From NCBI RefSeq assembly GCF_005696695.1, contig NZ_CP040006.1, positions 360,001 through 392,000 on the forward strand: DNA of 32,000 bases. Reading direction: 5' to 3'. The position numbers and the translations under genes were made by a program. The notes below the pieces were generated by a model that saw only the letters and a program-made list of their open reading frames with translations, was not told the origin of the DNA and searched no databases. How positions within the stretch are numbered: position 1 is the stretch's first letter; every line of letters starts with the position of its first letter. This DNA is from Schaalia odontolytica. GTDB lineage: Bacteria > Actinomycetota > Actinomycetes > Actinomycetales > Actinomycetaceae. This document shows, piece by piece, positions 1 to 32,000 of this stretch.

Positions 1-22
1 GTGATCGTCCTGCGTATGCGGT

Positions 23-54
23 GGGGCCGCGCAGACGTAAGTCCGCGCGGCCCC
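23..54 (-). terminator. GC-rich hairpin downstream of ppa, a possible intrinsic terminator
   Basis: Perfect 10-bp stem GGGGCCGCGC (23-32) / GCGCGGCCCC (45-54) with a 12-nt loop. It begins about 15 nt after the ppa stop codon (70-72) on the minus strand. No obvious U-tract follows. Confidence 0.45.
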
Positions 55-69
55 TCGCAAGCAGTCAGC

Positions 70-564
70 TCAGTGCTCGCCCTCGTGCTCCTTCAGGCGC
101 TCGTAGGAGCGGCGAATCTCGGCCTCGGCCTCTTCGCGACCCACCCAGTGGGCGCCCTCGACGCTCTTGCCGGGCTCGAGGTCCTTGTAGACCTCGAAGA
201 AGTGCTGGATTTCCAGGCGGTGGAACTCCGACACGTCGTCGATCTCGGTACGCCAGGAGGCGCGCTGGTCCGAGGCGGGAACGCACAGGACCTTGTCGTC
301 GCCGCCCTTTTCGTCGCGCATGCGGAACATGCCGAGCGCGCGGCAGCGGATCACGCAGCCGGGGAAGGTGGGCTCTTCGAGGAGGACCAGGGCGTCCAGC
401 GGGTCGCCGTCCTCGCCCAGGGTGTCGTCGATGAATCCGTAGTCATCGGGGTAACGAGTGGAGGTGAAGAGCATGCGGTCCAGGCGGATACGGCCCGTCA
501 CGTGGTCGATCTCGTACTTGTTTCGGTTCCCCTTGGGGATCTCGATGGTCACGTCAAATTCCAT
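70..564 (-). CDS. ppa: Inorganic pyrophosphatase (family I, soluble)
   Basis: 164-aa product [61 protein letters not shown]... carries the classic family-I PPase motifs. ATG is at 564-562, preceded by GAGGAAGG. The rest of the 637-aa ORF upstream is antisense to dacB and was rejected. Confidence 0.95.
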
Positions 565-666
565 GGCCGCGCCTTCCTCATTAGCCCCGAAACTCGGGGG
601 TCCGGTTGGTTGTGTCGGCGCATGGACGGGTACTGTAGGTACCGAAGTAACCACGAAGGGAAATCC

Positions 667-2022
667 ATGCATCGCACGTCTATGGGGGCCATTGTAAGCG
701 CTAGCGCCGCACTCGTGGCGACGGCGGCGCTGGTGGGTGCCGGTTGTTCGCCGCAAACGGCCACTCCGGCGGACGCTCCCACGGCCTCGACGCTTGAACC
801 CGCAGCGATTTCCGGCGACGCGAAGGGCGGCGGGAACCCGGTTTCCGCCGAGGACGTCCAGGCGCTGTGGGCACCGGTCGCGGCAGCCGCGGCTGAGGGC
901 GGCTACACGGCGTGGGGCACGGTCCTGGATGCGCAGACCGGCGAGGTCCTCCTGGACGCGTCTGCCGCCACCCCTCACACGCCCGCCTCGACGACGAAGA
1001 CCCTCGCGGCTTTCTCCGCGCTGCACCACCTGGATCCGACGGCGACGCTGACGACCAGCGCGCTCCTGGGCGCTGATAACCAGACCCTCTACCTGGATTC
1101 GGAGGGCGACCTGCTCCTGGGGATTGGCACCTCCGACGAGGTCGAGGTCTCGGGCCGCGCGGGCCTGCAGACCCTCGCGAAGGACACGGCCGCGGCCCTG
1201 GCGCAGCGCGGTATCACCTCCGTGACCCTGAATTGGCGCGGCACTCTCTTCGAGGGTGCCTCGCACCTGTCCTCCTGGGACGCGCAGGAAGTCGGCTCCT
1301 ACGAGGGTCACGTCGGCCCCATGGCGATCGATGCCGGACGCACCTACGAGGGTGCCAACGCTTTCTACTCGGACGCGCCGGGACGCGTCGCCGAGGTCTT
1401 CTCGCAGGCCCTCGGCGCGGAGGGGATCTCCGCGACCCTCGGCGAGGCCGGAGATCCGCCCGCGGGAGCGGGAGCCGTGGCCCAGGTGAGCTCGGCGACG
1501 ATGGGGGAGCAGCTGCGCTGGATGCTCGCCCACTCGGATAACACCCTCGCCGACCAGTACTGCCGTTTCGCCGCGCGCGCGGCGGGAGCCCCCTCGACCT
1601 ATGAGGGCGCGACCGAGACGGTGCGCAAGACCCTGACCGAGGCCGGTGTGCCCACGGAGGGCCTGACCCTCGAGGACTGCTCGGGCCTGTCCAGCAACGA
1701 CAAGATCAGCGCGAATACTCTCGTCGGCGTCCTCAAGGCCTCGTACGAGGGCACGGGCACCGAGGCGAACACGATGCGCCTCCTGCCGTGGGCGGGCCTG
1801 GTGGGCACGCTCTCGAAGCGCATGACCGAGGAGCCTGCGGCCGGAAACGTGCAGGCGAAGACGGGCGCCCTCCAGGAGGTCACCTCCCTGTCCGGGTCCG
1901 TCATGACGAAGAGCGGGCGCGTCCTCCTTGTGTCGATCGGTCACGATAACGTCACCGAGGGTGCCTACGCCACGCGCGGCCACCTCGACGCCTTCGAGGA
2001 GGGCCTCGCCGGGCTAGACTGA
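667..2022 (+). CDS. dacB: D-alanyl-D-alanine carboxypeptidase/endopeptidase (PBP4 / S13 family), lipoprotein-type signal
   Basis: ATG at 667 follows GAAGGGAAA. The N-terminus [28 protein letters not shown] has a lipobox-like LVGAGC. Penicillin-binding motifs are STTK (SxxK), SDN (SxN) and KTG. The position between ppa and tilS is conserved in actinobacteria. Confidence 0.85.
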
Positions 2023-2026
2023 GGCC

Positions 2027-2869
2027 ATGGATATGCCGTTTGGCCCGCGCAACGTCGCGGGAGTTCTCGCTTCGTTGTCCTACGCGGGGCCCTCGGCCTC
2101 TCGCGTGGGTGCCTCCGCCGTCGTGGCGCGCCTGCGCCGCTCGGTCGCCTGGTCGGATCGTCGGCTCGCCGAGCTGTCCACCCTGCCCGAGGCCTCCGAG
2201 AAGGTGGCCGGCTCCCCGACCCTCGTCGTTGACCGCCGCGGCCTGATCCGTTCGGTCGGATCGCTCCTGGAGAGCTTCGAAGACGCGCGCACACCCAAGG
2301 TTCTGGCCGCCGAGGCCGTCATCCTGCGCGCCCTGGCCAAGGACGCGACGGGCATCTGGGACGTGCGCTCCGGCCGCCGGATCCTCGTGGCCCCTAACGT
2401 GCTCGCCGACGCGCAGCGCTACGCCTTGGACCAGACCGACTGGTGCCGCTGGGTCTCCCTGTGCACGGGTCTGCGCGGCGTCCACCTCACCCACGCCCCC
2501 CACCTCGTCCCCTACATCGCCGACCTGATGCGCTCGCTGCCCGAACGCAGCGACGAACTCGTGCGCATCGTCCTGCTCCTGGACGCCCTGCCCACCGCGG
2601 AGATGGAGGTCCTCACGCCCCGTGACCTGCCCTCGATCCAGTGGCTGCGCACCCACCGCGCGCACGCCGGGGGCGTCGGCCTGGTGCGCGCGTGCGCGGC
2701 CGCCGGAATGCCCCTGGCCGGGGTCGAGGCCCTGCAGGCGCAGACCGAAGGATTTGCGCGCACCGTCGTGCGCGAGGGCGCGATCGCGCAGCTTCTGTCC
2801 AGCGTCGAGGCCCTGCCGAGCGCCCGCGAGTACGCGGAGCCGGCAGCGTGGCTGGCGCGTGTGCGCTGA
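2027..2869 (+). CDS. Conserved hypothetical protein in the dacB-tilS slot (DUF2342 / zinc-metalloprotease-like family position); no HExxH present
   Basis: 280-aa ORF starting 5 nt after the dacB stop, with coding-like GC3 bias. The segment RRILVAPNV...DWCRWVSLCTGLRGVHLTHAPHL resembles the region that carries HExxH in the family usually found here (recalled from memory, not searched). No HE dipeptide occurs anywhere in this product. Confidence 0.6.
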   Translation: MDMPFGPRNVAGVLASLSYAGPSASRVGASAVVARLRRSVAWSDRRLAELSTLPEASEKVAGSPTLVVDRRGLIRSVGSLLESFEDARTPKVLAAEAVILRALAKDATGIWDVRSGRRILVAPNVLADAQRYALDQTDWCRWVSLCTGLRGVHLTHAPHLVPYIADLMRSLPERSDELVRIVLLLDALPTAEMEVLTPRDLPSIQWLRTHRAHAGGVGLVRACAAAGMPLAGVEALQAQTEGFARTVVREGAIAQLLSSVEALPSAREYAEPAAWLARVR

Positions 2870-2882
2870 GGCCTCCCGCCTC

Positions 2883-3968
2883 GTGGGTGCGAACCCGCGC
2901 GGCTCCCTGCGCGACTGCTCCCTGGCGGTGCGCGCTTCTCTGACTTCCTTCATCGACGAGGCCGGGGCGCCTCCCGCTCTCGTCGTTGGCCTGTCGGGGG
3001 GCGCGGATTCGCTGGCGCTGGCGTTGACGACGATTGACGTGGCGGCGCGCGCGGGAATCCCTGTTGTGACGGTGACCGTTGATCATGGGCTGCGCGCGGG
3101 CAGCGGTGAGGAGGCTCGCCGCGTCGCTGATCGAGCGGAATCCCTGGGGGCGCGTGCCGTTGTTGAGACCGTGTCGGTGGAGGGCCCGGGAGGCCCCGAA
3201 GGATCAGCCCGCGACGCCCGCCGAGCCGCCCTGCGAGCGGTCGCCCAGCGTGAGGGCGCCCCGATCCTCCTCGGCCACACGATGGACGACCAGGCTGAAA
3301 CGGTCCTCCTGCGCCTCGCGCGCGGCTCCGGCCCCTCGTCCCTGCGGGCCATCGCTCCCGTCTCGCGCGACGATGACGGGGTGACGTGGCTGCGCCCACT
3401 CCTCGGGCTGCGGCGAACGGACACGGAGCAGGCGTGCGCCCAGGCGGGCCTCGCCCCGCTTGAGGACCCGACCAACGACATCGACGGGCCGTGGCGCGCC
3501 GCGGACGGCAGCCCCCTGCGCCGCTCGGCGCTGCGCCACGCTGCGATCCCCGCCCTGGCCTCGGCTCTGGGAGTGGACCCGGTTCCCGCGCTGGCCCGCA
3601 CGGCCGCCCTGTGTGCGGCCGACGACGACGCCCTGTCCCAGTGGGCGAGCGCGCTCGCGGCCCCTGCGATGCCGGGGGAGGAACACGACTCCGAGACGGG
3701 ACACCCGTCTCTGGCGGTGTCCGCCCTGCGGGGTGCCCCCCGAGCGGTGCGTACCCGGGCGCTGCGTGAGGCCGCCCACGTCGCCGGAGTTCGCGCGTTG
3801 TCCAGTGCCCACGTGGACGCCCTCGACGACCTCGTGGTCGCGTGGCGCGGCCAGGGGCCCATCGACCTGCCCGGAGGCACCGCCTCACGTGTTGGACGCG
3901 GCGCGCACGCGCGCATCGCTTTCGTCGCGCGCGAGGCGGGCGCCCCGACGGCCCCAGACCCCGACTAA
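2883..3968 (+). CDS. tilS: tRNA(Ile)-lysidine synthase
   Basis: PP-loop ATPase motif LVVGLSGGADSLALAL lies near the N-terminus, followed by HTMDDQAETVLLRLARGSG. The start is uncertain: GTG 2883 was chosen, and GTG 2859, which overlaps the upstream stop, is also possible. The ORF-track start 2622 overlaps the upstream gene and was rejected. Confidence 0.85.
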   Translation: MGANPRGSLRDCSLAVRASLTSFIDEAGAPPALVVGLSGGADSLALALTTIDVAARAGIPVVTVTVDHGLRAGSGEEARRVADRAESLGARAVVETVSVEGPGGPEGSARDARRAALRAVAQREGAPILLGHTMDDQAETVLLRLARGSGPSSLRAIAPVSRDDDGVTWLRPLLGLRRTDTEQACAQAGLAPLEDPTNDIDGPWRAADGSPLRRSALRHAAIPALASALGVDPVPALARTAALCAADDDALSQWASALAAPAMPGEEHDSETGHPSLAVSALRGAPRAVRTRALREAAHVAGVRALSSAHVDALDDLVVAWRGQGPIDLPGGTASRVGRGAHARIAFVAREAGAPTAPDPD

Positions 3969-4140
3969 ACAGCGGGAATACGCCGCGATAGACCCCACCG
4001 GAGCGGCCCGGCACTGCCTGCGCGATCACAGGATGTTGCGCTGACAGTGAGAATCCCGTCCTTCCTGGAACAGGCGAGCGTTTGTGTGGCACGCTTATAG
4101 TGGAATCGCTCGCGTAGCTTCGATACGAAAAGAGGACACG

Positions 4141-4695
4141 GTGGACGCCACCGATATGGGTAACGACCTGAAAGAAATCCTGGTCACCGCCGAGGATATG
4201 GACCGTCGGCTCACCGAAATGGCTGAGCAGATCGACCGCGACTACGCGGGCGAAGAACTGCTGATCGTCGGCGTCCTGCGCGGCGCCGTCATGGTCATGG
4301 CGGACCTGTCCCGCAAGCTGCACACCCCCCTCGAGATGGACTGGATGGCCGTGTCCTCCTACGGTTCCGGCACCAAGACCTCGGGCGTTGTGCGCATCCT
4401 GAAGGACCTCGACCAGGACGTGGCCGGACGCCACGTGCTCATCGTCGAGGACATCATCGATTCGGGCCTGACCCTGTCCTGGCTGCAGGCGAACCTGCTC
4501 GGACGAGGCGCTGCCTCCGTCAAGATCGCGACCGCGCTGCGTAAGCCGGAGGCCGCCAAGGTCGACGTGGACGTTGCCTACGTGGGCTTCGACATTCCCG
4601 ACGAGTTCGTCGTCGGTTACGGCCTGGATTACGCGGAAAAGTACCGTAATTTGCCTTTCGTCGGCACGCTGCAGCCGCACGTCTACAACAACTGA
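4141..4695 (+). CDS. hpt: Hypoxanthine-guanine phosphoribosyltransferase
   Basis: PRPP-binding motif VLIVEDIIDSGLTL, plus GYGLDYAEKYRNLPFVG. GTG 4141 is preceded by AAGAGGA (4128-4134). ATG 4156 is an alternative start. Confidence 0.9.
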   Translation: MDATDMGNDLKEILVTAEDMDRRLTEMAEQIDRDYAGEELLIVGVLRGAVMVMADLSRKLHTPLEMDWMAVSSYGSGTKTSGVVRILKDLDQDVAGRHVLIVEDIIDSGLTLSWLQANLLGRGAASVKIATALRKPEAAKVDVDVAYVGFDIPDEFVVGYGLDYAEKYRNLPFVGTLQPHVYNN

Positions 4696-4720
4696 GAACG
4701 CATACCTGTAGGGGACCCAC

Positions 4721-6766
4721 GTGAACGAGAAGATCAAGAACAAACGCCCCAGCCTGGGGTGGGTGATGGTTCCGCTCATCATGCTGCTCGCCGGCGGCTG
4801 GTTCATGTGGGGCTTCTTCGCCCCTCGTGCCGTGACGACGTCCGAGGGCCTCGCGGTCATCTCGGGCGACACGGTCGAGCGGGTGGTCCTCAACGAGGGC
4901 ACCCAGCAGGTGAACCTGACGCTGACGGAAAACTACGTCCACCAGAGCACCGGTGGCGACGATAAGACCGTTGATCTGGGCAAGGACGTGTACTTCACGT
5001 ACTCCTACGTGCAGACCAAGGACATCCTGGACACGGTGGCCGACAAGGCTCCCGCGAAGGGCTGGAACGCGGTGCGTCCCCAGTCTGGCATCCTCGGCGG
5101 CGTCGTTCAGCTGCTGATCTCGCTGGTGATCCTGGGCGTCGCCTTCTACTTCATCATGCGCTCCATGTCGGGCTCGCGGATGATGGGCGGCTTCACGCAG
5201 TCGCGCGCCAAGGAATTCAACCAGGAGCGCCCGGACGTCACCTTCGCGGACGTCGCCGGTGAGGACGAGGCCGTGGAGGAGCTCGAGGAAATCCGCGAGT
5301 TCCTGGCCTCCCCGGACAAGTTCCACAAGGTGGGTGCGCGCATCCCGCGCGGCGTCCTGCTCTACGGTCCTCCCGGAACGGGTAAGACCCTCCTCGCCAA
5401 GGCCGTCGCCGGCGAGGCGAACGCCCCCTTCTTCTCGATCTCCGGTTCGGAGTTCATGGAGCTGTACGTCGGCGTGGGTGCCTCCCGCGTGCGTGAGCTC
5501 TTCGAGCGCGCCAAGAAGAACGCGCCGGCCATCATCTTCGTCGACGAGATTGACGCCGTGGGTCGCCACCGCGGCAGCGGCATCGGCGGCGGCAACGACG
5601 AGCGCGAGCAGACGCTCAACCAGCTCCTCGTCGAGATGGACGGTTTCGACGAGCGCGCCAACATCATCCTGATCGCGGCGACCAACCGCCCCGACATCCT
5701 CGACCCGGCTCTGCTGCGCCCCGGGCGTTTCGACCGCCAGATCGCCGTCGAGGCCCCCGACCTGAAGGGCCGCGAGGCCATCCTGAAGGTCCACGCGCAG
5801 GGCAAGCCCCTCACCGAGCAGGTCGACCTGCGCCAGATCGCCAAGCGCACGCCCGGCTTCACGGGCGCCGACCTGGCGAACGTCCTCAACGAGGCCGCGC
5901 TGCTCACCGCGCGCTCGAACATGCAGTTCATCGATGAGCGCGCCATCGACGAGGCCATCGACCGCGTAATCGCGGGCCCGCAGAAGCGCACCCGTGTCAT
6001 GAACGACCACGACAAGGCCGTGACCGCCTACCACGAGGCCGGCCACGCCCTGGCCGCCGCCGCCCTGAACTACACGGATCCGGTCACGAAGGTGACGATC
6101 CTGCCGCGCGGCCGCGCCCTGGGCTACACGATGGTCATGCCTACCGAGGATCGCTTCAACAAGACCCGCAACCAGCTCCTCGACGATCTGGTCTACGGCA
6201 TGGGCGGCCGCGTCGCCGAGGAGATCGTGTTCCGCGACCCGTCGACCGGCCCCGCTAACGACATCCAGCAGGCCACGAAGACGGCCCGCGCCATGGTCAC
6301 CGACTACGGCATGAGCGACCGCATCGGCATGGTCAAGCTGGGCGACGCCGACACCGAGGCCTTTGGGCACGGTAGCGGTGAGGGCCCGCGCGCCTTCTCC
6401 GACGAGACGGCCGCGATCATCGACGAGGAGGTGCGTCGCCTCCTCGACAACGCGATGCGCGAGGCGTGGCGGATCCTGTCCGAAAACCGCGGTGTTCTCG
6501 ACACGCTGGCCTCGCGCCTGCTCGAGGAGGAGACCCTCGACGAGGCGCAGCTCGCGGAGATCTTCAAGGACGTCGTGAAGGCCCCCGAGCGTCCCGTGTG
6601 GAACTACCAGTCCGACGCCGCGGTTCCGGGTGTCCTCCTGGGCAACCCGGTCGGCGTGGGGTCGGCCGAGGCCTCGGCCACCTCCGAGGTGTCGTTTGAG
6701 GCCCCCTCGATCGACGTCTCCGACGTGATGGACACCCAGACGAACGAGGGAGAGGAGCAGGCGTGA
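4721..6766 (+). CDS. ftsH: ATP-dependent zinc metalloprotease FtsH
   Basis: Two N-terminal TM segments. Walker A GPPGTGKT, Walker B IIFVDEID, second region of homology [19 protein letters not shown], and zinc motif HEAGHAL. The C-terminal tail is acidic. Confidence 0.97.
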
Positions 6767-7332
6767 CCTACGATCCCGCTGGCGTCGAGAAGGCGTCGCG
6801 CGACCTGCTCGTCGCAATCGGTGAAGACCCCGAGCGCGAGGGCCTTGTCGGCACCCCCGACCGCATGGCGCGCGCGTGGCGTGAGATGTGCAAGGGCCTG
6901 ACCGAGGACCCGCGCGAGCACCTGCGCACCCAGTTCCACGCCGGCACCGACGAGCTGGTCCTGGTCCGCGACATCACATTCTTCTCGGTGTGCGAACACC
7001 ACCTGCTGCCCTTCTACGGCCGCGCCCACGTGGGCTACATCCCGCGCGGCGGCGTCGTGACTGGCCTGTCCAAGCTGGCCCGCGTGGTCGAAGGCTACGC
7101 GCGCCGCCCCCAGGTCCAGGAGCGCTTGACTGCCCAGGTCGCTGACGCGATCGATGAGATCCTGGATCCCCAGGGCGTCATCGTCGTCATCGAGGCCGAG
7201 CACATGTGCATGTCGATGCGCGGCATCTCCAAGCCGGGTTCCTCGACCGTGACCAGCGCGCTGCGCGGCATCATGAGCGACGGTGCGACCCGCGCCGAGA
7301 TGATGGCCCTCGTCCTGTCCGGGAGCCGATGA
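6763..7332 (+). CDS. folE: GTP cyclohydrolase I
   Basis: Diagnostic FolE segments are [14 protein letters not shown] and QVQERLT. The GTG start overlaps the ftsH stop as GTGA. Confidence 0.95.
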
Positions 7333-7333
7333 C

Positions 7334-8200
7334 GTGAGCGCCCTGCCCCTGCCCGCCGCCCCGGCCTCGTTCCCGGTTCCGCCGCCCCCGGCTCTACCGG
7401 GCGGCCTGAGCCTGCCCAGCGGGCGGACGGCGATCATGGGCATCCTCAACGTCACCCCGGATTCTTTTTCGGACGGGGGACGCTACACGGACGTGGCCGC
7501 CGCTTTGCGCCATGCGCGGGAGATGGTGGCCGCCGGAGCGGACCTTATCGACGTGGGCGGGGAGTCGACCCGCCCGAACTCGACGCGCATCAGCGCGGAC
7601 GAGGAGTGGGCGCGCATCTGCGCCATCGTCGAGTCCCTGGCCGCCGACGGCGTCATCGTGTCGGTGGATACGCTGCACGCGTCGACGGCCCGCGAGGCCG
7701 CGCGCGCGGGTGCGGCGATTATCAACGACGTGAGCGGCGGGCGCTGGGATCCCGAGATGAACGCGGCTGTCGCGCAGTCGGGCTGCGCGTACGTCGTTCA
7801 GCACTACCGCGCGCTGCCGGGCATGCCGGAGGAGCACTTCGACTACGGGGATGACCTCGTGGGCACGCTCATCGAGCGCGTGGGGTCCCAGGTTCAAGAC
7901 GCTATTGATGCTGGTGTGACAGCTGATAAAATTGTGGTTGACCCGGGCCTCGGCTTCTCGCTGACGGGCGACCAGTGCTGGCAGATCCTACGCGAACTGC
8001 CGCGCTTCGCGCAGGGCGGATACCCCGTCCTCGTCGGCGCCTCTCGCAAGCGCTTCGTCAAGGCCCTCGAGGGCGACGTGGACGCGGACAGCGCGGACAT
8101 CGCCGCCTACTGCGCGGCAGCTGGCGCGTGGGCCGTGCGGGTCCACGACGTAGCAGCCACCGCGGCGGCCATCGCCCGAAAGGAGAACGACGTTGACTAA
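7334..8200 (+). CDS. folP: Dihydropteroate synthase
   Basis: IMGILNVTPDSFSDGGRY, DVGGESTRP and DPGLGF motifs. GTG lies 1 nt after the folE stop. A Pro-rich N-terminal extension means a later start is possible. Confidence 0.92.
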   Translation: MSALPLPAAPASFPVPPPPALPGGLSLPSGRTAIMGILNVTPDSFSDGGRYTDVAAALRHAREMVAAGADLIDVGGESTRPNSTRISADEEWARICAIVESLAADGVIVSVDTLHASTAREAARAGAAIINDVSGGRWDPEMNAAVAQSGCAYVVQHYRALPGMPEEHFDYGDDLVGTLIERVGSQVQDAIDAGVTADKIVVDPGLGFSLTGDQCWQILRELPRFAQGGYPVLVGASRKRFVKALEGDVDADSADIAAYCAAAGAWAVRVHDVAATAAAIARKENDVD

Positions 8201-10280
8201 CCGACGCGTCATCATCGCCCTGAAAGGACTCGGGGCGCTGGCCAACCACGGCGTCTACGACTTCGAGCGCGACCGCAACCAGCGCTTCAGCGCCGACATC
8301 GTCATGTGGGTCGAGACCGCCGGCACCGCCGACGACATTGCTGCCACCGTCTCCTACGCGGACATCGCCGACGAGGCCATGGCCGTCCTCACCGGCACCG
8401 CCGTCGACCTCATCGAGACCCTCGCCGAAACCATCGCCTCGCGCGTCATGAGCCACGAGGGCGTCGTCGGCACCGAGGTCACCGTCCACAAGCCCGACGC
8501 CCCCATCGATCACCCCTTCGCGGACGTGTCCGTGACCGTACGCGCGGGCCAGACCGACGCGATGCCGCTGTCGCTGTCTCTCAAGGGCATTTACGAGGCC
8601 GAGGATGGCTCCGTCCTCACCGGCGAGATCGAGGCCTATGGTCACGCCCAGGCCCCCAGCCCCGCCGAGCAGGAACAGAGCGGCGCCCTGCCCACGCGCC
8701 GCGATGTCCAGGCCGCACACGCCGCGCCCGCCCATGACGTGACGCGCCCCGAGCACCTGCGCTCGCGCCGCGTCGTCCTGGCGATCGGCGGCAACCTCGG
8801 GGACGTGCCCGTCACCCTCATGCACACGGTTGAGGCCCTGTCCTACATGGAGGGCTTCCAGATCGACGACGTCTCGCCGATCATGCGTACCAAGCCCGTG
8901 CTGGCCCCCGGCCAAGCCCCCCAGCCCGACTACTGGAACGCCGTCGTCGTCGGCTCCGCGATCGCGACCCCCGACGAGCTGTTCGCCCAGACCAGCCGCA
9001 TCGAGCGCGAGCTGGGACGCGAACGCCACGAGCGCTGGGGCGCGCGCACCGTCGACATCGACATCATTCAGATCGAGGGCCTGGCCTCCTCCGACCCGGT
9101 TCTCACCCTGCCGCACCCGCGCGCCAAGGAACGCGCCTTCGTTCTGGCACCCTGGCTCCTGTGCGAGCCCGACGCCGTCCTCGAGGGCGTGGGCCGCGTG
9201 TCCGACCTGCTGGCCGACACCCCCGACCGCGAGGGCATCATCGACGCGGTCGACGACTGGCTGGAAGACCCCGCGGCCGTCATGGCCGACTCCGACCAGC
9301 TCCTCGCCCAGCGCGCCGAGCAGGCCAGCGCCGACATGCGCGAGCTCATCGAGGCCCTGACCGGCGAGATCAGCCAGGTCAGCGACCTCGTCACCCGCCC
9401 GGGCGAGCCCGCCGAGCCGGTGGAGATTCCCGCCGCCCACACGGTGATCGAGGACTCCGCCGACGACGTCGAGGAGGCCGCAGACTCCGAGTCGGCCCCC
9501 GAGCAGGCCGAGGAACCCGAGGCTGCCCCCGTCTCCGCCGACGAGGCCCCCGCCCCTCGCGCCAGCATCTGGAGCCGCCTGTCCGCCGCCCAGGCTTCGG
9601 ACGAGGCCTCGAGCGCCGAAGAGCCTGAGGCCAGCGAGCCAGAGCTCGACGAATCCGCGTCACACGGCGTTGACGTGCCCGAGGCCGAAGTTCCGGCCGC
9701 GGACGCCGCCGCGCAGACTGACGAACCCGACGCAGCCCCGCAGGCCGCAGCGCCGCAGGGCGAAGCCCCCGCGGACGAGGCCCCGACCGCCCCGGCGGTG
9801 CCCGGCCCTCCCCACCGCCAGCGCCGCCGCCGCGCGGAGGAAGCCAAGGCCTCGTCGCGCCCGTCCTGGCACCCAGTATCCTCCGTGCCCGCCGACTCTG
9901 CGGCCGGTCGCATGACCCGCAAGATCGGCACCGGCACCTACAAGCCGAGCGGGACCGAAAAGCCCCGCTGGGCCCCCGTGTTCGAGTCCAAGCGCGAGGA
10001 GTCCCGCTCCAAGATCGCGCTGCCCGACTGGAACTTCTCCGTGGGCACCTCCCACGACGTGCGCGTCGTCGACGACCGCTCCGGCCTGGGGCGCGACGAC
10101 GAGGCCCCCAAGGCAACCGTGCACGCCGACGGACGTTCCACCATCCTCGCCCCCGGGCTGCCCGACAACACCCCCGTCGGCCCCATCCCCGAGGACGAGG
10201 CCACTCAGACCGGCATCCTGCGCCGCGTTGTCGTGCGGCCCACGATGACGGGTGCGATCCCCATCGTCAAGAGGCGTTAA
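8193..10280 (+). CDS. folK: Fused dihydroneopterin aldolase (FolB) / 6-hydroxymethyl-dihydropterin pyrophosphokinase (FolK) with a roughly 370-aa acidic, Pro/Ala-rich C-terminal extension
   Basis: Single uninterrupted 695-aa ORF. TTG 8193 follows AAGGAGAA and overlaps the folP stop. Residues about 1-120 (VIIALKGLGALANHGVYDFERDRNQRF...EVTVHKPDAPI) are FolB-like. Residues about 190-325 (VVLAIGGNLGD...RWGARTVDIDII...LPHPRAKERAFVLAPW) are FolK-like. 9170-10280 encodes low-complexity E/D/A/P sequence followed by a more ordinary-looking C-terminus. Confidence 0.85.
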   Translation: MTNRRVIIALKGLGALANHGVYDFERDRNQRFSADIVMWVETAGTADDIAATVSYADIADEAMAVLTGTAVDLIETLAETIASRVMSHEGVVGTEVTVHKPDAPIDHPFADVSVTVRAGQTDAMPLSLSLKGIYEAEDGSVLTGEIEAYGHAQAPSPAEQEQSGALPTRRDVQAAHAAPAHDVTRPEHLRSRRVVLAIGGNLGDVPVTLMHTVEALSYMEGFQIDDVSPIMRTKPVLAPGQAPQPDYWNAVVVGSAIATPDELFAQTSRIERELGRERHERWGARTVDIDIIQIEGLASSDPVLTLPHPRAKERAFVLAPWLLCEPDAVLEGVGRVSDLLADTPDREGIIDAVDDWLEDPAAVMADSDQLLAQRAEQASADMRELIEALTGEISQVSDLVTRPGEPAEPVEIPAAHTVIEDSADDVEEAADSESAPEQAEEPEAAPVSADEAPAPRASIWSRLSAAQASDEASSAEEPEASEPELDESASHGVDVPEAEVPAADAAAQTDEPDAAPQAAAPQGEAPADEAPTAPAVPGPPHRQRRRRAEEAKASSRPSWHPVSSVPADSAAGRMTRKIGTGTYKPSGTEKPRWAPVFESKREESRSKIALPDWNFSVGTSHDVRVVDDRSGLGRDDEAPKATVHADGRSTILAPGLPDNTPVGPIPEDEATQTGILRRVVVRPTMTGAIPIVKRR

Positions 10281-10760
10281 ATGAAACCCCTGTCGATCAC
10301 CTGGGTGACGCTGGTCGGCTTCGTCTGTGCCCTTCTCAGCTTCCTCGGCTTCTTCGCGCACATGCGCGCGGGAGGCACCCCCATGATCGTCACGCCCGGC
10401 CCGGCCGTCGTCTTCGCGGTCGCGACCGCGCTCCTCATCTGGTCCGGCCTGGCCGTGCGCCGCCTGCGCGCGAACAAAGACACGTGGATTGACGCGATTG
10501 GCGCGATGCGCGTCGCCGTGTTCGCCAGGGCCAGCGCGATCGTCGGAAGTGTACTGGCCGGCGTCCTCATCGGCGTCATGATCGTGTCCCTCACGCAGCT
10601 CGAAGCCTCGGCGATGGTCGCCAACGCGGTCGCGTCAGGCCTGAGCGGCCTGGTCGGCCTCGTCTGGATTATCGTCGCTCTCGTCGTGGAACGCTGGTGC
10701 GTCATCAACCCGGACGACGACGGATCATCGAGCTCGCACAAGCGCAGCGCCGCCGCCTAA
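10281..10760 (+). CDS. Small integral membrane protein (DUF3180-like, conserved downstream of folK in actinobacteria)
   Basis: ATG directly abuts the folK stop. The 159-aa product has about 4 hydrophobic helices. Synteny matches the DUF3180 gene that follows folK in mycobacteria and corynebacteria (from memory). Confidence 0.7.
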   Translation: MKPLSITWVTLVGFVCALLSFLGFFAHMRAGGTPMIVTPGPAVVFAVATALLIWSGLAVRRLRANKDTWIDAIGAMRVAVFARASAIVGSVLAGVLIGVMIVSLTQLEASAMVANAVASGLSGLVGLVWIIVALVVERWCVINPDDDGSSSSHKRSAAA

Positions 10761-10851
10761 ACAACGCGTGTGGGAGTCCTCTCGCGCGCGAAAGTGAGCC
10801 TGCCCCGAGCGTTAGTCGCGCCCCGATGGCGCGGGCCGGTATCGTGGATGC

Positions 10852-11772
10852 GTGGCTGACCAGCGTAAGAATTCCCCCAGGCGACCCTCGTCCCGTCGCT
10901 CCGCGTCCGCATCCGGACGCGCCGGCGACCGCGCCTCCCGAGCCGCAACGGGCGGTCGGGGAGCCTCGACGCGCGCGGCGTCTTCCGCCGGCGCCTCGAC
11001 GGCTAAGCGGGGGAGCGGGGCAGGAGTGCGTCGGCCCAAGAAGGCCTCATCGGGTGGCGGTCGTCCGCCCGTGAATCTGTGGCCCCGACGCATCATCACC
11101 GGCCTGGGCCTGCTCCTCATCATCGCGCTCATCGTGTGGGGCATCGTCGCCGCCGTGCGCGCCATCGCGGGAGCCTTCAGCGCCGATCCTGCGCCCCAGT
11201 CGACCCCGCAGTCCGTCGTCCAGTCCGGGGCCCTCGATGCCTCCGGCTACACGCTCAAGGGCGGCCAGGAGGCCACCGCCGATGGCCTGCTCACCGACGG
11301 CACCGCGATCGACATTCCCGCCTGCCTGGACCGCGACATCACGGCCACCGCGAAGGCGAGCCCCGTGGCCTCCGGCTCGGCAATGCCCGTGACGCTCACG
11401 CTGGAAAACCGCGGCTCGGTCGCCTGCTCGACGTCGCTGACGCGCTTCAACCTGGCGGTGACGACCGGCGACCACCAGGTCTACGACTCCTCGCGATGCG
11501 CCGACAGCCAGCAGTCATCCACGACGCTACTGCTGCGCCCGGGCGGCACCTGGTCCGGCGCGCTGCGCTGGGACGGATACGTGTACACGAACGGCTGTAC
11601 GGCTCCGGCGGGCGGGGCGAGTGCGGCCGCGGCCGGCACCTACAAGGTGGCCGTCACGATGGGCACGCGCGAAGTCGGCTCAACCGTCGTCGACGTGACG
11701 CCGGCGCCCACCCCCGCGCCCCAGTCGGGAGCACAGTCGGGCGCCCAGTCCGGCGCACAGTCGGGCCGCTAA
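10852..11772 (+). CDS. Membrane-anchored hypothetical protein with a basic N-tail, one TM segment and a Cys-containing extracytoplasmic beta-rich domain
   Basis: GTG 10852. The N-terminus is Arg/Ser-rich and the TM segment is IITGLGLLLIIALIVWGIVAAV. The domain has paired Cys residues (PACLDRD...SVACSTS...SSRCADS...TNGCTA). The C-terminal repeat is QSGA x3 plus QSGR. TATCGT at 10840-10845 lies 6 nt upstream of the GTG, which would fit a leaderless transcript (speculative). Confidence 0.6.
   Translation: MADQRKNSPRRPSSRRSASASGRAGDRASRAATGGRGASTRAASSAGASTAKRGSGAGVRRPKKASSGGGRPPVNLWPRRIITGLGLLLIIALIVWGIVAAVRAIAGAFSADPAPQSTPQSVVQSGALDASGYTLKGGQEATADGLLTDGTAIDIPACLDRDITATAKASPVASGSAMPVTLTLENRGSVACSTSLTRFNLAVTTGDHQVYDSSRCADSQQSSTTLLLRPGGTWSGALRWDGYVYTNGCTAPAGGASAAAAGTYKVAVTMGTREVGSTVVDVTPAPTPAPQSGAQSGAQSGAQSGR
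11722..11769 (+). repeat. Four tandem copies of a 12-nt unit (CAGTCGGGNGCN) encoding QSGA/QSGR at the C-terminus
   Basis: cagtcgggagca / cagtcgggcgcc / cagtccggcgca / cagtcgggccgc, read directly from the sequence immediately before the TAA at 11770. Confidence 0.85.
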
Positions 11773-11793
11773 AGGCTAGGAGCCGGCGAGCGG

Positions 11794-12864
11794 CTACCAG
11801 CCGACGATTCCGGCGCTCACGGCCTGGGCCTGGTGAGCCAGGTTCTCCGTGATGAGTTTCGCCCGGTAGGGGCCGATTCCCTCGAGCTCCTCAAGGTCCG
11901 AGATGGTGGCCGCGCGCAGCTGCGGCAGCGAGTTGAAGTGTGCGGACACGACCTTGATGGCGCTCCATGACAGGTGGGGCACCAGGGACAGGGCGCGCAC
12001 GCCGCGCGGCGTGATCTCGCGATCCAGGTCCGCGACCTCGTACACATCCAGGCCCAGGATGTTCGAAATCGCGGTGAGATCCACGATGCGCTCGGAGCCG
12101 AGCGAGGACAGCTCAGCCTCGACGCGTGCCAGGTCGTCCGGATTCGCGATGTAGTCGCGCATGACGAGGGCGCGCTCGGACGCGGAGCCGCGCACGAGGT
12201 CCTCGACCTGCAGGGCCAGCAGGCGGCCCTCCGAGCCCAGCTCCTCGAGGTACTCCGTGATCTCGGAGGTGATGCGCCGGATCATTTCCATGCGCTGCAT
12301 GACGGTGGCAACGTCGCGCACGGTCGCGCTGTCGCGCATTTCCAGGATCGTGAGGGTCTGCAGGACCTCGTCGAGGCGCTGGCTGTAGCGGTCGAGCGTG
12401 TCAACCGCCAGGTTCGCGCGTGAGAGCAGAGCCTCGGGCTCCTCCACCAAGCGATGCTCGGAGCCCACGTAGATGGAGATCATGCGCATGGACGCGGACA
12501 GCGACAGGATCGGCAGGTGGGTCTGGCGGGCGGTGCGCTGCGCGGTGCGGTGACGCATGCCGGATTCGTCCGTGGGGATCGTCGGGTCCGGGAAGAGCTG
12601 CACGTTCGCCTTGCGGATGCGCCACTGGTCGGGATCGATGATGACGGCGCCGTCCATCTTGCACAGCTCGCGCAGGCGCGCGGCCGTGAAGGCGACGTCG
12701 AGGTCGAAGCCGCCCGAGCATATGGCCTGCACTTCCGGGGTGTACCCCAGGACGATGAGAGCACCCGTGTGGGAGCGCTGGATTCGTTCCAGTCCCTCTC
12801 GCAGAGGCGTGCCGGGCGCGACTGCGCGCAGTGCGTCACGAAGGATCGCTGCATCGGACGTCAA
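11794..12864 (-). CDS. disA: DNA integrity scanning protein DisA (diadenylate cyclase)
   Basis: 356-aa product begins MTSDAAILRDALRAVAPGTPLREGLERIQRSHTGALIVLG. It has a DAC domain (DGAVIID...RHRTA) and a C-terminal HhH region (LEELEGIGPYRAKLI). TTG start at 12864 follows GGGAGGGA. It sits downstream of radA as in most actinobacteria. Confidence 0.93.
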   Translation of the reverse strand: MTSDAAILRDALRAVAPGTPLREGLERIQRSHTGALIVLGYTPEVQAICSGGFDLDVAFTAARLRELCKMDGAVIIDPDQWRIRKANVQLFPDPTIPTDESGMRHRTAQRTARQTHLPILSLSASMRMISIYVGSEHRLVEEPEALLSRANLAVDTLDRYSQRLDEVLQTLTILEMRDSATVRDVATVMQRMEMIRRITSEITEYLEELGSEGRLLALQVEDLVRGSASERALVMRDYIANPDDLARVEAELSSLGSERIVDLTAISNILGLDVYEVADLDREITPRGVRALSLVPHLSWSAIKVVSAHFNSLPQLRAATISDLEELEGIGPYRAKLITENLAHQAQAVSAGIVGW

Positions 12865-12900
12865 TGTGATTCCCTCCCAGAACAGTCGGTGTGATTCCTA

Positions 12901-14286
12901 TTATTGCGAGTCCGCGGGGAAAGCGACACGAATAGCCGTCGCCAGATCCGACACAGTAAACACGGTGATGCCGTCGACTCCCGACAGGTCTTCGCTGCCC
13001 TGAGCGGGCACGATCGCGCTAGAGAAGCCGAGGCGTGCGGCCTCGGCGAGGCGGCGCTGGGTGCCCGTGCAGGCGCGCACCTCGCCCGTCAGCGAGATCT
13101 CTCCGACCGCGACGAGGTCGGGGCGCGGGGGAGTGCCCTTGAGGGAGGACACGATGGAGATGGCCATCGCCAGGTCGATCGCGGGTTCGACCGTGCGTGC
13201 TCCGCCGACCGTGGAGACGTAGACGTCCGCCCCCGACGTGTCCGCGCCGATGCGGGCCTGCAGGACCGCGAGGATCATGGCGACGCGCGCGTGGTCCACG
13301 CCCGAGGTCGTGCGCCGGGGCGAGCCGCCCGACGAGGGGGCGACGAGGGACTGGATCTCCGTGGGCAGCGGGCGGCGCCCCTCCAGAGAAACGGCTGCGC
13401 ATGTGCCGGGCACGCCGCGCGTCGTGCGCGACAGGAACAGGCCGGACGGATCGGCGAGGCCGTAGATGCCCGAGTCCGTCAGCTCGAAGCAGCCGACCTC
13501 GTCGGTGGGGCCGTAGCGGTTTTTCACCGCGCGCAGCAGGCGCAGGCGCGAATGACGGTCGCCCTCGAACTGGCAGACGACGTCCACGAGGTGTTCGAGG
13601 ACGCGCGGACCGGCGATGCCGCCGTCCTTGGTCACGTGGCCGACGAGCAGGGTGGGAAGGTCGGACTCCTTGGCGACCCGGATCAGCGAGGCCGCGACCG
13701 CGCGCACCTGCGCGACGCCGCCCGCCCCGCCCTCGACCTGGGCGGAGGAGATGGTCTGCACGGAGTCGACGATGAGCAGGGAGGGGTGCGAGGCCTCGAC
13801 GTGCCCGAGGACGACGCCGAGCTCCGTCTCATCCGCGATCAGGAGGTTCGGTTCGAGCGCGCCGATGCGTTCCGCGCGCCCGCGCACCTGGGCCGCCGAC
13901 TCCTCGCCCGTCACGTAGAGGACGGGGCCGCGCCCGCCCGCCGCCGCCGTGCGCGCGGCCTTCGCGGCCACGTCCAGCAGCAACGTCGACTTACCCACGC
14001 CGGGTTCGCCCGCCAGGAGGATCACCGCTCCGGGCACGATGCCGCCGCCGAGGACCCGGTCCAGCTCGCCCACGCCCGTCGAGCGCGACGAGGCCCGCTC
14101 GCCGTCCACCTCGCCGATCGGCAGGGCGGGGCGACGCGGGGGAGTCGTGGCCGCGCGCGGCCCGCCCGAGGCTTCGCCGGCCTGGTCGACGGTGCCCCAC
14201 GCTCCGCACTCGCGGCACTGGCCCACCCACTTGGGGGAGGTCCACCCGCACTCGGAGCAGCGGTAGGTGATCTTCTCTTTCGCCAT
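12901..14286 (-). CDS. radA: DNA repair protein RadA/Sms
   Basis: MAKEKITYRCSECGWTSPKWVGQCRECGAWGT is the zinc finger. Walker A is LAGEPGVGKSTLL, followed by the KNRYGPTDEVG motif and a Lon-like C-domain. ATG at 14286. The 101-codon upstream extension in the ORF track was rejected. Confidence 0.95.
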   Translation of the reverse strand: MAKEKITYRCSECGWTSPKWVGQCRECGAWGTVDQAGEASGGPRAATTPPRRPALPIGEVDGERASSRSTGVGELDRVLGGGIVPGAVILLAGEPGVGKSTLLLDVAAKAARTAAAGGRGPVLYVTGEESAAQVRGRAERIGALEPNLLIADETELGVVLGHVEASHPSLLIVDSVQTISSAQVEGGAGGVAQVRAVAASLIRVAKESDLPTLLVGHVTKDGGIAGPRVLEHLVDVVCQFEGDRHSRLRLLRAVKNRYGPTDEVGCFELTDSGIYGLADPSGLFLSRTTRGVPGTCAAVSLEGRRPLPTEIQSLVAPSSGGSPRRTTSGVDHARVAMILAVLQARIGADTSGADVYVSTVGGARTVEPAIDLAMAISIVSSLKGTPPRPDLVAVGEISLTGEVRACTGTQRRLAEAARLGFSSAIVPAQGSEDLSGVDGITVFTVSDLATAIRVAFPADSQ

Positions 14287-14465
14287 GCACTCACCGTAAC
14301 CCGGCCCGCCCTCATCTGCGGTTCCCGCGCGCGGGTGGGTACCGTGACCCCGGCATCGGGAGAGCGGACCCGAGACCCGCCCCGGCCTCGTCGACGAGGT
14401 GCGATAGCCTAAATGCGCGACTGTGGTCAGGTTCTCGCGCGTGCGGAATGGCCATACAACGCCGC

Positions 14466-14481
14466 ACGAACCCCCGTTCGA
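14466..14481. promoter_or_regulatory. LexA (SOS) box-like palindrome ACGAAC-CCCC-GTTCGA
   Basis: The core CGAAC-N4-GTTCG matches perfectly the Gram-positive/actinobacterial LexA operator consensus TCGAAC-N4-GTTCGA, with one flank mismatch. It lies in the 344-bp divergent region, 180 nt from the radA ATG and 150 nt from the giant-gene ATG. Confidence 0.55.
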
Positions 14482-14630
14482 CAGGTTGCAGATTCCTCGG
14501 TACCTGTTGTTGTCTGCGGGGTTTATCCATAGGGTTGGTCGGTGTGTATCCTTGGGATGGTTGCCCATACCCTCCGCGGATACAGACAACGCCCCACACC
14601 AGTGCGCACATTGAGACTGAGGAAAGCCAC

Positions 14631-17600
14631 ATGAACAAGGCGCGTCGATCGCGAAACACCTGGTCGAAGCGGATACCCGCGCTCGCCGTCCTATTGGTGT
14701 CCGCGATGCTGTGCGTACTCGCGGTCGTGTATCGAGGCGTCGAGGTCACCCAGGTGAGCGTCGACGACGGCGGCATTTGGGTGACGAACCAGGACCGCAA
14801 GCTCCTCGGACACCTCAACTATGACGCCCTTATGCTGGACGGCACGGTCTCGGTGAAGTCCGCGTCCTTCGACATCGGTCAGGAGGGCGGCGACGTGACC
14901 CTGGGTGAGACCGTGAGTCGCACGGTCACCCCGGTGCGTCCGACCTCCTTCTCCCTCGGCCAGTCCGTCACCCTGCCCGACAATGCGGTCCAGGTCCAGG
15001 GCGGCTCGGTCCTGGCGGTCCTCGACCCCAACGAAGGCCTCCTGTGGGTCGGCAGCGCGAACGAGCCCGCCACCATGTCGCTCCTGCGCGAGGATGCGGT
15101 CGCCAACGACCTGAGTGACGGCATCGTGACGGTGTCGAACTCGGGCACGGTCTTCGCGTACTCTCCCGGCTCCTCCAAGCTCGTGACGCTGACGCGCGAG
15201 GGTCAAGCGTGGCGCGCCAAGACCACGGAGATCAAAGACTTTACGCCCGCCGGGACCCCGACGATTACCGCGGTCGGCGACAAGCCGGTCGTCTACGACC
15301 AGACCGGCAACAAGCTCGTCCTGCCCGGCGGCAAGGTCCGCGACCTGTCCGAGGAGCACGTGAGCGGCGCCGTCCTGCAGATCCCTGGCGACGAGGCCGC
15401 CTCGGTCCTCCTCGCGACCGGCGACCAGCTGGTGTCCGTGCCCCTGAACGGCAAGGCGATCGAGCGTCAGGAGGCCTCGGAGAGCGGCCAGAAGGGCACC
15501 CCCGCGGCCCCTGTCTTCCACCGTGGATGCTCCTACGGCGCGTGGGCGGGCTCGGGCGCGTTCGTGCGCACCTGCACGGACTCCTCGCGCAACCAGGCGC
15601 AGACGGTCCCGAGCCTGGCCGAGGCCTCCTCCGCCGTGTTCCGCACGAACCGCACGCGTATCGTCCTCAACGACGTTTCGACGGGCACGCTGTGGCTGCC
15701 CGACAAGAACATGGTCGTGGTCAGCAACTGGGACCAGACCCCCACCGAGGAGCAGGAGGAAGAGGACACTCCGACCCCCGACCAGCGTGAGCAGGTCTCC
15801 GAGCCGGAGCACAAGGACAAGAACACGCCGCCCGAGGCCGTGGATGACGAGTTCGGCATCCGCCCGGGCCGCTCGACGCTGCTGCCCGTCCTCGACAACG
15901 ACTCCGACGACGACGGCGACGTGCTGACGGCGCGCGCGGTCACCAACCCCGAGTTCGGCTCGATCGTGCGCACGAGGGGCGGCCGCGCCCTGCAGATCAC
16001 GGATGTCCCCGAGAACATGACGAGCGGATCGACGTCCTTCACGTACGAGGCCTCGGACGGCCTCGCGGGCGCGACGGCGAACGTGACGCTGACGATCCAC
16101 CCGTGGAGCCAGAACGAGGGCCCGCGCCAGCTCAAGCACCCGGTCATCAAGGTAGGTGCGAACGCGCAGGTCGAATACAACCTCCTGTCGGACTGGATCG
16201 ACCCGGACGGCGACCAGTTCTACCTGGTGTCGGCGACGGCCCCCGAGGGCATGGCCGTGCAGTTCTCCGAGGACGGCACGGTCCAGATCCAGGACTTGGG
16301 CTCGGGCGCTGGCGTCAAGGCGATCGCCGTGACCCTGTCGGACGGCCACGCCGAGACCACGGGCGAGCTGAAGGTGAGCGTCCAGGAGGCGGGCAATGTG
16401 CCGCCGGTGGCGCGCGCCGACTTCTACGTGGCGCGCGTGGCTGAGCCGCTGACGATCGACCCGATCGCCAACGACACGGATCCCAACGGCGACCCCCTGT
16501 CCCTCGTGGCGGCTGGCACACCCCCGGCCGGTACGTCGGTGAGTGCCGATCTGTCGCGCGGCACGCTGACGTTCACGGGCTCGGTGCCGGGATCCTTCCA
16601 GTTCACCTACACGGTCTCCGACGGCCCGTCGACGACCGTGGGTGTTATCCGCGTGGACGTGGTCGACGACGACACGAATGCTCTTCCGATCGCCGAGGAC
16701 GACCTGGCGGTCCTGCCCAGCGGCGGTGCCTCGCTGATCGCGCCGCTGGCCAACGACACGGATCCGTCCGGCGGAGTGCTTGTCGTTCAGTCGATCGACG
16801 TGCCCGCGAACTCGGGCCTCGAGGTCACGCTCATCGAGCGCCACCTGCTGCGCATCACGTCGCCGGGCGGCCTCACCGACGTGACGACCTTTACCTACAC
16901 GGTCTCCAACGGCGCGGGTTCCGCGACCGCCCAGGTGAGCGTCATCCCGACGAACGCACAGAGCGAGGAGACTCCGCCCCAGGTCACGGCCGACACCGCG
17001 AAGGTGCGCGCCGACGACATCGGCTCGGTGAGCGTCCTGTCGAACGACCGCTCGCCGATCGGCCTGTCGCTGAGCCTGGACCCGGAGGTGGAGGTCCTGT
17101 CGGGCGCCGAGCTGGGCACGGTCTTCGTGACCGGTAACCAGGTGCGTCTGGCCGCCGGCTCCGAGGCCGGCGTGGTGCGCGTGGCGTATACGGCCATCGA
17201 CTCGGTGGGTAACCGCGCGACGACTACCGTCACGTTCGAGATCATCGCTTCCTCCGCGGCCAACAGCGCGCCCGTGCCCAAGGCGCTGAGCGCGTGGGCC
17301 GTGCAGGGCCAGATGACGCGCATCCCCGTGCCGCTGACCGGCATCGACCCCGACGGCGACTCGGTCGCCCTGGTGGGCATCGACCAGCCGCCGGCCAAGG
17401 GCAGCGTCGTGCTGGGCACGGAGTGGCTGGAATACACGCCCTCCGACGATGCGACCGGCACGGACACCTTCTCCTACATCGTCGAGGACCGCCTCGGCGT
17501 GCAGGGACGCGCCCGCGTGCGCGTCGGCATCGCCCCTCCGGGCTCGCAGAACCACAACCCGACGGCCGTTCCCGACTCGGTGACGGTGCGTCCGGGGCGC

Positions 17601-20600
17601 GAGGTGAGCATCAACGTCCTGAGCAACGACCTGGACGCGGACGGCGACGCCCTGTACGTGGACACGGATCCGCAGACCGTGTCCGTGTCGGATCCGGCCG
17701 CGACCGTGACGATGGCCGAGGACCTGGTGACGGTGAAGGCGCCCGCCACGAACGGCGTGTTCGTCGTGGCCTACCAGATCGAGGACGGCCGAGGCGGTCG
17801 CGCCCAGGGTCAGCTGACCGTGACGGTGGACGCGGATGCGCCGCTGCGCGCGCCGATCGCCCGCGACGACGTCGTGCCGGTCTCCGACCTGCCCTCGGAC
17901 TCCAAGCCTGTCAGCGTTGCCGTCCTCGTCAACGACGAGGACCCGGACGGCACCACGGCTGCGCTGACGGTGTCCTCGGACGCCTCGGGCGTGAGCGTGT
18001 CGGGGCAGAACCTGTCCATTTCCCCGGACGCGCGCCGTCGCCTCGTCGTGTACACGGTGACGGACCCCGACGGCCTGAGCGCGAGCGCGGTCGTGACTGT
18101 TCCGGGTACCGACCTGCTGGCTCCGCGTCTGGACACGACGCGCGTCCCGGTGGCGATGCGCGCGGGCTCCACGCTGACCCTCGATATGCGCGACTACGTG
18201 CTGGTGCGCGACAACTCGCGCTCCCCGATCATCACCGACGCGTCGTCGGTGAAGTTCAGCGGCGGCCTGGATTCGGCCTCGCTTCAGGACTCCACGCACA
18301 TCACGCTGAGCGCGCCCGACACTGCCTCGGGCAAGGCCTCGGTCTCCTTCACGGTGCGTGACGGTGCCTCGGACGACGCCTCGGCCCTGACATCGACCCT
18401 GACGATCCCGATCACGATCCAGCCGGCCAGGAACCTGCCGCCGCGCCTGACCCCGACCCCGATCCTCGTGGGCCAGGGTGAGAGCGTGACGGTCGACCTC
18501 ACGCAGATGGTGGACGACCCGGACGACCAGGCGAAGGGCTCCTTCGAGTACCGCGTGGTGAAGGCCCCCGGCGGCGTGGACGTCTCCCTGGACGGCTACA
18601 ACCTGACCGTGTCCGGCAAGAAGGACCAGCCCAAGGGCCCGGTCGGCGCGATTACCGTCAGCGTCGACGACGGCTCGGGCGCGGTCAACGCCGACATTCC
18701 GGTCACGATCGTGAAGTCCTCCAAGCCCCTCGTGACGACCACGGAGGCCCGCATCAAGGCGAAGGCCGGCCAGACGGTGGACGTGAACCTGTCGGAGTAC
18801 ACGACGAATCCGTTCCCGGAGCCGCTCGTGGTCCTGGATGCGTCGGTGCACGTGGGCCAGGGAACCGCCTCGGGCAACGGCAACGTCCTGTCGGTGACCC
18901 CCAAGGCGGGCTTCCACGGCGACATGATCGTTGTTTATCGCGTCATGGACGCGACGAACGACCCCGATCGTGTGGTCCAGGGCCGCGTCGTTGTCAAGGT
19001 TTTGGATCGCCCTGAACCGCCGCAAAACGTGAAGGCGACGGCGATGGGGTCGCAGACCGCCTTCGTGCAGTTCGATGAGCCTGCCTCGAACGGTGGCACG
19101 ATTTCTGGCTACACGGTGACGGACCTGTTGGACGGGCGTACCTACAACACCACTAAGCCGGGCACGCAGATCAAGGGCCTGACGAATGGTGCGAAGCACC
19201 GCTTCACGGTCGTCGCGACGAACGAGGCCGGTGACTCCGATCCGTCGGCACCGTCCGCCGAGGTGAATGTCGATGTCGAGCCCGATCAGATGGCGGCACC
19301 TACGGTCGTGGGTTCGGATGGGGCCCTGGATGTCACGTGGGCGGAGCCGCACAACGAGGGCTCTAAGATCCAAACGTACACGGTGTTCCTGTATCCGGAA
19401 TCGGGCGGCCAGCCGATCCCGTACACGGCCGCTGGCACAGATAGGAAAATGACTATCTCTGGGTTGAAGAACGGTGCCCTCTACTCGGTGAGAATCCAGG
19501 CCCAGAACGACGCGGACAAACCGTCGCTGCTGTCGGAGGCCACAGGCGCGCACCCGCATGGCGCACCGGACCAGCCGACTGACGTGAGGGCGGTGGCCGT
19601 GACAGCGGATAAGGATCCGAACCTAGCGACGGTCGAGGTCTCGTGGACGCCGGGCCGTTCCGGCGGAACTGATTTCGGTTCTACCCATGTCATGGTGGGC
19701 GATAAGCCGGTGACGGCTCCGGCTGGTGCCAGGAGCGTCCAGGTGCCACTTGTGCCGACCGGTCGTGACAAGCAGGTGTCGGTGGAGCTGACGAACACCG
19801 ACGGTGACACGTCGGCGAAGGGGTACACGACGGTGTCCATCGCAACCACTCCCGCGCCGATTGCGGACCCGACCCTCTCGGGCACCGGGAAGGCCGGTCA
19901 GCTGAAGGTCACTGGGTTGTCGGTGGTGACGGGCCGAGGTTTCGAGGCGTCGGATCTGACCTTGCGCTACTCGGCGGACCCCAATTCATGTGCGAGTGGA
20001 CAACGGGTCGACGATGGCGACATCCTGCCCGCCAACGGCTGGGAGTCGAAGACGTACTACTTCTGCCAGACGGGCATCGGCGTGAACAACCAGCCGGCGG
20101 CCTCACCGGTCGCGTCCGCCACGGGCACAGCGACGGGCCGCCCCTCGGATGTGGGCGTGCGGTTCACAGGTGTCAACTCGACGAGCCTGACGGTTCAGTG
20201 GGATCCGGTGGGCGCGAACCCGGCGGTTACCGAGGTCCGCGTGTCGCTGAATAACGGCGCGACGCAGACTGTGCGTGGCGGTGTCAACACGGCGACCTTC
20301 TCGGATCTGGCCCAGGGCACCCGCTACCAGGCCACGGTCGTTGCGGTCAACGGTCTGGGCGAGACGGTGATGAGTGAGCAGCCGACGGAGACCACGAAGC
20401 TGGACGTGAACCTGACGTGGACGGAGGCTTGCCAGGGAGGCGAGAAGTACGGGTCCCCGGGTGGATGCCACACCTTTACGTTCAGTGCTCCGGGGTGGGC
20501 CGACACGTCGCTTACTCACAAATGTACGATTAGTTCGGATCTGGACGGTTGGACTGAAGAGCTGACTATCACTGGTGCCGGTCCCACTCCGTCGAAGATC

Positions 20601-20672
20601 GCAACGCGGGCGGATTCCGAGGCGGCGTTCGCGCAGAAGGTGCGCGTCGGCGATTGTCGCCCGGTGAGGTGA
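14631..20672 (+). CDS. Giant (2013 aa) membrane-anchored surface protein: N-terminal signal-anchor, domain of unknown fold of about 380 aa, about 11 cadherin-like/Ig-like repeats, about 5 fibronectin type III domains, and a Cys-containing C-terminal module
   Basis: ATG 14631 follows GAGGAAAG. The N-terminus is MNKARRSRNTWSKR followed by the TM segment IPALAVLLVSAMLCVLAVVY. The recurring repeat signature is xxDDxxxVxxGxxxxIxVLxNDxDPDGDxLxV (e.g. PVLDNDSDDDGDVL, PIANDTDPNGDPL, PLANDTDPSGGVL, NVLSNDLDADGDAL, VLVNDEDPDG). FN3 signatures include PEPPQNVKAT...GYTVT...GLTNGAKHRFTVVATNEAGDS and LDVTWAEP...ISGLKNGALYSVRIQAQN. Confidence 0.9.
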   Translation: MNKARRSRNTWSKRIPALAVLLVSAMLCVLAVVYRGVEVTQVSVDDGGIWVTNQDRKLLGHLNYDALMLDGTVSVKSASFDIGQEGGDVTLGETVSRTVTPVRPTSFSLGQSVTLPDNAVQVQGGSVLAVLDPNEGLLWVGSANEPATMSLLREDAVANDLSDGIVTVSNSGTVFAYSPGSSKLVTLTREGQAWRAKTTEIKDFTPAGTPTITAVGDKPVVYDQTGNKLVLPGGKVRDLSEEHVSGAVLQIPGDEAASVLLATGDQLVSVPLNGKAIERQEASESGQKGTPAAPVFHRGCSYGAWAGSGAFVRTCTDSSRNQAQTVPSLAEASSAVFRTNRTRIVLNDVSTGTLWLPDKNMVVVSNWDQTPTEEQEEEDTPTPDQREQVSEPEHKDKNTPPEAVDDEFGIRPGRSTLLPVLDNDSDDDGDVLTARAVTNPEFGSIVRTRGGRALQITDVPENMTSGSTSFTYEASDGLAGATANVTLTIHPWSQNEGPRQLKHPVIKVGANAQVEYNLLSDWIDPDGDQFYLVSATAPEGMAVQFSEDGTVQIQDLGSGAGVKAIAVTLSDGHAETTGELKVSVQEAGNVPPVARADFYVARVAEPLTIDPIANDTDPNGDPLSLVAAGTPPAGTSVSADLSRGTLTFTGSVPGSFQFTYTVSDGPSTTVGVIRVDVVDDDTNALPIAEDDLAVLPSGGASLIAPLANDTDPSGGVLVVQSIDVPANSGLEVTLIERHLLRITSPGGLTDVTTFTYTVSNGAGSATAQVSVIPTNAQSEETPPQVTADTAKVRADDIGSVSVLSNDRSPIGLSLSLDPEVEVLSGAELGTVFVTGNQVRLAAGSEAGVVRVAYTAIDSVGNRATTTVTFEIIASSAANSAPVPKALSAWAVQGQMTRIPVPLTGIDPDGDSVALVGIDQPPAKGSVVLGTEWLEYTPSDDATGTDTFSYIVEDRLGVQGRARVRVGIAPPGSQNHNPTAVPDSVTVRPGREVSINVLSNDLDADGDALYVDTDPQTVSVSDPAATVTMAEDLVTVKAPATNGVFVVAYQIEDGRGGRAQGQLTVTVDADAPLRAPIARDDVVPVSDLPSDSKPVSVAVLVNDEDPDGTTAALTVSSDASGVSVSGQNLSISPDARRRLVVYTVTDPDGLSASAVVTVPGTDLLAPRLDTTRVPVAMRAGSTLTLDMRDYVLVRDNSRSPIITDASSVKFSGGLDSASLQDSTHITLSAPDTASGKASVSFTVRDGASDDASALTSTLTIPITIQPARNLPPRLTPTPILVGQGESVTVDLTQMVDDPDDQAKGSFEYRVVKAPGGVDVSLDGYNLTVSGKKDQPKGPVGAITVSVDDGSGAVNADIPVTIVKSSKPLVTTTEARIKAKAGQTVDVNLSEYTTNPFPEPLVVLDASVHVGQGTASGNGNVLSVTPKAGFHGDMIVVYRVMDATNDPDRVVQGRVVVKVLDRPEPPQNVKATAMGSQTAFVQFDEPASNGGTISGYTVTDLLDGRTYNTTKPGTQIKGLTNGAKHRFTVVATNEAGDSDPSAPSAEVNVDVEPDQMAAPTVVGSDGALDVTWAEPHNEGSKIQTYTVFLYPESGGQPIPYTAAGTDRKMTISGLKNGALYSVRIQAQNDADKPSLLSEATGAHPHGAPDQPTDVRAVAVTADKDPNLATVEVSWTPGRSGGTDFGSTHVMVGDKPVTAPAGARSVQVPLVPTGRDKQVSVELTNTDGDTSAKGYTTVSIATTPAPIADPTLSGTGKAGQLKVTGLSVVTGRGFEASDLTLRYSADPNSCASGQRVDDGDILPANGWESKTYYFCQTGIGVNNQPAASPVASATGTATGRPSDVGVRFTGVNSTSLTVQWDPVGANPAVTEVRVSLNNGATQTVRGGVNTATFSDLAQGTRYQATVVAVNGLGETVMSEQPTETTKLDVNLTWTEACQGGEKYGSPGGCHTFTFSAPGWADTSLTHKCTISSDLDGWTEELTITGAGPTPSKIATRADSEAAFAQKVRVGDCRPVR
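15828..19010 (+). repeat. Tandem array of about 11 cadherin-like / bacterial Ig-like domains (about 95-100 aa each) inside the giant CDS
   Basis: The (L/I)xND(T/S/L/E)DPDGD calcium-binding-like motif and its preceding PxAxxD segment recur by eye at roughly 290-nt spacing. The copies are divergent at DNA level. Confidence 0.7.
19011..20400 (+). repeat. Array of about 5 fibronectin type III domains inside the giant CDS
   Basis: Five segments of about 90 aa show FN3-like W/Y/L core positions (VQFDEP, VTWAEP, VSWTPG, LTVQWDP). The boundaries are approximate. Confidence 0.65.
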
Positions 20673-20676
20673 GCCA

Positions 20677-21912
20677 GTGAAGAAACTACGTCGACTTGTG
20701 AGGCATGCGTGGCGCGCCCTGAGCGCCCGCGTGCAGGCGCTGCCCGGATACGAGGGCGTCGCCCGCTGGCTGGGCGCGCTGACCCCGGTGGGGTGGGCGG
20801 TGATCGCGGCGATGGTTGCGGGAACCGTCGCGGCCCTCGCCTTCGGCTGGCTGGAGGGCTTCATCGTGGCCGTCATGGGCCTGGTGGCCCTCGTGGTCGC
20901 GGTGGCCTCGGTCGCGTCCCCGTCCCCGCTGTCCGTGTCCCTGCGCATGAAGAACGACCGCATTGTCGCCGGCCAGGTGGCGGTGGGCCGCGTTCGCGTG
21001 GTCAACGAGTCCGGGCGCCGCTCGGGTTCGACCCTCGTGGAGGTGACGATCGGACGAGGCAGTGGCGAGTTCCTCGTACCCCCGATCAGCGGAAACGGCA
21101 CCTGGAACGAGTCCTTCTCGGTCATGACGAAGCGCCGCGGCGTCATCAACGTGGGCCCGGCGCGCACCGTGCGCATGGACGGCCTGGGCCTGCTGCGCCG
21201 CGTGCGTTCGTGGGATGACCCGATCCTCGTGCACGTGCACCCGCCGACGGTGCGTTTCTCCTTTGACGCGACGGGCATGCAGATGGACGTCGAGGGTGTG
21301 GCCAGCGAGAAGCTGACGAGCTCCGACGTGTCCTTCCACGCCCTGCGCGACTACGAGCCGGGCGACGACCGCCGCGCGGTGCACTGGCCGTCGACGGCGC
21401 GTTTTGGCCGCCTGATCGTGCGTCAGTTCGAAGAGACTCACCGCTCGCACCACATGGTGCTGTTGGATACGCGCGTGGACGCGTGGGATCGGCGCTCGTT
21501 TGAGACGGCCGTGTCGGTTGCCGCGTCGCTGGCGCTCGCCGGCTCGGGCGAGGCCCGCACGGTGTCGATGCACACCGCGGACGAGTGGATCCCCACGGGC
21601 TCGCCCATGGCGATGCTGGATGCGCTGTCCGAGATGGAGACGTCGACGCGCTCTGAGTTTGCGGGCATCGTGCGCCGCTGCATCATGGAGCGCGGCGGGA
21701 TCTCGGTGCTCTCGATCGTCGTCGGCGCTGGCGTGGACGACGAGGAGGCGGCTCGCCTGGCGAACATCGCTCCTGTCGACGTCATCGTGTCGGTGATCCG
21801 CGTGGTCCCGGGCCGGGCACGTCGCCGCCGCAAGATCACGCGCGGCGTCATCATCGACTGCCCCTCCCTCGAAGACCTGCCGATGCTCGTGTCCCGGGGG
21901 GTGAACGCGTGA
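20677..21912 (+). CDS. DUF58 domain-containing membrane protein (degenerate vWA fold; usual partner of MoxR ATPases)
   Basis: GTG lies 4 nt after the giant-gene stop. There are two N-terminal TM helices. The DUF58 signature is FHALRDYEPGDDRRAVHWPSTARFGRLIVRQFEE. Confidence 0.85.
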   Translation: MKKLRRLVRHAWRALSARVQALPGYEGVARWLGALTPVGWAVIAAMVAGTVAALAFGWLEGFIVAVMGLVALVVAVASVASPSPLSVSLRMKNDRIVAGQVAVGRVRVVNESGRRSGSTLVEVTIGRGSGEFLVPPISGNGTWNESFSVMTKRRGVINVGPARTVRMDGLGLLRRVRSWDDPILVHVHPPTVRFSFDATGMQMDVEGVASEKLTSSDVSFHALRDYEPGDDRRAVHWPSTARFGRLIVRQFEETHRSHHMVLLDTRVDAWDRRSFETAVSVAASLALAGSGEARTVSMHTADEWIPTGSPMAMLDALSEMETSTRSEFAGIVRRCIMERGGISVLSIVVGAGVDDEEAARLANIAPVDVIVSVIRVVPGRARRRRKITRGVIIDCPSLEDLPMLVSRGVNA

Positions 21913-24464
21913 GTACTCCTGCTCGCAACGCCTCGCGTCCGGCACCTCCGCCGCGTCGCTCCCGTCGCCCCGTCGCCCAGGAAACCACGATGGGTGGGTC
22001 GATCCACCGCGCCGCCATGCCCGCGTGGTCCCTGCTCATCCTCGCGGTCCTCTTCTCCGGTCCGATCCTTATGTTCGAGTCCGTCTTCGGCGGCGGCCAG
22101 GGCGCGATTGCGGCGCTCGCGGGCGTCGTGGTCGGCCTCGTGGTCGCGTGGGCGGCCGCCAAGTGGCGCTGGGACCTGCTCTCGATCGTCGCGGCGGTTG
22201 TGGCCTCGCACTTCCTCTTCGGTGGCGTTGCCGCGCTGCGTGAGACGACCCGCTGGGGCGTGGTCCCGACGTCGCGGACCCTCCAGACGCTGGTCGTCGG
22301 TTCGGTCGAGGCCTGGAAGGACCTCCTGACGCTGACGCCGCCGGCCGGCTCCTACGTGGGGCCCGCGATGGTGCCGTGGATGGCCTGCCTCGTGTGTTCG
22401 GTTGCGGCGGGCGTCGTGACGGTGCGCTACGGGCGTCCGATGTGGGGATCTGTGCCGCTGATCCTCGCCGGCGTGATCGCGATCGTGTGGGGGCCGTCGG
22501 GCCACTCCCCGTCCGCCCTCCTCGTCATCGCGTGGTGGGTGGGACTCATCGTGTGGTGGGCGTGGGCCTCGGCGATCGGACGCGCACGACTGGGCGCCGA
22601 CATCGTCATTGGTATGGCCTCTACGGCGACTACCGCGTCGACGACCGTGGGCGGTTCCTCGCGCCAGATCGTGCACGTGTGGTGGCGCGTGGGCATGGGC
22701 GCGCTCATGGTGGGCGTCATGGTTGCTGCGGCGATCCCTGCGGCGTCCCTGCTGGGCCCCACGGCCTCGGACCGCGTCGTCGGACGCGACGTCGTCGAGC
22801 CGCCCGTGGACGCGCGCCAGTACCCCTCGCCGCTGTCCAGCTACCGCCACTACAACAAGGACCTCGAGGATGAATCCCTGATCCGCGTGTCCAACATGCC
22901 CAAGGAGGCGCGCGTGCGCCTGGGCGCGATGGACGTGTACGACGGGACGACCTTCGGCATGGGCGTCACGAATACCGCGGACGGCACGGCCGGATACCGC
23001 CGCGTGGGGTCCACGATCCCGGGGCGCAGCGCCGATACGGCGGGCGTGCAGACCTCGGTGTCGACCTCGCAGCTGCTGGGACCGTGGGTGCCCACGATCG
23101 GCCAGGTGTCGGTCCTTCGCTTTGAGCCCTCCGCCCCCAACGCGGCCGAGCAGCAGGACGGCCTGAACTATGACCTGTGGGCGGATACCGCCCTGACGAC
23201 GGGCCCGACCGGCCAGCTGAGCTACTCGCTGAGCACGACGATGCCGCGCGAACACGCGGACTCGGAGTTCGCCAGCGTGAACGCGGCGCGCTACGCCGGG
23301 GGCGACACGAACGTCCCGAAGGACGTGGACTCCCTGGCCGCGGATCACACGTCGACCGCGCGCTCGGACCTGGAGAAGGCCCGCGCGATCGAGCAGTTCC
23401 TGCACACGGATGGCTACTACTCCAACGAGGACACGATCAATTCGCGTCCCGGCTCCTCCCAGGACCGCATCGAGCGCATGATCAGCGCCGAGGCGCTGGT
23501 GGGCGACGACGAGCAGTACGCGACCCTCATGGCCCTCATGCTGCACTCGCAGGGCATTAACGCCCGCGTCGTGATGGGCGCCTACCGCGAGGGCACGTCC
23601 GGCAGCGTCGACCTGACGGGTTCGGACATGCACGCGTGGGTCGAGGTGGAGTTCCCCGGCGTTGGCTGGGCGACCTTCGACCCGACTCCGCCGCGCGATC
23701 AGCAGCCCACGACGCAGGTCAACAAGCCTAAGTCCGTGCCCAAGCCCCAGGTCCTGCAGCCCCCGGAGCCGCCCGAGCAGCCGGTCGAGCTGCCGCCCGC
23801 GACCCGCGACCAGGCGACGGATCCGCATGATCCGAACGGCGTCCACATCCCGTGGATGGCGATCGGCACGGTGTCGGTGTCGCTCCTCCTGCTGCTGGGC
23901 CCGGTCCTGGCGGTGCTCCTGGCGAAGTCTCGCCGCCGCAAGAGCCGCCGCCGCGCGCAGGCCGCCGAGTCGGTGCGCGGCTCGTGGGACGAGCTCGTGG
24001 ATACCGCGATCGACTCCGGCCTCGTCGTCGAGCCGCACCTGACGCGCCAGGAGGTCGCGTGGGCGCTGGCCTCGCAGTGGACGCCCAAGAAGTCCGAGAG
24101 TGACGAGGAGGGGGACGCCAAGGCCCGCAAGGCGCGCAAGCGCTCGGCTGCGGACGTGCGCGTGCCCGGCTGGTCGCTGTTCTCGGGCGCGGTTCCCCGG
24201 GCCGTCACCGTGGCGCGCCGCGCGGACGTCGCGGACTTCGCTGCCGGCGGTGCCCGCCCCGAGGACGCGGAGCAGGCGTGGAACGACGTGGATGAGCTGC
24301 GTCGCGAGTGGGCGGCCTCGGTGTCGCCGTTCGCGCGAGCGCGTTACGCGCTGTCGCTGAAGTCGCTGCGCTGGCGCCGTCGCGCCCGCCGCCAGGCTGA
24401 CGCCGCTCGCAAGGGTGGTCGCTCGCTGGCCAAGCGCATGGGCCGTAGGAAAGGGAAACGTTGA
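21909..24464 (+). CDS. TgpA-like polytopic membrane protein with a transglutaminase-core fold (Cys position occupied by Asp) and a basic cytoplasmic C-terminal tail
   Basis: GTGA overlap with the DUF58 stop. About 6 N-terminal TM helices. The core segment is GDDEQYATLMALMLHSQGINARVVMGAY...DMHAWVEVEFPGVGWATFDPTP. A late TM segment IPWMAIGTVSVSLLLLLGPVLAVLLA is followed by an Arg-rich tail. Confidence 0.85.
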   Translation: MSTPARNASRPAPPPRRSRRPVAQETTMGGSIHRAAMPAWSLLILAVLFSGPILMFESVFGGGQGAIAALAGVVVGLVVAWAAAKWRWDLLSIVAAVVASHFLFGGVAALRETTRWGVVPTSRTLQTLVVGSVEAWKDLLTLTPPAGSYVGPAMVPWMACLVCSVAAGVVTVRYGRPMWGSVPLILAGVIAIVWGPSGHSPSALLVIAWWVGLIVWWAWASAIGRARLGADIVIGMASTATTASTTVGGSSRQIVHVWWRVGMGALMVGVMVAAAIPAASLLGPTASDRVVGRDVVEPPVDARQYPSPLSSYRHYNKDLEDESLIRVSNMPKEARVRLGAMDVYDGTTFGMGVTNTADGTAGYRRVGSTIPGRSADTAGVQTSVSTSQLLGPWVPTIGQVSVLRFEPSAPNAAEQQDGLNYDLWADTALTTGPTGQLSYSLSTTMPREHADSEFASVNAARYAGGDTNVPKDVDSLAADHTSTARSDLEKARAIEQFLHTDGYYSNEDTINSRPGSSQDRIERMISAEALVGDDEQYATLMALMLHSQGINARVVMGAYREGTSGSVDLTGSDMHAWVEVEFPGVGWATFDPTPPRDQQPTTQVNKPKSVPKPQVLQPPEPPEQPVELPPATRDQATDPHDPNGVHIPWMAIGTVSVSLLLLLGPVLAVLLAKSRRRKSRRRAQAAESVRGSWDELVDTAIDSGLVVEPHLTRQEVAWALASQWTPKKSESDEEGDAKARKARKRSAADVRVPGWSLFSGAVPRAVTVARRADVADFAAGGARPEDAEQAWNDVDELRREWAASVSPFARARYALSLKSLRWRRRARRQADAARKGGRSLAKRMGRRKGKR

Positions 24465-25981
24465 TGGATAGCGACGCTCGCGTCGGAATGGTGCCGTCGC
24501 TGCCGGGTTACGAGTGGATTCGTCCGCTCGGGTCGGGTGGTTTCGCGGACGTGTTCCTGTGCCGCCAGGAGCTGCCCAGCCGTGAGGTGGCCGTCAAGGT
24601 GGCGCGCAGGGATCGTGGGGCGGACGGCGAGGCCGGTATCGCCCGCGAGGCCGACGTGATGGCTCTCGTGTCGGGTCACCCGGCGGTGGCCCAGCTGTAC
24701 GGCGCGGGGCGCACGCCGGATGGTCGCCCGTACCTGGTGATGGAGTACTGCCCGGTCGCGAACATCCTCGATCAGGTGCGCGCAAACCCGATGTCGACGG
24801 ATCGCGCGCTGTCGATGGTGATCCGCATGTGCGGTGGTGCTGAGATGCTGCACCGCGCGGGCTACGTGCACCGGGATATTAAGCCCAGCAACATCATGAT
24901 CAACGCCTTCGGGTCGCCGGTGCTCACCGACTTCGGCGTGTCCGAGCCGGTGGGTGCGGACCCGCGCGGCGGCCGCGACGGCTTCTCGGTGATGTGGGCG
25001 CCGCCCGAGCAGATCGCGGGCACGGCGCGAGCTCACCCGACGCAGGACGTGTGGGCACTGGGCGCGACCCTGTGGACGCTTCTCATGGGCCGCTCGCCCT
25101 TCGAGGTGGAGGACGGGGATAACTCGGCCCACGCGGTCGCCCAGCGCGTCGCCCGTGGCCGCGTGTCGCGCATCGACCGCCCGGGCGTGCCCGACGCTGT
25201 GACGGCCATCGTGCGCCGCGCGATGAGCCTGGACCCGGAGCAGCGCTTCGGGTCGGCGGCAGCCCTCGGCTACGCGCTGCAGACGGTCGAGCGAGAGATG
25301 CACCGCCCGGTCACGGAGATGAAGCTGAGCGTGGTGGCCTCCTCGAGCGCGCCCTCCTCGGCCCTGTCTGCCCCGTCTGCGGCGGCCCTGGACGCGGAGC
25401 GTACGCGCACCCGCCGCGGGAGTTTCGCGGACGGTCCCCAGGCCTCGTCGAACGAGGCGTGGGCCGGTAACTCGACGACGAACCGAACCGGGTTGGTTGA
25501 GGGGCAGTCGAAGCGCCCCGCGTGGGTGGTGCCGGTCCTGGCGCTCGTGATGGTGCTGGCGACGGCCGGCCTGGTGGTCGCGATGCTCACCGGCGGCGGA
25601 CACAGCATCCACCTGGGCGGAGGCGGTGGCGGCGTATCCACGCCGACTCCCTCCTCGAGCGCGGGGACAGTGAGCAACTCCGATCAGGGCGACGCGGGCG
25701 CCGTCCCGCCCGAGGCCGTGACCGGGTTGACGGCCACCCCGAACGGCAACGAGATCCGCTGGGGCTGGGAGGTGCCCGAGCAGGGCCAGTACCAGCCCGG
25801 AGCGCTCGAATTCAAGTACGTGCTCACCCGTCCGGGCGAGGCTGTGGTGGCCGAGACGATGCGCCGCAACAGCCTGACGACGACCGCGGTGAGCGGCGAG
25901 AACTGTCTGACCGTGAGCCTCGTTGTGACCTCCACGGGCCGCGAGTCCGCGCCGGTCACCCAGTGCGTGACGGTGCCGTAG
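24464..25981 (+). CDS. Transmembrane Ser/Thr protein kinase (Hanks type) with an FN3-like extracellular domain
   Basis: ATG 24464 (TTG 24461 also in frame) overlaps the upstream TGA. Motifs: Gly-loop LGSGGFADV, VAVK lysine, HRDIKPSN, DFG, WAPPE. The TM segment is AWVVPVLALVMVLATAGLVVAML. The C-terminal 100 aa (PEAVTGLTATPNGNEIRWGWEVP...LTVSLVVTSTGRES) are FN3-like. Confidence 0.9.
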   Translation: MDSDARVGMVPSLPGYEWIRPLGSGGFADVFLCRQELPSREVAVKVARRDRGADGEAGIAREADVMALVSGHPAVAQLYGAGRTPDGRPYLVMEYCPVANILDQVRANPMSTDRALSMVIRMCGGAEMLHRAGYVHRDIKPSNIMINAFGSPVLTDFGVSEPVGADPRGGRDGFSVMWAPPEQIAGTARAHPTQDVWALGATLWTLLMGRSPFEVEDGDNSAHAVAQRVARGRVSRIDRPGVPDAVTAIVRRAMSLDPEQRFGSAAALGYALQTVEREMHRPVTEMKLSVVASSSAPSSALSAPSAAALDAERTRTRRGSFADGPQASSNEAWAGNSTTNRTGLVEGQSKRPAWVVPVLALVMVLATAGLVVAMLTGGGHSIHLGGGGGGVSTPTPSSSAGTVSNSDQGDAGAVPPEAVTGLTATPNGNEIRWGWEVPEQGQYQPGALEFKYVLTRPGEAVVAETMRRNSLTTTAVSGENCLTVSLVVTSTGRESAPVTQCVTVP

Positions 25982-26083
25982 GGCGCTGGCGTCATGCACT
26001 TTCGTGACTGGCTCGACGGCGCATGACCGAGTGGTAGACTGCTGTGTTGCGCGCCGTCGGAGCGCGTGGCGAAAGGAAGTGTG

Positions 26084-27292
26084 ATGAGGCGCGACATTGC
26101 CCGAACGATACGGCGCGGCACGGGGGTTGCCCTGGCGGGCACGCTTGCCGTTGCAGCCCTCGTGGTTCCTGCGGCCCCAGCATCGGCGGATGCCACGATC
26201 ACGGCGAACGAACAGACCTTCTACGGCTACTACCGCTTGGACGCAATCCACTCGTCAGGCTACACGGGCGAAGGCGTGACGATCGCGCTCGTTGACGGCC
26301 CCATCAACACGCAGATCCCTGAGCTAGCCGGTGCGCGCATCCAGTCCTACAGCCCATGCGCCGTGGACTCCCAAGACAAGTCCTGGGACCACGGCACCGT
26401 CATCGCGCAGGTGATTTCCTCGCCTCAGTTTGGCGTGGCCCCCGGCGCGAATCTACGCGCCTACACATTGTCATTTGCCGGTGAGACGACGGGTTCCGAC
26501 TGTGCGCTCGGGCAGTGGGGGCGAGGCTACTCCGACCTCGCTCTCCTCATCGAGGACGCGCTTAACGACGGCGTCGACGTGATCACGACGTCGTCGAGCT
26601 ACCCCAGCGATTACGAGGGCATGCGCTGGGCTCTCGCCCGAGCGATTGCGTCTAAGGTTCCGGTTGTCGCCTGCGTGGGGAACGACTCGACCAGTAACTC
26701 GACGGATTGGCTGCCCGCCTGGGGTGGCGTCGTCGGCGTGGGCGCGATCGAGACCAACGGTCGCCCCTCCGACTACCAGAACTGGGGAAGGCCCCTGTCG
26801 ACGGCGGCCCTCGCGCGCCCTCTCGCCCGCTCGGGCGTGTCTCAGGAACGGGGCGAGTGGTGGGGGACGTCCTTCGCGAGCCCCGTCGTGGCTGGCTCCC
26901 TGGCACTGTCCATGCAGCGCTGGCCTCGCGCGACCGGCAACCAGATCATGCAGGGCCTGGCCCGCACCGGCGTGGGCGGCAACGGCGGCGAATGGAACCA
27001 ATACACGGGGTACGGTGCGCTCGACATCTACGCGATGCTGACGACGAACCCGACGAGTTTCCCGGATGAAAACCCGTTCATGGACAAGGGAACGAACACG
27101 GTTCCCAGCCGCCAGGACGTGCAGGACTACATCGACGGCGTGGTGGATCCGCGCGTCGTCATGAACGACAACTCCTACGAATACCTAGGGTTCGACGAGC
27201 GTCTCGCACTCAGCCGCGATCATGACTATCCGACGCACCTGGGCACCAGCCCCCGCTACCACCAGAAGTTCCAGTCTCAGAAAAAGAACTAA
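26084..27292 (+). CDS. Secreted S8 family serine peptidase (subtilase), paralog 1
   Basis: ATG 26084 follows GCGAAAGGAAG. The signal peptide is RRGTGVALAGTLAVAALVVPAAPASA/DA. The triad contexts are TIALVDGP (Asp), WDHGTVIAQ (His), VGND (oxyanion Asn) and GTSFASPVVAG (Ser). An extension of about 95 aa at the C-terminus ends YPTHLGTSPRYHQKFQSQKKN. Confidence 0.85.
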   Translation: MRRDIARTIRRGTGVALAGTLAVAALVVPAAPASADATITANEQTFYGYYRLDAIHSSGYTGEGVTIALVDGPINTQIPELAGARIQSYSPCAVDSQDKSWDHGTVIAQVISSPQFGVAPGANLRAYTLSFAGETTGSDCALGQWGRGYSDLALLIEDALNDGVDVITTSSSYPSDYEGMRWALARAIASKVPVVACVGNDSTSNSTDWLPAWGGVVGVGAIETNGRPSDYQNWGRPLSTAALARPLARSGVSQERGEWWGTSFASPVVAGSLALSMQRWPRATGNQIMQGLARTGVGGNGGEWNQYTGYGALDIYAMLTTNPTSFPDENPFMDKGTNTVPSRQDVQDYIDGVVDPRVVMNDNSYEYLGFDERLALSRDHDYPTHLGTSPRYHQKFQSQKKN

Positions 27293-27333
27293 CGCTCGCG
27301 GGCGCCCCATTGCGCGCAGCGAAAGGACAGCTG

Positions 27334-28548
27334 ATGAGTCATCTGATGACACGCCTGGCGAGACGCGGTGCCGGCCTGGGAGCCGCCTGCGCGCTCGCGG
27401 GCGCGGTCCTCGTGTTCCCCGCAGCCCCGGCCCAGGCCTCGCGCGCGCCGATCACGTCGGATGAGCAGGACTACTACTCCTACTACTACCTGGGGCAGCT
27501 CCACGCGTCGGGTTACACCGGCAGGGGCGTGACGATTGGCCTGCTGGACGGCCCGGTCAACACGAACATCCCGGAGCTGCAGGGCGCGAACATCCAGTAC
27601 ATGAGCCGCTGCGACGTGGAGTCCAGCGAGGACAGCTGGGAGCACGGCACGGTCATCGCCCAGATGATCTCAGCACCGGAGTTTGGGATCGCCCCCGAGG
27701 CGAGGCTCAACCGCTACACGGTGTCGCTGAAAGGCGATACGCCGAGCAGGGATTGTGCGATCGGCTGGTGGGATGACGGATACTCTGATACGTCGGTTCT
27801 CATTGAGCTGGCGCTCAACGACGGGGTGGACGTGATCACGATGTCCTCGTCGTACAGCGCCGACACTGAGAGTATGCGCTGGGCGTTGGCTCGCGCGATC
27901 ACGCAGAAGGTGCCCGTCGTGGCCCCTCTCGGCAATGAGTCGGAGTACAACCCGTCCACGTCGCTCGCGCGCATGACCGGCGTGGTGGGGGCGTCGTCGG
28001 TGTACCCCGATGGGTCGCTGACCTCGTATTCGAACTATGGGGACTTCGTGTCGGCGGCGTCCGTGTCGCGTCCGTACGCGAGGAGCGGCATCACGTGGGA
28101 GACCGGGTATTGGCAGGGGACGTCGTTCGCGTCTCCGACGATCGCATCCTTCTTGGCGTTGGCGAAGCAGAGCTGGCCCGAGGCGACGGGTAATCAGCTC
28201 CTGCAGGCCCTGGCCCGCACGGGGATCGGCGGCAACGGTGGGTACTGGAACCCGTACACGGGGTACGGGGCGGTGGACCCATACGTGCTGCTGACGACGA
28301 ATCCGACCCAGTTCCCGGACGAGAACCCGTTCTTGAACAAGGGCTATGAGTCCATTCCGACCCAGCGTGACATCGCGGACTACGCGGACGGCCTGGTGGA
28401 TCCGAGGCGCATCAACGCAGATGATTCCTACCAGTATCGGGGCTTCGACGAGCGTCTCACCCTGAGCCACGAGCACGGCTACCCGACGCACCTGGGGACC
28501 AGCCCGCGCTTCCACGCGAGCAATGCGAGCAACGCGAAGAAGAAGTAG
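27334..28548 (+). CDS. Secreted S8 family serine peptidase (subtilase), paralog 2 (tandem duplicate of paralog 1)
   Basis: ATG 27334 follows GCGAAAGGACAG, the same RBS context as paralog 1. The signal is ARRGAGLGAACALAGAVLVFPAAPAQA/SR. Motifs: IGLLDGP, WEHGTVIAQ, LGNE, GTSFASPTIAS. The C-terminus is YPTHLGTSPRFHASNASNAKKK. It is collinear with paralog 1 along its whole length. Confidence 0.85.
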   Translation: MSHLMTRLARRGAGLGAACALAGAVLVFPAAPAQASRAPITSDEQDYYSYYYLGQLHASGYTGRGVTIGLLDGPVNTNIPELQGANIQYMSRCDVESSEDSWEHGTVIAQMISAPEFGIAPEARLNRYTVSLKGDTPSRDCAIGWWDDGYSDTSVLIELALNDGVDVITMSSSYSADTESMRWALARAITQKVPVVAPLGNESEYNPSTSLARMTGVVGASSVYPDGSLTSYSNYGDFVSAASVSRPYARSGITWETGYWQGTSFASPTIASFLALAKQSWPEATGNQLLQALARTGIGGNGGYWNPYTGYGAVDPYVLLTTNPTQFPDENPFLNKGYESIPTQRDIADYADGLVDPRRINADDSYQYRGFDERLTLSHEHGYPTHLGTSPRFHASNASNAKKK

Positions 28549-28567
28549 CGCGTAGGGAAGCGCCCCT

Positions 28568-28609
28568 GTCGCCCACGGTACGGTGGGTGGCAGGGGCGCT
28601 GCGCTGTGT
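28568..28609. terminator. Strong GC-rich hairpin between convergent S8 genes (bidirectional terminator candidate)
   Basis: AGCGCCCCTGTCGCCCAC (28568-28585) / GTGGGTGGCAGGGGCGCT (28592-28609). This gives 10 bp + 5 bp of pairing around a 3-nt internal mismatch, with a 6-nt loop. It lies between the stops at 28548 (+) and 28623 (-). Confidence 0.6.
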
Positions 28610-28622
28610 CGGGTTGCCGATG

Positions 28623-29864
28623 TTACTTCCGGTGGTAGCGGGGGCTCGTTCCCAGGTGGATCTCATTCTTTAGCTCCGACTGGTAGAGGATGACCTGATC
28701 GTCGGCGCCTCGGTACACGTAGGAATCGGGAAGCAGTGTGGTTTCAATGGGATTAATGAGTCCATCGGTGTAGTCAGCGACCTTGTCAGCCGTGGGCTCG
28801 GAACCACCCGGCTTCTGGATGATTGGGTTCTCATCCGGATACTGCGAAGGATCCGTATTGACCAGTGCGCCACCGTCAATCGCTCCATACCCGGTGTATT
28901 GCGTCCACTCGTGGTTGGGATTCAAGCTGGTGTGAACCAGGGCTTGAAGGATCTGGTTGGTGGTGGCGTTAGGCCACTTCTGGCGTGCCAGGGCGAGCAT
29001 TCCCGAGACGAGCGCGGTCGCGTTGGACGTGCCTGATGTGGTTGTGGGTGCTCCGGTGTTCGCGTCGACGGTGTTGATGGGGCCGCCGAACGCGGCGGTA
29101 ACAACGCCGTTTCCCCAGGAGGAGTAGGACGCGAAGGTGCCGTCACTGTTGATGGCGGACACGCCGACCACGCCGGACCAGCGGATCAGCTGCTCAATGC
29201 TGTTGTCGCTTGCCGTGTTGCCGGCGGATGCGACGATGATGACGCCTTCGCTCATCGCGCGGGTGAGAGCCCACTGAAATTCCGAATCACTTACTGGGGT
29301 GCCCTGAGAGATAGAGATGATCTGGGCGCCGTCATCGATGGCCTGGTTGATGAGGGTCCCCAGGGTATCGGTCAGGAGCCCGTCGGATACGCATGTGCCT
29401 GACGACACAGACTCAGCGTTGGAGAACTGGTAGCTGTACAGCGTGGCGTCGGGGGCTACACCCGTGTAAGGGGATACGAGCAAGGTTGCCATCGTGGTGG
29501 CGTGGCGAATGCCCCTTGGGGAGTCTTCGATGGTGCAGCGGCTCTTGTCGGTGATGTTGGCGCCGGCTAGTTCGGGGGCGCTGGTGTCGACTGGTCCGTC
29601 GATGAGGGCGATGGTGACGCCCTTGCCCGTGTAGCCCTTTTGGCGTGCAGAGTCCAGATGGTAGTACGAGAAGTACTCCTGGGTGGTGATGGGGTCCGCC
29701 GCGTGCGTGGGCGCCGGAGCCAGGGTGAGGGCCCCGGCTGCCAGCGCAAGCGCCGAGGCGGCGGTGGTCAGGGCGCGCGCGGCGCGCCCCGCCCTCCCCA
29801 CAAAACCGAAGGGAGAACGGGGCGCGGCGTTGGAACGAATGCTCACCACTGGCGCGGGTCCCAT
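28623..29864 (-). CDS. Secreted S8 family serine peptidase (subtilase), divergent paralog 3
   Basis: Same architecture as paralogs 1 and 2: ALIDGP (Asp), IRHATTMAT (His), AGNT (Asn), SGTSNATALVSG (Ser), conserved PDENP and a C-terminal HLGTSPRYHRK. The signal is ...ALALAAGALTLAPAPTHA/AD. ATG 29864 overlaps the upstream gene by 22 nt. Alternatively, GTG 29846 overlaps its stop as GTGA. Confidence 0.85.
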   Translation of the reverse strand: MGPAPVVSIRSNAAPRSPFGFVGRAGRAARALTTAASALALAAGALTLAPAPTHAADPITTQEYFSYYHLDSARQKGYTGKGVTIALIDGPVDTSAPELAGANITDKSRCTIEDSPRGIRHATTMATLLVSPYTGVAPDATLYSYQFSNAESVSSGTCVSDGLLTDTLGTLINQAIDDGAQIISISQGTPVSDSEFQWALTRAMSEGVIIVASAGNTASDNSIEQLIRWSGVVGVSAINSDGTFASYSSWGNGVVTAAFGGPINTVDANTGAPTTTSGTSNATALVSGMLALARQKWPNATTNQILQALVHTSLNPNHEWTQYTGYGAIDGGALVNTDPSQYPDENPIIQKPGGSEPTADKVADYTDGLINPIETTLLPDSYVYRGADDQVILYQSELKNEIHLGTSPRYHRK

Positions 29865-31540
29865 CCGTCATCGTTACGCTTCGCCGGCGCGATGTCCTTG
29901 TCCGTGCCGGAGGTCTGCGACAGGGGATTCACGTAGCCCGCGGGCAGCTCGTCCTCGTCGTCGTCGAACTTGAAGGCCACGTACCGGTTCTTACGTCCCT
30001 TCTTGTCGTCCTTGCCGGCGCCAGCACCCGCACCCGCGCCGGCCCCCATGAAGCCGCCGGAGCCTGCGCCGCCCTTGCCAGCAGCGCCGGCCGCGCCGGA
30101 TGCGCCGCCGCCGTTCGCGCCCGTGGTGCCCGTGACGCCCGAGGAACCGGCGGCACCGTTCGCGCCGCCGGCGCCGGCCGCGCCCGCAGAGCCGGCGGGA
30201 GGAGTGTAGGAGCCGAAGCCGGAACCCGAGTAGGAGCCGACCTTCAGGCCGGCCGCGCTCGCGCCACCCAGACCGCTGGTCGAGCCGGTCACGCCGCGCA
30301 TGCCCGCGGCGCCCATGCGACCGGCGCCGGACATACCACCGGCCGAACCGGAACCGCCGAGGCCGTTCGCACCCGCACCGGATCCGCCGAAGCGGCCGAG
30401 GGCGCTGGAACCGGCGCCGGCGCCACCGAAGCGACCGAAGACGCTGGAGCCGCCGAGGGAACCGGTTCCGCCGAAGCTGCCCGAACCCATGCGGGCCGCG
30501 CCGCGCAGGCCGAGCGCGCCTGCACCGAGGACACCCGCGCCGCCGAGGCGACCGGCCGTGGCGGAGTCGGAAGCTGCGCCTCCGTTCAGGCGCCACAGCG
30601 GGTGATGTGCGTCGGCCGGGGGTGCGGGGGTATGACCGCCGACGACGCCGTTACGGTACGCCGTGCCGTTTGCGGGGGTGTGGAGGAGGTCTGTGCCCAT
30701 GAGCTCCTGAGGATCAGTGATCGGGTTCGTCCGCGACCCAAGCTCGCCATAGGCGGGTTCCTGAGTGGGAATAGCGCCGGAAGCGACCGTGCGATTCTGG
30801 GCAGCGGCGGCGTCCGCCTCGCTCCACCACGGCTGGGCAAAACCACCCGGATAGTTCGCTGAGCTGGGACTTCTGTCGGCGGCGCGTCCAAAGCTATCGT
30901 CCAGACTTGGGGCCGACGTCGCTTGCTTGCCTGCGATAACGCCGACATCGATCGGGTCATTTGCGTGGCCTTGCACTTTATCTCGCAGTGCAGCCTGCTG
31001 CCTCATGAGCGCCGCGATGTTGCTCGTCCGCTGGTTCACCATCGAGAGGACGCGCTGCGCGGCAGCCTCGCGCTGGGCGTTCGCCTGTGCCTCGACCGCG
31101 TCCACGTAGGCGGCGCCGGTCGTGAAGCGTTTGCCCAGCACAGAAACGCCGCCTCCGGGTGAGGAGCTAGGAACCATAACGACGGGGTTGTCACGCATGG
31201 CCTCCGTGGCAGAGTCCAGAAGGGTCGGAGAGATCATCTCAGCTTCCTTCAGCGCTGTTGCCATCGTGGATCGACCGGCCTCGTAGCTCGTGTGTCCTGC
31301 CTCGTAGATCGACCGGACCATATTGATGCGGTGAAGCGATTCAGCTACCCACTGGGTCATCGCATCGGCGGTAGCGCCCTGAAAGCCCTGACTGTCGCTG
31401 TAACGCGTTAGTCGCTCGGTCGCTTCCTTGAAGCCTTTCAGCGTCTTCTTGTGGTCGGTATCCCATGCGTCCAGGTCGCGGTTGGTTCGGGCAGCCTCCA
31501 TGAAGACCTTGAGGCGCTCGTACATCGGTGACGAAACCAT
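29843..31540 (-). CDS. Hypothetical 565-aa protein with a helical WXG/LXG-like N-domain, a Pro/aromatic linker, a Gly-rich low-complexity region of about 190 aa, and a charged C-terminus ending DDGWDPRQW
   Basis: ATG 31540 follows AAAAGGGAAA. The N-terminal 190 aa or so have strongly helical composition, with SDSQGFQGATADAMTQWV resembling the WxG-AAxAf turn of WXG100/LXG domains. Residues 319-509 are G/A/S-rich (GRFGGAGAGSSALGRFGGSGAGANGLGGSGSAGG...). No N-terminal Sec signal or TM segment is evident. Confidence 0.8.
   Translation of the reverse strand: MVSSPMYERLKVFMEAARTNRDLDAWDTDHKKTLKGFKEATERLTRYSDSQGFQGATADAMTQWVAESLHRINMVRSIYEAGHTSYEAGRSTMATALKEAEMISPTLLDSATEAMRDNPVVMVPSSSPGGGVSVLGKRFTTGAAYVDAVEAQANAQREAAAQRVLSMVNQRTSNIAALMRQQAALRDKVQGHANDPIDVGVIAGKQATSAPSLDDSFGRAADRSPSSANYPGGFAQPWWSEADAAAAQNRTVASGAIPTQEPAYGELGSRTNPITDPQELMGTDLLHTPANGTAYRNGVVGGHTPAPPADAHHPLWRLNGGAASDSATAGRLGGAGVLGAGALGLRGAARMGSGSFGGTGSLGGSSVFGRFGGAGAGSSALGRFGGSGAGANGLGGSGSAGGMSGAGRMGAAGMRGVTGSTSGLGGASAAGLKVGSYSGSGFGSYTPPAGSAGAAGAGGANGAAGSSGVTGTTGANGGGASGAAGAAGKGGAGSGGFMGAGAGAGAGAGKDDKKGRKNRYVAFKFDDDEDELPAGYVNPLSQTSGTDKDIAPAKRNDDGWDPRQW
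30014..30586 (-). repeat. Low-complexity Gly/Ala/Ser-rich coding region (degenerate GGN-GCN repeats)
   Basis: The DNA is dominated by GCC/GGC/ACC-type triplets on the plus strand. It translates to G-rich repeats on the minus strand and produces spurious Pro/Ala-rich ORFs on the plus strand. Confidence 0.8.
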
Positions 31541-31567
31541 GATTAATTTCCCTTTTCTTATGAAGGC

Positions 31568-31990
31568 CTAGTATTCGCTTGGAGCCGAAGTGGCGGTTGA
31601 ACCACTCGTGGATCCGGATGACGATCCACCGCTCGACGCGTGAGGAAGTCCGCCGTTCATGAGTAGTGATCCGCCTAGGGAACTTGCCACGGCACCAGCC
31701 GTGCTCGAGGCGGTGGACACGCCGAAAACCTTTGAGAACTTACCGATCGATGCCTTCAAAGCCACGGCAGCGTCGGACTTGGCGACACGGTCGAGAGCCT
31801 GATTAATTTTCTCAATCCGCGCCTTGTTTTCGTGCTCCGTTCCCGTGAAGCTCGACAGTGCCGCATTGATCTCGGCCTCGAACGTGCTGATCAGGGCCGC
31901 TTCGTTTTTCAGGAGCTCAGATACTGCGTTAAACATTTCGGTAGAGCTGTCCTGCACGGAACGTGGACCCGTCTCATGCCCCCAAAACAT
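31568..31990 (-). CDS. Small helical-hairpin protein with a Ser/Gly-rich tail (WXG100-like in size and layout; family unassigned)
   Basis: 140-aa ORF (122 aa if the start is ATG 31936, MFNAVSELL...). It has two predicted long helices separated by SSFTGTEH (F-x-G at the turn), then a tail GGLPHASSGGSSSGSTSGSTATSAPSEY. It ends 27 nt upstream of the Gly-rich gene. The upstream context is cut by the window end. Confidence 0.6.
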   Translation of the reverse strand: MFWGHETGPRSVQDSSTEMFNAVSELLKNEAALISTFEAEINAALSSFTGTEHENKARIEKINQALDRVAKSDAAVALKASIGKFSKVFGVSTASSTAGAVASSLGGSLLMNGGLPHASSGGSSSGSTSGSTATSAPSEY

Positions 31991-32000
31991 GCTCTTCTGA

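Follow-up and report, generated by a model that had tools for sequence, protein, structure and literature searches.

Four packed genes on one strand of Schaalia odontolytica, for a very large surface protein, a DUF58 protein, a transglutaminase-fold membrane protein (TGM) and a receptor Ser/Thr kinase, raise the question of which system they belong to when no MoxR gene lies beside DUF58. They were studied in a window of 32,000 nucleotides (contig NZ_CP040006.1, positions 360,001 to 392,000). An earlier note on this window had described an envelope module linking the very large extracellular protein to Ser/Thr phospho-signalling. This description holds, with the moxR slot empty, and open reading frames and Pfam domain content confirm the four genes. 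It had been unable to assign them to a described system, but there is one: the operon is homologous to the PFNA cluster of Bifidobacterium and matches Esr2 of S. odontolytica. The system is already known, as it was reported in S. odontolytica itself, and its MoxR-less form is a lineage deletion and not a new kind. In our view, the four genes probably make up the signal-detecting portion of an envelope sensing pathway of the Esr (PFNA) type, namely the Esx-integrated Esr2 copy from which MoxR was deleted.

Table 1. Position, strand and basis of assignment of the features in the window
Feature	Position	Strand	Basis
FtsH	4721-6766		PF00004 AAA, E 5e-47
RadA, RecA-like	12901-14589	-	
Giant EsrA2/PFNA-FN3-type surface protein, 2013 aa	14631..20672	+	Big_9/Cadherin_4/Cadherin_5/fn3 (Pfam)
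Hypervariable, mosaic C-terminal third of giant gene (~aa 1421-2013: FN3 modules + C-terminal domain)	18891..20672	+	nucleotide identity between strains
DUF58 protein ('vWA' partner), 411 aa	20677..21912	+	DUF58 (Pfam), AlphaFold, Foldseek
EsrD2/TgpA-like membrane protein (TGM), 851 or 824 aa	21909 (or 21990)..24464	+	Transglut_core (Pfam)
EsrE2-type receptor Ser/Thr kinase, 505 aa	24464..25981	+	Pkinase (Pfam)
Mycosin-like S8 protease	26066-27292	+	Peptidase_S8 (Pfam)
Mycosin-like S8 protease	27310-28548	+	Peptidase_S8 (Pfam)
Mycosin-like S8 protease	28623-29864	-	Peptidase_S8 (Pfam)
Esx-locus genes: 565-aa protein (UniRef 'PPE family domain-containing') and start of 185-aa gene running off the window	29843..32000	-	

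Two of the three gene junctions were found as previously described. The giant gene ends with TGA 20670-20672 and is followed after a 4-nt gap by the GTG start of DUF58 at 20677, and the TGM stop (TGA 24462-24464) shares 1 nt with the kinase start (ATG 24464-24466). The third, a GTGA overlap at 21909-21912, exists if TGM starts at GTG 21909 but not if it starts at ATG 21990. Public gene calls mostly use ATG 21990 (824 aa, 77-nt gap), and the 851-aa form is used by one NCBI record. Because two in-frame indels between species (15 nt and 3 nt) fall within the stretch 21909-21990 and TGM is called with a 4-nt overlap in two relatives (L087 and L094), the upstream GTG is moderately favoured. The stoichiometric co-expression and the adhesin-like nature of the giant protein put forward in the earlier note would be conjectural readings. 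The start of the giant gene, ATG 14631, is preceded by GAGGAAAG, and public gene calls likewise give 2013 aa. An Rfam scan of the window yielded no matches, and promoter and terminator scans performed no better than on shuffled sequence.

The Esr (epibiont sensing and response) pathways are known from strain F0309 of S. odontolytica (Wang et al., bioRxiv 9 Sep 2026, PMC13622651). According to this preprint, the Esr2 cluster is integrated in the Esx secretion locus of that strain, esrA2, esrD, esrE2 and EsrG2 are named, and a delta-esrA2 mutant loses AesA/AesB secretion while epibiont growth goes up. The locus in the window matches Esr2 by species, esx adjacency and gene types. The integration into an esx (type VII secretion) locus that characterises the Esr2 subtype was found here: mycosin-like proteases follow downstream (NCBIfam T7SS_mycosin E 2e-37, below the curated cut-off; three to five S8 protease copies among strains), and past the window lie EccC, an EccD-like protein, a candidate RDD/FHA protein, two WXG100 genes and EccD. 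No FHA output protein of the EsrG type was found within the window. The candidate is a 486-aa protein in the esx locus, ~7 kb past the window end, with weak matches to RDD (E 3e-4) and FHA (E 3e-3, below the Pfam threshold); its C-terminus is homologous to the gene after TGM in canonical clusters.

Homology to PFNA was seen for two of the proteins. B. adolescentis duf58 and the DUF58 protein of the window align over their full length (E 1e-35), as was also found in 80 of 80 other loci, and the first 507 aa encoded by B. adolescentis PFNA fn3 match the giant gene with E 1e-32. The PFNA literature holds the cluster to be restricted to bifidobacteria (PMC8430577, PMC6803598, PMC10688814). The same cluster was found in Actinomycetota from soil and the environment, such as Cellulosimicrobium, Promicromonospora, Agreia, Cryobacterium and Nocardioides, and these loci contradict that claim. 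Bifidobacterium PFNA and the Esr pathway appear to be one gene family.

The DUF58 protein consists of an N-terminal transmembrane hairpin, a CARDB-like beta-sandwich and a vWA-like alpha/beta domain (AlphaFold pLDDT 90.4), and its soluble part is predicted to face the cytoplasm. Foldseek searches with this model retrieved vWA-containing inter-alpha-inhibitor heavy chain, the top match holding the vWA domain, as well as CARDB domains. By Pfam, AlphaFold and Foldseek, it corresponds to the vWA-type partner of the Esr pathway. A homologue search with this protein as query gave matches that were all at least 99% identical. The counterpart of the Ser/Thr kinase EsrE is present too, with one transmembrane helix and a cytoplasmic kinase domain (Pkinase E 6e-40) in which the VAVK, HRD and DFG motifs are intact. 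The earlier note had called it an FN3-bearing kinase, and of this the kinase part stands. The ectodomain, which carries two conserved Cys, resembles FN3 in its predicted structure: modelled by AlphaFold from the single sequence (pLDDT 85.6), it forms a seven-strand sandwich whose best PDB matches are FN3 domains. Pfam did not detect FN3 in the ectodomain even at E<=1, and hhalign against the FN3 domains of the giant protein reached a probability of only 30%.

TGM is a polytopic membrane protein with an extracytoplasmic transglutaminase-fold domain (Transglut_core E 3e-19) and thus has the fold of the EsrD-type transglutaminase-like membrane protein, without the catalytic Cys. From knowledge of the family, we take the Cys of the GFC motif in TgpA to be the catalytic one. 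The core of TGM is alignable to P. aeruginosa TgpA (PDB 6g49, E 1e-4) and has GDD where TgpA has GFC, so that Cys is replaced by Asp; His and Asp are kept, and the Cys-His-Asp triad of the TgpA-type Cys enzymes is incomplete. In the loci aligned, Cys never occupied this position (D, E, A, Q, G or H across the actinobacterial family), and the ectodomain of TGM contains no Cys residue at all. An EsrD of this make-up is hard to reconcile with the covalent anchoring proposed in the Esr preprint (PMC13622651).

The giant protein begins with a signal-anchor and a conserved N-terminal domain of about 365-370 aa for which Pfam gave no match, followed by a stalk of Big_9/cadherin-like repeats and then by FN3-like modules, of which four can be read from the sequence while Pfam scores three stretches. 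It ends in a C-terminal domain that contains Cys; an LPXTG motif is absent. Its N-terminal 430 aa are alignable to the giant genes of 71 fetched loci. The preprint gives EsrA a Sec signal, a beta-propeller at the N-terminus and 14 Ig-like repeats (PMC13622651), and of these features the giant protein shows Ig/cadherin/FN3 repeats and the N-terminal signal-anchor. Between S. odontolytica strains, nucleotide identity is 64-77% in the C-terminal third versus 93-100% in the rest of the operon. In most strains, this third has an amino acid identity of 57-80%, a dS of 0.25-0.73 and a dN/dS of 0.4-0.6; the N-terminal 400 aa are 97-99.8% identical with a dN/dS of 0.03-0.10. Two loci (L002 and L004) match the giant protein of the window at aa 1831-2013, not at aa 1421-1830. 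Within-species diversification of the giant protein concentrates in its C-terminal third. From the sequence, the C-terminal tip is proposed to be the sensing end, and the membrane topologies are likewise proposed from it. The preprint stresses the beta-propeller of EsrA and not the C-terminal tip (PMC13622651).

PFNA papers report binding of TNF-alpha by a C-terminal FN3-containing fragment, and the hypervariable region is the counterpart of that fragment. With the homology of the clusters and the host-dwelling habit of S. odontolytica, this might speak for a host-interaction operon in the PFNA sense, in which the giant FN3 protein would be an adhesin or cytokine binder and the kinase would sense host immune signals. 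We regard this as unlikely. Its occurrence in Actinomycetota from soil and the environment speaks against a primary role of the cluster that is tied to a host, the genes here lie inside an Esx locus, and the genetics of esrA2 in the preprint connect it with Esx substrate secretion and epibiont control (PMC13622651).

The absence of MoxR from the window, already noted earlier, was confirmed: AAA_3 was found by Pfam in none of the large open reading frames, and tblastn of the window with two MoxR proteins (E<=10) matched the Walker A of FtsH and nothing else. The accompanying statement that the 32 kb hold no AAA+ gene was wrong, since FtsH and the RecA-like RadA are present (Table 1). Neither MoxR/AAA_3 nor PP2C genes were found in the window or the next 10 kb (no MoxR within ~41 kb), and a relaxed tblastn of the window recovered no remnants of MoxR, PP2C or FHA. 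The locus thus lacks the MoxR of the Esr pathway and, over the same range, the PP2C phosphatase EsrF, which the preprint names for Esr1 only (PMC13622651). Directly upstream of DUF58, where MoxR lies in the MRP triad, the giant gene was found, 4 nt away.

In 71 of 75 evaluable species loci, an AAA_3 moxR lies next to DUF58 on its upstream side and separates it from the giant gene. The exceptions (L007-L010) are four loci of the S. odontolytica/S. meyeri clade, throughout which the giant stop abuts the DUF58 start. MoxR is kept in the nearest relatives that share this gene order, Esx-linked ones (L016, L020 and L021) included, and the MoxR genes of relatives match Pfam bpMoxR (PF20030). The earlier note had itself named moxR in relatives as the sign of a local deletion, and this is the pattern observed. 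Only this clade departs from the 71 loci, and on comparative grounds the absence of moxR is a clean local deletion specific to its lineage. The locus has also lost the PP2C and FHA genes, which no longer come after the kinase.

The idea that the giant protein took over the moxR slot was not borne out: since the clusters of relatives hold the giant gene and MoxR together, the giant protein does not replace MoxR. A new, MoxR-independent envelope module with no described counterpart, as the earlier note saw it, would agree with the lack of MoxR in the window and the next 10 kb and with genes that are intact and under selection. It is nevertheless very unlikely: all four proteins are collinear homologues of clusters with both giant gene and MoxR, and two descriptions of the system exist, one under the name PFNA and one under Esr.

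The four remaining genes are, by their dN/dS, under purifying selection and would have retained their function. The values are 0.14 for DUF58, 0.19-0.23 for TGM, 0.15-0.16 for the kinase and 0.23-0.27 for the giant gene, next to 0.12-0.16 for radA, a range that leaves out the value for the window versus L007, which is an extraction artefact. Faster evolution of DUF58 after the loss of MoxR was rejected, as no rate acceleration was seen. Although three of seven ancestral components are missing at the locus, a decaying remnant of non-functional leftovers after the loss of MoxR, PP2C and FHA is hardly credible, as every S. odontolytica and S. meyeri locus examined has full-length open reading frames, dN/dS lies at 0.14-0.27 near that of radA, all 60 DUF58 columns with a conservation of 90% or more in loci that have MoxR are kept, as are the kinase catalytic motifs, and a delta-esrA2 phenotype is published in the preprint (PMC13622651).

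MoxR activity may either be provided in trans by an Esr1 cluster or no longer be needed by the Esr2 copy. For a MoxR elsewhere in this genome, the one piece of evidence is the statement on Esr1 in the preprint, which reports a complete Esr1 cluster in S. odontolytica (PMC13622651). Searches with the MoxR proteins of S. suimastitidis and S. canis gave no match named S. odontolytica or S. meyeri. Neither of two groups of MoxR proteins could be linked with this strain: an abundant 326-aa group belongs to a cluster named Peptidiphaga gingivicola, and a 321-aa group lies on 'Pauljensenia sp. 20925_1_25'-like contigs, which are not demonstrably from this strain. The latter contigs (L094) hold a complete Esr1-type cluster.

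How the Esr2 copy might work is in part published in the preprint (PMC13622651) and in part inferred. EsrA2 would be anchored at the membrane by its N-terminal signal-anchor and project the Ig/cadherin/FN3 stalk, so that the variable C-terminal tip meets the outside. With the Cys-less transglutaminase-fold EsrD2 and the DUF58/vWA-like protein, it would form a membrane complex, a change in which would activate the receptor kinase EsrE2. The kinase would act on an FHA-domain output protein encoded inside the adjoining esx locus, and this output would gate the secretion of some Esx substrates (AesA/AesB in the preprint, PMC13622651) that restrain Saccharibacteria epibionts. The ancestral cluster probably had the order giant-MoxR-DUF58-TGM and also held a kinase, a PP2C and an FHA gene. 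A clean deletion in the ancestor shared by S. odontolytica and S. meyeri would have removed moxR from this copy, PP2C and FHA would no longer have followed the kinase, and the rest would have stayed functional.

More tentatively, and with somewhat less than even confidence, Esr2 of S. odontolytica and S. meyeri could be a natural minimal Esr pathway without a MoxR or phosphatase of its own, which either borrows the MoxR of Esr1, a cross-talk of paralogous systems, or uses no ATPase. Two more points would call for a revision of the current Esr model: EsrD could not anchor EsrA by Cys-dependent transglutamination, because the whole family is without the nucleophile, and the ligand-facing, arms-race end of EsrA2 would be the recombining C-terminal FN3/tip and not the membrane-proximal propeller.

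Through the Esr system, a pan-actinobacterial surface sensor is connected with type VII secretion and with the defence against Saccharibacteria. New here is an Esx-linked copy that lacks MoxR and phosphatase yet is under purifying selection, and the clean deletion together with this selection therefore makes it a natural test case for a requirement of MoxR in cis. Also new are the apparent unity of PFNA and Esr as one family that free-living Actinomycetota carry as well, a finding that makes the host-cytokine reading of PFNA weaker, a transglutaminase-like component without catalytic cysteine in every locus aligned, and the diversification of the giant protein within the species mostly in its C-terminal third.

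Several known systems resemble the locus to different degrees. MoxR (MRP subfamily)-DUF58-TgpA triads go back to Snider & Houry 2006 and Wong & Houry 2012 (cited after PMC6803598 and PMC12067865), and TgpA is known from P. aeruginosa (PMC3507681, PDB 6g49). As in these triads, a DUF58 gene precedes a polytopic membrane protein with an extracytoplasmic transglutaminase fold; unlike them, the window has no MoxR, GDD in place of GFC, and in addition the giant surface protein and the kinase. MoxR-vWA-beta-propeller ternary conflict systems (Kaur, Burroughs, Iyer & Aravind 2020, PMC7159879) share the order of a sensor, a MoxR/vWA pair and then a kinase/FHA output, and the bpMoxR match of the relatives' MoxR fits with this, whereas the copy in the window is without the MoxR component. 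The Esr authors draw the same analogy and state that the ternary conflict survey missed the Esr clusters (PMC13622651). The PFNA cluster consists of pkb2-fn3-aaa-atp-duf58-tgm, with or without prpC, a hypothetical gene and fha (PMC8430577, PMC6803598, PMC10688814). It shares with the window a homologous DUF58 and an FN3 protein of ~2000 aa (1994 aa in B. longum versus 2013 aa here) with a collinear, unique N-terminal domain. Four of its five gene types are present in the same orientation, aaa-atp (MoxR) being absent; the kinase is the last and not the first gene, and the window locus is Esx-linked. Closest is Esr2, with which the locus shares the species, the giant filamentous Ig-repeat surface protein, the vWA/DUF58 protein, EsrD and the EsrE kinase within esx operons, and a candidate FHA-type output protein nearby. 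The preprint model draws MoxR in both Esr1-like and Esr2-like pathways (PMC13622651), and the window copy differs from the published account in lacking MoxR and PP2C phosphatase in cis, in an EsrD without catalytic Cys, and in an EsrA2 whose within-species variable part is the C-terminal third and not the N-terminal propeller region.

The four-gene operon is an Esx-linked sensing module of the Esr2/PFNA type, already published for the species, and its missing MoxR is a lineage-specific deletion. Esr stands for the epibiont sensing and response pathway, described for S. odontolytica F0309 in a preprint of 9 September 2026 (PMC13622651), and PFNA for the Bifidobacterium cluster pkb2-fn3-aaa-atp-duf58-tgm, in which aaa-atp is MoxR. 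The earlier note had considered the operon unassignable to any described system, but both are described counterparts. In Esr terms, the giant Big_9/cadherin/FN3 protein is of EsrA2 type, the transglutaminase-like membrane protein (TGM) of EsrD2 type and the kinase of EsrE2 type. The assignment to Esr2 rests on the species, the types of genes and the esx adjacency as given in the text of the preprint.

The DNA of the window is high-GC, and its proteins are identical to S. odontolytica NCBI records KSW135xx and QCT348xx (GCA_001462375.1, contig LLVT01000001.1). The genome carrying these records may be that of strain XH001, host of the epibiont TM7x.

Features in the window, in order, and in the DNA past its right end (L089, with its own numbering)
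Feature	Position	Strand	Remark
ppa, dacB, zincin gene, tilS			left part of window
ftsH	4721-6766		AAA+
folE, folP
folB-folK	8193-10280		695 aa
DUF3180 gene
disA		-
radA	12901-14589	-	562 aa from TTG
giant gene	14631-20672	+	2013 aa
variable part of giant gene	18891-20672	+	about aa 1421-2013
DUF58 gene	20677-21912	+
TGM gene	21909 (or 21990)-24464	+
transglutaminase-fold core	23109-23810	+
kinase gene	24464-25981	+
three S8 protease genes	26066-29864		mycosin-like array
565-aa gene		-
185-aa and 180-aa genes, EccC, 478-aa polytopic EccD-like, 486-aa RDD-like/FHA-like, two WXG100, EccD	L089 1-9973

All four open reading frames and their Pfam content were as claimed, as were the 4-nt gap between the giant gene and DUF58 (20673-20676) and the TGA/ATG overlap of TGM and kinase (1 nt at 24464). 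The proposed GTGA overlap of DUF58 and TGM (21909-21912) is present only if TGM starts at GTG 21909, whereas public gene calls mostly place the start at ATG 21990, preceded by AGGAAA. Species differ by two in-frame indels between 21912 and 21990; these and the 4-nt overlaps called in related clusters lean towards the upstream GTG without settling the choice. That the 32 kb hold no AAA+ gene proved wrong, as FtsH is encoded, but the statement stood for the MoxR type, of which neither a gene nor a remnant was found within the window. Two further gene calls deserve mention. The start of radA is ambiguous, with 460-513 aa in public gene calls, which widens the intergenic stretch between the divergent radA and giant genes. 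Pfam FolB and HPPK span only the first ~320 aa of folB-folK; the ~365 residues at its C-terminus match no family and may reflect either an ORF called too long or an additional domain.

With a profile built from DUF58 homologues, 80 loci from as many species were retrieved across Actinomycetota, and their neighbouring genes were placed by tblastn with seed proteins whose domain content Pfam had confirmed. A MoxR gene (AAA_3, ~320 aa) lies between a ~2000-aa Big_9/cadherin/FN3 gene and DUF58 in 71 of the 75 loci with upstream DNA, and DUF58 is followed by a Transglut_core membrane protein in the MoxR-bearing loci. PP2C, FHA and Ser/Thr kinase genes are also found in most loci, located downstream but in Microbacteriaceae upstream. 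Only four loci (L007-L010), from S. odontolytica-like genomes and S. meyeri, are MoxR-less, with DUF58 85-100% identical to that of the window. In these and in the window, the stop of the giant gene abuts the DUF58 start, and S8 protease genes rather than PP2C/FHA genes follow the kinase. Because relatives carry moxR in that very slot, its absence from the window is a local deletion, the very outcome that the earlier note had named as refuting its idea. The 'Sanguibacter keddieii 250_SKED', 'uncultured Xylanimonas sp.', 'Xylanimonas cellulosilytica' and 'Isoptericola variabilis' MAG records contain S. odontolytica-type sequence at 99-100% identity (loci L007, L010; proteins P0624, P0609), and their odd species names are likely due to mislabelling or contamination.

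Two arrangements are seen among the loci. In one, TGM is directly followed by the kinase (window, L011-L021 and L087); DUF58 of L011-L021 and L087 is 44-60% identical to the window's, and L016, L020 and L021 are Esx-linked. The other, TGM-FHA-PP2C-FHA-kinase, is that of L034 and L090-L094 and, as judged from tblastn order, of most remaining loci, where DUF58 identity to the window is 33-40%. S. suimastitidis has one MoxR of each kind on different contigs (protein P0452 and the Esr2-type locus L020), which suggests that the two cluster types are paralogues coexisting in Schaalia and is consistent with a pair of Esr1 and Esr2. Outside the S. odontolytica/meyeri clade, MoxR is kept in all Esr2-type loci; this is explained most simply by one clean moxR deletion in the ancestor of this clade, with PP2C and FHA genes absent after the kinase.

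Loss of MoxR has left the remaining genes constrained. Nei-Gojobori dN/dS of the window against S. meyeri or a divergent S. odontolytica strain was 0.14 for DUF58, 0.15-0.16 for the kinase, 0.19-0.23 for TGM and 0.23-0.27 for the giant gene, with 0.12-0.16 for radA as a control. DUF58 kept 60 of 60 columns with a conservation of 90% or more in MoxR-containing loci, and a search for faster DUF58 divergence found its distance to outgroups to be no greater than in MoxR-containing relatives. The kinase kept its VAVK, HRD and DFG motifs. A decaying remnant is excluded by the dN/dS values, the conserved DUF58 columns, the kinase motifs and the phenotype given in the preprint text for an esrA2 deletion, in which the Esx substrates AesA and AesB are no longer secreted and the epibiont grows better (PMC13622651). 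As no relaxation of constraint is seen in DUF58, either MoxR is supplied in trans or it is not MoxR that constrains DUF58.

The giant protein has a positive N-terminus and one hydrophobic segment, with no LPXTG and no obvious cleavage site in its sequence. It is probably anchored via the N-terminus, which would place the conserved N-terminal domain near the membrane and the C-terminus distally. From its hydrophobic segments, TGM has ~7 N-terminal transmembrane helices, an extracytoplasmic transglutaminase-fold domain, one further helix and an Arg-rich cytoplasmic tail. In DUF58, a transmembrane hairpin precedes a CARDB-like sandwich and a vWA-like domain, both predicted to be cytoplasmic, the normal site of action of MoxR. 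The kinase ectodomain is FN3-like with two conserved cysteines; the FN3 domain claimed for it had no match in Pfam and a weak one in profile comparison, but a confident single-sequence model gave a seven-strand sandwich matching FN3 domains in the PDB. According to the preprint text, EsrA1 is needed for kinase-dependent phosphorylation of EsrG1, esrD1 deletion leads to EsrA1 in the supernatant, and AesA/AesB export needs EsrA2 (PMC13622651). The four products are proposed to form one trans-membrane complex that would translate what happens at the giant protein into activity of the kinase.

In the TGM core, GDDEQYA stands in place of GFCAHYA in P. aeruginosa TgpA (PDB 6g49), with Asp for the catalytic Cys, and the whole TGM ectodomain in the window contains no Cys. 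Among the aligned TGM loci (L007-L094), the residue here is D, E, A, Q, G or H, with no Cys in either cluster type, and the conserved His also varies across the family. Without the catalytic Cys, a canonical transglutaminase reaction is unlikely to attach EsrA covalently, and retention by non-covalent contacts would account equally well for the EsrA1 released from the esrD1 mutant as the preprint text reports it (PMC13622651).

The giant gene has a mosaic structure among S. odontolytica strains. Nucleotide identity among strains is 64-77% in its variable part versus 93-100% elsewhere in the operon. For most strains, amino-acid identity over the N-terminal 400 aa is 97-99.8% with dN/dS of 0.03-0.10, versus 57-80% and 0.4-0.6 in the variable part, where dS is raised 5-10-fold over the remaining gene. 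Different sub-blocks of this region are common to different strains. The pattern is typical of alleles that recombine and diversify, here at the distal end of the giant protein, which suggests that this end faces an antagonist.

Mycosin-like proteases lie directly after the kinase; among near-identical strains (L001-L006), their array varies from 3 to 5 copies and also in orientation. Past the window end follow a PPE-like protein, EccC, an EccD-like membrane protein, two WXG100 genes and EccD, and S. meyeri shares this synteny as far as EccC. The 486-aa protein encoded among these esx genes matches RDD and FHA weakly and has a C-terminus homologous to the gene after TGM in canonical clusters, making it a candidate for EsrG2.

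For comparison with PFNA, B. adolescentis sequences were taken from the supplementary alignments of PMC6803598. The PFNA duf58 product aligned over its full length to DUF58 of the window (E 1e-35) and of all 80 other loci, and the non-repetitive N-terminal 507 aa of the PFNA FN3 protein were collinear with the giant gene (E 1e-32) and 64 other loci. The variable region is positionally homologous to the PFNA fragment reported as TNF-alpha-binding. A giant-MoxR-DUF58-TGM-(FHA)-PP2C-FHA-kinase cluster occurs in many free-living Actinomycetota (L024-L086), and the restriction to bifidobacteria that the PFNA literature assumes is ruled out by those of Cellulosimicrobium, Promicromonospora, Brachybacterium, Agreia, Nocardioides, Propionibacteriaceae and others.

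As described in the preprint text (PMC13622651), S. odontolytica has two Esr clusters, of which Esr1 answers Saccharibacteria at the level of transcription and Esr2 is integrated into the Esx secretion locus. The surface protein EsrA is filamentous and carries 14 Ig-like repeats as well as an N-terminal beta-propeller. EsrD is the transglutaminase-like member of the pathway, EsrE the kinase, EsrF1 the phosphatase and EsrG the FHA output protein, and MoxR and vWA proteins belong to it as well. The same text lists MoxR among the esr genes of S. odontolytica and counts 3502 Esr pathways across Actinomycetes, 40% of them adjoining esx genes, with the full set of Esr1 orthologues as the search criterion. 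The interest that remains lies in how a MoxR-less, phosphatase-less copy works, in the Cys-less EsrD and in the hypervariable C-terminal region; the Cys-less TGM and the mosaic giant gene both qualify the Esr model as published in that text.

Follow-up and report, generated by a model that had tools for sequence, protein, structure and literature searches.

Anchor-less subtilisin-like peptidases beside aesB at the effector end of the Esx locus of Schaalia odontolytica XH001

Described type VII systems and the setting of the locus

In S. odontolytica F0309, a sister strain of XH001, AesA and AesB limit how well epibionts of the Saccharibacteria (TM7) grow on the surface of their host (Wang et al., bioRxiv 2026-09-09, PMC13622651). 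The two proteins form a heterodimer through their N-terminal helices and are exported together by Esx, and their secretion was shown in that strain to be EccC-dependent and mutually co-dependent (PMC13622651). AesB begins with an alpha-helical bundle of about 110-180 aa that has an FxG turn between helices. Its functional end comprises a Gly-rich disordered region and a 56-residue charged tail bearing the GYVNP motif, which is needed for AesB function; the mechanism of AesB is stated as unknown (PMC13622651). As for the proteases of such systems, mycosin is known as a tail-anchored extracellular protease (PMC10924467), and mycosin-like peptidases have been noted near actinobacterial toxins made of a WXG domain, a Gly-linker and Ntox38 (Zhang et al. 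2012, PMC3482391). In these toxins, Ntox38 forms a domain of 33-43 aa at the C-terminus in which PXhhG is invariant, and Imm56 is encoded next to it (PMC3482391).

The window analysed here is a 32,000-nt stretch of DNA from S. odontolytica. Over the 12,158 nt compared, it showed 0 mismatches to GCA_001462375.1 (LLVT, strain XH001). XH001 is the model host of TM7x, the first cultured Saccharibacterium. Positions 26084-32000 are the effector end of the single Esx (type VII) locus of this strain. The likeness to the F0309 system is close: the species group, the gene pair and its place in the Esx cluster are the same, the adjoining sensing cluster likewise consists of a surface filament, a vWA-type protein, a transglutaminase, a kinase and an FHA protein, and elsewhere in the genome there are several paralogues resembling AesB, each accompanied by a small helical protein. 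However, the strain here is XH001, and the main text of the preprint is without subtilisin-like peptidases, which are thus an unreported part of the locus relative to that text (PMC13622651).

Upstream of the effector end, the genes at 14448-25981 match, in their predicted products, the Esr2 sensing cluster of PMC13622651:

14448..20672, plus strand: gene of a 2074-aa surface protein, putative EsrA2-like sensor (Pfam Big_9, cadherin-like and fn3 repeats)
20677..21912, plus strand: DUF58 gene, vWA-type partner in the Esr2 cluster (Pfam DUF58)
21909..24464, plus strand: membrane transglutaminase gene, EsrD2-like (Pfam Transglut_core, E = 2.9e-19; conserved synteny)
24461..25981, plus strand: Ser/Thr protein kinase gene with a TM segment, EsrE2-like (Pfam Pkinase, E = 6e-40; conserved synteny)

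The EsrA2-like assignment of the first gene is inferred from gene order in comparison with PMC13622651. The placement of the DUF58 gene beside the transglutaminase and kinase genes was kept in many loci.

Downstream, the secretion genes begin just past the window end. The order there is a lipoprotein gene, eccC, an EccD-like gene, an FHA protein gene (EsrG2-like), esxA/B and eccD. The eccC product scored 807 and 764 bits, both above the NCBIfam EccCa/EccCb cut-offs, and both WXG100 genes (esxA/B) also exceeded their cut-off. In relatives, the locus extends further to eccB, which at 141 bits fell short of its cut-off of 154 bits, and to a TM-anchored mycosin (227 bits over TIGR03921 positions 3-349; cut-off 278.75). 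A preliminary description, made from the window, had recommended looking beyond position 32000 for such genes, and its proposal that the module is type VII related was borne out by them. It had also observed correctly that the window holds no ecc gene. Its use of that absence as a clue to the layout fell away, since the window ends 0.8 kb before eccC is reached, which is why none is visible. The orphan module or non-canonical ESX layout that it considered for 26084-31990 is ruled out by eccC, the EccD-like gene, the FHA gene, the WXG100 pair and eccD just past the window end.

The AesA and AesB orthologues

The effector pair and its parts were located as follows:

31568..32000 (the part within the window), minus strand: aesA orthologue, 185 aa, running 125 nt past 32000
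29843..31540, minus strand: aesB orthologue, 565 aa (architecture as described for AesB in PMC13622651)
31376..31384, minus strand: FQG turn, aa 53-55, between two long helices (AF2 helices 24-49 and 56-101)
30590..30739, minus strand: conserved central motif of AesB, aa 268-317, GSRTNPITDPQELMGTDLLHTPANGTAYRNGVVGGHTPAPPADAHHPLWR (family alignment)
30014..30583, minus strand: Gly/Ala/Ser-rich region, aa 320-509, predicted disordered (39% G, 22% A; pLDDT about 30)
29846..30013, minus strand: charged C-terminal tail of 56 residues, aa 510-565 (23% acidic, 20% basic)

By its sequence architecture, the 565-aa protein is the AesB orthologue: it has the helical N-domain, the FxG turn, the 190-aa Gly-rich region, the exact 56-residue tail and GYVNP. 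The AF2 model placed helices at residues 5-20, 24-49, 56-101 and 142-193 with pLDDT 75-93. In its FxG form, the FQG turn corresponds to the WxG and LxG motifs, and its G55 was near-invariant in the AesB family alignment. The central motif, modelled at pLDDT of about 85-90, held the majority of the family's invariant and near-invariant alignment columns. GYVNP lies in the charged tail at aa 535-539 (nt 29924-29938), and the tail ends in DDGWDPRQW. Neither a signal peptide nor a TM segment was found in the protein. All the features that the preliminary description had read from this gene (lack of a Sec signal, helical N-domain, FQG turn, Gly-rich region and charged C-terminus) were therefore seen. 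Homologues of AesB at 79-100% identity were named Schaalia.

The 185-aa protein is the AesA orthologue. Its features are a WG turn, the FxxxE motif FTGTE at nt 31835-31849, and a tail rich in Ser and Gly, with SEY as the C-terminal residues. A small two-helix protein had been proposed upstream of the 565-aa gene and is indeed present; 31568-31990 is not the whole gene, since the real one encodes 185 aa. A homologous small ORF precedes every AesB homologue and ends just upstream of the aesB start, and these ORFs share a conserved [FY]xxx[DE] motif. The proposal that the small and the large helical proteins form a pair of type VII substrates agrees with F0309, in which the orthologues are co-dependent Esx substrates (PMC13622651). 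Two motifs are new relative to that preprint, the central one in AesB and [FY]xxx[DE] in AesA.

The pair recalls PE/PPE and PE_PGRS proteins, in which a small and a larger helical substrate also form a heterodimer and the larger one also carries a Gly-rich C-terminal extension. However, the turn is FxG rather than WxG, the Gly-rich region contained no GGAGGX or other PGRS-type repeat array (short, weak DNA repeats were all that it held), and Pfam PE, PPE, WXG100 and LXG gave no match at E <= 1 in any of 21 AesB family members. The PE_PGRS-like label given earlier to the protein is thus a resemblance only. One UniRef homologue of AesB carries a 'PPE family domain' as an automatic label. Foldseek returned no significant match for the AesB structure model (against the PE/PPE structure 2G38, E = 1.6). 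PF06013 and TIGR03930 matched neither helical protein, the true WXG100 pair of the locus lying elsewhere in it; of the profile HMM searches suggested earlier, those with WXG100 on both helical proteins and with LXG on AesB were without matches, and Peptidase_S8 matched the peptidases.

The LXG/Lap system of Firmicutes T7SSb, in which Lap proteins are targeting factors of LXG effectors (TelA-LapA3-LapA4, PDB 8GMH), is similar in having a small helical partner gene upstream of a larger effector gene, an effector N-terminal helical domain with a hydrophobic-x-Gly turn, and a partner with an FxxxD-type acidic export motif. In a profile search against the PDB, the single best match of AesB was the LXG domain 8gmh_B at a borderline E = 0.014, with fsG aligned on LTG; Foldseek did not return 8GMH. 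This match, itself borderline, is the sole sequence link to known substrates. In contrast to LXG/Lap, there is one partner and not two, the machine is of the T7SSa type (EccB/C/D and MycP), Pfam LXG gave no match, and AesB has neither a recognisable toxin domain nor an immunity gene.

The toxins with Ntox38 resemble AesB in their WXG-like N-domain, Gly-rich linker and small conserved C-terminal module; they too occur as several paralogues in one genome and often have a gene for a mycosin-like subtilisin nearby (PMC3482391). Unlike them, AesB has a tail that carries GYVNP and ends in an acidic stretch and Trp. PXhhG was not seen at the C-termini of the AesB family (alignment by inspection), nor was Imm56, and the S8 gene was always downstream.

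Secreted S8 peptidases and their linkage to aesB

Between the kinase gene and aesB lie three peptidase genes:

26084..27292, plus strand: S8-A, secreted subtilisin-like peptidase, 402 aa (gene caller; longest ORF from 26066)
27334..28548, plus strand: S8-B, tandem paralogue of S8-A, 404 aa (59% identity to S8-A)
28559..28600, no strand: perfect GC-rich hairpin of 18 bp in the gap that separates S8-B from the convergent S8-C (fold -60.2 kcal/mol, z = -6.9)
28623..29864, minus strand: S8-C, secreted subtilisin-like peptidase, 413 aa (42% identity to S8-A)
29843..29864, minus strand: dual-coding overlap of aesB and S8-C, 22 nt (read directly from the sequence)

All three were intact and matched Pfam Peptidase_S8 (E = 1e-19 to 1e-28), in keeping with the earlier account of three paralogues of about 400 aa, two in tandem and one convergent. 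The D/H/S triad and the oxyanion Asn were invariant in the alignment, each protein had a single N-terminal hydrophobic signal segment in a Kyte-Doolittle scan, and from their catalytic residues and signal peptides the proteins look active. From the signal region to the catalytic Asp there are about 30 residues, and so no long propeptide. The C-terminal extension of S8-C is conserved, about 90 aa long (TDPSQYPDENP to HLGTSPRYH) and shared by S8-A and S8-B; it gave no Pfam match. For the low-confidence S8-C model (mean pLDDT 51, from a 3-sequence alignment), the top 50 Foldseek matches were all of the subtilisin BPN' type. The hairpin, for which 0/200 shuffles reached equal folding, is probably a bidirectional terminator.

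Like MycP1, which acts with EspB in ESX-1, these are S8 peptidases with a signal peptide and no classical propeptide encoded in a type VII locus. The mycosin model TIGR03921 was their best NCBIfam match, which supports the likeness to mycosin drawn earlier, though the scores (S8-A 129.1, S8-B 108.9 and S8-C 153.7 bits, over model positions up to about 305 of 353) fell below the cut-off of 278.75. They differ from MycP1 in this range of 109-154 bits against the 278.75-bit cut-off and in lacking a C-terminal TM anchor. The latter, already noted, was confirmed by the Kyte-Doolittle scan, in which no 19-residue hydrophobic window outside the signal was found in S8-A/B/C or in the S8 genes of distant lineages. 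Moreover, S8 copies are numerous in each genome, every one linked with a substrate gene of its own, and S8-C was only about 25% identical, over 207 aligned residues, to the anchored mycosin that was reconstructed for a related MAG (L004). This defines, among the subtilases associated with type VII systems, a branch that is soluble and multi-copy and stands apart from the machine's single membrane-anchored mycosin.

The start/stop overlap of the third peptidase with the 565-aa gene, noted before, was read directly as 22 nt: the S8-C ATG at 29864 lies inside the last aesB codons, the aesB stop is at 29843-29845, and the end of AesB (GWDPRQW, stop) is read over the S8-C start (ATG GGA CCC GCG CCA GTG GTG). 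To count such coupling, we took the AesB-family genes with an intact stop (n = 61, from 65 loci) and S8 genes within 600 nt of them. An S8 gene was directly downstream in 61/61, and the 22-nt overlap of the S8 start was found in 55 of the 61 cassettes. The linkage held also at cassettes without a detectable ecc gene in the fetched flanks (<=10 kb each side). Tandem S8 copies numbered 1-5 per locus, a single overlapping copy being the commonest arrangement (28/55 loci with S8 matches). In distant AesB-like lineages (26-30% identity), 3/5 had an overlapping, anchor-less S8 gene downstream; the other two (P0180 and P0213) had no adjacent S8 gene, so an AesB-like effector can exist without S8.

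The S8 genes co-diversify with AesB: pairwise identities of the two correlated at r = 0.87, a value reached by 0/999 Mantel permutations. Tight linkage and co-diversification arise because the pair duplicates as a unit, and an enzyme-substrate relation is not proved thereby. The invariant 22-nt overlap, the tandem S8 arrays and the S8-AesB co-diversification are new relative to PMC13622651.

Possible roles of the peptidases

The genes and their arrangement suggest that the S8 peptidases are most likely dedicated extracellular partner or processing proteases of AesB. MycP1 processes EspB in mycobacteria. EspB resembles AesB in its helical N-domain and in its low-complexity C-terminal region, which in ESX-1 is trimmed outside the membrane. 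Because of the 22-nt overlap, ribosomes terminating on aesB would go on to translate S8-C. S8-C would be exported separately via its own signal peptide and would meet AesB outside the membrane, where it would most likely cleave AesB, as MycP1 does EspB. Such a cut would leave AesA and the helical targeting domain on one side and the Gly-rich, charged effector part on the other; alternatively, cleavage would activate the effector or turn it over. S8-A and S8-B lie downstream of the Esr2 kinase gene in its orientation, and their role may be tied either to that effector or to the sensor module. The joint reading, in which an AesA/AesB effector end of the Esx locus is combined with anchor-less S8 proteins as dedicated extracellular partners or processing proteases of AesB, we consider moderately probable.

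Some observations on the S8 genes count the other way. The copy number varies from 1 to 5, which is not obviously needed for simple maturation of AesB. S8-A and S8-B do not lie beside any aesB gene, which counts against a shared AesB role. The absence of any mention of a peptidase in the main text of PMC13622651 counts against cleavage of AesB by S8.

A rather less likely, though still appreciable, alternative is that the S8 proteins are Sec-secreted weapons or co-effectors against surface proteins of the epibiont or of other neighbours, with AesB as a type VII-delivered adaptor, a partner and not a substrate. The central motif or the GYVNP tail of AesB would then position the protease via the S8 C-terminal extension. 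The preprint, which found no mechanism for AesB, proposes the disordered tail as a docking region (PMC13622651), and the conserved extension of about 90 aa, without a known domain, is consistent with such docking. The tandem arrays of 1-5 diversified copies also look more like an arms-race repertoire than a housekeeping maturase. However, that the first S8 copy overlaps strictly 1:1 suits a stoichiometric partner equally in both models, and the loss of TM7 restriction on deleting aesA or aesB alone (PMC13622651) does not separate them.

For S8-A and S8-B, membership of the Esr2 sensing operon, in which they would act on EsrA2 or another envelope component by processing or releasing it, is an unlikely explanation. 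By called starts, S8-A follows the kinase gene after 102 nt and S8-B follows S8-A after 41 nt, on the same strand; the strong hairpin parts both from S8-C, and an S8-A-type or S8-B-type gene adjoins the kinase gene in 11 loci. Nevertheless, the AesB-coupled copies are of the same S8 subfamily (42-59% identity, same C-terminal extension), and in S. meyeri (L025) both S8-A and S8-B are absent and the kinase gene directly abuts S8-C-type copies.

Very improbable is a self-protection ('immunity') function, in which tandem S8 proteins degrade AesB-type effectors on the producer or its kin. The position directly downstream of the effector gene and the variable copy number would fit it, and parallels exist in the immunity-gene arrays behind LXG toxins and in the tsaI and esaG arrays of Staphylococcus. 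To our knowledge, no protease serves as an immunity protein in type VII systems; the single overlapping copy is the commonest arrangement, and AesB is reported to act on epibionts, self-toxicity not being reported (PMC13622651). Some AesB-S8 cassettes do lie far from ecc genes (L031-L057), but an orphan PE/PPE-like or PE_PGRS-like substrate/protease module, or a wholly undescribed system, is hardly credible, as the present cassette is inside an Esx locus with eccC 0.8 kb away and no PE/PPE Pfam match, the genomes of the distant cassettes also carry an Esx locus, and Esx dependence was shown in F0309 (PMC13622651).

Esx and AesA/AesB protect hosts like XH001 from epibionts (PMC13622651), and the conserved S8 link may bear on the mechanism of AesB. 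Returning to the S8 proteins as dedicated partners or proteases of AesB, we tentatively propose that AesB-type effectors may be functional solely as two-component units, each paired with an anchor-less, Sec-exported subtilase of its own, in a proportion fixed by the 22-nt overlap. With the same reserve, the protease may either cut AesB, releasing or activating the GYVNP tail, or ride AesB to the epibiont surface. If true, the missing mechanism by which Actinomycetaceae restrain epibionts would be supplied, and this would be the first type VII effector system to need, for its activity, a soluble protease family dedicated to it. The S8 arrays, tandem and fast-diverging, would then act as variable 'teeth' in the arms race against Saccharibacteria.

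Gene content of the cluster and the adjoining Esx locus

GC3 profiles and ORF calls placed five genes in 26084-32000, as follows.

26084-27292, + strand: S8-A, subtilisin-like peptidase, 402 aa
27334-28548, + strand: S8-B, subtilisin-like peptidase, 404 aa
28623-29864, - strand: S8-C, subtilisin-like peptidase, 413 aa
29843-31540, - strand: Gly-rich helical protein, 565 aa
31568 to the window end, - strand: small protein, 185 aa in full

The three S8 paralogues, two in tandem and one convergent, matched Pfam Peptidase_S8 with E values of 1e-19 to 1e-28, and the Asp/His/Ser triad and the oxyanion Asn were kept in all of them. S8-B and S8-C showed 59% and 42% identity to S8-A, respectively. Each had one N-terminal hydrophobic signal segment; a hydrophobicity scan of each protein revealed no second TM-like window, and the peptidases thus lack a C-terminal TM anchor. 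A conserved C-terminal extension of approximately 90 residues (..TNPxxFPDENP..DYxDG..YxYRG..HLGTSPRYH), for which no Pfam match was found, was common to the three. The structure model of S8-C, made from three usable sequences only, was of poor quality. Given the gene calls, the triad, the signal segments and the overlap of S8-C with the 565-aa gene, the preliminary description of the cluster was accurate and its observation is confirmed, except for the extent of the small ORF. The small two-helix protein is indeed present upstream of the 565-aa gene, but its gene runs past the window end.

A perfect 18-bp GC-rich hairpin (28559-28600; -60 kcal/mol with flanks, z = -6.9) was located between the convergent S8-B and S8-C genes, and it was missed by the consensus terminator scan because it has no T-tract. 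An RRG(T/A)G sequence occurs in the signal peptide of S8-A (..TIRRGTGVAL.. in 26084-26150) and in that of S8-B (..LARRGAGLGA.. in 27334-27400); it could be a weak twin-arginine motif, and Tat export of the two was considered for this reason. Paired arginines are absent from the S8-C signal peptide, and mycosins in general are not Tat substrates according to a Tat-substrate paper (PMC10924467). Elsewhere in the window, a 306-aa ORF with coding-like GC3 (0.86) and no Pfam match lies between folK and disA (10852-11772).

The window was identical to LLVT01000001.1 (GCA_001462375.1), with 0 mismatches across the 12,158 nt compared. This assembly comes from strain XH001 of Actinomyces (now Schaalia) odontolyticus subsp. 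actinosynbacter, which hosts Saccharibacterium TM7x (PMC4742689). The XH001 locus (L001) reaches beyond 32000, where the rest of the 185-aa gene is followed, in order, by these genes.

L001 8818-9360, 181 nt past the window end: lipoprotein, 180 aa, lipobox LSGC
eccC: 807 and 764 bits, over the EccCa and EccCb cut-offs
EccD-like membrane protein: 478 aa
486-aa protein: TM segments, Pro-rich linker, weak FHA-like C-terminal match (E = 0.004; PF00498:FHA was recorded only for the 482-aa gene of L070, a locus from a distant lineage)
two WXG100 genes: both over the cut-off
eccD: after the WXG100 genes

Two EccD-type proteins are encoded in the locus (L001 3131-4567 and 1-631), a clear EccD (Pfam YukD and EccD) and the divergent 478-aa protein, in which a ubiquitin-like N-terminus is combined with about 11 TM segments and whose gene adjoins the 486-aa FHA-like gene.

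XH001 was read as far as eccD, and the continuation given here is that of three related assemblies, L002, L003 and L004 (GCA_015473165.1, GCA_015473185.1). These are frameshift-ridden MAGs in which gene calling broke eccC, eccD, eccB and mycP into several pieces each, so that EccD and EccB homology searches gave only short fragments; the anchored mycosin was rebuilt from two reading frames. The continuation comprises the following genes.

eccB: 141 bits, just below the 154-bit cut-off
mycosin: C-terminal TM helix, 227 bits on TIGR03921 (model positions 3-349)
fourth S8 paralogue: anchor-less
YbaB-like protein: 127 aa
candidate substrate: 386 aa, helical N-terminus, charged coiled-coil tail
candidate substrate: 390 aa, weak WXG100 match (DWKGG)

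Located beyond the fourth S8 gene and the anchored mycosin, at L004 15118-17836, the last three probably correspond to the further candidate substrates listed for the Esx-cluster end in a preprint (PMC13622651). On the other side, 14448-25981 of the window holds genes for a 2074-aa Ig/cadherin/fn3 surface protein, a DUF58 protein, a transglutaminase and a Ser/Thr kinase.

The interpretation in the preliminary description was partly supported. The proposed relation to type VII secretion holds, as eccC, two WXG100 genes and eccD follow past the window end. Since these genes and, in the relatives, eccB and an anchored mycosin are present, the cluster is not the orphan or non-canonical module that had been proposed; it lies at one end of a T7SS locus of conventional actinobacterial type that has its own anchored mycosin.

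Identity of the two helical proteins

The pair and its secretion context have already been described for a sister strain, S. odontolytica F0309, in a bioRxiv preprint of 9 September 2026 (PMC13622651). The Esx system of F0309 is induced by Saccharibacterium TM7-008 and limits the proliferation of this epibiont, and four proteins, EsxA, EsxB, AesA and AesB, are secreted in an eccC-dependent manner (the EsxA/B locus tags are numbered inconsistently, 329-330 in one place and 330-331 in another). Secretion of AesA requires AesB and vice versa; the two co-immunoprecipitate and were modelled as a helical heterodimer comparable to PE/PPE, EspB or TelA-LapA3-LapA4. In F0309 AesB, the FxG turn is accompanied by approximately 160 aa of Gly-rich disordered sequence and by a charged region of 56 residues, in which a GYVNP motif is required for function. 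The adjacent Esr2 cluster (surface filament, MoxR and vWA proteins, transglutaminase, kinase and FHA protein) is needed post-translationally for AesA/B export (PMC13622651).

In the 565-aa protein the turn is FQG (53-55), the tail numbers 56 residues exactly, and GYVNP occupies 535-539. Because this architecture is exactly that of AesB, the protein was identified as the AesB orthologue. The 185-aa protein was identified as AesA, the genes at 14448-25981 as Esr2, and the 486-aa protein with the FHA-like C-terminus as EsrG2-like. The earlier guess of a T7SS substrate pair was thus correct in kind, AesA and AesB being Esx-secreted in F0309 (PMC13622651).

The AesB family is small, with 92 clusters at 50% identity at E <= 1e-3 among 1.84 billion representatives searched; the usable names on close matches were Schaalia or Actinomyces, and one was labelled Mycobacteroides abscessus. 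The family alignment showed a conserved helical N-terminal region with a G-[FLMV]-x-G-x-[TA] turn, a QANAxRE helix, a Gly/Ala-rich stretch of variable length, and a tail that is basic, then acidic, and ends in ..DDxW. The most conserved stretch was a central motif between the helical domain and the Gly-rich region (GSRxNPITDPxxLxxxDLLHTPxNxRMxxDGPVGG..P..DPxW; aa 268-317, window 30590-30739, pLDDT approximately 85-90), which is not discussed in the accessible text of PMC13622651. In the AF2 model the helical N-domain (residues 1-193) and the central motif were confident, and residue 320 onward was predicted to be disordered.

Pfam and NCBIfam searches gave no match for the 565-aa or the 185-aa protein, and a PDB sequence search gave none for the former. 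The PE_PGRS or PE/PPE likeness put forward earlier was not borne out: Pfam, including PE, PPE, WXG100 and LXG, matched none of 21 family members, and Foldseek with the full-length AesB model returned generic helical bundles only (best E = 0.067), with PE/PPE (2G38) in 37th place (E = 1.6) and the LXG complex not listed. The Foldseek result was not counted against a T7SS-substrate fold because the method has little power on elongated helical hairpins. As for the suggested WXG/LXG relation, which found no support in Pfam, the sole sequence link was a borderline profile match (E = 0.014) to the LXG domain of PDB 8GMH, in which the FxG turn falls on the LxG turn.

Each 565-aa homologue is preceded by a small ORF that stops shortly before the larger gene begins. 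In the window and the small ORFs of L005-L076, the AesA-family protein has a conserved WG turn followed by [FY]xxx[DE] (FTGTE here, window 31835-31849; FERTD, FKSTD and YEETD in distant lineages), and its C-terminus is usually acidic, then a hydrophobic residue. In form, [FY]xxx[DE] is similar to two export signals, YxxxD/E and the FxxxD of Lap1.

Coupling and co-diversification of aesB with an S8 gene

The start codon of S8-C lies within the final codons of the 565-aa gene, and the start/stop overlap noticed earlier amounts to 22 nt. At 29843-29864, the same 22 nt are read in two frames as the AesB C-terminus ..GWDPRQW and the S8-C N-terminus MGPAPVV; part of the AesB 'conserved C-terminal motif' may reflect this dual-coding constraint rather than AesB function.

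The linkage was surveyed in one genome per species with the pattern GSRx[NK]PITDP, taken from a narrower AesB alignment. The 65 AesB-family loci recovered (one to six per sampled genome) were all in the Schaalia/Pauljensenia/oral 'Actinomyces' group, a clade to which the pattern itself confines them, and wider lineages were sampled singly. A same-strand S8 gene of this subfamily followed every AesB-type gene with an intact stop (61/61), and the start codon of the first S8 ORF overlapped the aesB stop by the identical 22 nt in 55 of these 61. The coupling was alike inside the Esx locus and at remote sites without a detectable ecc gene in the fetched flanks, where the layout is aesA-like, aesB-like, then S8. 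From 1 to 5 S8 genes were present per locus, some counts including kinase-side S8-A/B genes or a second cassette, and tandem duplications of whole cassettes were seen in some genomes (L027, L030). Furthermore, pairwise AesB identities (29-100%) correlated with those of the adjacent S8 protein (46-99%) at r = 0.87, a value reached by 0/999 permutations, and these comparisons indicate that the AesB-S8 pair evolves as a unit. Among the five sampled lineages at 26-30% identity, three had an overlapping anchor-less S8 gene ending ..LGTSPRY.., and the S8 gene was absent in the other two.

The words subtilisin, peptidase, mycosin and MycP do not occur in the main text of PMC13622651. The obligate, overlapping and co-diversifying link of aesB to an anchor-less subtilase family is new as far as the literature surveyed shows, and it offers a direct experimental route to how AesB works, a mechanism that the preprint lists as an open question.

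Several minor observations were made on these loci. The lipoprotein gene precedes aesA in cassettes with closer AesB paralogues, both in the Esx locus and in separate copies (e.g. L008, L014, L018) with no ecc gene seen in the flanks; it was not detected in cassettes with distant (35-40% identity) AesB paralogues. One remote cassette (L042) adjoins a gene whose product was read as a putative PTS permease. Loci L005, L039 and L046 (NZ_JVOJ01...) are labelled 'Sanguibacter keddieii 250_SKED', and L006, L015, L037 and L066 (NZ_JVKM01...) 'Xylanimonas cellulosilytica 352_XCEL'; their eccC, kinase and transglutaminase showed 93-100% protein identity to those of XH001, and the two assemblies are almost certainly mislabelled Schaalia genomes.

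Relation to mycosins and possible roles of the peptidases

Mycosins are tail-anchored extracellular proteases (PMC10924467). Like them, S8-A, S8-B and S8-C carry a signal peptide and lack a long propeptide, and their best NCBIfam match was TIGR03921. However, they have no C-terminal TM anchor and scored 109-154 bits on TIGR03921 against a cut-off of 278.75, and for these reasons we do not class them as mycosins proper. A 207-residue local alignment of S8-C with the rebuilt anchored mycosin of a related MAG gave approximately 25% identity only, and in pairwise sequence S8-C was equally close to subtilisin BPN' and MycP1. We call the three a distinct, soluble, multi-copy branch of T7SS-associated subtilases.

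We favor the reading that S8-C processes AesB, by analogy with MycP1 and EspB and with the mycosin-like peptidases that accompany actinobacterial toxins of the WXG, Gly-linker, Ntox38 type (PMC3482391). S8-C would be translated in step with AesB via the overlap, be exported through its own signal peptide, and act on or with AesB outside the membrane; processing would detach the effector end, Gly-rich and with GYVNP, from AesA and the targeting helices. The main rival casts AesB as an adaptor for the peptidases, which would themselves be the active agents; the variable tandem S8 arrays fit this adaptor reading somewhat better. A role of the S8 peptidases in immunity is less likely than AesB processing, and so is an action of S8-A and S8-B in the Esr2 sensor. 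S8-A-type and S8-B-type genes are not preceded by aesB; they follow the Esr2 kinase gene on the same strand in 11 loci.
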